Origin: a virus
Length of the DNA: 36,399 bases
Reading direction: 5' to 3' (one strand)
IMG/VR virus record: IMGVR_UViG_3300031513_000002
Part shown: positions 1 through 36,399 of the stretch, in pieces
How the letters are laid out: each line of letters opens with the position of its first letter
Numbering within the stretch: the stretch's first letter is position 1
Program-made: the position numbers and the translations under genes
Notes under the pieces: model-generated
The model's input: only the letters and a program-made list of their open reading frames with translations
Database searches by the model: none
Told to the model about the DNA's origin: nothing

Positions 1-59
1 ACAGGAAGGTTTTCTCTATGCTCGGACGGTTATGGCGTCGCTGGCGGCTCCGCCGCAGC
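1..59. repeat. Terminal direct repeat, copy 1 (identical to 36341-36399); assembly overlap of a circular molecule or true terminal redundancy
   Basis: Read directly: acaggaaggttttctctatgctcggacggttatggcgtcgctggcggctccgccgcagc occurs at both window ends. Confidence 0.95.
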
Positions 60-356
60 GGTCAGGTCTTCTGCTACTTTGACGGCCAGCGGAAACGCTA
101 CGGCGATCCGCTCCAACTGTGGCGTGCCTTTGTGCACCATCCGGCCAACCTGCCCGCCCTGGCCCCGGCCGTAGATGAACAGAAAGAGCCGGAAACTACC
201 CAGTTCATCCAGGGCGTCTGCGAAGTGTTCGGCCTGACCCGCTACGATCCGCTCAGCGGGCAGGGCCTGACCGATGCTGAGGTGCTGATGACCTTGGAGA
301 GCTTCCATGCCTACTTGGAGGCCGTCAAAAAAAAAGCCGGCCTTGGATCGACCTGA
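18..356 (+). CDS. Tail assembly chaperone, short (G-like) product
   Basis: 112-aa ORF directly upstream of the tape measure gene. RBS aggaagg at 3-9. A slippery A9 run lies 7 codons before its stop. Confidence 0.55.
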   Translation: MLGRLWRRWRLRRSGQVFCYFDGQRKRYGDPLQLWRAFVHHPANLPALAPAVDEQKEPETTQFIQGVCEVFGLTRYDPLSGQGLTDAEVLMTLESFHAYLEAVKKKAGLGST

Positions 357-631
357 TCCTGACCTACGGTTGGCAGGTGCTCTGCCTGCCGGGAGCACCC
401 CGGCTGGACGCACAATTCCGCCTGGCATTGGAATTGGACCAGACACGAGCCATGTGGCGGCAGGCCTGGCCGATCGCCCTGGGCATCCACATGGCCCTGG
501 AAGAGATACCGCTGGCAGCGTTCCATGCCATCTATGACGATCCGGAGGAGGCCGAGGCCCAGCACGCCCTGCATGAGGCCCGCAAGCGTGTGGAGTTGGA
601 CCAGTGGCACTGGAAGAATATGCCCGAATAG
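18..631 (+). CDS. Predicted -1 frameshift fusion (GT-like) tail assembly chaperone, frame 0 to frame -1 at 327-335
   Basis: The -1 frame is open from the A-run through the listed ORF 377-631 (read as K S R P W I D L I L T Y G W Q V L C L ...). It ends at 631, overlapping the tape measure start. Confidence 0.45.
327..335 (+). promoter_or_regulatory. Slippery heptanucleotide-type run (gtc aaa aaa aaa gcc) for programmed -1 frameshifting
   Basis: A run of nine A residues in a GC-rich genome, at the canonical position (3' end of the gene before the tape measure). A GC hairpin ggcagg-N7-cctgcc lies about 40 nt downstream. Confidence 0.5.
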
Positions 632-1740
632 TTGATGAAATCTCGCGTGGAGCTGAACAGCTCCGCAAAAGCCTGAGCGATGCGACCAAGGCCCTGCGGG
701 AGCAGCGGAAGCTGCTGTCGGAAACTGTCCAGGGCATTGGTCAGGCAGCACCTGCTGGCCAGCGGGTGCTGAATCTCGACCGGCAGGGCGCAGTGCTTAA
801 CGCCCGGGCCATCACACGGGCTTTGCAAGCAGGCGGAGCGGATCGCACTGGGCGTACCGAAGGCCCTGCCACTGTACCAAGTGCCCTGTGGAGCGTAGGC
901 GAGCAAGTGACAGGGCGTGCCTTCGGTTCGCCAGGCCGACTGCTCATGCGAGCCTTAAGAGGCCTGGGCGCCCGCGGGGCCGGAACAGCGGCTGCGGAGG
1001 CTGGCACGGCGGGAGGCGGTCAATTGGCCGGTCTGCTGCGGGGAGTGCCGCTGGGCAGGCTGGGTACAGCCCTGCTAGGGAAAGCCGGTGCTGGGGCGGC
1101 GGCAGGCGGGGCCGGAGCAGGGGCAGCCGGGGGCGGGGCGGCAGCCGGTGGAGCCGCAGCAGCCGGCGCGGCGGCATTGGGGACGGTGGCGGCAGTCGTC
1201 GGGGCCATTGTCGGTCTGGTGGCAGGCATCATATTGGCCACCAAATTTCTGGGCAAACTGGCCGCCAGCGTGCGAGAGGCCGCCGAGGCTTCGCTGGAAG
1301 CCAAGCGGAAGTACGCGGAAGTGGTGCCGTCAATCGCCGCCGTACTGTCGCGTAAAGAGGTCTTCGAGCTGCGGGAGCGTGCCAAGCGGGGACGAATGGT
1401 CGCCCCATTGGCCGAGGCGGAATTAAAGAGCTATCAGCGATGGGCTGAACAAACTCGTAGCATTGAAATTCTTGGCGAAACAACCGCCGCAGCCGTGAAG
1501 CTAGGCTTCCGTGAAGCCTTGCTACCGGTTCTGCGACTGTTGGAGCCGATTGCCAATTGGGCGTTGAAGAAGCTGGGGATGATCGAAAAAGACTACGACA
1601 TCAAGTCTCCCTTGGAGCACCCGATTCTAAAAGCCTTCGAGTATATGCGGCAAGCACAAATGGGGCTTTATTGGGGCAGAAGGGACTACAGGGAACGCCG
1701 CAAACCGCCAAGGCCGTTCAATCCGGGGCCAGGAGAGTAG
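604..1740 (+). CDS. Tail tape measure protein (short, 378 aa)
   Basis: GTG start. The N-terminus is helical, followed by a long Gly/Ala-rich hydrophobic segment (AGAGAAAGGAGAGAAGGGAAAGGAAAAGAAALGTVAAVVGAIVGLVAGIILA). It follows the frameshifted chaperone pair. Confidence 0.6.
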   Translation: MALEEYARIVDEISRGAEQLRKSLSDATKALREQRKLLSETVQGIGQAAPAGQRVLNLDRQGAVLNARAITRALQAGGADRTGRTEGPATVPSALWSVGEQVTGRAFGSPGRLLMRALRGLGARGAGTAAAEAGTAGGGQLAGLLRGVPLGRLGTALLGKAGAGAAAGGAGAGAAGGGAAAGGAAAAGAAALGTVAAVVGAIVGLVAGIILATKFLGKLAASVREAAEASLEAKRKYAEVVPSIAAVLSRKEVFELRERAKRGRMVAPLAEAELKSYQRWAEQTRSIEILGETTAAAVKLGFREALLPVLRLLEPIANWALKKLGMIEKDYDIKSPLEHPILKAFEYMRQAQMGLYWGRRDYRERRKPPRPFNPGPGE

Positions 1741-1741
1741 A

Positions 1742-3583
1742 ATGGCCACGCGCGTCATCTACAACGATGTTGTTCTCAATAATGTGCTGATTCGGGAATT
1801 CCGACAGGAAGTGGTCTATGACGCGAGCCGCACCGACAGTCTTTTCAGTCGATACACTATTACCGTCGAAGGCTTGATCACAGATTACGCCGCCGGAGTG
1901 CATGTCACGGATCGCTATGGAACGCGACAGCGAAGCAACGAGTGGCTTCGCACCTTGCGGATCGCGCTGTCGGAACCGCGACGACAACTGCGGATCGAGC
2001 AGGTGGAATGGCTTGGCGGGCAGGAACGGGCTGAAGTGATCTTGTGGTGTGATCCCGCCGACCAGTCTCCGAGCAACCCTGCCCGTGATCTGAGTAACGG
2101 CCCGAAGCCGATCGACTTGCAGGTCAAGGCGTTTCTGGGAACTCACGCAATCCGGATCGTGTGGACGGTCCAATGCGACCTGCTCCAGCCGCCGATGAAC
2201 AGCCATGAGCTTTCTTTTTTGGATGGCTACCAGGAACCACAGCCGGTGCTGGACAATCGTTGGAGCGTGGCCGAGGAGTTCGATGAAAATCTCTTCTGCA
2301 CTCGCACGATCAGCGGTTCGCTGCGGATGAGCGTTGCGGCGGCCAAGACGGGATTTGATTACCGATGGCTGGCAGTGCCGGGACTGGAAGCAGGATTCAA
2401 AAGGCAGCGAATGCGGTACGCCGTGCAGCCTGACGGTCTGGAGGTGCAATACGAGATCCAGGACCGGCAGTGGCACACCATGCCTCCCTGGCCCTGCACC
2501 GACATGCGGATTCGCCACCAACGCAGCACTAACTACGGACTGAATCACCTGGCCGTTTGTGACGTCGAATTGTCTGGCCCACCCTACGCCCCCAAAACCG
2601 CACTTCTGTGTCGGCTGGCCCAAATCCTGGATTTTTATTTGGGTCTCTTGCAGAACGCCAAGAACTACAGCAAGACCTGGACGATTCGTCAAGCAGACCT
2701 GATTGAAGAGGTCGGCCCACAAAACCGGGTCTCGGGCCGGATCGAAATCCAGATTCTCGGACCGGTCGATGAGAAGACCAAAAGTTATAGCGATGAGTTC
2801 TTGACACAGCACTTGATGTCGATGGGCCGCGACCTGGATTTGACTGGGCAGCCTGATCCGCAAGTCCCCCATCATCAGTCACCTGGTCCTTACTCGCCGA
2901 GCATTGCGGAAATGCCCAGTCCCTTTGGCTACAACACATGGGGAGGCGAACGCAACGCTGGGGTGATCGCCCTGTTCCAATGCTATTTGCAGCGACCCTA
3001 TCGACCGCCTCATGGGATGGCCAACTGGCCCGCTCCACAACCCGAAGAATCCGAAAAAGAGGCCCGCGAAAAGCCAACCAAAGTGGAACGTGTGCCCGCC
3101 GATCAGCTCGTTCCGGAACGGAGCGACAACTACTCTGACGAGCACAAACAGAACCTGTACACATACGTGCGGATGAAGAATGTCTACTCGATCGACCTGA
3201 TGAAAGTCGGCTGTCCGCAGATCTACGACGCCAATCGCAAAACAACCCAAGTCATACAGCTTGCCCAGCAAACCGTCCGGCGAACCGTTTTGTATGACGC
3301 AGAGCGGCTGGGCACCTGGCCGGAGCTTCCGCAGCCGACCGATTACGAATTGCCGGGGGGCAACAAGGCAGTGCTGGTCAAATACAAGATTTCGCCGTTT
3401 CCGCCGACGACCAGTGCCACCGGCGAAGGTTTGATCTACCGCGTGCAAGGCCGCTACCAGTGGATTCTGGAAGAACCTCTGGAGCAGGACCAGCACTGGC
3501 CGCTGGGCCATCTGCCGCACGTGGATGACAAGACAGACGGATTTTTGCCCTCGTTCGCGGAGCGGATCGGGCCGAAGTCATAA
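1742..3583 (+). CDS. Tail or baseplate structural protein (distal tail or hub position), function unknown
   Basis: 613-aa ORF with RBS aggagag, starting 2 nt after the tape measure stop. Called from synteny only. Confidence 0.4.
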   Translation: MATRVIYNDVVLNNVLIREFRQEVVYDASRTDSLFSRYTITVEGLITDYAAGVHVTDRYGTRQRSNEWLRTLRIALSEPRRQLRIEQVEWLGGQERAEVILWCDPADQSPSNPARDLSNGPKPIDLQVKAFLGTHAIRIVWTVQCDLLQPPMNSHELSFLDGYQEPQPVLDNRWSVAEEFDENLFCTRTISGSLRMSVAAAKTGFDYRWLAVPGLEAGFKRQRMRYAVQPDGLEVQYEIQDRQWHTMPPWPCTDMRIRHQRSTNYGLNHLAVCDVELSGPPYAPKTALLCRLAQILDFYLGLLQNAKNYSKTWTIRQADLIEEVGPQNRVSGRIEIQILGPVDEKTKSYSDEFLTQHLMSMGRDLDLTGQPDPQVPHHQSPGPYSPSIAEMPSPFGYNTWGGERNAGVIALFQCYLQRPYRPPHGMANWPAPQPEESEKEAREKPTKVERVPADQLVPERSDNYSDEHKQNLYTYVRMKNVYSIDLMKVGCPQIYDANRKTTQVIQLAQQTVRRTVLYDAERLGTWPELPQPTDYELPGGNKAVLVKYKISPFPPTTSATGEGLIYRVQGRYQWILEEPLEQDQHWPLGHLPHVDDKTDGFLPSFAERIGPKS

Positions 3584-3595
3584 GGAGCGCACACG

Positions 3596-5161
3596 ATGCA
3601 GTTGTACAGTCAGACCGGCGACGATGGTCTGTTGAACTTGTTGGCCAAGGTCTTCGCCGCCGCCAACACGCTTGACGGGGCCAGAACCGGGTCGGTTCGC
3701 ACCAAGTTTCAGGCGGTCCGCAACGTGCTGGACCTGATGCCCGAGGCTGGAAACTATCTATCCAGCCTCAACGGCTGGAACGCTGCTGGCGGCAGTCTTC
3801 AGCAGCAGGCAATGACTTTGGCCGAACAGCTCTGTCTGCGGTATGTCGAGGAGCTCGCCTTACCGCGACCGACGATTACCGATGCCTTGCATTTAATCCT
3901 CAATGAGCTGGAGGAGCAGGCTTACTACTTCACTGGGTCAGTCGCGGGAATCACCCTTGGGGAGCCCCAATCCAACCAAGGCGATGTGGTGCTCATCACG
4001 ACTCATCGCAATGGTCTTGGCCATACCTGCTTGCTGCTGCCCGAGGAAATTGCAGCTACCATCACCAACAATCGCTTGCGGCTGCAGGGCTACGCCAGAC
4101 ACGAGCGTACCGACCCACAGTGGCCGCAAGGTTCGGGCATCAAGCTCGACCTGTCCTTGGCCACGCCGCAGCAATCCTTGCTGGCCAACGCCGACTTTGA
4201 AACCATTACTGACAATCAACCGGCCAATTGGCTGGTGCGGACCGGCACGCTTGGACAAACCATCCAATGGACGGAACCGGAACAACAACAGCTACAGATT
4301 ACCGGCTCGCCGACCGGCGGCTATTACGTGCTGTATTGGCAATCGCCCACCGGTCGAGAATGGGAAACCCCAGCCATCCCCTACAATGCCAACGCCAGTA
4401 CCATCCAGACGGCGTTGCGGACGATCCCCGGCTTGGAACTGGTGACCGTTTCGGGAACCAACCCATTCACTGTGACTTTCGAGGGCACGCCAGGCGACAT
4501 CAGCCAACTGACGGCGATGAATCGCTTGACCGGGGGTTCCAACCCGCAGGTCCAGATCACCACTACCCGTCAGGGCGATCCGGGCAGTTACCGCGGCCGC
4601 AGTCTGCGGCTGGTGGGCAACGGCAGCGAACAGACGATGCTCTTTCAGACAGTGCGGCTTCAGCCGACCACCGTCTACGCCTTCTTTGCCCGCGCGAGGC
4701 GCAGTTCGGGCGCCACCGGCACGCTGCGCTTTGAACTCCGCAAAGGCGTCGATGACGGTCTGCTGATCGACAACAAAGGCGGCCAGAACCGCATTGCGGT
4801 GAACGTGGCCAGTCTCTCGGACAACCAGCATGGGGCGATTACCGGCACGTTCCGTCTGCCGTCACGCGAAAGCACTGTGACTTTCGTGATCCATGTAAGC
4901 ACGGCCTTGCCCGCCAACAAGAGCGTGTATCTGGATGAATTGATCCTTGTGCCGGCCACACAGATGTATGCCGGCGGCCCATTCATCGCCGCTGCCGGCG
5001 GATGGAAGCCGGCCGAAGGCGATCAGTGGACCTTGCAAGTTACTAACGTACCTGGACCGTGGCCCAAGGCATTCGACCGCTACTTGCAGCTTCGCGTGCG
5101 GACTGGGCGTGCCCTGCCTACCTCCGGCACGACACAGATACCCGATTCGCTGTTGGAGTAA
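3596..5161 (+). CDS. Putative receptor-binding or tail fibre protein with a C-terminal jelly-roll, CBM-like domain
   Basis: RBS aaggag. The C-terminal pattern (VYAFFARARRS...GTLRFEL...TFVIHVS...SVYLDELILV) resembles carbohydrate-binding jelly-roll modules. Position is within the tail module. Confidence 0.4.
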   Translation: MQLYSQTGDDGLLNLLAKVFAAANTLDGARTGSVRTKFQAVRNVLDLMPEAGNYLSSLNGWNAAGGSLQQQAMTLAEQLCLRYVEELALPRPTITDALHLILNELEEQAYYFTGSVAGITLGEPQSNQGDVVLITTHRNGLGHTCLLLPEEIAATITNNRLRLQGYARHERTDPQWPQGSGIKLDLSLATPQQSLLANADFETITDNQPANWLVRTGTLGQTIQWTEPEQQQLQITGSPTGGYYVLYWQSPTGREWETPAIPYNANASTIQTALRTIPGLELVTVSGTNPFTVTFEGTPGDISQLTAMNRLTGGSNPQVQITTTRQGDPGSYRGRSLRLVGNGSEQTMLFQTVRLQPTTVYAFFARARRSSGATGTLRFELRKGVDDGLLIDNKGGQNRIAVNVASLSDNQHGAITGTFRLPSRESTVTFVIHVSTALPANKSVYLDELILVPATQMYAGGPFIAAAGGWKPAEGDQWTLQVTNVPGPWPKAFDRYLQLRVRTGRALPTSGTTQIPDSLLE

Positions 5162-5167
5162 CACACG

Positions 5168-5668
5168 ATGGCCGATCGTCAAGACACTACCCGGACGGCT
5201 ATCTTGCAATGGGTGCTCGACCGTCTGCGGACGCAATTGACGCTATCCGACAGCCATTGTTACTTGACCGCCGATGCAATGGCCCCGCCAGTGATTCCGC
5301 CGGGAGATTTCTTTCTGACGGTCAGCCCGGGCGCAGGCCAGTTCGTACTGGGCGAGGCCGCCGTGGGCAATCTCACCGAACATTGGACTTTCCGCGTGCG
5401 ACTGTTTGCTCGCATCGTGGTAGATAAAGCGGGCCAAGACCAGCAGCGGCTCCTGGATGACCAGCGGGGACTATTTGCCTGGCAGCGGAGAGTATTGGCA
5501 GCGCTGACCGGGGCTGACAATCCCGATTGGAACCTGCGGGGCTGGATCGCTCCGGTAACCGCTTCGGAAGTGCAGTGGGTACAAGGTGGGCGGAACGGAG
5601 AATTAAACTACCTGACGATGACCATCGACTTCCAGGCCGATTTCGATTGGGACATTAACCTGTCGTGA
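5168..5668 (+). CDS. Small virion protein (tail or neck completion-like), unknown
   Basis: 166-aa ORF with RBS ggag, tightly packed between tail genes. The stop overlaps the next start (GTGA). Confidence 0.35.
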   Translation: MADRQDTTRTAILQWVLDRLRTQLTLSDSHCYLTADAMAPPVIPPGDFFLTVSPGAGQFVLGEAAVGNLTEHWTFRVRLFARIVVDKAGQDQQRLLDDQRGLFAWQRRVLAALTGADNPDWNLRGWIAPVTASEVQWVQGGRNGELNYLTMTIDFQADFDWDINLS

Positions 5669-7464
5669 GCACGCCGTTCAATTTTCTGCAATTCGATCCT
5701 CAAGGCAGACTGCGGACTTTTTTGGCCCACTGGTTTCCGCCAGACCGTTTGTCTTGGGCTGGGGAAGACCCTTATCGCAGCGTCCATGCCCTGCGGCCCC
5801 GGCCACCGGCGCTGCAACTGCCTCACTGGGGCGACTGGGAGCGATTCGAGGGTCCGGTTATCCTCTCCGATCCGCTGGTGGGTTTGCCGCAAATGCCTTG
5901 GCAAACCAGGCCGCCCGAATTTGTGCTGAACAGCTTGTGGGTGCCGACTGGCGCGAGCCGCAGTAGCATTGGGCTATTCCTCATTGCCGAAGAGTTGGCC
6001 CCGGGCACGGCCGTTGCTTTGACTGTCTACCCCGACACAGAGGCTGAACACCCGTGGAGTTTCTCGCTGGAAGTGCTGTTGTGCCTGCCGTTCACTCAGG
6101 ATGCTTGGCTGGTCGTATTGGTCGATCGTCGCCATCATGAGGCCAGTCGCTTGGTGGCCTTGCCATACTCTTCCTACTGGTGGGATCACTTTAACGCGTT
6201 GCCCTTCCACGATCGCGTCCAGGGTTATCAGCCGCCGAGTGTTCAACCCGACCCGTGGCTGTGGCACCGCCAATTACCCGCTGGACTAGTGCTGGATGCG
6301 CTGGCGGCATGTGCCAACCAGCGGGTTGTGTATGATCTCACAACAGACACTTACATTCTTCAGAATCAGAACGAGGCTGAGGCGGCTTTAGAAGCTAATC
6401 AGCAGCGGTTTGCCAGCATTCCGCCAATGGCCCGGTTTGCACCGAATAGCACGCCAGGCATAGGGCAGGTGGCGGTCAGTTTTCCCGAGGCCCTGCAAAT
6501 CCGCGACGATCTGGTGACATTCCGCCCGGAGGGCAGCCGCCAAGTACGTTCCGAGCATTTAGGCGGCCAAACGCCGGTCAGCGCTTGGACCAGCTTTCCG
6601 TTGATCTATGACCTTCAAGGGCAATTGACCAATGCCGAGCAGGTTCAAGCGGTGCAGGACGCTATTGCTGCCTATTACAGCAGTTGGGGCCGGTATGCCA
6701 CGCATTACCATTTCAGCCTGCCGGTCAGTGGCCGGTGGGATTTGGGCGGCAGCGATGATTATTTCTGGTTGTTCTGGGAACAGCGGGAAACGAAATACTA
6801 TCCGAAACTGCTGGTTTCCAGCCTGCCGCCGGGCTGCTGGCCGGTCGAATGGCCCTTTGGGTGCCAATTGCCCAGCAGTAGCAGTTCGAGCAGTAGTTCG
6901 AGCAGCAGTTCCAGCAGTGAGTCGAGCAGCAGTTCAAGCAGCTCCAGCAGCAGTGCAGGCGGCTGCGGTGGTTTCACGGGAACACTCAACGTGCTGACTA
7001 GCGCTGTACGGACCGGCGACTTTATCAATTTCCAGCGCCGTCGTTTCAACTTCGTTGACGGCTGTCTGGTTGAGGTGCAGGCGGCATCCAACGTCGCGGT
7101 CTATCTATGTTGCCCGGCCAGTTCCAGCAGTGAAAGCAGCAGTCCCAGCAGTTCCAGTAGTTCCAGCAGTGGCAGCAGCAGTCCCAGCAGTTCCAGTACT
7201 TCCAGCAGTGAATCCAGCAGTGAAAGCAGTAGTGAATCCAGCAGTGAAAGCAGTAGTGAATCCAGCAGTGAAAGCAGTAGTGAATCCAGCAGTGAAAGCA
7301 GCAGTGAGTCCAGCAGTGAAAGTTGCCAGGCCTACAATTGCCGCTGGCGGTGGAACGGCTACTGGTGGGAATTGATTAGCGACTGTCCCTACCCGTGTAA
7401 CTGTCCGTATCCCACACGGGATGGCGAGTATGAAGGCGAAGAACTGGAGCAGCCTTGCCAGTGA
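5665..7464 (+). CDS. Tail fibre-like protein with two poly-Ser/(SSSE)n tracts and Cys/Trp-rich C-terminal knobs
   Basis: 599-aa ORF. Ser tracts encoded at 6874-6954 and 7120-7323. The intervening 55-aa segment contains Cys. The terminal segment reads CQAYNCRWRWNGYWWELISDCPYPCNCPYP. Confidence 0.55.
   Translation: MSTPFNFLQFDPQGRLRTFLAHWFPPDRLSWAGEDPYRSVHALRPRPPALQLPHWGDWERFEGPVILSDPLVGLPQMPWQTRPPEFVLNSLWVPTGASRSSIGLFLIAEELAPGTAVALTVYPDTEAEHPWSFSLEVLLCLPFTQDAWLVVLVDRRHHEASRLVALPYSSYWWDHFNALPFHDRVQGYQPPSVQPDPWLWHRQLPAGLVLDALAACANQRVVYDLTTDTYILQNQNEAEAALEANQQRFASIPPMARFAPNSTPGIGQVAVSFPEALQIRDDLVTFRPEGSRQVRSEHLGGQTPVSAWTSFPLIYDLQGQLTNAEQVQAVQDAIAAYYSSWGRYATHYHFSLPVSGRWDLGGSDDYFWLFWEQRETKYYPKLLVSSLPPGCWPVEWPFGCQLPSSSSSSSSSSSSSSSESSSSSSSSSSSAGGCGGFTGTLNVLTSAVRTGDFINFQRRRFNFVDGCLVEVQAASNVAVYLCCPASSSSESSSPSSSSSSSSGSSSPSSSSTSSSESSSESSSESSSESSSESSSESSSESSSESSSESSSESCQAYNCRWRWNGYWWELISDCPYPCNCPYPTRDGEYEGEELEQPCQ
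6874..6954 (+). repeat. Poly-serine coding microsatellite (27 codons, agc/agt/tcg mix, one Glu)
   Basis: Read directly from the sequence and the ORF translation. Confidence 0.9.
7207..7323 (+). repeat. Tandem repeat, 24-nt unit agtgaatccagcagtgaaagcagt, about 4.9 copies (encodes SESSSESS)
   Basis: Copies start at 7207, 7231, 7255 and 7279 (the first three identical, the fourth with one substitution). A degenerate partial copy starts at 7303. Confidence 0.9.
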
Positions 7465-7868
7465 TGAAGTGCGATTGGCAAGAAATCTCGCCTGGACAGT
7501 GGCAATGCCGCCGTTGCGGTACGCTGGTCGTTTCCACGGTCGATGCTGACGGCAAGGTGCTTGTGCCGCCGCTGGACCAATTGCCGCCTTGTGGGCAATC
7601 CGTATTTGGGGCCACCGAGGAGAGGCCCCCAGTGACAGTACAGGCAATCAGCTATGCCAAGGCTTTGGCCCGCTGGATCGCCGCCGGACGACCCACGCGG
7701 CCGCCGGCAATAGTGCAGCAACTCTACCAGGTCTGTACAGCCTGCGATCGTTTCGATCCGGGCGGCGATCGGTGCCGGTTGTGCGGATGCCGGGTCAGCC
7801 AGGATGCCGGCGGCTGGCGAAACAAGATCGCCATGGCCACCGAATCCTGTCCCCTGGGCAAGTGGTGA
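7464..7868 (+). CDS. Small Cys-rich (putative zinc-binding) protein, function unknown
   Basis: ATG at 7464 overlaps the fibre stop (TGATG). Cys motifs: CRRCG, CTACDRF, CRLCGC, ESCPLGKW. Confidence 0.55.
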   Translation: MKCDWQEISPGQWQCRRCGTLVVSTVDADGKVLVPPLDQLPPCGQSVFGATEERPPVTVQAISYAKALARWIAAGRPTRPPAIVQQLYQVCTACDRFDPGGDRCRLCGCRVSQDAGGWRNKIAMATESCPLGKW

Positions 7869-7889
7869 TTAGTTAATTTTAACCAACCG

Positions 7890-8813
7890 ATGCAAAAGCT
7901 GATCCTCCAGGCCAACCTTTCGCCGGGTGACATTCTTACACTGACCGCCGCAGTCTATTCCCTGCACCGCACCTATCCGGGAGAGTATCTGACCGACGTG
8001 CGGACTTCTGCCAGCGAAATCTGGCAAAATAACCCGGACATTACCTCCCTGGACATCGGCGATGCTGCTGTGCAACGCATCGACATGCACTATCCATCGA
8101 TCCAGCGTTCCAATCAGGAGCCAGTGTCGTTCATTGCCGGCTACACCGAGTTTCTCGGTCAACAGCTTGGCCGCCCGCTGGTTTGTCGCATTAACCGCCC
8201 GGTTCTGTACTTATCAGAACAAGAATTAGCCATGCCTTGCCCGATACAGGAGCACTATCCACACGCGAAGCTCCGGCCCTTCTGGTTGCTCTGTGCAGGA
8301 ACCAAGCGTGACTACACGGCCAAGCAGTGGCCCATCGAGCATTACCAACAAGTCGTCGAAGCCACGCGGGGATGGATGCAGTGGGTGCAGATTGGTGCCC
8401 GTGAACACGACCATCCGCCGCTGCAGGGTGTGATTGACATGCGGGGTAAGACCACTCACCGGCAGTTGATCCGCTTGGCTTATCACGCCTGCGGCGGTTT
8501 GGGGCCCAGCACTTACCTACAGCACCTGATGGCCGCCTGGCAACGGCCTTACATCCTGCTGCTGGGAGGCCGCGAGCCGGCGACTTGGCAATCGTACCCA
8601 TTGCAGCACACCCTGCACACGATCGGTTGTTTGCCCTGTTGTGCTGCCGGAGCTTGCTGGCGGAGCCGAGTAGTCCCGCTGGGCGACGGATCAGATAAAG
8701 ATCGGTCTTTATGTGTACGGCCCGTGCTCGGCTGGAGCCGTCCGTTTGCCGAGTGCATGGGCCGGATCACACCGGAGGAAGTTTTATGCCTGCTGCGGAG
8801 GCTGTGCCGATGA
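7890..8813 (+). CDS. Glycosyltransferase family 9 (ADP-heptose-dependent heptosyltransferase)-like protein
   Basis: Layout typical of GT9. N-terminal SPGDILTLTAAV...YPG...NNPDI. Then CAGTKRDYTAKQWPIEHY, GKTTHRQLIRLAYHACGGLGPSTYLQHL, LLLGGREP, and a C-terminal CLPCC...CW...AECMGRITPEEV. Confidence 0.6.
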   Translation: MQKLILQANLSPGDILTLTAAVYSLHRTYPGEYLTDVRTSASEIWQNNPDITSLDIGDAAVQRIDMHYPSIQRSNQEPVSFIAGYTEFLGQQLGRPLVCRINRPVLYLSEQELAMPCPIQEHYPHAKLRPFWLLCAGTKRDYTAKQWPIEHYQQVVEATRGWMQWVQIGAREHDHPPLQGVIDMRGKTTHRQLIRLAYHACGGLGPSTYLQHLMAAWQRPYILLLGGREPATWQSYPLQHTLHTIGCLPCCAAGACWRSRVVPLGDGSDKDRSLCVRPVLGWSRPFAECMGRITPEEVLCLLRRLCR

Positions 8814-9625
8814 ACTTGCCTGCCTTCAGGCGACAGGGCCGATTGTATGAGATTCCCGCCGCAACGGCTTCGCCGGACTATGCCATAGTCATCGGGACTT
8901 TCGCAGCAGTCCCATATATTCACTTGCACCTTGAAGCCCGGCGTCGGCTCTATCCGCACGTCCCTTGTCTGGTGCATGACGACTGTAGCCCAGTGCAAGA
9001 ACGACTGTTGGAATTGTGCCGACAATATGGGGCCATCTTTGCGGCCAATACAACCCGGTTTCCACCCACTTTGGGCGATCTGAGCGCGCTGTACGACGGT
9101 CTTCTCTGGGCCGACGAAATCGGCGCTGGCATATTGGTGAAGTTCTCGCGGCGGTTCGTGCCCATCACCGATTGGAGGCCGTCGCTGATGAGGCTGGTCC
9201 AGGCCAGCGACTATCACACCTACTCCTCGTGGACGACAAGCTTCAATTTCGGGTTTCGCACAGAGGCGATGGCTTTAGCGGTGGAAGCGTGGCACAAGGC
9301 AGGCTGTGTGGCTCGGATTGGTGAAGCAATCGCCAACTGGCGTGAAGTGTTTGTCGAGGGATTCGTACACAATCTGGCCCGCAGCATCCCACTGTCTGCC
9401 AAAGCCCAGGCGTGGGATCGTCGCGTTGGGCCGCGCCCAGCAGACCGCAACGGCTACGCCCCTTGGGACTGGCTGGGAACAGACCGTTGCACCGCTACCG
9501 TACACTGGTTGTGGCACGACTCACACGGCGCTGACGCCTACGCGGAACTGGCTCGCTTCTGGGGATTGCCTTACCAGATAGCGGATTTTCTGGACCCGAA
9601 TATGGGACATGGCACCCGACCTTGA
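8786..9625 (+). CDS. Putative second glycosyltransferase-like protein (GT-A-like N-terminus), uncertain
   Basis: Strong RBS ggagga 6 nt before the ATG at 8786 (the ORF opens at 8711). YAIVIGTFAAVPYIHLHLEARRRLYPHVPCLVHDDCSP resembles the start of GT2-type folds. The gene overlaps both neighbours. Confidence 0.3.
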   Translation: MPAAEAVPMNLPAFRRQGRLYEIPAATASPDYAIVIGTFAAVPYIHLHLEARRRLYPHVPCLVHDDCSPVQERLLELCRQYGAIFAANTTRFPPTLGDLSALYDGLLWADEIGAGILVKFSRRFVPITDWRPSLMRLVQASDYHTYSSWTTSFNFGFRTEAMALAVEAWHKAGCVARIGEAIANWREVFVEGFVHNLARSIPLSAKAQAWDRRVGPRPADRNGYAPWDWLGTDRCTATVHWLWHDSHGADAYAELARFWGLPYQIADFLDPNMGHGTRP

Positions 9626-11081
9626 AAAAGTAGCCAACCACCCCCGGATTCTACTGGTAGGCGATCTGATGCTCGACCGGTACATCTGGGGCGACGTGGA
9701 GCGGATCAGCCCCGAGGCCCCGGTGCCGGTGCTGCGGGTGCGGCAGTCCGAAGATCGACCAGGCGGAGCCGGCAGCGTGGCTGCGATGCTGGCCATGCTG
9801 GGGGCCGAAACATCGCTGGCAGGCGTGACCGGCGACGATCCCGAAGGCCACGCAGTCCGCCAGTTGCTGGCCGAGATCAACGTGGACTGTTCAGCCCTGC
9901 TGTTCGAGCCGAGCCGAATTACAACAGTCAAGCAACGGCTGCTGGGCAGCACCCAGGGAAAGCATCCGCAACAGATGCTGCGCGTCGATCAGGAGCAAGC
10001 CGAGCCGATCAGCCAGCAGACCACAGAGCAACTGCTGGAAACAGTCGCTGGTCGCATCGCACAGGTCGATCTGATCCTCATTAGCGACTACAACAAGGGC
10101 GTCTGCGCAGGCGAGATGATCCCTCGGCTGGTCGAGCTGGCCCGGGCGGCCGGGGTACCGGTCATTGCCGACCCTTGCAAAGGAGCCGACTACCGCCGAT
10201 ACGCCGGCTGCACGTGCATCACACCCAACCGCCGAGAGGCTGAACTGGCGGCAGGTATGAGCATCACCAGCCCCCAAGAGGCAATCGAGGACGGCCGCAG
10301 ACTGCTTGGCTTCGGCTTGCAATCCGTAGTCGTCACGCTAGACCGCGACGGGATGGTATGGGTGGATGCGGCTGGCCATGCCGAGCACTTCCCTTGCCGG
10401 CCTAGAGAGGTGTGCGATGTCACCGGAGCCGGCGACATGGTGCTGGCCATGCTGGGCTATTGCCTGGCCGCTGGCATGGACTGGCCAGCGGCGATCCGGC
10501 TGGCCAACATCGCTGGCGGGCTGGAGGTAGAGCGACTGGGTGCGATACCGATCGGCTGGCCAGAGATTCTGGCGGAACTGTCGCCGAAATGCGGCCACGG
10601 AAGGGCCTCAGCGGCCCCAGGATCAAAGATTCGGCCCTTGGACGATCTTCTGGTCGAGCTGGCCAGGCGACGCGAAAAAGGCCAAAAAGTAGCCTTTACC
10701 AATGGCTGCTTCGACCTGCTGCACCCCGGCCATGTGGCCTTGCTTCAGGCGGCCCGACGACTAGGCGATTGCCTGGTGGTCGGTCTGAACAGCGACCGCA
10801 GCGTGCAGCAACTGAAAGGCCCGGGCCGGCCGATCATTCCGCAGGAGGACCGGGCGGCGATGCTGACCGCCCTGGAATGTGTTGATTACGTGGTGCTTTT
10901 CGACCAATTGACACCGGCGGAATTGATAAGCACGATCCGGCCTGATGTTCTCATCAAAGGCAGCGATTACCAGCCGCAGCAGGTAGTTGGCCGGGAAGTG
11001 GTGGAAAGCTACGGCGGTCTGGTCGTCTGCCTGCCGATCAAAGGCAACTATTCAACCACTCGTTTGCTTGCCCAGGCCTAG
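9609..11081 (+). CDS. hldE: Bifunctional D-beta-D-heptose 7-phosphate kinase / D-beta-D-heptose 1-phosphate adenylyltransferase (HldE/RfaE)
   Basis: N-terminal PfkB-type sugar kinase (ILLVGDLMLDRY, SPEAPVPV, GGAGSVA, DVTGAGD). C-terminal cytidylyltransferase-like domain (FTNGCFDLLHPGHVALL, VVGLNSD, KGSDY). The 490-aa length matches HldE. Confidence 0.85.
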   Translation: MAPDLEKVANHPRILLVGDLMLDRYIWGDVERISPEAPVPVLRVRQSEDRPGGAGSVAAMLAMLGAETSLAGVTGDDPEGHAVRQLLAEINVDCSALLFEPSRITTVKQRLLGSTQGKHPQQMLRVDQEQAEPISQQTTEQLLETVAGRIAQVDLILISDYNKGVCAGEMIPRLVELARAAGVPVIADPCKGADYRRYAGCTCITPNRREAELAAGMSITSPQEAIEDGRRLLGFGLQSVVVTLDRDGMVWVDAAGHAEHFPCRPREVCDVTGAGDMVLAMLGYCLAAGMDWPAAIRLANIAGGLEVERLGAIPIGWPEILAELSPKCGHGRASAAPGSKIRPLDDLLVELARRREKGQKVAFTNGCFDLLHPGHVALLQAARRLGDCLVVGLNSDRSVQQLKGPGRPIIPQEDRAAMLTALECVDYVVLFDQLTPAELISTIRPDVLIKGSDYQPQQVVGREVVESYGGLVVCLPIKGNYSTTRLLAQA

Positions 11082-11162
11082 CCGACTTCTCCACTGGCTG
11101 CCACTGAACATTTCCACCGCGGCGGCTCCCCTCTCTTATTGGTCTATGCGTTGGTTGGAGCG

Positions 11163-11209
11163 GTTCCCTCACACGGTGGAGGTCGCGCGTTCGAATCGCG
11201 CGCCGCCCA
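11163..11209 (+). other. Putative attP core: 3' fragment of a tRNA gene (anticodon-loop-like CTCACAC, AGGTC variable loop, T-arm gcgcg-ttcgaat-cgcgc, acceptor 3' strand gccgccc plus discriminator a)
   Basis: The T-arm and acceptor 3' strand are canonical, but no matching 5' acceptor or D-arm lies upstream. Xis-like and integrase genes follow directly. Confidence 0.55.
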
Positions 11210-11212
11210 TTT

Positions 11213-11280
11213 GGCAGGTGCCCGGTGCCGTGAGGGCCGGGGGGCTAGCTCCGCTGCCTGAACACACCTGCCGCCTTTTC
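11213..11280 (+). terminator. Hairpin (ggcaggtg ... cacctgcc, with inner cccgg/ccggg stem) followed by a T-rich tract
   Basis: Inverted repeats read directly. The structure starts 4 nt after the tRNA-like 3' end and closes the long + strand tail and sugar operon. Confidence 0.35.
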
Positions 11281-11315
11281 TTGCAAATTATTTCAGCGGC
11301 ATATAGAATAGGGGC

Positions 11316-11540
11316 ATGCGAGTGCTCGAACCCACCTCTGAGCGATTGTTGACCGTGGCCGAGGCTGCGGCGCTTTTGGGGGTTACGCCAGGCCGCATCT
11401 GCCAAATGCTTTGGGCTGGCCAAATGGCAGGGCAAAAAGTTGGCGTCATCTGGCTGATCCCGGAACGGGAGGTCTTGCGCCACCGGGAGCGGCCGTCTAA
11501 GGTGGGCCGGCCGCGTTCTGGCGAGTTGCGGCGCAGCTAA
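11316..11540 (+). CDS. xis: Excisionase / AlpA-type helix-turn-helix DNA-binding protein
   Basis: LLTVAEAAALLGVTPGRICQMLWAGQMAGQKVGVIWLIPEREV matches the excisionase-family HTH pattern. It lies between the att fragment and the integrase. Confidence 0.6.
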   Translation: MRVLEPTSERLLTVAEAAALLGVTPGRICQMLWAGQMAGQKVGVIWLIPEREVLRHRERPSKVGRPRSGELRRS

Positions 11541-11573
11541 AGCAATCGATTTGGGCAAGAAGCGAGTTCCCTA

Positions 11574-11602
11574 TTGACGGATTTTATACGCCGCTATATA
11601 AT
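11574..11602 (+). promoter_or_regulatory. Near-consensus sigma70-type promoter TTGACG-N17-TATAAT
   Basis: Read directly. AT-rich island in a GC-rich intergenic region, 244 nt upstream of the integrase ATG. Confidence 0.55.
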
Positions 11603-11845
11603 GCGGCCGTTCAAAAGCGGAGCATTCTCTGAGCCTGCTGTAGCTCGCTTAGTGGGTGCTCCACCGGGCGTCCCAAGAGGGAAGCCAACTGACCAGAATT
11701 GCCGACGGAAAGGGGGCACCCGTGCTTTCGGATGGGTGGGTTGCTCTGCCTTATGCTACCAATAGAGGGATCGCCTGGTCCATCCGGCGGCCCTTCGGGA
11801 GCATGGCGGCCACCAGGGCTGCCAATGCTTCTGTGAGGTGCTGCC

Positions 11846-12760
11846 ATGAGACTTGTCGAGTTGGCTCAACGCTATGCTGCCGTCCAGTATCTCCAAAAAG
11901 CGTCACGCGATCTGTATCTGCGCGTGGCTCGCACCGCGGAGGCTATCTGCGGCGCCGACGTTTCTTGCATCACCGAAGAATCCCTGCATATTCTGGCGGG
12001 ACGATTAGTTGCTGCCAGGAAATCCGAAACTGCCAGCGATTATCTGCGGCGCCTGAGAACCTTGTTGACATTCGCTTGGCAGTTGCGGTTGATCGACGAT
12101 TTGCCGCGGGTGTGGCCGAAAATCAGAACGGCCGCTCCGCTGCCAGAGGCCTGGACTTCCGAGCAAGTTGCCAAGCTATTTCTGGTTGCCACCGAGCAAC
12201 CGGGCTGGCTTGGCCCGCACAAAGCAAGCTCCTGGTGGCGAGCCTTCTTGTCTGTGGCCTGGGAAACCGGCTTGCGTGTATCCCAGATGTTTCGCCTCCG
12301 CTGGGCCGACGTGGATTACGCACACCGATGCATCGTGATTCAGGCCTGCCCAGGAACGAAGAGTTATCGGCCGCAGATCAAGCCCTTGTCCGTCGAGTGT
12401 CTGGCAGCGCTGGAGCTGCTGGCCGAGCCGCCCAGGGAACTGATCTTCTGCTGGCCGGAGTGGCCGAAGTCCAGGCGGGATTTCTTCTCGGTCTGGCGCT
12501 ATCTGTGCTGGCTGGCCGGTATTCCGGCACCCCGCAGCCAAAGACAGCTCACGCATCGCTGGCGGCGGTCGAGCGTGACCGAAGCGGCCCGCAACAGTCT
12601 GGAAGCCGCACGCCGCCATGCTGGGCACACCAGCCCAGAGACAACACTGCGGCACTATGTCGATCCCCGTCTGCTCATCCAGCAGCCCCCGCCCGTTCCA
12701 CCGCTGCACGTGCTGCTCAAAGCGAATGGACAGGGAAATGCCAAACCGGCCGCATACTGA
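11846..12760 (+). CDS. int: Tyrosine recombinase / phage integrase
   Basis: Catalytic-domain motifs: ETGLRVSQMFRLRWADVD (Arg I), THRWRRS (H-x-x-R), HAGHTSPETTLRHY (His and the nucleophilic Tyr). Confidence 0.85.
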   Translation: MRLVELAQRYAAVQYLQKASRDLYLRVARTAEAICGADVSCITEESLHILAGRLVAARKSETASDYLRRLRTLLTFAWQLRLIDDLPRVWPKIRTAAPLPEAWTSEQVAKLFLVATEQPGWLGPHKASSWWRAFLSVAWETGLRVSQMFRLRWADVDYAHRCIVIQACPGTKSYRPQIKPLSVECLAALELLAEPPRELIFCWPEWPKSRRDFFSVWRYLCWLAGIPAPRSQRQLTHRWRRSSVTEAARNSLEAARRHAGHTSPETTLRHYVDPRLLIQQPPPVPPLHVLLKANGQGNAKPAAY

Positions 12761-12789
12761 GGCCGGTACTGCCCCTAGCGGACAGCCGT

Positions 12790-13245
12790 TCAACGGCGGC
12801 GAAGCCATTGCAGCCAGCGGCCAAGGCGGTCACGCCACGACAATGGCTGGCCCGTCTTGGCCAACTGGGCCAGGCGGAAACCCTGTCCCGTCAAAGTGAA
12901 CATGTTCGCCTGGACGTGGCGGATCAGGCCGCGCCAGCAAAGGCGCTCGAAGGCGTCCAGGTGAAGAGCCGCCTCGGCCGGGGCTTCGGTCGAATCCCAC
13001 TGACGGCCGCCGCAGTGGAGCACCAGCCCGCCGTTGACCTGAACCAGTTGGATCAGGCCGTCGTCGGCGACAGCGGCCAGGATTTCGCGTTCCTCCGGCG
13101 TGAAGCCGCCTTTGAGGATCGGAAAAATGGTGCGGGCAGTCATTACGGCTTTTTCGCAGAGCGTGATCATGGTAATAATTGTTTGCAGATAATCCATGGC
13201 ATGATCTCCTGGACAGGGGCCGCCGGCGGTGTCGGACATTGCCAC
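12790..13245 (-). CDS. Hypothetical protein, leftward, divergent from the XRE gene (candidate lysogeny or immunity function)
   Basis: One of only two leftward coding regions in the genome. An alternative start at 13197 has RBS ggaga. No recognisable motif. Confidence 0.45.
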   Translation of the reverse strand: MAMSDTAGGPCPGDHAMDYLQTIITMITLCEKAVMTARTIFPILKGGFTPEEREILAAVADDGLIQLVQVNGGLVLHCGGRQWDSTEAPAEAALHLDAFERLCWRGLIRHVQANMFTLTGQGFRLAQLAKTGQPLSWRDRLGRWLQWLRRR

Positions 13246-13480
13246 CGGCGGCCCCAGCTATTTTATTACCCACAACCCCGCCGACTGACCAGCCGGGGGG
13301 TTGCCCCAGTTGCCGGGCGGATGGTCCGCCCGGGGGCTTACTTACACAAGCGGGTGCTTGCGACCTACGTGCCGCGTCCCCCGGCTGGTTTTTTGAGCTA
13401 TTTTCTGACAGGGCAAGTCGTTACAATCCCCGCCCCGTTGTCGAAACTGTGGTTTTCAACACGCTATCCAGGGGCAACAC

Positions 13481-13723
13481 ATGACGCCGAAACGAAAAGA
13501 GCCAGACATGAGCACGTATTCAGGTCGCTTGGCCGCGCGGCTGCGGCAATTGCGAGAACGTCGAGGGCTGACTGTGGAAGATGTGGCGACCAAATTGGGC
13601 GTGGACAGGTTTCGCATCTACAAATGGGAATCGGGGGTCGCTTGTCCACCCTACGACTTGTTGCCTGCACTGAGCGCAGCCTACGGGTTAAAAACGGTTC
13701 GCGCGTTGCTGCCCGAACATTGA
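13481..13723 (+). CDS. XRE-family (Cro/CI-type) HTH transcriptional regulator
   Basis: LRQLRERRGLTVEDVATKLGVDRFRIYKWESG is a classical XRE HTH. Confidence 0.8.
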   Translation: MTPKRKEPDMSTYSGRLAARLRQLRERRGLTVEDVATKLGVDRFRIYKWESGVACPPYDLLPALSAAYGLKTVRALLPEH

Positions 13724-13740
13724 TTGGAAAACTTTTCCAA
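13724..13740. promoter_or_regulatory. Perfect 17-nt palindrome TTGGAAAA-C-TTTTCCAA (operator-like); a third half-site TTTTCCAA lies at 13757-13764
   Basis: Read directly. It abuts the XRE stop codon and overlaps the promoter below. Confidence 0.5.
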
Positions 13741-13747
13741 CAGACTA

Positions 13748-13775
13748 TTGACTTATTTTTCCAATATGGTAGACT
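13748..13775 (+). promoter_or_regulatory. Sigma70-like promoter TTGACT-N16-TAGACT for the early rightward operon
   Basis: Read directly in an AT-rich island. An operator half-site sits in the spacer. Confidence 0.4.
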
Positions 13776-13816
13776 ACTGCTAGCCTGTGGGCTGGCAGTG
13801 CGAAGCGAACAATTTG

Positions 13817-13872
13817 AACCCCGACGGGCACACCGGACACTGCCAGCCCCGGCCCCCGTCGGGGTTTTCGTT
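13817..13872 (+). terminator. Terminator or attenuator-like hairpin aaccccgacggg-N26-cccgtcggggtt followed by ttcgttt
   Basis: 12-bp perfect inverted repeat plus a T-rich tail, between the promoter at 13748 and the first early gene at 13889. Confidence 0.4.
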
Positions 13873-13888
13873 TGAAGGGGGCACGCCA

Positions 13889-14062
13889 ATGAAAAAAAGC
13901 GGCAATTTGGCCAACGCCCCACAAGTGCAATTCCACGAACTTGCCGACGTGTTCCCGCTGCTGTCAGAGGCCGAACTAGACTCGCTGACCGAGGACATCC
14001 GCCAGCACGGGCTGCGGGAGCCGATCGTTCTTTATCAGGGCAAGGTGCTCGATGGCCGCTGA
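13889..14062 (+). CDS. ParB-like N-terminal domain fragment (58 aa), truncated inside the conserved LDGR-NR motif
   Basis: RBS gaaggggg. [36 protein letters not shown] then a stop. The expected continuation (R-x-R-A-) appears in another frame from 14062 (RMRSARVLL...). Confidence 0.5.
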
Positions 14063-14138
14063 GAATGCGCAGCGCCCGGGTGCTGCTGTACCAGGTGACT
14101 TGCGAGGATTGCGAAAGAACCACAAAGGAATCGCACGG

Positions 14139-15170
14139 ATGACGCGGTTTGCTGAGGTACGACAAACGCAGCTTGCCGCTGCTGACAGCGCCTGCCGCAA
14201 ACAGCTCGCGCTTGTTCGCAACGCTCAGCGTGCGCTGTCTGAGGCTCGGACTGTGGACGAGGTGAAAAAGGTCCGCGACATCGCCGCCGCCGCCACCCAC
14301 TTGCTGCAGGTGGCAAAGGCCAGCTACGAAGCCTGCTGCGAAGCTGCGATCCTCAAGCTGGACGCGGAACGCAAGGCGGGCGAAATGCTGGAAAAGATGC
14401 CGAAACACAAGGGCGGACGGCCGGCCAAAAACCGGCGACACGATGTCACCGGTTTTCCTGTGTCGTATGACGAGCTAGGCATCGACAAAAAATACGCAGA
14501 GCGCTGGCAAGCCGAGGCAAGTGTGCCGGAGCAGCACTATCACGCTTACATCGCCGACTGTAGGGAAATTGGGCGGATTCCCACGTCCAGCGGCCTGGTC
14601 ACGCTGGCAAGGCGGCTGGAAAAGACGGCTGAACTGGAAGCGATCGCCGCGATGCGTGTACCGCCGATCCAGGGCGTGTATGACGTGGTGGTAATCGACC
14701 CACCGTGGCCGATTAAAAAAGTCGAGCGTGAAGTGCGTCCAAATCAGGCTGAGATGGATTACCCCGTGATGTCACTTGAGGACATACAGGGACTGTCGGT
14801 GCCATGTGCTGACAATTGCCACGTGTGGCTCTGGACCACACATCGCTTCGTACCGGCCGCCTTTGAGATATTGCAGGCATGGCAATTGAAGTACGTTTGC
14901 ACGTTTGTATGGCACAAGCCAGGCGGCTTCCAGCCGGTCGGGCTGCCCCAGTTCAATTGCGAGTTCGCGTTGTACGCCCGGCGAGGCACGCCGGTCTTCC
15001 TGGACACCAAAGGCCTGAAGGTGTGCTTCACCGCGCCGCGAGGTGAACACAGCGAAAAGCCGGACGCCTTTTACGAGATGATTCGGCGCTGCACTGGCGG
15101 TCGGCGGCTGGACATGTTCGGCCGACGCCAAATAGAGGGATTTGAAAGTTGGGGCAACCAGGCACCATGA
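14139..15170 (+). CDS. MT-A70 family N6-adenine DNA methyltransferase (the ORF is open from 14052)
   Basis: DPPW catalytic motif ([11 protein letters not shown]), [27 protein letters not shown]. The ATG at 14139 overlaps the stop of the short third-frame ORF (ATGA). Confidence 0.8.
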
Positions 15171-15682
15171 ACGATTGGGTTCGCGATAAGAGATGGGCAG
15201 ACCGCTTCTTACCAGAAATCAAGGCCATTCTCGGGCAGTTATTTATCGGCGCCGCGCCGGCAGAGGAAGATCAGGAGCACAACACAGACCTGATCGTGTT
15301 GAAGATGGAACCAATCAGGATCGCCTGCCGCATTCGCAGCTATGACTATTGGGAACGGTTCCGCGACGAGTTCACGATTCGCCAGGGGCGACCGAGCGGC
15401 ACAAAAACGGAACTCGCAAAGATCATCGAGGGATGGGGGGACTACTTCTTCTACGGTTTTTCAAATCCTTATGAGGACGGTTTACACGCCTACGGCATTG
15501 GCGATCTCAAAGTGTTTAGGCTTTGGCTGATGCAGAAGTTGACGCAGACTGGCCGATGGCCGGGACAATTACAGGCGAACACAGACGGGTCGAGCAATTT
15601 TCGTGCTTTCAAGTGGCGTGAGTTGCCATCTCGCTTCCTGGTCACTTCCTGGAACATTCTTAATCCAGTGGGAGCATTTTGA
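15167..15682 (+). CDS. Hypothetical early protein
   Basis: ATGA overlap with the methyltransferase stop. 171 aa with no confident motif. Confidence 0.4.
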
Positions 15683-15713
15683 CTGGCCTGCTACACAGAA
15701 AGGGACGTTGCTA

Positions 15714-16010
15714 ATGGTCGCACGGACGCCGCGACGGAAGCGTTTTCCAGTAATTTTGCTTTCCGATTCGACAGAACACGTGCACATTCTCCGCTTCGAG
15801 CCGGAGCAGTGGCGCGAAGTCATCAAGGTTTTGGTCCACTGGCACGCGGACCTGGAATTGCTGGACCTTTCGTCTGCTCAGCAGTTGGCTGACGAAGTAG
15901 AAAGATTTGGACGCCAGTATGAAGCCGCGAAGAACGCCAAGCCTGGCGTCCTCGACAAAGTGGCACAGATCGGCAAGGAGATGCTTGGGCGTTTTCTGAA
16001 AGGTCAGTGA
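15714..16010 (+). CDS. Hypothetical early protein
   Basis: Internal ATG with RBS gaaaggga. 98 aa. Confidence 0.35.
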   Translation: MVARTPRRKRFPVILLSDSTEHVHILRFEPEQWREVIKVLVHWHADLELLDLSSAQQLADEVERFGRQYEAAKNAKPGVLDKVAQIGKEMLGRFLKGQ

Positions 16011-16011
16011 A

Positions 16012-16227
16012 ATGCAAAGGAAATCAGAATTGGTGATCGAAGGACCTTCGTTGGCGGAAATCTTCGCCGAAGTCCAAGAAGTCTGGAATCGGATTCAAGC
16101 CACCAAGAGCGAGATTGAGGAACTGAAGGAAGAACTGAAGCAAAAAAAGGGCGAATTGGCTTCCGCCGAGGCCGAACTGGGACTCATCTTGGGGCGGACA
16201 GGGGCTGAATCAAAAAAGATTGCATAG
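16012..16227 (+). CDS. Small coiled-coil protein
   Basis: 71 aa with a heptad-like charged helix (EIEELKEELKQKKGELASAEAEL). Confidence 0.35.
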   Translation: MQRKSELVIEGPSLAEIFAEVQEVWNRIQATKSEIEELKEELKQKKGELASAEAELGLILGRTGAESKKIA

Positions 16228-16333
16228 TGGTTATGGGCGGGCATTACCCGGGGAGCATTCACAAATCTCTTTTGGCCTGGTGGGGGACGCCTGCGTGCTC
16301 CCCGTCCCCTGTCCAGGCTCGGGAGCACGTAAG

Positions 16334-16741
16334 ATGGCTGAAACACTCGAACAACTCTCAAAGCTGATCGCGGATCAACTGCGACAGCAGTTGCCGCAGC
16401 AGCAGCCAGCGCCGCAAGCGCTGCAACCAAACACCGGGTGGCCGAGCATTGGACCGCCTCCAGGGCAGTTCCAATTCGGCCAACCTACAGGGCCGGCGAC
16501 GGTCTTTGGAGGGCCGATACCGCAACCCACAGGTGTGTCGATTCCACTGGTTGTGCCGCTGTTCGATGGACGCCAGGTCCACGTTCGCCTGCACTTTCCA
16601 GCGGAAGCGGCGGCCAACCTTCAGCAGTTGCTCAATTACTGCGCTCAAGTCTACGGCCAACACCTGGTTGCCCGGGCGCCGTATCGGAACTACGGCGGAT
16701 TCAACAACAACTACTACTACGGCCGCGGCCGGGGGAGGTGA
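16334..16741 (+). CDS. Hypothetical protein with Pro/Gln-rich N-terminal half and NNNYYYGRGRGR tail
   Basis: RBS gggag before the ATG at 16334. 135 aa. Confidence 0.4.
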   Translation: MAETLEQLSKLIADQLRQQLPQQQPAPQALQPNTGWPSIGPPPGQFQFGQPTGPATVFGGPIPQPTGVSIPLVVPLFDGRQVHVRLHFPAEAAANLQQLLNYCAQVYGQHLVARAPYRNYGGFNNNYYYGRGRGR

Positions 16742-16744
16742 AAG

Positions 16745-17599
16745 ATGATCTGGGTTACGCCACCACAACATGTGACCATCGACATCGAAACCATTGCGGG
16801 CGATCCCACGGAGGCCGAGGCCTCGTTGCGGCGAACCTTCGCCCCCAACGCGAACTGGAAGCCAGCCACGATCGGAGAGCGCTACCTGGAAGCCCTGGAA
16901 AAGAAGCGTGAACGCTTGGCCCTGCTGGACACCGCTCCGATCATCTCGGTCGCATTACGGACCGAGGCGGACTGCCGACTGCTGCACTGGATGCCGATTG
17001 ATGACCAGCAGATCGCCGGCGTGCCGTTGGAGCGGTTGGCCGATCAACGCTCGATGCTCCTGCGGCTGCGGGAATATCTGCTGGTCTGCGGGCCGGAGAC
17101 CGTGCTTGTCGGCCACAACCTGCGGCATTTTGATCTTCCCCGCTTGCGGCTGGCAATGATCCGCCACGGCCTCCGGTTGCCGCCGTGCCTGGCTGATCCT
17201 GAGCAACCCACATATGACACCATGGCCATGTGGCGATACTTCAGCTTGGAAGAAAAAACAATGACCAGCTTGGAGGAAGCACTGGAAGCGGCAGGACTGG
17301 TGAACCACAAGGCCGCCATGTCGGGCGTGGACGTTCCAGAAGTCTATCGGAAAGGCGACTACAAAACTTTGGCGGCGTATGCGATCGCGGATGTACTGGC
17401 GCAAGACGCACTGTATTTGTGGATGACCGGCCAATTGCCAGACCGGGAGGTTGAATCGCCCGCCCTTCAGCCTGTCGAATCGCAACAGCAAGCCGTCGAG
17501 GTACCGGTAGTCCAAGCGGAAATCGTTTCAACGTCGATCGTCGATGAGTACGACAAGCTTTTGCGTGAACTCGGTGTGCTCACAGGAGAACAATCATGA
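16745..17599 (+). CDS. DnaQ-like (DEDD) 3'-5' exonuclease
   Basis: VTIDIET (Exo I), LVGHNLRHFDLPRL (Exo II), YAIADVL (Exo III). RBS gggaggtg. Confidence 0.65.
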   Translation: MIWVTPPQHVTIDIETIAGDPTEAEASLRRTFAPNANWKPATIGERYLEALEKKRERLALLDTAPIISVALRTEADCRLLHWMPIDDQQIAGVPLERLADQRSMLLRLREYLLVCGPETVLVGHNLRHFDLPRLRLAMIRHGLRLPPCLADPEQPTYDTMAMWRYFSLEEKTMTSLEEALEAAGLVNHKAAMSGVDVPEVYRKGDYKTLAAYAIADVLAQDALYLWMTGQLPDREVESPALQPVESQQQAVEVPVVQAEIVSTSIVDEYDKLLRELGVLTGEQS

Positions 17600-19026
17600 A
17601 ACTGATCGAACTGCAAAACGTCGGCCCAATCGAGAAACTTGCAATCCCCTTGCCTGATGCTGGCGTAGTCGTCCTGAAAGGCCGCAACGGCGTCGGCAAA
17701 TCGCACGCCCTGGCGGCGATCGACAGCCTGGTCAGCGGTCGGGGCCGTCCGCCTTGCCGCGATGGTGCAGCCAAAGGCGTGATCGAAGGCTTTGGAGCCA
17801 AGCTGACGATTGGCAGAAGCCAGCGACGAACTGGCGAAGCGGAAGTGGTCACTCTGGAAGGAAGGCTGGACATATCACAGCTTGTCCAGCCGCCCATAAA
17901 AGACGACGAAGCGGCGGACCGCCAGAGAATCAAGGCCTTAATTCAACTCTCCGGCCAGTCCGCCGACCCGAAAACCTTCGCCACTATTCTACCACCTGAC
18001 ACTTCCATTGGCGAGCTAGTCGGGCCGTCCGAGCAGACCGACGACCCGGTGGCGTTTGCCGGCAAGTTGAAGCGTGCCCTGGAGGCCGAAGCCCGGCGGC
18101 ATGAGCGTCAGATGGAAGACGCTCGATCTCAAGTCAACGCTTTGCGGCAGCAGTTACCAGGCCCGGTGCCCCAAGAGGCCACCAGCGAAGCCGCTTGCCA
18201 GCAAGCACGGCTGCAGGCCGAGCAGCAGCTTCAGCAGGCCCTGGTGAGGCTGAAAGAATTGGAAACTCGCCAGCAGATAGCGGCACAGCAGGCTGAACAA
18301 GTGGCCCATGCCAAGAAGCAATTGGCCGAATTGGAGGCGGCCAGCATCCGCGAGCCGGCCGAGTACGAGGCGGAACTGGCTGACCTGGACGCCAAGATCG
18401 CCAAGCTTCAGCAGGCATTGATTGCACTGCGAACGCAGCGTGAACAGGTCAAGAAGCAGGCGGAAGATGCCGCCCGGCTTCGCAAGCAGATCGAGGAACT
18501 CCGGAAGGTGGTTGAGCAAGTGCCGCAGATGGTCGGCGACGAGGAACTGACTGCCGCCCAGCAGGCGGTCGAGGAAGCCCGGCGGAAGCACGCGGAAGCG
18601 GTCCACCTGGTTGGCATCGGAAAGATGATCGACCAGATCAAGCAGCTTGCCGGCGTGGCGGCGGCAGCGGAAAAGCACGCGGAAGCGTACCGGGAAGCCG
18701 CCAAGTCGACCGATGATGTGCTGACCAGCCTGGTGGCCGCCGTGACCAGGCGGCTGCGGGTCGAAAGCGGTCGGCTGGTGTGCGATACCGACCGTGGTGT
18801 TGAGGCCTTTAGCGAGCTATCGCCTGGCGAGCGGTGGCGGATCGCCCTGGAAATCGCTGCCGAACAGGTCGGGCAAGGCGGACTGGTTACCGTGCCGCAG
18901 GAAGCGTGGGAATCGCTCGATCCGGTCAATCGGGCCGAGGTAGCTGCGATCGCCCGCCAGGTCGGCGTGGTGATCCTCACGGCGGAGGCCGATGAGCACC
19001 AGGAGATCGTTGCGGAGGTCGCGTGA
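17596..19026 (+). CDS. SMC/Rad50/RecN-like AAA ATPase with a long coiled coil
   Basis: Walker A GRNGVGKS within MKLIELQNVGPIEKL. Central heptad-rich region of about 200 aa. C-terminal LSPGERWRIALE (signature-like) and VVILTAEADE (Walker B-like). Confidence 0.65.
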   Translation: MKLIELQNVGPIEKLAIPLPDAGVVVLKGRNGVGKSHALAAIDSLVSGRGRPPCRDGAAKGVIEGFGAKLTIGRSQRRTGEAEVVTLEGRLDISQLVQPPIKDDEAADRQRIKALIQLSGQSADPKTFATILPPDTSIGELVGPSEQTDDPVAFAGKLKRALEAEARRHERQMEDARSQVNALRQQLPGPVPQEATSEAACQQARLQAEQQLQQALVRLKELETRQQIAAQQAEQVAHAKKQLAELEAASIREPAEYEAELADLDAKIAKLQQALIALRTQREQVKKQAEDAARLRKQIEELRKVVEQVPQMVGDEELTAAQQAVEEARRKHAEAVHLVGIGKMIDQIKQLAGVAAAAEKHAEAYREAAKSTDDVLTSLVAAVTRRLRVESGRLVCDTDRGVEAFSELSPGERWRIALEIAAEQVGQGGLVTVPQEAWESLDPVNRAEVAAIARQVGVVILTAEADEHQEIVAEVA

Positions 19027-19340
19027 TGATCGCACAAACAATTCAATGGAAGCGGCGTTGGCGTCGCGCGGACGTTTCCTGGGCGGAGCGTCGCATTGTG
19101 CTGTCGCAATGCAAGCGATTCCGCATTGAGCAGTATCGAGGTTGTGGACTACCAGACCGCTACTATGTTCTCGTCTGGACACAAACATCCGACGGTCCGC
19201 GCTGGCACCCGATTTGCATTCACAAGTGGTATCGCACCCTGGGCGCCGCGAAACGGGCGTGCGAGCAATACAAACGCTACACTTCCGAAGGAAAGCGAAG
19301 GAAGAAAGTCCGCATATCCACTGGGTGGTCGCCCGCGTAA
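19023..19340 (+). CDS. Hypothetical protein
   Basis: The start overlaps the upstream stop (GTGATGA). 105 aa, basic. Confidence 0.35.
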   Translation: MMIAQTIQWKRRWRRADVSWAERRIVLSQCKRFRIEQYRGCGLPDRYYVLVWTQTSDGPRWHPICIHKWYRTLGAAKRACEQYKRYTSEGKRRKKVRISTGWSPA

Positions 19341-19363
19341 TCCGCAAAGGCACAGGAGACGGC

Positions 19364-19615
19364 ATGGTGGCTCCGAAGACGATTCAGATTTGCACCGCAG
19401 GAGAATGTGGCGGCGGTTGCTATCGCTGTCGGTGCGAGAAGCTCCAACAGCGGGTCGAATCACTGGAGGCGTTTCGTCGTCTGGTAGGCTACATGCGATT
19501 TTGCCAGCGGCAATTCTTTGAAACCCGCAGCCAGGCGGCACTGGCTGAAGCCAGACGATACGAGAAACGGGTTGACGACGTGCTGCGCGATTTGGAGTGT
19601 CCATCGCTTTTGTGA
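19364..19615 (+). CDS. Small protein, paralog family A (copy 1)
   Basis: RBS aggag. LEAFRRLVGYMRFCQRQFFETR...RRYEKRVDDVLRDL aligns with copy 2 at 20344. Confidence 0.5.
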   Translation: MVAPKTIQICTAGECGGGCYRCRCEKLQQRVESLEAFRRLVGYMRFCQRQFFETRSQAALAEARRYEKRVDDVLRDLECPSLL

Positions 19616-20019
19616 TTCAAGGAGGTGGTGCGGTGCTCGACCAACAGCAGACCAAGGTCACCTTCGCAGTCGCGCCGTGGGACGGCTGCGATGCCAGGCT
19701 GGTGCTCGCGCAGTATGGTCAACACGAGATATTTCGTGACCGGCTGGATGTCTGTAGCAGCGAGGCCCGATCAAGGCTCGCTCGTCAAATTGCCTGGCAA
19801 CTGCAAATGGGCGGCGAAGACACTGCATACATCGTGAGATACTGTCACGCGACGCTGCCGGCCCTGGCCGACGCTGCCGATGAACAAGCCGACCAATTGG
19901 TTCGGCAGACTGGACCGGTCGAAGCCAACGCCCGTTTTCCCGCAACAACCTGTTGGGCGATGCGAGAAGCCTGGCGTCGGGCGGTCGAGTATCGGCGGCG
20001 TCTGCTGAGCGGAGCGTGA
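19597..20019 (+). CDS. Hypothetical protein (probable GTG start at 19633 after RBS aaggagg)
   Basis: ORF between the family A and family B genes. No motif. Confidence 0.4.
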   Translation: MSIAFVIQGGGAVLDQQQTKVTFAVAPWDGCDARLVLAQYGQHEIFRDRLDVCSSEARSRLARQIAWQLQMGGEDTAYIVRYCHATLPALADAADEQADQLVRQTGPVEANARFPATTCWAMREAWRRAVEYRRRLLSGA

Positions 20020-20025
20020 TTTGAC

Positions 20026-20069
20026 ATGGACTACCGCAAACTGTGCAAGCGATTGATTATCGCGTTGCA
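20026..20069 (+). repeat. Dispersed direct repeat, 43/44 nt identical to 20902-20945 (5' ends of the family B genes)
   Basis: atggactaccgcaaactgtgcaa(g/a)cgattgattatcgcgttgc was read in both places. Confidence 0.85.
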
Positions 20070-20217
20070 GGCGGAACGAAAAGACCGCGCGGAGATGCAA
20101 GAGTGGTTTGAACACGAGATGCACGAGCTGCGTCAAAGGTTGCGCGAGGCTTGGCGTCAGCGCGAATGCGACTATTACAGTCGCCTTCAGGAAGAGCAGG
20201 AGCGGCAACGCACTTGA
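20026..20217 (+). CDS. Small charged helical protein, paralog family B (copy 1)
   Basis: MDYRKLCKRLIIAL is identical to the start of copy 2 at 20902. Confidence 0.5.
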   Translation: MDYRKLCKRLIIALQAERKDRAEMQEWFEHEMHELRQRLREAWRQRECDYYSRLQEEQERQRT

Positions 20218-20343
20218 ACGAGGCACGGCCTGGTGTGGCTGGATAAGCCGCAGCCTGGCACGGCGAGGCAAGGCAGGACATGGACAGCGATACGCCCATT
20301 TCCGGTATTTCCCCCGAACGATGGAAGGAGATTGGAAAAAAAC

Positions 20344-20571
20344 ATGAGCAGTACCGACGCATATCAGGGCCTTATTGAGGAAAACGCAAGGCTGAAAGAA
20401 CGGCTGGCCATGCTTGAGCGCCTACGCCATCTGGTCGGCCACATGCGATCTTGCCAAAGAGAGTACTTCCGAAACAAGAATCAGCACTTTCTTCACGACG
20501 TGATAAAGTACGAAAAGGAGGTCGATGAACTGCTCGAGGAACTTGCAAAGCCGACGTTGTTTCCGGTGTGA
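20344..20571 (+). CDS. Small protein, paralog family A (copy 2)
   Basis: LERLRHLVGHMRSCQREYFRNK...IKYEKEVDELLEEL. Confidence 0.5.
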   Translation: MSSTDAYQGLIEENARLKERLAMLERLRHLVGHMRSCQREYFRNKNQHFLHDVIKYEKEVDELLEELAKPTLFPV

Positions 20572-20616
20572 GGGTCGGGGCAGGGCCGGGCCAGTCGAGG
20601 CGCGGCAGGGCATGCC

Positions 20617-21171
20617 ATGGCAGGCAGATCAAGGTCACTTACAGGAAAGTGCGGCAACATGCGCAGTACCCCGATTTCCGGTGTTTCCCCTGCACCCGGC
20701 ACGCCGGAGCGGATAGCCGACGGGCTGGACGCCCTTGCATCGCAGCTACAGCAGGCTGCGGAAAAGCTTCGCGTGCTGGCTGCCGAAGTGCGGAAGGTAG
20801 GGGAATCCTTGAAAAACTGGATTGAAGTCGCAATGCGGGCCGGTGAAAAGATGGCGCAACAAACCGACGCACAGCCCACCCGAAAGGAAAGGAGCTCACC
20901 AATGGACTACCGCAAACTGTGCAAACGATTGATTATCGCGTTGCGGCTGGAGCGGGAAGACCGCAAAGAACAGGTAGCGAGGCTCCAGGCGGAGATGCGG
21001 GACCTCCGCGAGGAGTTTAGTCAAGAACGCCATTGGCGGCGGCAGCAAGAGAAAGAGCGGGAAGCCAGGCTGGATGTCCTCGTGCAAAAACTGCTTGCTG
21101 CCCACCGGCGCGGCCACGACCACGAGGTCGAAAGGCTCGCTGACCTGTTGCGCGAATGCGTCAGCGTATAG
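20617..21171 (+). CDS. ORF containing family B copy 2 (an independent start is likely at 20902 after RBS aaggag); upstream part unknown
   Basis: No stop codon lies between 20617 and 21171. MDYRKLCKRLIIAL begins at 20902. Confidence 0.45.
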   Translation: MAGRSRSLTGKCGNMRSTPISGVSPAPGTPERIADGLDALASQLQQAAEKLRVLAAEVRKVGESLKNWIEVAMRAGEKMAQQTDAQPTRKERSSPMDYRKLCKRLIIALRLEREDRKEQVARLQAEMRDLREEFSQERHWRRQQEKEREARLDVLVQKLLAAHRRGHDHEVERLADLLRECVSV

Positions 21172-21243
21172 GTGTCGGGCGGGTTCGAGTAACGCCGTGG
21201 GCTCTGGCATCAGAGAAAGAACGGATAGCCTTTAGGTGCTCGG

Positions 21244-22314
21244 ATGCCTAATCGGATCGTAAGGGAAGGTTTTCTGGACAGCGAACGTGTAGACCAGCTC
21301 GACTGGTTCGCCGAGTGCGTCTACCACCGGATGCTTCTCGCAGCCGACGATGCAGGCCGATTAGACGGTCGTAGCAGTGTGCTCAAATCCCGTCTATTCC
21401 CCCTGAAAGCACGCCTGCGAGAAAGAGAAGTGGAACGCGCCGTCCGCCAGATCGAGCAGGCCGGGCTGTTAGAGCGGTGGTCCTGCCAGGGTCGCGAGGT
21501 GCTCCAGTTGACCACCTGGCGCAAGTGCGGGAACAGCCTCACCTCTAAGTACCCCGACCGGGACGGCAACTACACCATTCGCTACGTTACCCTCCCCACG
21601 CCGCAAGGAACGTGTGAGTATGTGGCCTCTTCGGTTCCTGAGGAACAATTGGCCACATGTCGCGCCCCACCAAATGATGGGATACGGATGGGGTCAATAC
21701 CCCATACCGACCCCATGCCGATGGGGTTTGTAAACGAAGACGGAGACGAAGACGGAGACGGAGACGAAAGACGAAGACGTAGTACGGAGACGAAGCGCGC
21801 TTCTAGCGTCGTCGACGTCGTCGTCGACGTCGTCGTCGATAACGAAAAACTCGCGCGCGTGCGCGAGGCTTGGCAGCAAGTCGCGGCACTTTGGCCTGGC
21901 GGACGACCGCATCGCCGTGACATCAAGCTGGTTTTGCAACTGCTCGTTGCCGCCTTACTGCACGATCGTACCTGGGCGTTGGTCACCCTGCGGGTAACCT
22001 CGGAGAGACGGCCGGAAAACCCAGGTGCGTACCTGCAAAAGGTCAGCAGGGAGCTGGCTTCACGGGAAGAGTACCTGTGGCTTCGCAGTCTTCCGATTCC
22101 GCCAGAGATCGCAGAACTGGCCAAACCGCCGCCGAAGCCGGCTGAATCAAAGGCTACCTGTGCGCGGCCACCTAATGAGCGGCCACCACCTGAGGAATGT
22201 CAGGCAATGTCCAGCTTTGCCAGAGAACAGATGGAACTGCTGCGGCGAACGAAGGGGGCGTCCACGGGCGGCCTGGACGGATCGTCGCAACAACTTGAAG
22301 AGCACACGAGGTGA
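21244..22314 (+). CDS. Replisome organizer / replication initiator-like protein
   Basis: N-terminal REGFLDSERVDQLDWFAECVYHRMLLAADDAGRLDGRSSVLKSRLFPLK resembles the N-terminal domain of phage replication-organizer (DnaD-associated) proteins. An acidic repeat linker follows. Confidence 0.45.
   Translation: MPNRIVREGFLDSERVDQLDWFAECVYHRMLLAADDAGRLDGRSSVLKSRLFPLKARLREREVERAVRQIEQAGLLERWSCQGREVLQLTTWRKCGNSLTSKYPDRDGNYTIRYVTLPTPQGTCEYVASSVPEEQLATCRAPPNDGIRMGSIPHTDPMPMGFVNEDGDEDGDGDERRRRSTETKRASSVVDVVVDVVVDNEKLARVREAWQQVAALWPGGRPHRRDIKLVLQLLVAALLHDRTWALVTLRVTSERRPENPGAYLQKVSRELASREEYLWLRSLPIPPEIAELAKPPPKPAESKATCARPPNERPPPEECQAMSSFAREQMELLRRTKGASTGGLDGSSQQLEEHTR
21736..21867. repeat. Candidate origin of replication: purine-rich GACG(A/G) iterons, 12-nt palindrome gaagcgcgcttc, mirrored CGTCGTCGAC repeats, GC hairpin ctcgcgc-gcgt-gcgcgag
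   Basis: All elements were read directly. They lie in the linker of the initiator-like gene. Confidence 0.35.
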
Positions 22315-22318
22315 AAGT

Positions 22319-22651
22319 ATGAACGACGATGTATGCCTGAGTTGTGGCAAAGTGCAATGCTCGGCCGAATGCCGCTGGAAATGGGATTATCGCGGTCAGT
22401 GGGTTCTCCAGGGTGACCACGTAATCTGCTTGGTAAACGATGCACCATTAAGGTGCGTGTCTTGCGGCGGCGTGCTGGAGTTCACGATTACCCGCCCGCA
22501 CTTGTGTATGCACAAATGCCAGCCAATGCATGGCCGCACCCGCGAGGGCCAAGATCGGCGTGGTGATGAACCCGTACTTCGACGCCCTGGCTTCGTCGAA
22601 CGTTTGGCAGATGGCTTCAAAATGCTTCAACAAGCTGGGGATGGCTGGTGA
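22319..22651 (+). CDS. Cys-rich (zinc-finger-like) small protein
   Basis: RBS gaggtg. CLSCGKVQCSAEC and CVSCGG pairs. Confidence 0.4.
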   Translation: MNDDVCLSCGKVQCSAECRWKWDYRGQWVLQGDHVICLVNDAPLRCVSCGGVLEFTITRPHLCMHKCQPMHGRTREGQDRRGDEPVLRRPGFVERLADGFKMLQQAGDGW

Positions 22652-22706
22652 TGGATCGCTGCCAATTTTTACGGGTGCTGTACATGGAACTGACGCCGGA
22701 GGCTCT

Positions 22707-23291
22707 ATGAAGGACGGCCGACAGGACGACATGCAGATACGGAAGACTGATGAGTCGAAGACATCCGTCGGGGCAGGCGCAGCCTTCTGTGTGAAATTCC
22801 ATGTTCCTGGCCTTCCGGTCGCGAAAGGCAATCTCAAGACCGTGCCGATCCGTCGGGCGGATGGCACGCCGACGACACGCATGATAGAGTCGCAGCACGT
22901 GACCGGGTGGGTAGCCACCGTGCGCACTGCTGCGGCGGCGGCATACGGCGACCGACCGCCGCTAGAGGGGCCGGTATTCGTGGCGGCAGTGTTTCGCTTC
23001 CCACGCCCAAAGTCGCATTTTCGCGGAAACAAGCCAGGGCCTGGCCGGTTGCGTCTCGACGCCCCCAAGTATGTCATCACTCGCCCAGATCGTGATAAAC
23101 TGGAACGTGCCATCATGGACGCCATGCAAGGCGTGATTTTCCGCGACGATGCGCAGGTTGCCGCCGGTATGTCGGCAAAAGTCTATGCGAATGATGGTGA
23201 GGTCACCGGTGTGAAAATCATGGTGATAGACGCTGAGCAGTTTCTGCTTGGCTGCCTCGATTTTCCGGACGCCGGCTCGTCATCTGGTTAG
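22707..23291 (+). CDS. rusA: RusA-family Holliday junction resolvase
   Basis: RBS ggagg. VKFHVPGLPVAKGN ... FRFPRPKSH ... PDRDKLERAIMDAMQGVIFRDDAQV is the RusA signature. Confidence 0.75.
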   Translation: MKDGRQDDMQIRKTDESKTSVGAGAAFCVKFHVPGLPVAKGNLKTVPIRRADGTPTTRMIESQHVTGWVATVRTAAAAAYGDRPPLEGPVFVAAVFRFPRPKSHFRGNKPGPGRLRLDAPKYVITRPDRDKLERAIMDAMQGVIFRDDAQVAAGMSAKVYANDGEVTGVKIMVIDAEQFLLGCLDFPDAGSSSG

Positions 23292-23344
23292 GTGGTACCA
23301 GCCACCAGAGTGTTTACGGATGTTTACACTTAAAGAAAGGCGAT

Positions 23345-23623
23345 ATGGACTCAAATTGCACGGACGACATTCGCAGGCGTCTGCAGAAACTCTTCTACTT
23401 CACCAGTGAAGAAGTCGACCGGCTTTTCGACCAGGTGCGGGTTTATCGTCTCCCGCGGGTGCCCCCGTTTCCGGCAGCCGGAAAGTCACCAACCAGCCGC
23501 AAGGGATTGATTCGGCTGGTCTGGATTCCCGCTCCGGAGCCGCTGATTGCCGTTCGGGCCGCTGATCTGCCCGAACTTTCTGTGTTGCTGGCCCGGCTGA
23601 TTGCTGGCAATTCCGAGCCGTAA
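23345..23623 (+). CDS. Hypothetical protein
   Basis: 92-aa ORF with RBS aaagaaagg. Confidence 0.35.
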   Translation: MDSNCTDDIRRRLQKLFYFTSEEVDRLFDQVRVYRLPRVPPFPAAGKSPTSRKGLIRLVWIPAPEPLIAVRAADLPELSVLLARLIAGNSEP

Positions 23624-23663
23624 CTGTCCCCTTTTCAGCATAGGCGTTTGCTACCATCTCGGT

Positions 23664-23909
23664 ATGCAGGTGCTGTTGCTGCGCATCAAACATTTCCGGC
23701 GGCGTGGCTGGTCTGCCCGGCAGATCGCACAGCAGATCGGCTGCTCCAAGTCGCAGGTTTGCCGGCTGCTCCGGCGGCGTGTCTTGCTGCCGCTGCTGCC
23801 CTCCGGGCCGCGTCGGCGATGCCCGCACTGCGGTGCGGTCGTGTTGTGGCCATGCCGCCGCTGCCAGCTTCAGAACGAATTGTCTGCAATTTCCCAACAC
23901 TTGGGATGA
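23664..23909 (+). CDS. HTH plus zinc-ribbon DNA-binding protein (candidate late regulator)
   Basis: RGWSARQIAQQIGCSKSQVCRLLRRR (resolvase/IS-type HTH), followed by CPHCG...CRRC. Confidence 0.5.
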   Translation: MQVLLLRIKHFRRRGWSARQIAQQIGCSKSQVCRLLRRRVLLPLLPSGPRRRCPHCGAVVLWPCRRCQLQNELSAISQHLG

Positions 23910-23954
23910 AGGCGTGCCCGTTATCTGTCAACCCTTATCCGTAAAGGAAGCGAC

Positions 23955-24260
23955 ATGGACCTGATTCGCCCACTGGTGGAAGTGTTGTTGGCAGCTTGGC
24001 CGCTGCCGCGAACGTGGCTGGTCGTGGATGACGTCGAGCAATGGCTCAATCGCCTGCCGAAACCGATGGCACTGCTAATCGTGGCCATCGCTCGGCGGCT
24101 AGAAGCGGGCGAACCGCTACCGATGCGGGCCGACATCGAGCAAGTGGTTCGAGAGGAGCTAGCCGCGGCTGGCCGGGACACCGAGCTTGATCCGACGGTC
24201 ATCGTGCTGATCGTCGAACTGATCCTGCAAGTGATCCAATGGTGGAGGAACAGAAAGTGA
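23955..24260 (+). CDS. Small protein with a hydrophobic C-terminal helix (holin or membrane candidate)
   Basis: TVIVLIVELILQVIQWW near the C-terminus. RBS aaaggaag. Confidence 0.35.
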   Translation: MDLIRPLVEVLLAAWPLPRTWLVVDDVEQWLNRLPKPMALLIVAIARRLEAGEPLPMRADIEQVVREELAAAGRDTELDPTVIVLIVELILQVIQWWRNRK

Positions 24261-25036
24261 ACTCGATTTTGCTGGCTCTTTTCTGTCTGTTTCTTCCGAA
24301 TCCCGGTCTGGAAATCGACGGGCCAGAGACGCTGGCCGTCGCCGAGTACGGCGACTACGCCATTCGCGGGCTGAGCCTTGAGCAGGCGAAGACGGCCTAC
24401 GTCGATGTGTGGCCCGAAGCCGGCACTACGATTCGGCCAGTACTCACTTGGGCCGGCGAACCGCTGCTGCTATTTCGAGCTCGAGCGCCCGGGCAATATC
24501 GCTTGCTGGTCGTAGTTCCCGTGTCTGCTGATCGTCTGGTGGTCGCAAAGAAGGTGATCCAGGTTGGCACACCGCAGCCCGAACCGAAGCCTGATCCTGG
24601 GCCGCAGCCTGAACCCCAGCCGAAGCCTTACCGTGAACTGTGGCTGCTGGTTGTAGAGGAACGGCTCGATCGCACACCGCAGACCGCGGCGATTGTCTTG
24701 GCGCCGGAATTGCGACGACTACTGAGTGACCGCGTGCGGCTGCTCGATAAGGACGTGCTCGACAAGGCGGATAACGTGCCCAACTGGGCCAGGAAGTGGC
24801 TTGACTTGGCCAAAGGGAAACCACTTCCCTATCTCTTCCTTTTCACGGAACACGGGGAAGTGCTGTGGGAAGGCCCATTGCCGAAAACGCTGGCCGAAGT
24901 GAGAGCCTTGATTGAGCAGCGGCTGCCGAAAGGCACAACGCCGCCACCATCCGTTACACCGTCCACTGCGCCGGCAACGACTATTTGGCGGGGCCTGCCG
25001 CAACGCATGTGCACACCCTATGGCTGCGGCCCTTGA
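24239..25036 (+). CDS. Secreted or membrane-anchored protein with a Pro-rich linker (alternative GTG start at 24257)
   Basis: N-terminal hydrophobic segment SILLALFCLFLPNPG. Linker PQPEPKPDPGPQPEPQPKP. Confidence 0.4.
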   Translation: MVEEQKVNSILLALFCLFLPNPGLEIDGPETLAVAEYGDYAIRGLSLEQAKTAYVDVWPEAGTTIRPVLTWAGEPLLLFRARAPGQYRLLVVVPVSADRLVVAKKVIQVGTPQPEPKPDPGPQPEPQPKPYRELWLLVVEERLDRTPQTAAIVLAPELRRLLSDRVRLLDKDVLDKADNVPNWARKWLDLAKGKPLPYLFLFTEHGEVLWEGPLPKTLAEVRALIEQRLPKGTTPPPSVTPSTAPATTIWRGLPQRMCTPYGCGP

Positions 25037-25047
25037 AAGGAGAGCAA

Positions 25048-25869
25048 ATGTCTGACCTGATTGTTGCGCAATGGAAGGAATGTCTGGCACGGTATGTTGA
25101 GAGGCCAGGCAGCGCTGCGCCGTCGCTTGAACAGGAACTGACCTATCTTGAGGCGCAATTGCTCGCCAATCCGCCGCCCGGCTGTGGCACTGGGCTGATT
25201 CAGGAGTGCCGAGAGCCGCCGCCGCGGTCATTGTCGGTCGAACAAGCAGGCATCAAGGTCGTGCCTATCGACCAGTGGCCGGAGCGGATCGCGGAGTTGA
25301 ATGCGGCAAAGGCGTGGCCGAACAGTCACGTGTGGACGGTCTTCAATCAAGGCAACGTCGGTTCCTGTGCTAGCGAAGCAATTTGCGGGGCCATGCAAGC
25401 CTTGCGAGCCCAAGAGGGCCAGCAGAAGGTCACATTCAATCCCTATGGGCTCTACGGCCGAGTGAATGGCGGCCGCGATGCTGGTTCCTCGCTTCAAGAC
25501 AACCTGAGCTTCGTCCAGCGGTACGGGTGCTTTCCCGAGTCTATTTGGCCGCGCTCCAAAGGCTGGCAGGCTCAGCCAAGTGCGGAGGCTTATGAGGCGG
25601 CCAAGGCCTACCGCTTGCAAGAGGTTGTGCAGGTCCGCAGCCGGGAAGAGTTCGGTTCAGCTTTGCTCGCTGGCCTGCCGGTGTACTTCGGGTACCCGGG
25701 CCATGCAATCTTCGCGGTGGAACTGATTGACCAGAAACGGTTTTGGTACGTCAACTCCTGGGGAACCAATTGGGGCCAGCAAGGCCGCGGCACGCTGTCC
25801 TTTTCCCAGGTCGCCTGGTACTACGGGGCCTACGCGATTCTCACGCCGCGATGGGGTGATTCCAACTAA
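25048..25869 (+). CDS. Papain-family (C1) cysteine peptidase; candidate lysis enzyme
   Basis: RBS aaaggagag. FNQGNVGSCASEA (Gln oxyanion plus catalytic Cys), YPGHAIFAV (His), YVNSWGTNWGQQGRG (Asn-Ser-Trp-Gly signature). No N-terminal signal peptide is evident. Confidence 0.8.
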   Translation: MSDLIVAQWKECLARYVERPGSAAPSLEQELTYLEAQLLANPPPGCGTGLIQECREPPPRSLSVEQAGIKVVPIDQWPERIAELNAAKAWPNSHVWTVFNQGNVGSCASEAICGAMQALRAQEGQQKVTFNPYGLYGRVNGGRDAGSSLQDNLSFVQRYGCFPESIWPRSKGWQAQPSAEAYEAAKAYRLQEVVQVRSREEFGSALLAGLPVYFGYPGHAIFAVELIDQKRFWYVNSWGTNWGQQGRGTLSFSQVAWYYGAYAILTPRWGDSN

Positions 25870-25885
25870 GTCTTGGAGGTGTCAA

Positions 25886-26086
25886 ATGCATCCATTTCAT
25901 CAAGCTGTCCGCGACGCGCGTGTACTGTTTGAGGCACTCGAAAAACAACTCGATGACGCCGACTATAAGCCCACAGCGGAAATACTGCTTGCAAACGAAG
26001 TAGTGCTTCCCGTGGTGGGTGCCATCGGCAAGTTTCTGGCCGAACTAGCTAAAATCAACGTCCATCGGTCGCAATCCAGCGGTTGA
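25886..26086 (+). CDS. Small protein in the lysis cassette (amphipathic or hydrophobic helix)
   Basis: RBS ggaggtg. LLANEVVLPVVGAIGKFLAELA. Confidence 0.35.
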   Translation: MHPFHQAVRDARVLFEALEKQLDDADYKPTAEILLANEVVLPVVGAIGKFLAELAKINVHRSQSSG

Positions 26087-26239
26087 GCAACCATGAGCAC
26101 ACCACAATGGGGTGAACCGCACGGAAACAACGTCGCTGCCACCGTTTCGAGGCCAACCAAGGATGCCACGTATTGGCGAGTGGGCGCGGCTGGCCACCGA
26201 GCTGTGTTCCCTGATAATCGCATACGGAAAGGCTGATTC

Positions 26240-26530
26240 ATGGATGAAATTTTGCAACTATGGTCGCCTGCGATCCAAGGCGGGTTTGCCGTTTTCGCGC
26301 TGGCCTTGCTTGGCGTCAACGTATGGCTCATTAAACAGCTTCTGCGGGTGCTGGCCGACACCAACCAGGTGATCGCGGGCAACACCAGGGCGATCGAATC
26401 GGTTGCCGGCGTCTCCCACGATAGCAAGCAATTGATCGAGCAACTCCGTAACGAATTGCTGAAGCGGCCCTGTTTAATGGAGGCAAGTAACAAGCGTCAT
26501 CAAGACCCAATGGACGCAAAGACTCCATGA
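26240..26530 (+). CDS. Holin-like single-pass membrane protein
   Basis: GGFAVFALALLGVNVWLI transmembrane segment followed by a charged helical tail. Confidence 0.4.
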   Translation: MDEILQLWSPAIQGGFAVFALALLGVNVWLIKQLLRVLADTNQVIAGNTRAIESVAGVSHDSKQLIEQLRNELLKRPCLMEASNKRHQDPMDAKTP

Positions 26531-26546
26531 CAACGGAGGCCATGCC

Positions 26547-26978
26547 ATGCTGCCTACCCTGAAGTTGTTGGCTGAGGCAGTAGTCGGCGAACTGAATCAA
26601 GGCGAATGGTCGCTGGATTTCGTGGCCCGGCACGCCTACCGGCTGCCGTTGGCTTGTGAACAGGTCAACAGCCTTACCGTTACAGTGACGCCGCACCGGC
26701 TGACCATAGAGTCCCAGCCTCACGGTCTGGATAAGAGCATCTATCAGATCGATTTGTTGATTCAACACAGATTGGAGAGCGAGTCGGCCGAGGAGATCGA
26801 GCCGCTGTTGGGGCTCGCGGAAGAACTGGCCCGCTATTTCCGGCTGCGGCGGCCGACCGCCATGCCCGCGACGGTCTGCGTGAAGGTGGTAAACGAGCCG
26901 GTATACACACTGGAACAGCTAGAGGGGGCGCTTTGCTTTACCAGCGTTCTGGCTTTGACGTTCCAGACGATCCAGTAG
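26547..26978 (+). CDS. Hypothetical virion-associated protein (neck or completion-like)
   Basis: 143-aa ORF immediately upstream of the terminase genes. No motif. Confidence 0.3.
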   Translation: MLPTLKLLAEAVVGELNQGEWSLDFVARHAYRLPLACEQVNSLTVTVTPHRLTIESQPHGLDKSIYQIDLLIQHRLESESAEEIEPLLGLAEELARYFRLRRPTAMPATVCVKVVNEPVYTLEQLEGALCFTSVLALTFQTIQ

Positions 26979-27000
26979 GCGACGCCGGTAGCAAGCGGCA

Positions 27001-27387
27001 ATGGTCACCGATCGACGACTATTGACGGCCCTGGAGGCCAACGGCGGGCTGGTGACGCTGACGGCCCGACAGCTCGGAATCACTCCGCAGGCGATCCATC
27101 GCCGGGCGGCCCGCAAGCCCAAGATTCGCCAGGCCATCCTGGAGGCCCGCGAAGCGATGCTCGATGAGGCCGAGCAGCAGTTGCGGGCGGCAATCGGGCG
27201 GGGCGAACCGTGGGCTGTGTGCTTTGCACTCAAGACGATAGGGCGGTCGCGTGGCTACATTGAGCGGAGCGAGATGGTGCACACCACTGATGCGGCGATG
27301 TCGCAACTGACTGATGAGGAACTTGAAGCCGCAATCCGGCGTGTCGCTGCCAGCACTGCTGCCGGTAGCAACGGAACTAGCCCGTAG
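27001..27387 (+). CDS. terS: Terminase small subunit (HTH type)
   Basis: LLTALEANGGLVTLTARQLGITPQAIHRR HTH, then a helical region. Directly precedes and overlaps the large subunit. Confidence 0.6.
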   Translation: MVTDRRLLTALEANGGLVTLTARQLGITPQAIHRRAARKPKIRQAILEAREAMLDEAEQQLRAAIGRGEPWAVCFALKTIGRSRGYIERSEMVHTTDAAMSQLTDEELEAAIRRVAASTAAGSNGTSP

Positions 27388-28804
27388 ACGCTTCGGTGCG
27401 TTTGTGCACCTGCTAGGCCAGTACAACGAGAACTGGCACCACCGGCTGTTGATCGACCGGCTCCAGCAACTGTCCGAAGGACGCCTCCAGCGGCTGATCG
27501 TGTCGATGCCCCCGCAGCACGGCAAGTCGGAACTGGTCTGCCGCCGCTGGCCGGCCTGGCTGCTGGGCCGTCGGCCGACGCTGAAACTGATCCTTTGCAC
27601 GCACACGGCCACACTGGCCGAGGCCCACAGTCGGCAGGTGCAGCGGCTACTCGGTTCGCCACTGTACCGTCTGGTCTTTCCGGAGGTGCAGTTGCCCGCC
27701 GGACGCGGACAGGCGGGCCGCTACAAGCGGACCGACGAGTTCTGGGAATTGCCGCAGGGCGGGTATCTGCGGGCGGCAGGGGTGGGCGGGGCGATCACCG
27801 GGCTGCGGTTCGACATCGGCATCATCGACGATCCGGTCAAAAGCTGGCAGGAAGCGGAAAGCCCGGCGATGCGTGAGGCCGTCTGGCAGTGGTACACCCA
27901 CGATTTCCTGACCCGCCGCAGCCGCGACGCCCGCATCGTGGTGGTGATGACCCGCTGGCACCGCGACGACCTGGTGGGCCGCCTGCTCCGCCAGCAGGCC
28001 GACCAGTGGGAAGTGGTCCAGCTTCCGGCACTGCTCGAATCGGCCAACAAGCATCCTGAAGACCCACGCTCTGAAGGCGAAGCCCTGTGGCCCGATTTCC
28101 TCAGTGCCGAACAACTCCAGCAGCAGCGTCGCAACGACCCGCGTGCCTTTGCCGCCCTGTACCAGCAGGAGCCCAGCGAGGCCGGCGGCGTCGAATGGCC
28201 CGACAGCTACTTCGGCGACTGGTTGTGGCTGGACCAGTCCCGCTGGCCGCCGCAGGTGGATCGCTGGGTGATGGCGATCGATCCCAGCCGGGGCCGCACC
28301 GACGCCCCGGGCGACTATGCGGCCATCGTGCTGCTGGGCCACAGCCACGACAAGGCCCTGATGTACGTAGAGGCCGATTTGGCGGTGCGTACACCGGAGG
28401 CCACCATCCGCCGGGCGCTCGAATTGTGGGACCAATATCGGCCCGTGTGGATTGCCATCGAGTCCAACCAGTTCCACGGGCTGCTTGAGCGGGACTTCCA
28501 GCGGGAGGCGATCAGCCGGCTGGGAATGCGACTACCGATCTGGCCGATCCTGAACACCGAGCCGAAGCTGCTGCGGATTCGGCGGATCGGCCCGCTGCTG
28601 GCCAACCGCGAGCTGCGGTTCCGGCAGCAATCGCCGGGCTGCCAATTGCTCGTCGATCAGTTGCGGGACTTTCCGCTGGCGGCCCACGACGACGGCCCGG
28701 ATGCCTTGGAGATGGCACTGCGAATCCTGACGGCCACCGCCGTGCTGACGCCGGAGCGGGCGGCGGTGCGTTTTGCCCCTCCGGAAAGCGTTCCACTGCA
28801 CTGA
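27314..28804 (+). CDS. terL: Terminase large subunit (the true start may lie downstream of 27314)
   Basis: Walker A-like MPPQHGKSE, Walker B IGIIDDP, MTRWHRDDL, nuclease-domain VMAIDPSRG...DYAAIVLLG and AHDDGPDALEMA. Confidence 0.85.
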   Translation: MRNLKPQSGVSLPALLPVATELARRRFGAFVHLLGQYNENWHHRLLIDRLQQLSEGRLQRLIVSMPPQHGKSELVCRRWPAWLLGRRPTLKLILCTHTATLAEAHSRQVQRLLGSPLYRLVFPEVQLPAGRGQAGRYKRTDEFWELPQGGYLRAAGVGGAITGLRFDIGIIDDPVKSWQEAESPAMREAVWQWYTHDFLTRRSRDARIVVVMTRWHRDDLVGRLLRQQADQWEVVQLPALLESANKHPEDPRSEGEALWPDFLSAEQLQQQRRNDPRAFAALYQQEPSEAGGVEWPDSYFGDWLWLDQSRWPPQVDRWVMAIDPSRGRTDAPGDYAAIVLLGHSHDKALMYVEADLAVRTPEATIRRALELWDQYRPVWIAIESNQFHGLLERDFQREAISRLGMRLPIWPILNTEPKLLRIRRIGPLLANRELRFRQQSPGCQLLVDQLRDFPLAAHDDGPDALEMALRILTATAVLTPERAAVRFAPPESVPLH

Positions 28805-28815
28805 AAGGACGAGCG

Positions 28816-29631
28816 ATGAAAATCAGCGACATGTTTCGGCGGGCCGACGACGCCTTTCGTCGAGGAGTGATCGAGGTCTTGGCCCAGGAATTGATGCGGG
28901 AAGTCCAGCGTGGCGGGGCCAAGCCAGGGCATCTTGCTATGCGGGTCCTTCGCAGCCTGGGCGGCGAGTTCTGGCCGGTGCGGCGACAGGCACCCCGCGA
29001 ACTGGTTGACCTTCTGGGGCAACTGTGGGACTTGCTGGCGTCCTACAGCCAGCCGGAACGACAACCGCTGGGTAAGGCCGCCGAAATCGAGGAACAACTG
29101 CGTAGGCAGCGTGGTGCCAAGCTGCCCGAGATCGGCCAGGTGCAAGTGCCGCTGACCCAAGGATTCCAGCAACTCCCGCCCGATCACCCCCTGGTCACTG
29201 GCGACATGGTGCCAGTCGATAGCTCCAACGTCCACTCGGTCGGTTACGACCTGGAGCATCACCTGCTGTATGTGCGGTACCTCGATCCTGCCGGTCGGGC
29301 AGGCCCGCTGTACGGCTACCACGATGTCCGCCCGGAAGAGTTCCTGGATTTGCTCGATGCCCCATCCAAAGGCACTTGGGTGTGGGACAACCTGCGGGAA
29401 CGCGGCACGGTGGCCGGCTACCGCAAGCCCTACTTCCTGGCCGGCGTCACCCGCGGTTACGTCCCCCGCCATGCCGTGTTGGCCCGCGTCGGCGGCCAGT
29501 TGGCTGAGGTCTTCCGGCCCCGGACTTCTTTTGTGGGCGGACGGTGGCTGGAGTCGCGTAAACCGCTGCGGGTGGTGCGGGTTCTACAGCCGGTCAAACC
29601 GCCGCGGACAGGCATCGCACAGGCCGGCTGA
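28816..29631 (+). CDS. KTSC domain-containing protein
   Basis: VDSSNVHSVGYDLEHHLLYVRYLDPAGRAGPLYGYHDVRPEEFLDLLDAPSKGTWV matches the KTSC pattern. Confidence 0.6.
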   Translation: MKISDMFRRADDAFRRGVIEVLAQELMREVQRGGAKPGHLAMRVLRSLGGEFWPVRRQAPRELVDLLGQLWDLLASYSQPERQPLGKAAEIEEQLRRQRGAKLPEIGQVQVPLTQGFQQLPPDHPLVTGDMVPVDSSNVHSVGYDLEHHLLYVRYLDPAGRAGPLYGYHDVRPEEFLDLLDAPSKGTWVWDNLRERGTVAGYRKPYFLAGVTRGYVPRHAVLARVGGQLAEVFRPRTSFVGGRWLESRKPLRVVRVLQPVKPPRTGIAQAG

Positions 29632-29684
29632 GCCGCTCAAGTGTCCCCTGTTTTGCAAGGGCGGTTGTTAGAATCGCACGTGAT

Positions 29685-30980
29685 ATGGTGGCATTCGCAC
29701 AACTGTCCAAAGTGACTGAATTTCCCGAAGACCGCTTCCTCAACGTCGAGGGTGTGCCTGTCTTCGTGGCTCACAGCACGCAATTGTCGGATGGGCGAGA
29801 GGTCAGTTTCGGACGCGAAGAGCTGGCGGCGATTTGCGAAAACTGCAATCGCCGAATCCGGCAAACCGGGGACTACGCAGTCGTCACGCTTGGTCACACA
29901 CCCCGGCCTGGAGAAGACCAGCCGATGCCGGAGGTAGTGGGGTTCGCCGGCCCGTTCCGCTTGGGCGAGTTCGCAGGCAAGCCAGCGATCCTGGCCGACT
30001 TCCACATCTTCAAAGAACACGAGGATGTCTTGAAACGGTATCCGCGCCGCAGCCCAGAGTTCCGGCTGGCCGAAGACCTGCGGCAGGTACATCTCGATCC
30101 GATTGCCCTGCTGGGAGCAGAGCCGCCGCGGTTGGATATGGGGCTGACGCTGCTTTACAGCGGCACCGAAGACGGGCTGCCGGTAGAGCGGTATGCCTTT
30201 GCGATGCCCAGCGGCAGCAACACGTTTGTTCCGGAGGTGATTTCCAAACGGTCCAAGAAGGAGGAATACGCGATGAATGAGGAACAACTAAAAGCCATCA
30301 TCGAGGCGCTGGAGAAACTGGATTGGGTCCAGTGGATCAAGCGCAAGATGGCCGAGGAGGCGGCTACCGGGCAGCCGCCGCCGGAACCCGCCAACGAGCA
30401 ATTGGCGGGGCAGCCTTCCGACAAGATCGACCCGGAGAAGGCCAAACAAATCCTGGAGGACGGCGAAGTGCACGGGAAACCACTTACCGAAGACCAGCGG
30501 AAGATGTTGGGGGCGGCGGCCAGTCGGGAACGTGACGCCGATACGGCGATGCGGGAACGTTACCGCCAACTCGAACAGCAGCTTGAACGGCAGAAGACCG
30601 AGGTGGAGGCCCTCCGGAAGCTGCTGGAAGAGGAACGGGCCGATCGTGTCAACGCCGAACGCTATTCGCAGTTGATGGCCCTGCGGCAGGTCTACGCCTT
30701 TGATCTGGACAAAGAGGCCGACCGCTGTCGCTACAGCCGGATGAACGACGAGCAGTTCCGCGATCACCTCCAGTTGATCCGCGAGAATTATCGACGCATC
30801 CCGGTCGGGGAGCGATTGCCGCCCCTGGGACAGGCGGTCGATCCGGACAGTCAGCGTGAGCGGTACTCGGAAGACGTTCGCCGCAAGGCCCTCCAGATCG
30901 CCCTGCGGCGACGCGAGGCCGGCGAAGCGGTCGATTTCGAGTCGCTCCTGGAACAGGTCCAAAAAGGACAGGTCAATTGA
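29685..30980 (+). CDS. Scaffolding / prohead-protease-like protein
   Basis: Positioned before the decoration-like and capsid genes. The C-terminal half is a long charged coiled coil (RYRQLEQQLERQKTEVEALRKLLEEE). Confidence 0.4.
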   Translation: MVAFAQLSKVTEFPEDRFLNVEGVPVFVAHSTQLSDGREVSFGREELAAICENCNRRIRQTGDYAVVTLGHTPRPGEDQPMPEVVGFAGPFRLGEFAGKPAILADFHIFKEHEDVLKRYPRRSPEFRLAEDLRQVHLDPIALLGAEPPRLDMGLTLLYSGTEDGLPVERYAFAMPSGSNTFVPEVISKRSKKEEYAMNEEQLKAIIEALEKLDWVQWIKRKMAEEAATGQPPPEPANEQLAGQPSDKIDPEKAKQILEDGEVHGKPLTEDQRKMLGAAASRERDADTAMRERYRQLEQQLERQKTEVEALRKLLEEERADRVNAERYSQLMALRQVYAFDLDKEADRCRYSRMNDEQFRDHLQLIRENYRRIPVGERLPPLGQAVDPDSQRERYSEDVRRKALQIALRRREAGEAVDFESLLEQVQKGQVN

Positions 30981-30995
30981 AGGAGGTTGATACGC

Positions 30996-31394
30996 ATGGC
31001 GATTCTTAACTTCGTAGCCGGCGGCACGATTCATCCGTGCCGATTTGTGAAACTCACCGGGGCCAACCAGATTGGGCAGGCCACCGGAGCCACGGACGTG
31101 CCGATTGGTGTCTCCTACGAGGGCACACGCTCTTTTCCGTCGCAGGAAAGCACTCCTCCGGCGGCAACCACAAACGATCCGCTTGCCGTCTACTCTGTAG
31201 GCGAACAGTGTTTAGTGGAAGCAGGCGGCACTATCACAGTCGGCGACTTGTTGGAGTCTGACAGCAGTGGGAAGGCTGTGGCGATTGGGACTACTGGTAC
31301 CCGGCACTACGCGGCTTTGGCCCTGGAAAGTGGCGTCGCCGGCGAGCGCATCCGTTGCCTTGTGCTCCCGCCTGTCAAGGTAAAGCTGAGCTAA
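30996..31394 (+). CDS. DUF2190-like small head protein (decoration-like)
   Basis: RBS aggagg. Size and pattern (ITVGDLLESDSSGKAVA ... ALESGVAGERIRCLV) fit, as does its position before the capsid gene. Confidence 0.45.
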   Translation: MAILNFVAGGTIHPCRFVKLTGANQIGQATGATDVPIGVSYEGTRSFPSQESTPPAATTNDPLAVYSVGEQCLVEAGGTITVGDLLESDSSGKAVAIGTTGTRHYAALALESGVAGERIRCLVLPPVKVKLS

Positions 31395-31421
31395 TCTGAC
31401 GCAAATAAGGAGAGATGAACG

Positions 31422-32459
31422 ATGCCAGTTGCACTTCCTGGAATGTCCAACACTTATGTCCCGGTCGCTCTGGCCGGCGACAAACTCCTGGTGGACTTCG
31501 CCCGCGACCCGAAACGCTTCAAGGTTTCCCGCTATACACAAGTGATTCCGGTGGAGAGGGACACGGGCTACTACCTGTACATCTCGCCGGAGGAAGCCGG
31601 GCGGATCGTTAACTCGGATGTCAGACGCTTCGTCTGGTACGACGGCGGCGACGCACCACGCCAGCACGCGGGCACGCAAGAGTTCGAGTTCCGCACCTAC
31701 CGCACCACCCGCTACGCGTACGAGTTCACGCTCGGCTACAAGGCAGTGGAGCAGGCCACCTGGGACATCCTGGCCCGCCATGCAGCGGCGAAGGCCCAAT
31801 TGGCGATGACCGTCCGCACGCAACGGGTAGCCGACGTGCTGTTCGACAGCACGAACTATCCGAGCGGGAACGTCATCAACGTCAACAGCGTTTATGGCGG
31901 CGGCTGGAACACCAGCGATCTGACCAGCAAGCGAATCCTGAGGTCGCTGAACGACGCCGCCGACAAAATCCTCGACGGCACCCTGGGCATGGTCACCAAA
32001 GACGACCTGGTACTGGTCATGGGCACCGGCGTGGCCAAGGCCATCGCCCAGGCCACCGAGATTCTGGAACTGCTGAAGTTCCAGGCCGGTTGGGACTGGG
32101 TGCAAGGGGCCACCAAGCGGACCAACGTCAGCTACGGCGTCCCCGAGCAACTCTACGGTTTCGATGTCGTGGTCGATGAAACCCGCAAGGTCACCACAGC
32201 GAAAAATGCCAGCAGCACCACCATCGCCAGCGTGCTTCCGGCTGACAAGGCAGTCTTGCTGGCCCGGCCCGGCGGGATGGAAGGCACGCCAGGCGTTATC
32301 AACTTCTCGGCCTGTTGTGTGTTTGCCAGGGAAGAGATGACCGTCGAGCAGAAAGACGACCCGGACAATCGCCGCGTCAACGGTCGGGTGGTGGAAGATT
32401 TCGACGTGCGACTGGTGGCCCCGGTGGCTGCGGTGCTGTTTACCAACGTGGTGGTCTGA
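31422..32459 (+). CDS. Major capsid protein
   Basis: RBS aaggagag. 345 aa. Called from synteny (scaffold, small head protein, then this gene). No family assigned. Confidence 0.55.
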   Translation: MPVALPGMSNTYVPVALAGDKLLVDFARDPKRFKVSRYTQVIPVERDTGYYLYISPEEAGRIVNSDVRRFVWYDGGDAPRQHAGTQEFEFRTYRTTRYAYEFTLGYKAVEQATWDILARHAAAKAQLAMTVRTQRVADVLFDSTNYPSGNVINVNSVYGGGWNTSDLTSKRILRSLNDAADKILDGTLGMVTKDDLVLVMGTGVAKAIAQATEILELLKFQAGWDWVQGATKRTNVSYGVPEQLYGFDVVVDETRKVTTAKNASSTTIASVLPADKAVLLARPGGMEGTPGVINFSACCVFAREEMTVEQKDDPDNRRVNGRVVEDFDVRLVAPVAAVLFTNVVV

Positions 32460-32959
32460 TGTGGGCGACAGTAGCCGACCTGATCGCACGCTGGGATCGG
32501 CGGCTCCTGGCCGATCTGGCCGGCGATGACGGCCAGCCAGAATCTGACCTGGAAAACAACGCCCGTATCCTGGCGGCATTGAAAGGGGCCTGCGGAGAAC
32601 TGCGGGCCGCAGTGCTCAAGGGCCGCCGCTATCGGCCCGAAGACCTGGAAAATCTGTCGGAAGTCGATGCCGCTTACCTAAAAGACCTCGTGTGCGGCTT
32701 AGCCGTCTTGCGGCTGGCGGCCTGCCGAGTAACGACCTTGGGCACCGAAGTCTGGGAGGCCCTGCGAAAGGACCTGCGAGAACGCCTGGCTGAACTGGAA
32801 CGCGGGGAAAGAATCTTCGCCACCGATCAGGCACAAGAGGCTGGATTGCCCAAAGCGGACGGCCCACGCTGGGCAGATTACACAGCCTTGAACCTGCTAG
32901 TAGACCGCTGCCGAGGTTACTATCCGCCGCGCAGTCAAGATTTGCCGCTTGGACGTTAG
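32459..32959 (+). CDS. DUF1320 / Mu gp36-like head-tail adaptor
   Basis: TGATG overlap with the capsid stop. MWATVADLIARWDRRLLADLAGDD matches the characteristic N-terminus. Confidence 0.5.
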   Translation: MWATVADLIARWDRRLLADLAGDDGQPESDLENNARILAALKGACGELRAAVLKGRRYRPEDLENLSEVDAAYLKDLVCGLAVLRLAACRVTTLGTEVWEALRKDLRERLAELERGERIFATDQAQEAGLPKADGPRWADYTALNLLVDRCRGYYPPRSQDLPLGR

Positions 32960-32968
32960 GAGCCACCC

Positions 32969-33493
32969 ATGCCGATTGCAGTACAAGTGAGCGGCTTGGC
33001 CACGATCAAAGTCGGCCAAGAGGGCTGCACCGACCAGAACCTCAGTACGCTTGGCTACACCGTCAACGGCGTGCGGATTCGCACTGAGAGCTATTTCGAC
33101 GAGGTTCACGGTGACGAATACGGCGGCGATGCCGGCCCGCCGATCGAATTGATCTACCTGGGTGAACGGGCTGTAGTCACCTGCGAGCTTTCCAAATGGG
33201 ATGCCACCGTGGCCGATAGCATCGCAGCCCGACTACATGGGAAGACGCCGGGTAGAACCAAGGAAGAAGCTGGTGTTTCCTGGCCGGGCACGCCGGTGTT
33301 TGCTTCGACCAAGGCCTACCGCCTGGTGATTTCCGTCGGCGGCCAGAACCAGAAAGGCTTTGACTTCGCCCGGGCCGTGCCCCGCGAGCCGATCGAGATC
33401 AACAAAGGCACACGCCACAGTGTGCTGATGATTGTCTTCGATTGCTACCCGAATGCCTATGGCGTCGTCTTCAGTCCCTACCCGGCGAGCTGA
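32969..33493 (+). CDS. Tail tube-like protein
   Basis: RBS aggag. LGYTVNGVRIRTE ... AVVTCEL ... resembles tube-protein beta-sandwich patterns. Weak call. Confidence 0.35.
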   Translation: MPIAVQVSGLATIKVGQEGCTDQNLSTLGYTVNGVRIRTESYFDEVHGDEYGGDAGPPIELIYLGERAVVTCELSKWDATVADSIAARLHGKTPGRTKEEAGVSWPGTPVFASTKAYRLVISVGGQNQKGFDFARAVPREPIEINKGTRHSVLMIVFDCYPNAYGVVFSPYPAS

Positions 33494-34938
33494 TGGACAG
33501 CATCTATTTCGTCGATCGCAACGGCGTGCATGAGATCGCCGGGATGCCGCCCGGCAACGGCCAGGCCATGGTACCGCACCTGGTCACCTTCATGGGCGTC
33601 ACTGCCGGCGCGGGCCGCGTCTATCGCCCTTCGGATGAAGCACTCAAGGAATCCAGGGAGAATGCCCGCTACATGCGGGCCGACGCAGCGGTGATGGAAT
33701 GCGTCGAGCTGCGGCAGCGGGCTGTGGCCCTGCTGGACTGGCGGATCGAGGTAGAAGACCGGTCGCCGCAATACCAACAGACCCGCGCTCTGCTTACAAA
33801 AATCTGCCGCCGCATTCCCCGCTTCACCCAGTACCGCGAAACGCTTCTTCAGGCCATCTGGTTTGGGCGGTATGCTGTCGAGAACGTCTTTGCCTGGGAC
33901 TGGATCGACGGCCAGAAGCTAGTCAGCGTTTGCGGCTGGTGCCCAGTACACGGCGACAAACTAGTCTGGAAGCTGGACGCCCGCACCGGGCGGTTCCAGG
34001 AAGAGCCGGTCGGCATTCGCGTCTCTTCAGTCGGCATCACCACCCCGCACGTGCAGGCCTGGTTTGAGGAAAATCGCCAGTACATCGAGCCGACCGATTG
34101 GGGCATGGCATACTTTCCGCCCCCGGAGAAACGCGACCTGCTGGTGATCCACCGCCACCAGATCGAAGACGGTGAATGGGAGGAGCCGCGAAACGCCGGC
34201 CGTATCTTTGGGGTGGGCATCCGCTCGAAAATCTACTGGGTCTGGTACCAGAAACAGCAAGCCCTCCGCTGGCTGATGGAGTTCCTGGAACGGTCGGCCT
34301 TCGGCATCGAACTGTGGTACTACCCAGCGGGCAACCTTGAGGCCCGCGAAGAAACCTTTCGGTCTGCCACCCAGCGAGTAGGCACGGGCAAGAACGTGCT
34401 GCTGGTGCCCCGCCCGCCCGGCGGCGAAGGGATGCTCTATGGGGTCGAGCGGATCGAGCCGAGTATGTCTGGGGCCCAGGTGCTCAAGGAAATCCTCACT
34501 GAATATTTCGGCCACCAGATCAAGCGGTACATTCTGGGACAGACGCTGACGACCGAGGCCCACGCGACTGGGCTGGGTTCCAATCTGGCCAGCATCCACC
34601 TGGACACCTTCTTGCAGATCGTCCGCTATGATGCCGGCAACCTTCAGGAAACGCTCACCGAACAACTGCTGTGGCGGCTGATCCACTGGAATTGGCCCGG
34701 ACTGGACCATCGACTGTTCCGCTTCTGCATCGAGACGGACCGGCCCGATGTGGGCCAGCGGCTGGAGGCGTTGCAGCGGGCCTTCCAGATGGGCTTGAAG
34801 ATTCGCACCGCCGACCTGCGGGAACTGCTGGGCATCGACGGCCCGGCCGAGGGCGAAGAATACGTCCAAGACCCGAACTTCCGCCAACCGGCCCCCGGCC
34901 TGCTCAGTGTGGCGGACACTGCCCGGGTGCTCGGCTGA
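33493..34938 (+). CDS. Portal protein (DUF935 / Mu gp29-like)
   Basis: ARYMRADAAVMECVELRQRAVALLDWRIE and a size of 481 aa. The start overlaps the upstream stop (TGATG). Confidence 0.6.
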   Translation: MDSIYFVDRNGVHEIAGMPPGNGQAMVPHLVTFMGVTAGAGRVYRPSDEALKESRENARYMRADAAVMECVELRQRAVALLDWRIEVEDRSPQYQQTRALLTKICRRIPRFTQYRETLLQAIWFGRYAVENVFAWDWIDGQKLVSVCGWCPVHGDKLVWKLDARTGRFQEEPVGIRVSSVGITTPHVQAWFEENRQYIEPTDWGMAYFPPPEKRDLLVIHRHQIEDGEWEEPRNAGRIFGVGIRSKIYWVWYQKQQALRWLMEFLERSAFGIELWYYPAGNLEAREETFRSATQRVGTGKNVLLVPRPPGGEGMLYGVERIEPSMSGAQVLKEILTEYFGHQIKRYILGQTLTTEAHATGLGSNLASIHLDTFLQIVRYDAGNLQETLTEQLLWRLIHWNWPGLDHRLFRFCIETDRPDVGQRLEALQRAFQMGLKIRTADLRELLGIDGPAEGEEYVQDPNFRQPAPGLLSVADTARVLG

Positions 34939-35095
34939 GCTGCTTTTTTCTTCGATAATACGCAGCCTGTCGGCAAGCCGCAGAACAGTAGCGACGTCGG
35001 CTCGTGCCGCTGATTCGCTTGCCGCAATGCTGGCAGCGGCTGACGACTCGGCGGCGCCGGGCAGCCAGAATCTTCGCAGCTTGCATGATGTCCAT
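34904..35095 (-). CDS. Small basic zinc-ribbon protein
   Basis: RBS aaaggag. CQHCGKRI...RRYCSAACRQAAYYRRKK. Its 3' end overlaps the portal 3' end by 35 nt (convergent). Confidence 0.55.
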   Translation of the reverse strand: MDIMQAAKILAARRRRVVSRCQHCGKRISGTSRRRYCSAACRQAAYYRRKKQLSRAPGQCPPH

Positions 35096-35115
35096 TCGCT
35101 GCTCCTTTTTCCGCT

Positions 35116-35325
35116 TCAGTCATGAGATTCCTTCTCTAAATATCTTAATGTCGAGAGCACTAGCCCCCCCAGATAAGTCCTCATGGAGCGAGCAGTGAGG
35201 TGTCGCAATATCGCCTCGGCGCTGCGTTTGTCGATTTTCCCCAGCAGGATGCACTTGCGGTTGCCGCTGCCGTCGACAAACACAATTTGCCAGTTGCCGT
35301 GACGGTCTTTGCGCAGAGTTGCCAT
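35116..35325 (-). CDS. Stand-alone integrase arm-type (N-terminal) DNA-binding domain-like protein, 69 aa
   Basis: Strong RBS aaggaggg. MATLRKDRHGNWQIVFVDGSGNRKCILLGKIDKRSAEAIL resembles the N-terminal arm-binding domain of tyrosine integrases. No catalytic domain follows. Confidence 0.45.
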   Translation of the reverse strand: MATLRKDRHGNWQIVFVDGSGNRKCILLGKIDKRSAEAILRHLTARSMRTYLGGLVLSTLRYLEKESHD

Positions 35326-35355
35326 GTCTTTCCCTCCTTCTGTGAAAATGTTGAC

Positions 35356-36033
35356 TTACTCTTCTTCTGAATCTTCTTCTTCGCGCTCGAGCAGCCTGGC
35401 GACCAGATCGCGGACTTCGCGCTCAAGCGAGAGCAGTTGGTCGGTGGTATAGGGCACCGGGAGGTGGTAATGCGTATCGGGATTGAGCCGCCCAACCGTG
35501 ATATCGATGTCGCTCGGAGAATAAGTGGGCGGAAGCTCGTGGTCGGAAAGCCGCAGCTTGGTGCTGCCGAACTCCCAATAGCGAGAGATCGATTTATTGG
35601 AATATTGCGGCCGGCGCCGAGCAACCTCGGTGATGATGTCGGACAGAAAATCGATCGCAAGAACTTGCTGTGCTCTTTCGAGCTTCCGCTCCTGTTCTTC
35701 TTCAGTTGCGAATTGCCGGGCCTTCGTAAGAGCCTCGATCGCTTCGAGGCCGCAAATGTGTTGCGCCTCGTAAATAATCGTGTCGATTGCGTCCCGCCTG
35801 GTTCGGGAAAGCTCGTCACAAAATTCTTTCCACGCGGGCTGGGCAGGCGAATAGTCCTCTTCGAGAGTTCGCTCGACTTCGGCCTCGGCGTCGGCGTCCT
35901 CGCCGCACTCCCACCGCACCTTCTCCAGCAGCAGTTCCCGAACTAGCTCGTCATCGGCCCCGCGGGCTGCTTGCTCCCACTTGGCAACCAGCTCAAGCGC
36001 TTCAAGGCAATCACTAATCACCTGGCTCGTCAT
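35356..36033 (-). CDS. Highly acidic hypothetical protein (the ORF opens at 36054; RBS aaagggag favours the ATG at 36033)
   Basis: 225 aa, rich in Asp/Glu, ending EREEEDSEEE. No recognisable catalytic motif. Confidence 0.5.
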   Translation of the reverse strand: MTSQVISDCLEALELVAKWEQAARGADDELVRELLLEKVRWECGEDADAEAEVERTLEEDYSPAQPAWKEFCDELSRTRRDAIDTIIYEAQHICGLEAIEALTKARQFATEEEQERKLERAQQVLAIDFLSDIITEVARRRPQYSNKSISRYWEFGSTKLRLSDHELPPTYSPSDIDITVGRLNPDTHYHLPVPYTTDQLLSLEREVRDLVARLLEREEEDSEEE

Positions 36034-36070
36034 TTTGTCGCTCCCTTTCCGCATCGTTCTTTTGTTATGC

Positions 36071-36109
36071 TAGCGTTATCGTCACAGTGTTATTGTAGCG
36101 TTATCGTCA
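36071..36109. repeat. Two exact 14-nt direct repeats tagcgttatcgtca (36071-36084, 36096-36109): operator-like
   Basis: Read directly. One copy lies in the promoter spacer and the other just downstream of the -10 element. Confidence 0.6.
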
Positions 36110-36119
36110 GCCGCGTCAA
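36092..36119 (-). promoter_or_regulatory. Near-consensus sigma70-type promoter TTGACG-N16-TACAAT for the leftward operon
   Basis: The reverse complement of 36092-36119 reads ttgacgcggctgacgataacgctacaat. An A5T7 tract lies upstream at about 36133-36146. Confidence 0.5.
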
Positions 36120-36340
36120 GAGGGATTCACGCGATTTCCAGAAAAATTTTTTTCGGGCCAACGGCTTCAGCGAGCGGCTCGGCGCGCCAAGTGCGCGAAG
36201 GAAAAGGTCCTAACCCGGCGCTGTGGGTACTGACTGGCAAGCCGCCGGAGGCCGTAAACCCCCCCGCCGCCGCCGCCGGTGTCCCTTCTTTCGACCCACC
36301 GGCTGGTATCATGGCAGCAAGTATCGCTTGCTTGCTGCTG

Positions 36341-36399
36341 ACAGGAAGGTTTTCTCTATGCTCGGACGGTTATGGCGTCGCTGGCGGCTCCGCCGCAGC
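36341..36399. repeat. Terminal direct repeat, copy 2
   Basis: Exact 59-nt match to 1-59. It contains the RBS and first codons of the ORF that starts at 18. Confidence 0.95.

Follow-up and report, generated by a model that had tools for sequence, protein, structure and literature searches.

A phage gene cassette that may O-heptosylate a serine-rich, fibre-like virion protein in a planctomycete phage

Five consecutive genes at positions 5665-11081 of a planctomycete phage genome are best read as a late-expressed cassette for the cytoplasmic O-heptosylation of poly-Ser stalks, which would yield a glycosylated, mucin-like virion fibre. We give this reading a probability of roughly 55%. It draws on the gene anatomy, enzyme families and folds, linkage and domain fusions that we observed, and from these we infer the acceptor, the sugar, the timing and an adaptor role.

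The cassette and its genomic setting

The window, that is, the whole stretch of DNA analysed (36,399 nt; IMG/VR record IMGVR_UViG_3300031513_000002), ends in 59 nt identical to its initial 59 nt, and because of this terminal repeat we take the genome to be complete and circular, at 36,340 bp. The virus is a complete temperate phage of planctomycete bacteria, of ~36 kb. The features considered here are as follows.

5665..7464, + strand: Ser-rich fibre-like virion protein, 599 aa (open reading frame and translation); final gene of the tail block 604-7464
6874..6954, + strand: poly-Ser tract 1, 27 aa, Ser at 26/27 positions (sequence and reading frame)
7120..7323, + strand: poly-Ser tract 2, 68 aa, including an (SSSE)n block
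7324..7461, + strand: C-terminal Cys-rich knob, 46 aa (CQAYNCRWRWNGYWWELISDCPYPCNCPYP...), a recurrent tip module on S-/T-rich stalks
7464..7868, + strand: Cys-rich protein, 134 aa; stand-alone DUF6171-like metal-binding domain (phrog_13558, E=1.6e-7)
7890..8813, + strand: GT9, GT-B fold, 307 aa; proposed initiating Ser-O-heptosyltransferase
8786..9625 (alternative start 8810), + strand: ORF4, glycosyltransferase with a GT-A fold, family unnamed; proposed glycan-extending second enzyme
9609..11081, + strand: HldE, bifunctional heptose-7-phosphate kinase and heptose-1-phosphate adenylyltransferase (profiles)
11150..11213, no strand assigned: attP core, the 3' 64 nt of tRNA-Val(CAC)
11214..11283, + strand: long hairpin with a U-rich run after it (fold); may be a late-operon terminator
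11316..11540, + strand: excisionase-like HTH_17 protein (PF12728, E=2.8e-7)
11846..12760, + strand: tyrosine integrase (PF00589, E=2.9e-15; phrog_1)

The sequence-only reading had described this layout, and all reading frames, overlaps, the 21-nt gap and the att fragment lie where it placed them. The ATG of the Cys-rich gene at 7464 shares one base with the fibre stop codon (TGA, 7462-7464), the AT-rich gap of 21 nt before the GT9 gene (7869-7889) reads TTAGTTAATTTTAACCAACCG, the GT9 stop and the ORF4 start at 8810 overlap as ATGA, and the HldE gene overlaps ORF4 by 17 nt. The ORF4 start at 8786 is supported by a database twin, P0121, of 279 aa. A sigma-70 scan of the + strand from 5000 to 11100 gave no promoter-like sites; as this model may not suit Planctomycetota, an internal promoter in the module is possible. 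The sole terminator-like site on that strand and interval, at 5996-6013, is weak and lies within the fibre gene. This operon structure suggests that the cassette is expressed late.

The tRNA-like fragment had been read as an attP adjoining xis and int, with a hairpin only beyond it, and both points were confirmed. Similarity to tRNA-Val(CAC) spans 11150-11213, and 8 of 11 metagenome loci have a complete tRNA-Val(CAC) gene whose 3' end is the 35-mer found at 11177-11211. The hairpin, which a simple terminator scan missed, follows directly 3' of the fragment. The scan placed its only promoter-like sites beyond the fragment: one (11281-11309) precedes the excisionase-like gene, and the other, sigma-70-like (11/12 match, 11574-11602), the integrase gene. 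Two close relatives, L085 and L093, are 97-98% identical over att, xis and int; in both, the fibre, the Cys-rich gene, GT9 and ORF4 are all absent together and hldE is reduced to a 3' remnant.

The proposed acceptor and the enzymes

The 599-aa protein had no matches in Pfam, PHROG, PDB or INPHARED, and we provisionally label it a tail fibre from its place after the tail genes and its domain layout. Its N-domain (aa 1-403) is followed by poly-Ser tract 1, then by a Cys-flanked module of 55 aa, tract 2 and the C-terminal knob. The tracts are in frame with the non-repetitive domains on either side and use mixed codons (AGC 47, AGT 39, TCC 17, TCG 4, TCT 2, TCA 1), the (SSSE)n block being a 24-nt tandem repeat of 5 copies with 96% matches. 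In L013-L015, L017 and L018 the Ser-rich ORFs end in similar knobs, which are also present in the poly-Thr fibres of L096. At other loci, Ser-rich ORFs that lie upstream of GT9 and are unrelated to the fibre share its plan, in which a domain is followed by an S-rich stalk flanked by Cys and then by a small Cys knob.

The Cys-rich protein represents a domain that repeatedly accompanies glycosyltransferases. It scores 15.6 bits against DUF6171, under the cut-off, with invariant residues C91, C94, C104, C107, C109 and C129, and its homologs fall into 5,785 representative clusters (E<=1e-3). Elsewhere the domain is fused to GT9, GT25, GT4 and GT2 enzymes, to one resembling GT32 and to an FkbM methyltransferase; P0290 combines it in a single protein with a GT9 of the clade to which the phage enzyme belongs, and in L001 and L002 a poly-Ser/Gly tract continues in frame into it. 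Because of these fusions, we propose an adaptor or docking role.

The three enzyme assignments of the sequence-only reading, a GT9 at 7890-8813, a possible GT-A-like protein and a bifunctional HldE, were each upheld. GT9 scores 34.8 bits against Pfam PF01075 (cut-off 22), and its AF2 model (pLDDT 94) matched WaaF first in Foldseek (5e-12), with TibC at 6e-10 and WaaC at 5e-8. Its features are not those of an LPS-core enzyme: the N-lobe is acidic (net charge -4, family mean -3.7, versus +2 to +9 in E. coli WaaC/WaaF/WaaQ/WaaU) and its scores against NCBIfam LPS heptosyltransferase models, 14-16 bits, fall far under cut-offs of 135-467. Five invariant cysteines (C250, C251, C256, C275, C289) sit within a C-lobe insertion, a type of cluster absent from WaaC, WaaF, WaaQ and WaaU. 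Aligned by hhalign with the TibC iron finger (C339, C342, C358, C370), the insertion gave a weak match (E=0.03, probability 1.7%). Membership of the Aah/TibC family was rejected, with no TIGR04414 match even at E<=10 and no N-terminal beta-barrel. Cellular homologs of GT9 lie in Planctomycetota in 30 of 30 loci, and 50,697 deposited phage records contained no homolog of the same clade. GT9-fold proteins do occur among uncultured phage proteins.

ORF4 has no Pfam, NCBIfam or PHROG matches. Foldseek with its AF2 model (pLDDT 93.6) returned GT-A transferases for all of the top 50 PDB matches (E ~1e-6, TM 0.40-0.45), and residues D65, D66 and S68 are invariant. Some of its 151 homologs carry a fused Methyltransf_24 domain. 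This middle enzyme varies between close relatives: it is GT-A-like here and a GT9+Methyltransf_24 fusion in L100 (whose Cys-rich protein is 87% identical to the phage one), and L001 has an unknown protein and a Methyltransf_24 in its place. Such variation fits the pattern expected of an exposed, diversifying glycan.

HldE combines PfkB (E=2.9e-42) and CTP_transf_like (E=2.9e-19) domains and matches NF008454 (E=4e-131), TIGR02199 (above cut-off) and phrog_7878; its whole-protein and kinase-domain scores are under the NCBIfam equivalog cut-offs. In agreement with the claim that GmhA, GmhB and HldD are missing, none of the ~39 larger ORFs scanned contained SIS/GmhA, HAD/GmhB or epimerase/HldD domains. 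HldE-type genes occur in 24 of 45 loci of the GT9 clade at >=48% identity, in 12 of 17 when only those extending 5 kb in each direction are counted, and in 2 of 32 loci of a more distant GT9 clade. Together with GT9 family membership, this linkage suggests ADP-heptose as the donor sugar.

Linkage of GT9 with serine-rich reading frames

We counted an ORF as Ser-rich if a stretch of 30 aa held 15 or more Ser, and as linked if it ended no more than 3.5 kb upstream of GT9 on the same strand. A linked Ser-rich ORF lies directly upstream of GT9 in 28 of 71 non-redundant loci, against ~2.0 expected from the density of Ser-rich ORFs elsewhere in the same loci (Poisson P ~1e-22, a value that assumes independent loci, many of the 71 being related). 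Directly upstream of GT9 Ser-rich ORFs are ~14-fold denser than elsewhere in these loci, and at >=48% GT9 identity the upstream ORF is found in 23/39. Under a Ser+Thr criterion, 33/71 loci have an ORF within 3.5 kb, versus 10 in the other 720 kb. Of the 71 loci, 43 have no same-strand upstream Ser-rich ORF, and in 38 the 3.5-kb interval holds no S/T-rich ORF, among them L005, L062-L066, L071 and L073-L075, whose GT9 is 49-61% identical.

The fibre N-domain has a match in L021 only and the Ser-rich partners share no homology beyond the tracts, so the Ser tract itself is the constant feature. The linkage is kept beside mobile-element genes in L053 (a 1.2-Mb contig) and also on a chromosome of 3.55 Mb, where the gene of a small, poly-Ser-tailed membrane protein stops 28 nt upstream of GT9. 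From this linkage we infer that the fibre is the acceptor. As tail fibres and accessory genes both favour the ends of late operons, adjacency is possible without an enzyme-substrate relation.

Related systems and alternative explanations

In TibC/Aah-type systems, a soluble cytoplasmic GT9-fold enzyme transfers heptose from ADP-heptose to many serines of a surface protein before its export or assembly, and tibC immediately precedes and overlaps tibA, its Ser-heptosylated substrate gene (PMC4358343). Aah/TibC (BAHT family, TIGR04414; substrates AIDA-I and TibA) thus share with the phage an enzyme gene abutting that of the (here proposed) substrate. TibC has a four-Cys metal-finger insertion late in the C-lobe, and judged by sequence the phage cluster probably lies at the equivalent place, although its knuckle reads CC-x4-C where that of TibC reads C-x2-C. 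The two enzymes are ~16% identical, and unlike Aah/TibC the phage GT9 has a normal N-lobe from residue 2 and no beta-barrel. It belongs to a planctomycete phage whose module additionally encodes an HldE and another transferase, and the acceptor would be a disordered poly-Ser stalk in place of beta-helix loops.

The Gram-positive adhesins GspB, Fap1 and PsrP have long Ser-rich repeats that receive O-glycans in the cytoplasm: an initiating transferase (GtfA/B) begins the glycan, and variable Gly/Gtf enzymes, whose genes adjoin that of the substrate, extend it. The structural matches of ORF4 include GlyE of the PsrP system. In these adhesins the GtfA/B pair, of GT4 type, starts with GlcNAc, as opposed to the heptose proposed for GT9, and the substrates are bacterial adhesins exported by accessory Sec rather than a proposed virion protein. 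WaaC, WaaF and WaaQ share with the phage enzyme the GT9 family, the GT-B fold and, presumably, ADP-heptose as donor, but these enzymes and WaaU have a basic N-lobe and lack the Cys-cluster insertion of the acidic phage protein. The cyanomyoviruses S-CAM1, P-SSM2 and S-SSM7 (phrog_7878) also carry a heptose-phosphate kinase/adenylyltransferase; it is 29-34% identical to the phage HldE, split over two genes, and its neighbours in these large lytic genomes are carbamoyltransferase or halogenase genes.

The conversion cassettes of P22 and SfV (gtrABC, O-acetyltransferases) lie between tail genes and attP/int, as here. They encode membrane proteins acting on undecaprenyl-linked sugars in the periplasm, whereas the phage module proteins are all predicted to be soluble and none matches these families. 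In mycobacteriophages, phage-encoded glycosyltransferases are reported to decorate virion proteins (Freeman et al. 2023, as cited in PMC12619734). By that account the transferase genes lie beside structural genes, as here, but the targets are capsid and tail-tube C-termini rather than a poly-Ser fibre stalk, the enzymes are non-GT9, and neither heptose nor nucleotide-sugar synthesis genes take part.

The sequence-only reading had left two interpretations open, fibre O-heptosylation and lysogenic conversion; the comparative evidence favours the former and makes the latter less likely. It seems to us unlikely that GT9, ORF4 and HldE act from the prophage to add heptose-containing residues to the host LPS core or another envelope glycan, which would alter the receptor and stop superinfection in the manner of the attP-side glycan genes of P22 and SfV. 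Such conversion would suit a module that adjoins attP, xis and int, the classical spot for conversion genes, and that in Schlesneria sp. T3-172 runs straight into typical planctomycete host genes. GT9 enzymes are also most familiar as LPS heptosyltransferases, WaaF ranks first among the structural matches, the weak NCBIfam matches are of LPS types, and in L005 a GT9-clade member sits in a chromosomal glycan cluster without phage genes. It would not explain the strand-specific linkage to unrelated Ser-rich ORFs, nor the fusions of the Cys-rich domain with Ser-rich proteins. The acidic N-lobe contrasts with LPS heptosyltransferases, the genes overlap with no promoter-like site or gap between late tail genes and module, and the module contains no membrane protein, flippase, bactoprenol-linked transferase, ligase or TM-like segment.

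We are similarly doubtful that the genes form a helper set for lytic growth, in which additional ADP-heptose serves to heptosylate host LPS or Ser-rich surface proteins, for instance to keep progeny from adhering to debris, while the fibre is no substrate and its tracts are flexible linkers. Ser-rich ORFs would then have little cause to be ~14-fold denser directly upstream of GT9, or fibre and enzymes to be lost together in L093 and L085. Many GT9 loci do lack S/T-rich neighbours, and the cyanomyovirus HldE-like genes are annotated as carbohydrate metabolism, away from any Ser-rich fibre. L096 has poly-Thr mucin-like stalks and no GT9 found on its contig, but the contig stops where a DUF6171-like gene starts and is therefore not a clean GT-free control. 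Least probable of all is another virion target, such as capsid or tail tube, or a donor other than ADP-heptose, with the Ser-rich neighbour and HldE tied in indirectly. Sequence cannot reveal donor specificity, HldE is under the equivalog cut-offs, and capsid and tail-tube C-termini are reported as mycobacteriophage targets (as cited in PMC12619734); against this, the linkage is specific to Ser-rich ORFs and HldE-type genes, and no Ser/Thr-rich ORFs occur at comparable density elsewhere in the loci.

We found no description in the literature of such decoration of a virus particle. HldE-like and GT9-fold genes were already known in phages, and the novelty is the linkage to Ser-rich ORFs. Under fibre heptosylation, the module enzymes would make ADP-heptose, with GmhA and GmhB coming from the host, and the soluble GT9 would place heptose in the cytoplasm on serine hydroxyls of both poly-Ser stalks of the upstream-encoded protein. 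ORF4 may add or extend a second sugar, and the DUF6171-like Cys-rich protein may dock the enzymes to one another or to the substrate. The glycosylated stalk, with its small Cys-rich tip domain, would then enter the virion.

Gene order, integration site and host

The window contains the whole circular genome of a temperate phage, with a unique length of 36,340 bp, positions 36341-36399 repeating positions 1-59 (59 identical nucleotides). Every element listed in the sequence-only reading was found in the place it had been given, and the genes most relevant here are set out below.

Features of the phage genome (positions in the window)
604-7464: tail block, with a weak tape-measure match and CBM/Ig-like matches
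5665-7464, + strand: Ser-rich ORF (the fibre), stop codon TGA at 7462-7464
7464-7868, + strand: Cys-rich ORF, 134 aa, whose ATG has one base in common with the fibre stop
7869-7889: AT-rich gap of 21 nt
7890-8813, + strand: GT9
8810 or 8786 to 9625, + strand: ORF4, overlapping GT9 by ATGA from the first start and by 28 nt from the second
9609-11081, + strand: HldE, with a 17-nt overlap with ORF4
11150-11213: 3' part of tRNA-Val(CAC)
11214-11283: long hairpin with a U-rich tail, directly after the tRNA fragment
11281-11309: promoter-like site before xis
11316-11540: excisionase-like HTH protein (xis)
11574-11602: promoter-like site before int, 11/12 match
11846-12760: tyrosine integrase (int)
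27314-28804: large terminase
33442-34938: Mu-type portal

The tRNA-like fragment previously proposed as an att site matches the 3' end of tRNA-Val(CAC), as identified by exact-match search and ARAGORN (Rfam gave no score), and its 35-mer ends complete tRNA-Val(CAC) genes in eight of 11 metagenome loci. Adjoining xis and int and identical to the end of a true tRNA gene, the fragment qualifies as the attP of a tRNA-targeting tyrosine integrase. In a consensus scan, both promoter-like sites lay downstream of the module and none was found on the + strand from 5000 to 11100, with a sigma-70 consensus that may not suit Planctomycetota.

A Cro/CI-like HTH protein, an MT-A70 methylase, an exonuclease and RusA are also encoded. 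The early region includes an MT-A70 family methyltransferase (14052-15170), a PolB-exonuclease-like protein (16745-17599) and a protein with an ABC-ATPase-like N-terminus (17596-19026); close homologs of the latter two (97-99% identical) occur in L085, a close relative of the phage. A KTSC-domain protein (28816-29631) is encoded in the interval that separates the large terminase from the head genes. An Arg/Ala-rich ORF of 739 aa (11656-13875, + strand) runs in another frame across the integrase region; it is in all likelihood spurious, a product of GC-rich DNA and not a gene. A search of deposited phage genomes (INPHARED) found no DNA similar to window 5000-12800. All 30 cellular loci encoding a GT9 relative come from Planctomycetota (Schlesneria, Planctomycetaceae, Pirellulales, Gemmatales, Phycisphaerales and Tepidisphaerales), and we assign the host to this phylum.

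Glycosyltransferases, HldE and the Cys-rich protein

The protein of 7890-8813 had been called GT9-like, and residues 121-241 match the Glyco_transf_9 profile (PF01075) at 34.8 bits against a cut-off of 22. An AlphaFold (AF2) model built from 52 homologs has a pLDDT of 94, and its best Foldseek matches in the PDB are 1PSW (WaaF, 5e-12), 4RAP/4RB4 (TibC, 6e-10), 3TOV (a Veillonella GT9) and WaaC; the model has a two-lobe GT-B fold closest to solved GT9 structures. Since all matches fall at a TM of 0.5-0.69, the fold confirms GT9 without placing the protein in a sub-clade. Foldseek as a discriminator between TibC-like and WaaF-like enzymes failed, all GT9 structures scoring alike (TM about 0.6). 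By sequence, nothing significant was found in the PDB with the single sequence, its profile or its C-terminal 85 aa, and INPHARED contained no matching protein.

We compared the enzyme with TibC from ETEC H10407 and with WaaC, WaaF, WaaQ and WaaU from E. coli K-12. Models of LPS heptosyltransferases I, II and III (TIGR02193, TIGR02195, TIGR02201, NF007742) gave it 14-16 bits against cut-offs of about 135-467, the best being TIGR02195 (16 bits versus 134.6). Whereas the acceptor-binding N-lobe of LPS heptosyltransferases is basic, that of the phage protein is acidic: by a crude sequence-based measure its net charge is -4 (family mean -3.7), compared with +2 to +9 for the four E. coli enzymes and +1 for TibC. 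The low scores and the acidic lobe speak against an LPS-type enzyme.

Sequence models also place the phage GT9 outside the Aah/TibC family, as it had no match to TIGR04414 even at E<=10, a model on which TibC scores 613 bits. Unlike TibC, which has an N-terminal beta-barrel (residues 1-97), the 307-aa phage protein begins with an ordinary GT9 strand-helix unit (residues 2-28). In its C-terminal region, however, all of 52 sequences keep C250, C251, C256, C275 and C289, and WaaC, WaaF, WaaQ and WaaU have no Cys cluster there. A weak hhalign alignment (E=0.03, probability 1.7%) pairs C247, C256, C275 and C289 with C339, C342, C358 and C370 of TibC, setting GC......ACW...SLC....AEC.(R)IT of the phage against GC..GCW...LWC....FEC.(R)LIT; the iron-finger residues are those given for TibC in PMC4358343. 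We regard this as a resemblance to the iron finger, not proof of one. The gene order offers a further likeness, in adjacency only: tibC overlaps its substrate gene tibA in ETEC H10407, and the phage GT9 likewise has a Ser-rich ORF nearby upstream. Although no member of that family, the phage enzyme may work like an Aah/TibC enzyme.

The earlier call of a clear bifunctional HldE was borne out by profile searches, which found a PfkB domain (residues 14-314, 2.9e-42) and a CTP_transf_like domain (residues 363-454, 2.9e-19) in a single predicted polypeptide. At this domain level the assignment is secure. The full-length profile NF008454 matched at E=4e-131 and 437.7 bits, under the NCBIfam equivalog cut-off of 521, and TIGR02198 (domain I) at 310, under its cut-off of 345; only TIGR02199 (domain II, adenylyltransferase) was passed, at 193.6 versus 181.5. 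As the adenylyltransferase model alone exceeds its NCBIfam cut-off, we interpret the predicted protein as a diverged HldE. Domain searches of the larger ORFs of the genome found no GmhA, GmhB or HldD, in agreement with the view that HldE is the only enzyme of the pathway encoded. A protein search of INPHARED with HldE returned only distant cyanophage genes. HldE-type genes, fused or split, accompany GT9 at 24 of 45 loci in the clade of at least 48% identity versus two of 32 in the distant clade; with HldE in the operon of the phage GT9, these counts bear indirectly on ADP-heptose as its presumed donor. In planctomycete clusters such as L062 and L055 (a prophage locus in Schlesneria sp. T3-172), HldE is often split into kinase and adenylyltransferase genes.

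ORF4 had no match in Pfam, NCBIfam or PHROG, and its profile found nothing significant among PDB sequences. The suggestion that it might be GT-A-like is supported at the level of fold: its model (pLDDT 93.6) has GT-A enzymes (GT8, GT2, GT13 and others) as all of its top 50 Foldseek PDB matches, with E from 1.5e-6 and TM 0.40-0.45. Its invariant positions include D65-D66-x-S68 and G97-D98, which may be candidates for a DxD metal-binding motif. The family comprises 151 database clusters from Planctomycetota and Verrucomicrobiota, some fused to Methyltransf_24. Close relatives encode interchangeable enzymes in the position between GT9 and HldE: where the window has ORF4, L100 and L101 (comparison loci whose Cys-rich protein is 87% identical to that of the window) have a GT9+Methyltransf_24 fusion and the related phage contig L001 an unknown protein with Methyltransf_24. 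Genes for a mannosyltransferase, GT8 or GT34 are found in other clusters. In L062 (11417-13366) and L055 (11319-13115) a second, larger GT9-like protein is fused to a GT-A domain (GT34 or GT2-like), its gene directly 3' of a stand-alone heptose adenylyltransferase.

The Cys-rich protein has a conserved C-terminal 65 aa (WIAAGRP..CxxC..CxLCGC..NKIAMATESCPxGKW) in which six Cys are invariant. It scores 15.6 bits on DUF6171 (PF19668) against a cut-off of 27, and four of 16 relatives match that model (best E=8e-6), so that by sequence it is at most a distant DUF6171 relative. Searched with its profile, 1.84 billion representative proteins yielded 5,785 clusters at E<=1e-3. The majority are small stand-alone proteins; six of ten longer members tested against Pfam are fused to sugar-modifying enzymes, the partners being a GT9 of the same clade (database protein P0290), GT25, GT4, GT2 with a sulfotransferase, a DXD GT32-like enzyme and an FkbM methyltransferase. 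In L001 and L002, contigs of related phages, a poly-Ser/Gly tract continues in frame into the Cys-rich domain, and in L008 the Cys-rich gene stands 3' of GT9, not 5'. The domain is most simply read as a candidate docking or adaptor module of the glycosylation machinery.

Ser-rich stalks and their linkage to GT9

The Ser tracts represent the genuine reading frame, since it passes without a break into conserved, non-repetitive domains at either end; on the same ground we rejected an out-of-frame reading of a GC-rich repeat. The N-domain of the fibre had no INPHARED match, nothing significant in the PDB by sequence and no close relative in the viral contigs scanned, and the tail protein of 1742-3583 likewise had nothing significant in the PDB by sequence. 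A 24-nt tandem repeat at 7203-7322 (five copies, 96% matches) codes for (SSSESSSE)n, and slippage in it could alter stalk length. The fibre ends in a Cys-rich knob (window 7324-7461) of a recurrent type, 45-60 aa long (C..C.W.W..G.YW.L...C..C.CP.P), that also occurs in L013-L015, L017, L018 and L096, belongs to no family in databases and is probably the receptor-binding tip of the stalks. Assembly breaks recur inside Ser-repeat DNA just 5' of the Cys-rich gene, at the contig starts of L001-L003, L100 and L101, and in L100 gene callers chose the wrong frame over the repeat (AVNPAVKAVV...). Given such breaks and wrong-frame calls, Ser-rich fibres are likely under-annotated in metagenomes.

GT9 has roughly 2,300 homologs. 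We assembled loci of its family, 47 of them viral and 30 genomic, together with several from metagenomes; 71 non-redundant loci were used for counts. An ORF was taken as Ser-rich if some stretch of 30 aa had 15 Ser or more. Such an ORF ends no more than 3.5 kb upstream of GT9 on the same strand at 28 of 71 loci, against 2.0 expected from the density of Ser-rich ORFs elsewhere in these loci (Poisson P about 1e-22, treating the loci as independent though many are related), and at 23 of 39 loci in the clade of at least 48% identity. Fibres and accessory genes alike tend toward operon ends, and many GT9 loci have no S/T-rich neighbours, both of which weaken the argument from linkage. The Ser-rich partners have no homology to the fibre of the window beyond the Ser tracts; they have in common an N-terminal domain, a Cys-flanked S-rich (in some, S/P-rich) stalk and a tiny Cys-rich C-terminal module of one of a few types, among them the knob described here. 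The linkage recurs in two further settings. On a 1.2-Mb contig (L053), GT9 has primase, IS and ParB-methylase genes as neighbours and follows an 800-aa S/P mucin-like ORF; on a chromosome of 3.55 Mb, only 28 nt separate GT9 from the upstream gene for a small membrane protein whose tail is poly-Ser.

L096, a relative with TerL, portal and capsid 60%, 62% and 75% identical to those of the window, was considered as a GT9-free, Ser-rich-free negative control and rejected. No GT9 is visible, the contig stopping where a DUF6171-like gene begins, and two fibre proteins (L096:12522-17560) have long poly-Thr stalks instead of poly-Ser with the same Cys-rich knob motif. We therefore recounted with Ser+Thr, which gave an ORF of this kind within 3.5 kb on either side of GT9 at 33 of 71 loci versus 10 in the other 720 kb. 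A GT9-free control set sought through relatives of the 1742-3583 tail protein yielded no loci in a single-protein scan and only four, L096 among them, in an alignment-based scan.

Over att, xis and int, two close phage relatives, L085 and L093, share 97-98% identity with the window. Fibre, Cys-rich gene, GT9 and ORF4 are all absent from both, and this joint absence indicates that the cassette is gained or lost as a unit. Their tail-tip genes differ and have no Ser tracts, and only the 3' part of hldE is kept (L093:6035-6589, L085:2522-2761); in L093 this remnant is an ORF for the adenylyltransferase domain alone, after a helicase/restriction-subunit-like fragment and unrelated tail-tip genes. 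In the Schlesneria sp. T3-172 prophage (L055; NZ_CP172346.1, about 1.231-1.252 Mb), the order is tail tube, tail genes, two Ser-rich ORFs, the Cys-rich gene and GT9, and after GT9 come an adenylyltransferase, a GT9+GT34 fusion, an FkbM methyltransferase and a PfkB kinase, then host genes.

Proposed function and its implications

The mechanism best supported by these gene-level data, to which we give a probability of roughly 55%, is late cytoplasmic O-heptosylation of the two poly-Ser stalks of the fibre. GT9 would initiate by placing heptose onto Ser, ORF4 would extend the glycan, phage HldE together with host GmhA and GmhB would provide the donor, and the Cys-rich domain would serve to organise these enzymes. 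With the module lying next to attP, lysogenic conversion has also to be weighed. We consider it unlikely: Pfam and NCBIfam searches revealed no flippase, bactoprenol glucosyltransferase or serotype-specific membrane transferase of a gtrABC-type cassette, and the four module proteins have no TM-like segment. A metabolic role directed at the host during lysis, in which HldE and its neighbours would not serve the fibre, seems similarly improbable. There is a slim chance that the module acts on another virion target or with another donor sugar.

Extended beyond this phage, stalk heptosylation leads to a wider proposal that we put forward tentatively. Planctomycete phages would possess receptor-binding fibres built as mucin-like poly-Ser (in some, poly-Thr) stalks with Cys-rich knobs, O-heptosylated in the cytoplasm by soluble GT9 enzymes that form a dedicated clade peculiar to planctomycetes and bear a TibC-like metal finger, with a DUF6171-like adaptor guiding, phage HldE feeding and an interchangeable second enzyme diversifying the glycan.

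To our knowledge, protein O-heptosylation is so far confined to a single family of enterobacterial enzymes, whose substrates are autotransporter adhesins, and phage virion glycosylation essentially to mycobacteriophages. Several components are already known singly: HldE-like genes in cyanophages, GT9-fold proteins in uncultured phages (one auto-annotated 'Aah/TibC'), Ser heptosylation by TibC and Aah (PMC4358343) and virion glycosylation in mycobacteriophages (Freeman et al., 2023, as cited in PMC12619734). What appears to be new is their combination, along with the enzyme clade, the adaptor domain and a poly-Ser stalk as the proposed substrate. In full-text literature searches, no account of heptosylated virions turned up, nor any of heptose, GT9 or Ser-rich fibres for phages of planctomycetes.

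The system is testable, as the complete genome of Schlesneria sp. T3-172 contains a related prophage that carries this module, and the compact five-gene cassette is on offer for heptosylation of Ser-rich tags. If stalk heptosylation is correct, this would be the first heptosylated virus particle and a second, independent lineage of protein Ser-O-heptosyltransferases, joining protein O-heptosylation and phage virion glycosylation in an unrelated phylum. A very large uncharacterised Cys-rich family, with thousands of clusters and repeated fusions to glycosyltransferases, would gain a working role, and the fibre itself would represent a new design, in which a glycosylated, intrinsically disordered stalk takes the place of a trimeric helix or coiled coil.

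Follow-up and report, generated by a model that had tools for sequence, protein, structure and literature searches.

To our knowledge, the peptidase domains of characterised endolysins all belong to a few families, such as CHAP, NlpC/P60, M15 and M23. C1 peptidases are general protein endopeptidases; a bacterial example that works on a proteinaceous envelope layer is the C1A protease Cwp84 of Clostridioides difficile, which matures the S-layer precursor. Two-component or chaperone-assisted endolysins include the streptococcal PlyC, which is composed of PlyCA and PlyCB, and the Gp1-LysA system of mycobacteriophage Ms6, in which the helper gene lies directly upstream of the lysin gene and the helper acts on the lysin N-terminus.

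The preliminary description of the DNA studied here had set C1 enzymes apart from known endolysins, but public records hold C1 domains in the lysis modules of two phages of Gram-positive bacteria. ORF0095 of Alicyclobacillus phage MMB025, named 'endolysin', combines Peptidase_C1, Big_1 (Ig-like), Rv2525c_GlyHyd-like (GH25-like) and PG_binding_1 domains; in Thermoanaerobacterium phage THSA-485A the Peptidase_C1 gene Tsac_2838 directly follows the gene of a GH25+PG_binding_1 endolysin. Both C1 domains match our family HMM at ~1e-16, and both are followed by a protein with an N-terminal TM helix. Among the structural neighbours in BFVD are C1-like proteins of phages that bear the names 'Peptidoglycan binding-like' and 'N acetylmuramidase', so that the catalytic domain family recurs in endolysin architectures by fusion (MMB025), by adjacency (THSA-485A) and by the names of its structural neighbours. 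In the MMB025 preprint the endolysin role is given by HHpred prediction only, and our literature search turned up neither an experimental test of a C1 endolysin nor a study of lysis by planctomycete phages. The acquisition of xylellain-type C1A genes by Myoviridae and Siphoviridae is already on record (PMC10380794).

We analysed a viral DNA stretch of 36,399 nucleotides (the window), which represents a complete and circular genome of 36,340 bp, as its 59-bp terminal repeat indicates. C1A genes in tailed phages are thus nothing new, and the two-part module of peptidase and partner found here varies a known theme. The preliminary description had correctly listed the peptidase and the small ORFs around it and had overlooked the adjacent gene of an obligate 265-aa partner (24239-25036). 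The features of the module and its immediate context are:

23601..23909, + strand: HTH (HTH_23) and Cys4 zinc-ribbon-like protein, 102 aa (Pfam HTH_23, 4.8e-7)
23955..24260, + strand: small protein of 101 aa ending in an amphipathic/hydrophobic helix (...DPTVIVLIVELILQVIQWWRNRK), from a KD scan
24239..25036, + strand: predicted exported partner, 265 aa (19 homologues, alignment, AF2 model, adjacency and fusions)
25048..25869, + strand: xylellain-type C1A cysteine peptidase, 273 aa (alignment, family profile, AF2 model, Foldseek)
25886..26086, + strand: ORF of 66 aa with a weakly hydrophobic centre, preceded by a GGAGG ribosome-binding site
26240..26530, + strand: protein of 96 aa with one N-terminal TM helix (KD 1.89, residues 17-35), then a predicted coiled-coil-like helix

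The arrangement resembles the described systems in part. As in PlyC and Ms6, function would be divided between a catalytic polypeptide and the product of an adjacent helper gene, but there is no kinship in sequence or fold, and the phage helper bears an export signal and Ig-like and thioredoxin-like domains. The Ig-like domain that adjoins the C1 domain in MMB025 recalls that of the partner. In MMB025 and THSA-485A, however, the C1 domain stands alongside a glycosidase and PG_binding_1, both of which are lacking in the window, whose host is apparently a diderm with LPS and whose helper is a separate exported protein. Cwp84 offers a precedent for a C1A enzyme with a protein substrate in the envelope, but it serves housekeeping in its host, is secreted with cell-wall-binding repeats and is neither phage-encoded nor lytic.

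The C1A peptidase and its catalytic centre

The peptidase ORF extends from the ATG at 25048 to the stop codon at 25867-25869, with a Shine-Dalgarno sequence (AAGGAG) 6 nt 5' of the ATG. It contains the three motifs of the C1 catalytic signature that had been noted previously, QGNVGSC (Q101...C107), GHA (218-220) and NSWGTNWGQQG (236-246), and the catalytic codons lie at 25348-25350 (Q101), 25366-25368 (C107), 25702-25704 (H219) and 25753-25755 (N236). Chance matches can be dismissed, because the catalytic residues are invariant across a 40-sequence family alignment, as are G105, S106, S237 and W238. The peptidase has the C1A order of Gln (oxyanion hole), Cys, His and Asn together with the Trp of the NSW(G) motif.

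With the Pfam model PF00112 (Peptidase_C1) the peptidase scores 11.2 bits (E=0.38), short of the cut-off of 20.7, and only the NSWG region is covered, so homology was established through a family profile and the predicted structure instead. Against the PDB, the family profile retrieves xylellain (3OIS) with an E-value of 8.5e-26 and, over the whole catalytic domain, Der f 1, cathepsins K, L, B and H and papain-like enzymes at 1e-10 to 1e-5, with Der f 1 and cathepsin K at ~1e-10; the single peptidase sequence matches xylellain at 1e-9. The AF2 model (pLDDT 94.6, pTM 0.92) adopts the two-lobe papain fold, and its best Foldseek matches are xylellain and pro-cathepsins. Of the 253 PDB matches at E<=1e-3, the best 50 are all C1A enzymes. 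The earlier assignment to the true papain-like C1 proteases is therefore upheld by the profile and the model, even though the Pfam check proposed for it falls short. The fused relative P0208 does pass PF00112 (25.3 bits), whereas 79 of 83 homologues lack a precomputed Pfam match; most members of the family would consequently be missed by current endolysin mining. The phage clade is a separate and sizeable subfamily of ~350 representative clusters (50% identity) at E<=1e-30.

Xylellain from Xylella fastidiosa, the type of the 'short bacterial C1A peptidases', is the best structural match (Foldseek 1.8e-12, TM ~0.6). The two enzymes share the Q/C/H/N arrangement, a short N-terminal extension in place of the long eukaryotic propeptide and, unlike papain, a GSC(A/T) motif without Trp after the catalytic Cys. 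They are only 18-19% identical in the structural alignment, and the phage enzyme is tied to an exported Ig/thioredoxin-like partner. With the CHAP (C51) and NlpC/P60 (C40) endolysin domains the phage peptidase has in common the clan-level papain-like Cys-His core and the proposed phage role, but it possesses the full two-lobe papain fold with the oxyanion Gln and the Asn. Membership in either family was rejected, there being no match to PF05257 or PF00877 and the fold neighbours being C1A enzymes, with CHAP appearing only at E>0.2.

Residues 1-95 constitute a pro-region-like extension of two helices followed by an extended PPPG..GL segment with an invariant G49, and the longest Foldseek alignments of the model are those to proenzymes and xylellain. 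A hydropathy scan found no N-terminal hydrophobic segment or signal in the window peptidase, in agreement with the preliminary description. On alignment and model evidence, the second gene of the pair (25048-25869) thus encodes an intact xylellain-type C1A enzyme with its catalytic residues in place and no signal peptide. Five homologues carry inteins at the catalytic Cys, which suggests a conserved and important phage gene whose catalytic centre is constant enough for repeated intein invasion.

The exported partner and the small flanking proteins

The first gene of the pair (24239-25036) is predicted, from sequence and model, to encode an exported protein with Ig-like and thioredoxin-like domains. 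An N-terminal signal/anchor helix is followed by an Ig-like beta-sandwich (residues ~25-109), a PxPxP linker (110-133), a thioredoxin-like alpha/beta domain without CxxC (134-228) and a Cys-containing C-terminal tail. Nineteen homologues were found, and the partner alignment (A3) reveals conserved VVEE, DKD, LPYLFL and EGPLP motifs. Foldseek with the AF2 model (pLDDT 80.5) retrieved generic Ig and thioredoxin folds only, giving no functional clue. A TonB identity was discarded, as the weak NCBIfam match stems from the composition of the Pro-rich linker alone.

The partner gene lies directly upstream of the peptidase gene in all 11 unfused loci (the window, L001, L002, L003, L005, L007, L008, L010, L011, L012 and L013) and in one further contig. 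In at least six relatives (P0208, P0221, P0225, P0229, P0238 and P0241) partner and peptidase form a fusion with an N-terminal signal peptide, in which the partner moiety is confirmed by the partner HMM (E 1e-10 to 1e-25); one such fusion sits in phage context (L015). The pair is always adjacent, and in some phages it is one polypeptide behind a signal peptide. Adjacency and natural fusions support a functional link between the two proteins, and the fusions suggest that they may also interact physically. Two unfused peptidase homologues, P0023 and P0024, carry a signal/anchor sequence of their own, which together with the exported partner and the signal peptides of the fusions implies that the peptidase acts outside the cytoplasm. 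A supposed covariation between the long N-terminal hairpin of the peptidase and the Cys tail of the partner was dropped, since it fails for L005 when checked by eye.

The three ORFs that had been described as small hydrophobic flanking proteins turn out to be unequal in a crude hydropathy scan, on which all TM calls for the small ORFs depend: 26240-26530 has a clear TM helix and 23955-24260 a C-terminal helix, with the hydrophobic segment at residues 76-94 in the KD scan, whereas 25886-26086 is only weakly hydrophobic. An HMM of the 101-aa protein was built from seven seed ORFs, the window included (reported matches include the seeds). It matches the ORF just 5' of the partner in the window, L001, L002, L003, L007 and L008 and an ORF 1 kb upstream of the partner in L005; similar tails are found in L013, L015 and L016. 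We regard the 101-aa protein as a candidate membrane-active (holin-like) protein. The 96-aa protein has clear homologues 3' of the peptidase in L002 and L003, and proteins of similar architecture are encoded in L001, in L008 and behind the C1 enzymes of THSA-485A and MMB025; its candidate roles are those of a holin or an i-spanin-like protein. For the 66-aa ORF no homologue was recognised in the other loci. In Pfam, PHROGs and NCBIfam neither the 101-aa nor the 96-aa protein matches any family, and no known holin or spanin family was matched by any of the small ORFs around the pair. When the whole window was scanned for lipoboxes, the cassette gave nothing, and neither a lipoprotein o-spanin nor a spanin pair was found. 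The 101-aa and 96-aa proteins accompany the pair even in different neighbourhoods, for example among the structural genes in L002 and L003.

Proposed role in lysis and alternatives

As described earlier, the peptidase gene lies just upstream of the packaging genes, with TerS at 27001-27387 and TerL at 27314-28804. The 102-aa HTH protein is a candidate late-gene regulator that belongs to the context of the module and perhaps to the module itself; in L008 a similar ORF (5277-5558) with an HTH and a CxxC...CxxC pattern also precedes the module. The position fits the lambdoid lysis slot, in which an HTH regulator is followed by small membrane proteins and an enzyme and then by the terminase genes. 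By these gene assignments, the pair travels with small, putatively membrane-active proteins and is bracketed here by a late-type HTH regulator on one side and the terminase genes on the other.

The preliminary description had recognised no lysozyme, amidase, transglycosylase, CHAP or NlpC/P60 motif elsewhere and had called for a sensitive search, which came up empty: lysozyme, SLT, amidase, CHAP, NlpC/P60, M15 and M23 domains were all absent from the complete genome in Pfam, PHROGs, NCBIfam and PDB-sequence scans. Pfam and PHROGs covered all plausible ORFs, NCBIfam covered the module together with the largest of the unknown ORFs, and phmmer was run against the PDB with concatenated unannotated proteins; the sensitivity of the search as a whole is limited. 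Nor does the window contain any known wall-binding domain or glycosidase. In the related contigs looked up, no muralytic Pfam domain is precomputed within 10 kb on either side of the gene; the only precomputed match of possible relevance to wall cleavage is PF00144 in one contig, the beta-lactamase family, which includes DD-peptidases. About half of the window ORFs lack annotation, and structure prediction covered two proteins, the peptidase and the partner, so a cryptic muralytic fold may still be present.

A part in lysis is likely for the module. We propose that the genes at 24239-25036 and 25048-25869 encode a two-part phage lysis enzyme that serves as the main lysin, a reading to which we give about an even chance. 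The partner would be exported by Sec and wait in the periplasm or envelope, while the peptidase would build up in the cytoplasm as a self-inhibited proenzyme. As to how and when the exported partner and the signal-less window peptidase meet, we infer that the small membrane proteins permeabilise the inner membrane at lysis time and thereby admit the peptidase to its partner, which may target it, activate it or both. The peptidase would then cut the peptide bonds that hold the envelope together, either in peptidoglycan stem peptides and cross-links or in structural or tethering envelope proteins, leading to cell lysis. The earlier suggestion that this phage lyses its host with a papain-like protease keeps its C1A fold, its lysis slot and the lack of a canonical lysin, gains strength from the exported and sometimes fused partner and from the C1 domains of MMB025 and THSA-485A, and loses its premise that C1 enzymes are absent from lysis modules.

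The co-occurrence of C1 with a glycosidase, beside a complete GH25 endolysin in THSA-485A and fused to a GH25-like domain in MMB025, raises the alternative that C1 is an accessory and not the sole lysin. The pair would then strip a proteinaceous layer or tether (outer membrane-peptidoglycan links, surface or S-layer proteins), as spanins and disruptins do elsewhere, while the peptidoglycan is cut by an unrecognised phage enzyme or by host autolysins. The lack of a detectable spanin pair, which leaves that function vacant, and the many unannotated ORFs of the window favour it. We nevertheless consider it unlikely, without being negligible, in view of the failure of four libraries to reveal a muralytic candidate in a complete genome, and of precomputed Pfam to do so in related contigs, and because no other enzyme-bearing element is shared by these otherwise different phages. 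It is improbable, too, that the pair takes no part in lysis and works as an envelope protease, trimming surface or periplasmic proteins of the host in lysogenic conversion, superinfection exclusion or receptor destruction. The phage is probably temperate, judging from its tyrosine-recombinase-like, Xis-like and XRE-like ORFs, it has genes for modifying the LPS core (GT9 and an HldE-like gene), and the lambdoid slot between late regulator and terminase also houses morons; moreover, the fused forms amount to plain secreted proteins led by a signal peptide, and a bacterial chromosome (L013, a 1-Mb contig) retains a decayed copy. Yet the unfused peptidase, which is the majority form, lacks an export signal, and a breach of the membrane would be its only route to the envelope. 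Small membrane-active proteins accompany the module, whose surroundings in L002 and L003 are late structural genes, and the active-site inteins suggest a core, highly conserved phage function.

The absence of a signal peptide from the window peptidase, the vicinity of its gene to capsid and portal genes in L002 and L003 and the broad endopeptidase activity of C1 enzymes would also suit a cytoplasmic protease that processes virion proteins (head maturation) or degrades host or defence proteins. We find this barely credible. Virion processing, an option in the preliminary description, is unlikely because the obligate partner is exported and the natural fusions carry signal peptides, and P0023 and P0024 have signal sequences of their own. 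A prohead protease was rejected for want of an HK97, U9, U35 or S49 family match, and the gene lies 5' of TerS, outside the head-gene block. Ahead of the capsid gene, where a protease or scaffold is usually encoded, there is a 431-aa ORF (29685-30980) with a coiled-coil C-terminus, a weak point in the argument as this ORF is unannotated.

If the pair is the main lysin, as we prefer, the C1A papain-type enzymes would join the endolysin peptidase families, and the module would be an unusual two-subunit lysin whose targeting or activating subunit leaves the cytoplasm before the catalytic one. It would also open a first way into phage lysis of little-studied hosts such as Planctomycetota and Omnitrophota. 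Should the substrate be protein, it would be an exception to the rule that phage lysis of bacteria requires a muralytic enzyme. A bolder version, which we hold to be quite improbable, makes the pair the sole lytic enzyme in a phage clade of Planctomycetota or neighbouring phyla, with the peptidase, docked and activated by the partner, cutting envelope proteins and not peptidoglycan in place of a muralytic endolysin; this would be a lysis principle that is not known from tailed phages of bacteria.

Host and genome setting

The host probably has a diderm envelope with LPS and possibly belongs to Planctomycetota or a neighbouring phylum. The latter derives from the binning of relatives to Planctomycetota and Omnitrophota MAGs, which the genome scan found for three short contigs only, and the earlier idea of an S-layer or proteinaceous envelope as the target has no other basis. 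INPHARED DNA and protein searches with the window found no close phage, the sole match being a 595-kb uncultured phage at 27% identity. No tRNA genes were found in the window, and a promoter and terminator scan of 23000-27500 yielded sites no more numerous than in shuffled controls. A 739-aa ORF at 11656-13875 was dismissed as spurious on account of its wrong codon-position GC pattern, and an integrase-like ORF and HTH ORFs occupy the region in its stead.

The C1A peptidase and its phage relatives

The peptidase gene is preceded by an AAGGAG ribosome-binding site 6 nt 5' of its ATG:

25048-25869, plus strand: peptidase, 273 aa

An upstream TTG at 24985 is unneeded as a start, and the closest homologues (98% and 83% identity) are likewise 273 aa long. 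All the C1 motifs quoted in the preliminary description are found in this protein. The Pfam C1 profile PF00112 stays below its cut-off (E=0.38, 11.2 bits against 20.7) and PHROGs returns 'peptidase' only (phrog_16701, 8e-6), but C1 homology is firm by phmmer, family profile and fold. In the PDB, phmmer matches xylellain (3OIS) at 1e-9, with cathepsin K at 6e-3. With a 40-member family profile the xylellain match strengthens to 8.5e-26, and dozens of C1A enzymes align across the entire catalytic domain at 1e-10 to 1e-5. Residues Q101, G105, S106, C107, H219, N236, S237 and W238 are invariant in the alignment of these 40 members. The closest PDB neighbour of the alignment-based AlphaFold2 model (pLDDT 94.6, pTM 0.92) is xylellain (1.8e-12), with the proenzymes of cathepsins K and L and of papain next. 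C1A enzymes make up all 50 of the PDB matches listed, and CHAP-type proteins in the viral structure library are reached only at E>0.2. On the basis of the profile matches, the invariant residues and the model neighbours, the peptidase is therefore assigned as a xylellain-type C1A enzyme with intact predicted catalytic residues and a 95-residue N-terminal extension. Gly49, invariant family-wide, lies within the extended PPPG..GL segment of this extension, which is consistent with an autoinhibitory pro-segment.

Five homologues (P0108, P0118, P0138, P0151 and P0169) carry inteins exactly at the catalytic cysteine (..GVGS/C...HN/CASE..), corresponding to codon C107 (25366-25368) in the window, so that the +1 extein residue is the peptidase nucleophile. 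In P0108 and P0151 Pfam recognizes Intein_splicing/Hint domains, and P0138 contains a LAGLIDADG domain.

Tailed phages have acquired xylellain-type short C1A peptidases (PMC10380794), and C1 domains inside or beside endolysins are present in public records; a bare C1 gene in a phage is therefore not new. A tblastn search of annotated phage genomes with a distant family member led to two such records. The 753-aa 'endolysin' of Alicyclobacillus phage MMB025 combines Peptidase_C1 (27.9 bits) with Ig-like, Rv2525c/GH25-like and PG_binding_1 domains, and the next gene encodes a 174-aa protein with an N-terminal TM helix. Thermoanaerobacterium phage THSA-485A encodes a 277-aa Peptidase_C1 protein (47.5 bits) immediately 3' of a GH25+PG_binding_1 endolysin, followed by a 168-aa N-terminal-TM protein. 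Our family HMM matches both C1 domains at ~1e-16. In BFVD, the peptidase model has among its neighbours several uncultured Caudovirales proteins labelled 'Peptidase C1/C1A', together with C1-like proteins that bear the names 'Peptidoglycan binding-like' and 'N acetylmuramidase'. Predicted phage wall-degrading contexts are thus a recurrent setting for C1 domains.

The partner protein and the small neighbour proteins

A word-indexed search gave 83 metagenomic peptidase homologues, and searching 1.84 billion representatives with a profile gave 350 clusters at E<=1e-30; the contigs examined are phage-like, or short and binned to bacterial MAGs. The gene set first drawn around the peptidase had omitted an ORF immediately 5' of it, here called the partner:

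24239-25036, plus strand: partner, assigned by the partner HMM

An ORF of 243-323 aa occupies this position in every contig examined, frequently with an overlap of a few bases, and the HMM supports these ORFs at E 1e-18 to 1e-93 (the window, related loci L001, L002, L003, L005, L007, L008, L010, L011, L012 and L013, and contig JGI 3300042731). The partner consists of an N-terminal signal/anchor helix, an Ig-like beta-sandwich, a PxPxP linker and an alpha/beta domain with conserved VVEE, DKD, LPYLFL and EGPLP motifs; some members end in a short tail with two or three Cys. Its AlphaFold2 model (pLDDT 80.5) resembles only generic Ig and thioredoxin folds, and a CxxC motif is absent from the thioredoxin-like domain.

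At least six natural partner-peptidase fusions occur among the 150 best representatives (P0208, P0221, P0225, P0229, P0238 and P0241), in the order signal peptide, Ig-like domain, Pro-rich linker, thioredoxin-like domain, pro-segment and peptidase; P0229 is without the Ig-like domain and linker. The catalytic residues of P0208 were read directly and are intact, and the peptidase motifs of the other five appear so. P0238 lies in a phage contig, 3' of helicase and primase genes. The unfused homologues P0023 and P0024 carry a signal/anchor sequence in place of the N-terminal helices. The constant pairing, the signal-peptide fusions and the sequences of P0023 and P0024 together indicate, at the level of sequence, that partner and peptidase function jointly and that, for some family members at least, the peptidase has an extracytoplasmic site of action.

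Small proteins accompany the pair:

23955-24260: component (a), with a C-terminal amphipathic/hydrophobic helix, 5' of the partner
26240-26530: component (e), 96 aa, with a single TM helix at the N-terminus and then a long helix, 3' of the peptidase

A protein of type (a) precedes the partner in most loci, as judged with an HMM seeded on seven of these ORFs, the seeds being among its matches. Clear homologues of component (e) occur in L002 and L003; L001 and L008 encode proteins of similar architecture. In L007, two class-II-holin-like 2-TM proteins surround the pair. Downstream of a fused partner-peptidase gene in L015, an 89-aa ORF (10875-11144) combines a classical lipobox (LLAC) with a second hydrophobic segment further on, a layout that recalls unimolecular spanins. 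The module lies 3' of RusA and an HTH regulator and 5' of TerS/TerL in the window, and among structural genes in L002 and L003; judged from these contexts, it is a unit that travels across differing neighbourhoods. We infer the label 'lysis cassette' from architecture and position, because the module's small proteins match no known holin or spanin family in Pfam, PHROGs or NCBIfam and their TM segments were called by simple hydropathy scanning.

Our literature search found no description of an obligate exported Ig/thioredoxin-like partner or its natural fusions, of the accompanying small proteins, of a complete diderm-type phage genome without any canonical lysin, or of the size of this Pfam-invisible C1A subfamily.

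Genome content, host and the proposed role of the pair

Bases 1-59 recur unchanged at 36341-36399 as a 59-bp direct terminal repeat, which shows the window to be a complete, circularly closed genome 36,340 bp long. Pfam and PHROGs annotate a tape-measure-like protein, a CBM-bearing tail protein, an MT-A70 methylase, an exonuclease, an SMC-like ATPase, a replication initiator, RusA, TerS, TerL, a major capsid protein and a Mu-type portal. No ORF matches a lysozyme, transglycosylase, amidase, CHAP, NlpC/P60, M15 or M23 domain in Pfam, PHROGs, NCBIfam or phmmer searches of the PDB, so that the lack of a muralytic motif noticed in the preliminary description holds at this sensitivity, now for the complete genome. 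The only possibly peptidoglycan-active domain near any family member looked at is in contig JGI 3300042731, where a 390-aa PF00144 protein is encoded at 2304-3476, 2 kb 5' of the module; PF00144 is the beta-lactamase family, which includes DD-peptidases.

The region 11300-13720 looks like a lysogeny module:

11307-11537: Xis-like HTH ORF
11846-12760: 304-aa XerC-like tyrosine recombinase candidate (weak match, PDB 4A8E, E=0.004)
12793-13257, minus strand: 155-residue open frame
13409-13720: XRE-like HTH ORF

The phage is probably temperate because of the recombinase-like, Xis-like and XRE-like ORFs. A 739-aa ORF at 11656-13875 was rejected as spurious, with the wrong codon-position GC pattern.

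Genes of LPS type are also present:

7890-8813: GT9 heptosyltransferase, LPS inner-core gene
Between the two neighbouring genes: 304-aa ORF without assigned function
9609-11081: HldE-like bifunctional PfkB kinase and cytidylyltransferase/adenylyltransferase

The heptosyltransferase and HldE-like genes suggest a diderm host carrying LPS, and the phage may modify surface LPS. The sole taxonomic hints are three module-bearing MAG contigs labelled Planctomycetaceae, Planctomycetota and Candidatus Omnitrophota, so that the proteinaceous envelope suggested in the preliminary description may be the target. In L013, component (a), partner and peptidase (9733-11502) lie terminally on a bacterial contig of 1.06 Mb, beside ordinary bacterial genes (ilvD fragments, PAS/GAF regulators); the peptidase is frameshifted with a changed active-site motif (QNSCC), which reflects either the decay of a prophage remnant or errors in long-read sequencing. 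The G+C content is 0.60-0.67 in all loci but L005/L006 (one contig pair, 0.43-0.44).

We propose, giving it about an even chance, that the pair is a two-part lysis enzyme and the main lysin. The partner would be exported early and stay in the periplasm or envelope, while the peptidase would build up in the cytoplasm as a self-inhibited proenzyme. Once the small membrane proteins had breached the inner membrane, the peptidase would meet the partner, which would target and/or activate it, and would cut peptide bonds holding the envelope together. It is somewhat unlikely that the pair is instead an accessory lysis factor that strips away tethers or a protein layer, with peptidoglycan cleavage left to an unrecognised enzyme. 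In favour of this reading, C1 co-occurs with glycosidases in both annotated phages, fused to a glycosidase-like domain in MMB025 and beside a glycosidase in THSA-485A; against it, no muralytic domain is detected in the window. That a true protease replaces the muralytic endolysin here seems quite unlikely.

We consider it unlikely that the pair serves the temperate phage outside lysis, as an envelope protease for conversion or exclusion. A cytoplasmic or virion-processing protease is very improbable, given the predicted export of the partner and the existence of partner-peptidase fusions.

Unusual tail and head genes

A 599-aa tail-region protein (ORF 5665-7464), for which no family match was found, is unusual in composition, with, in the stretch 6874-7312, long poly-Ser and (SSSE)n tracts followed by a Cys-rich C-terminus (CQAYNCRWRW...CPYPCNCPYP). 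The head-gene order between 27001 and 34938 is also unusual, with the portal gene after the capsid gene:

TerS, TerL, then KTSC-domain protein (28816-29631)
ORF of 431 aa without annotation (29685-30980), its C-terminus a coiled coil, possibly a protease/scaffold
Cement-like protein, then major capsid protein (31422-32459)
Mu-type portal (33442-34938; Portal_Mu, 9e-47)
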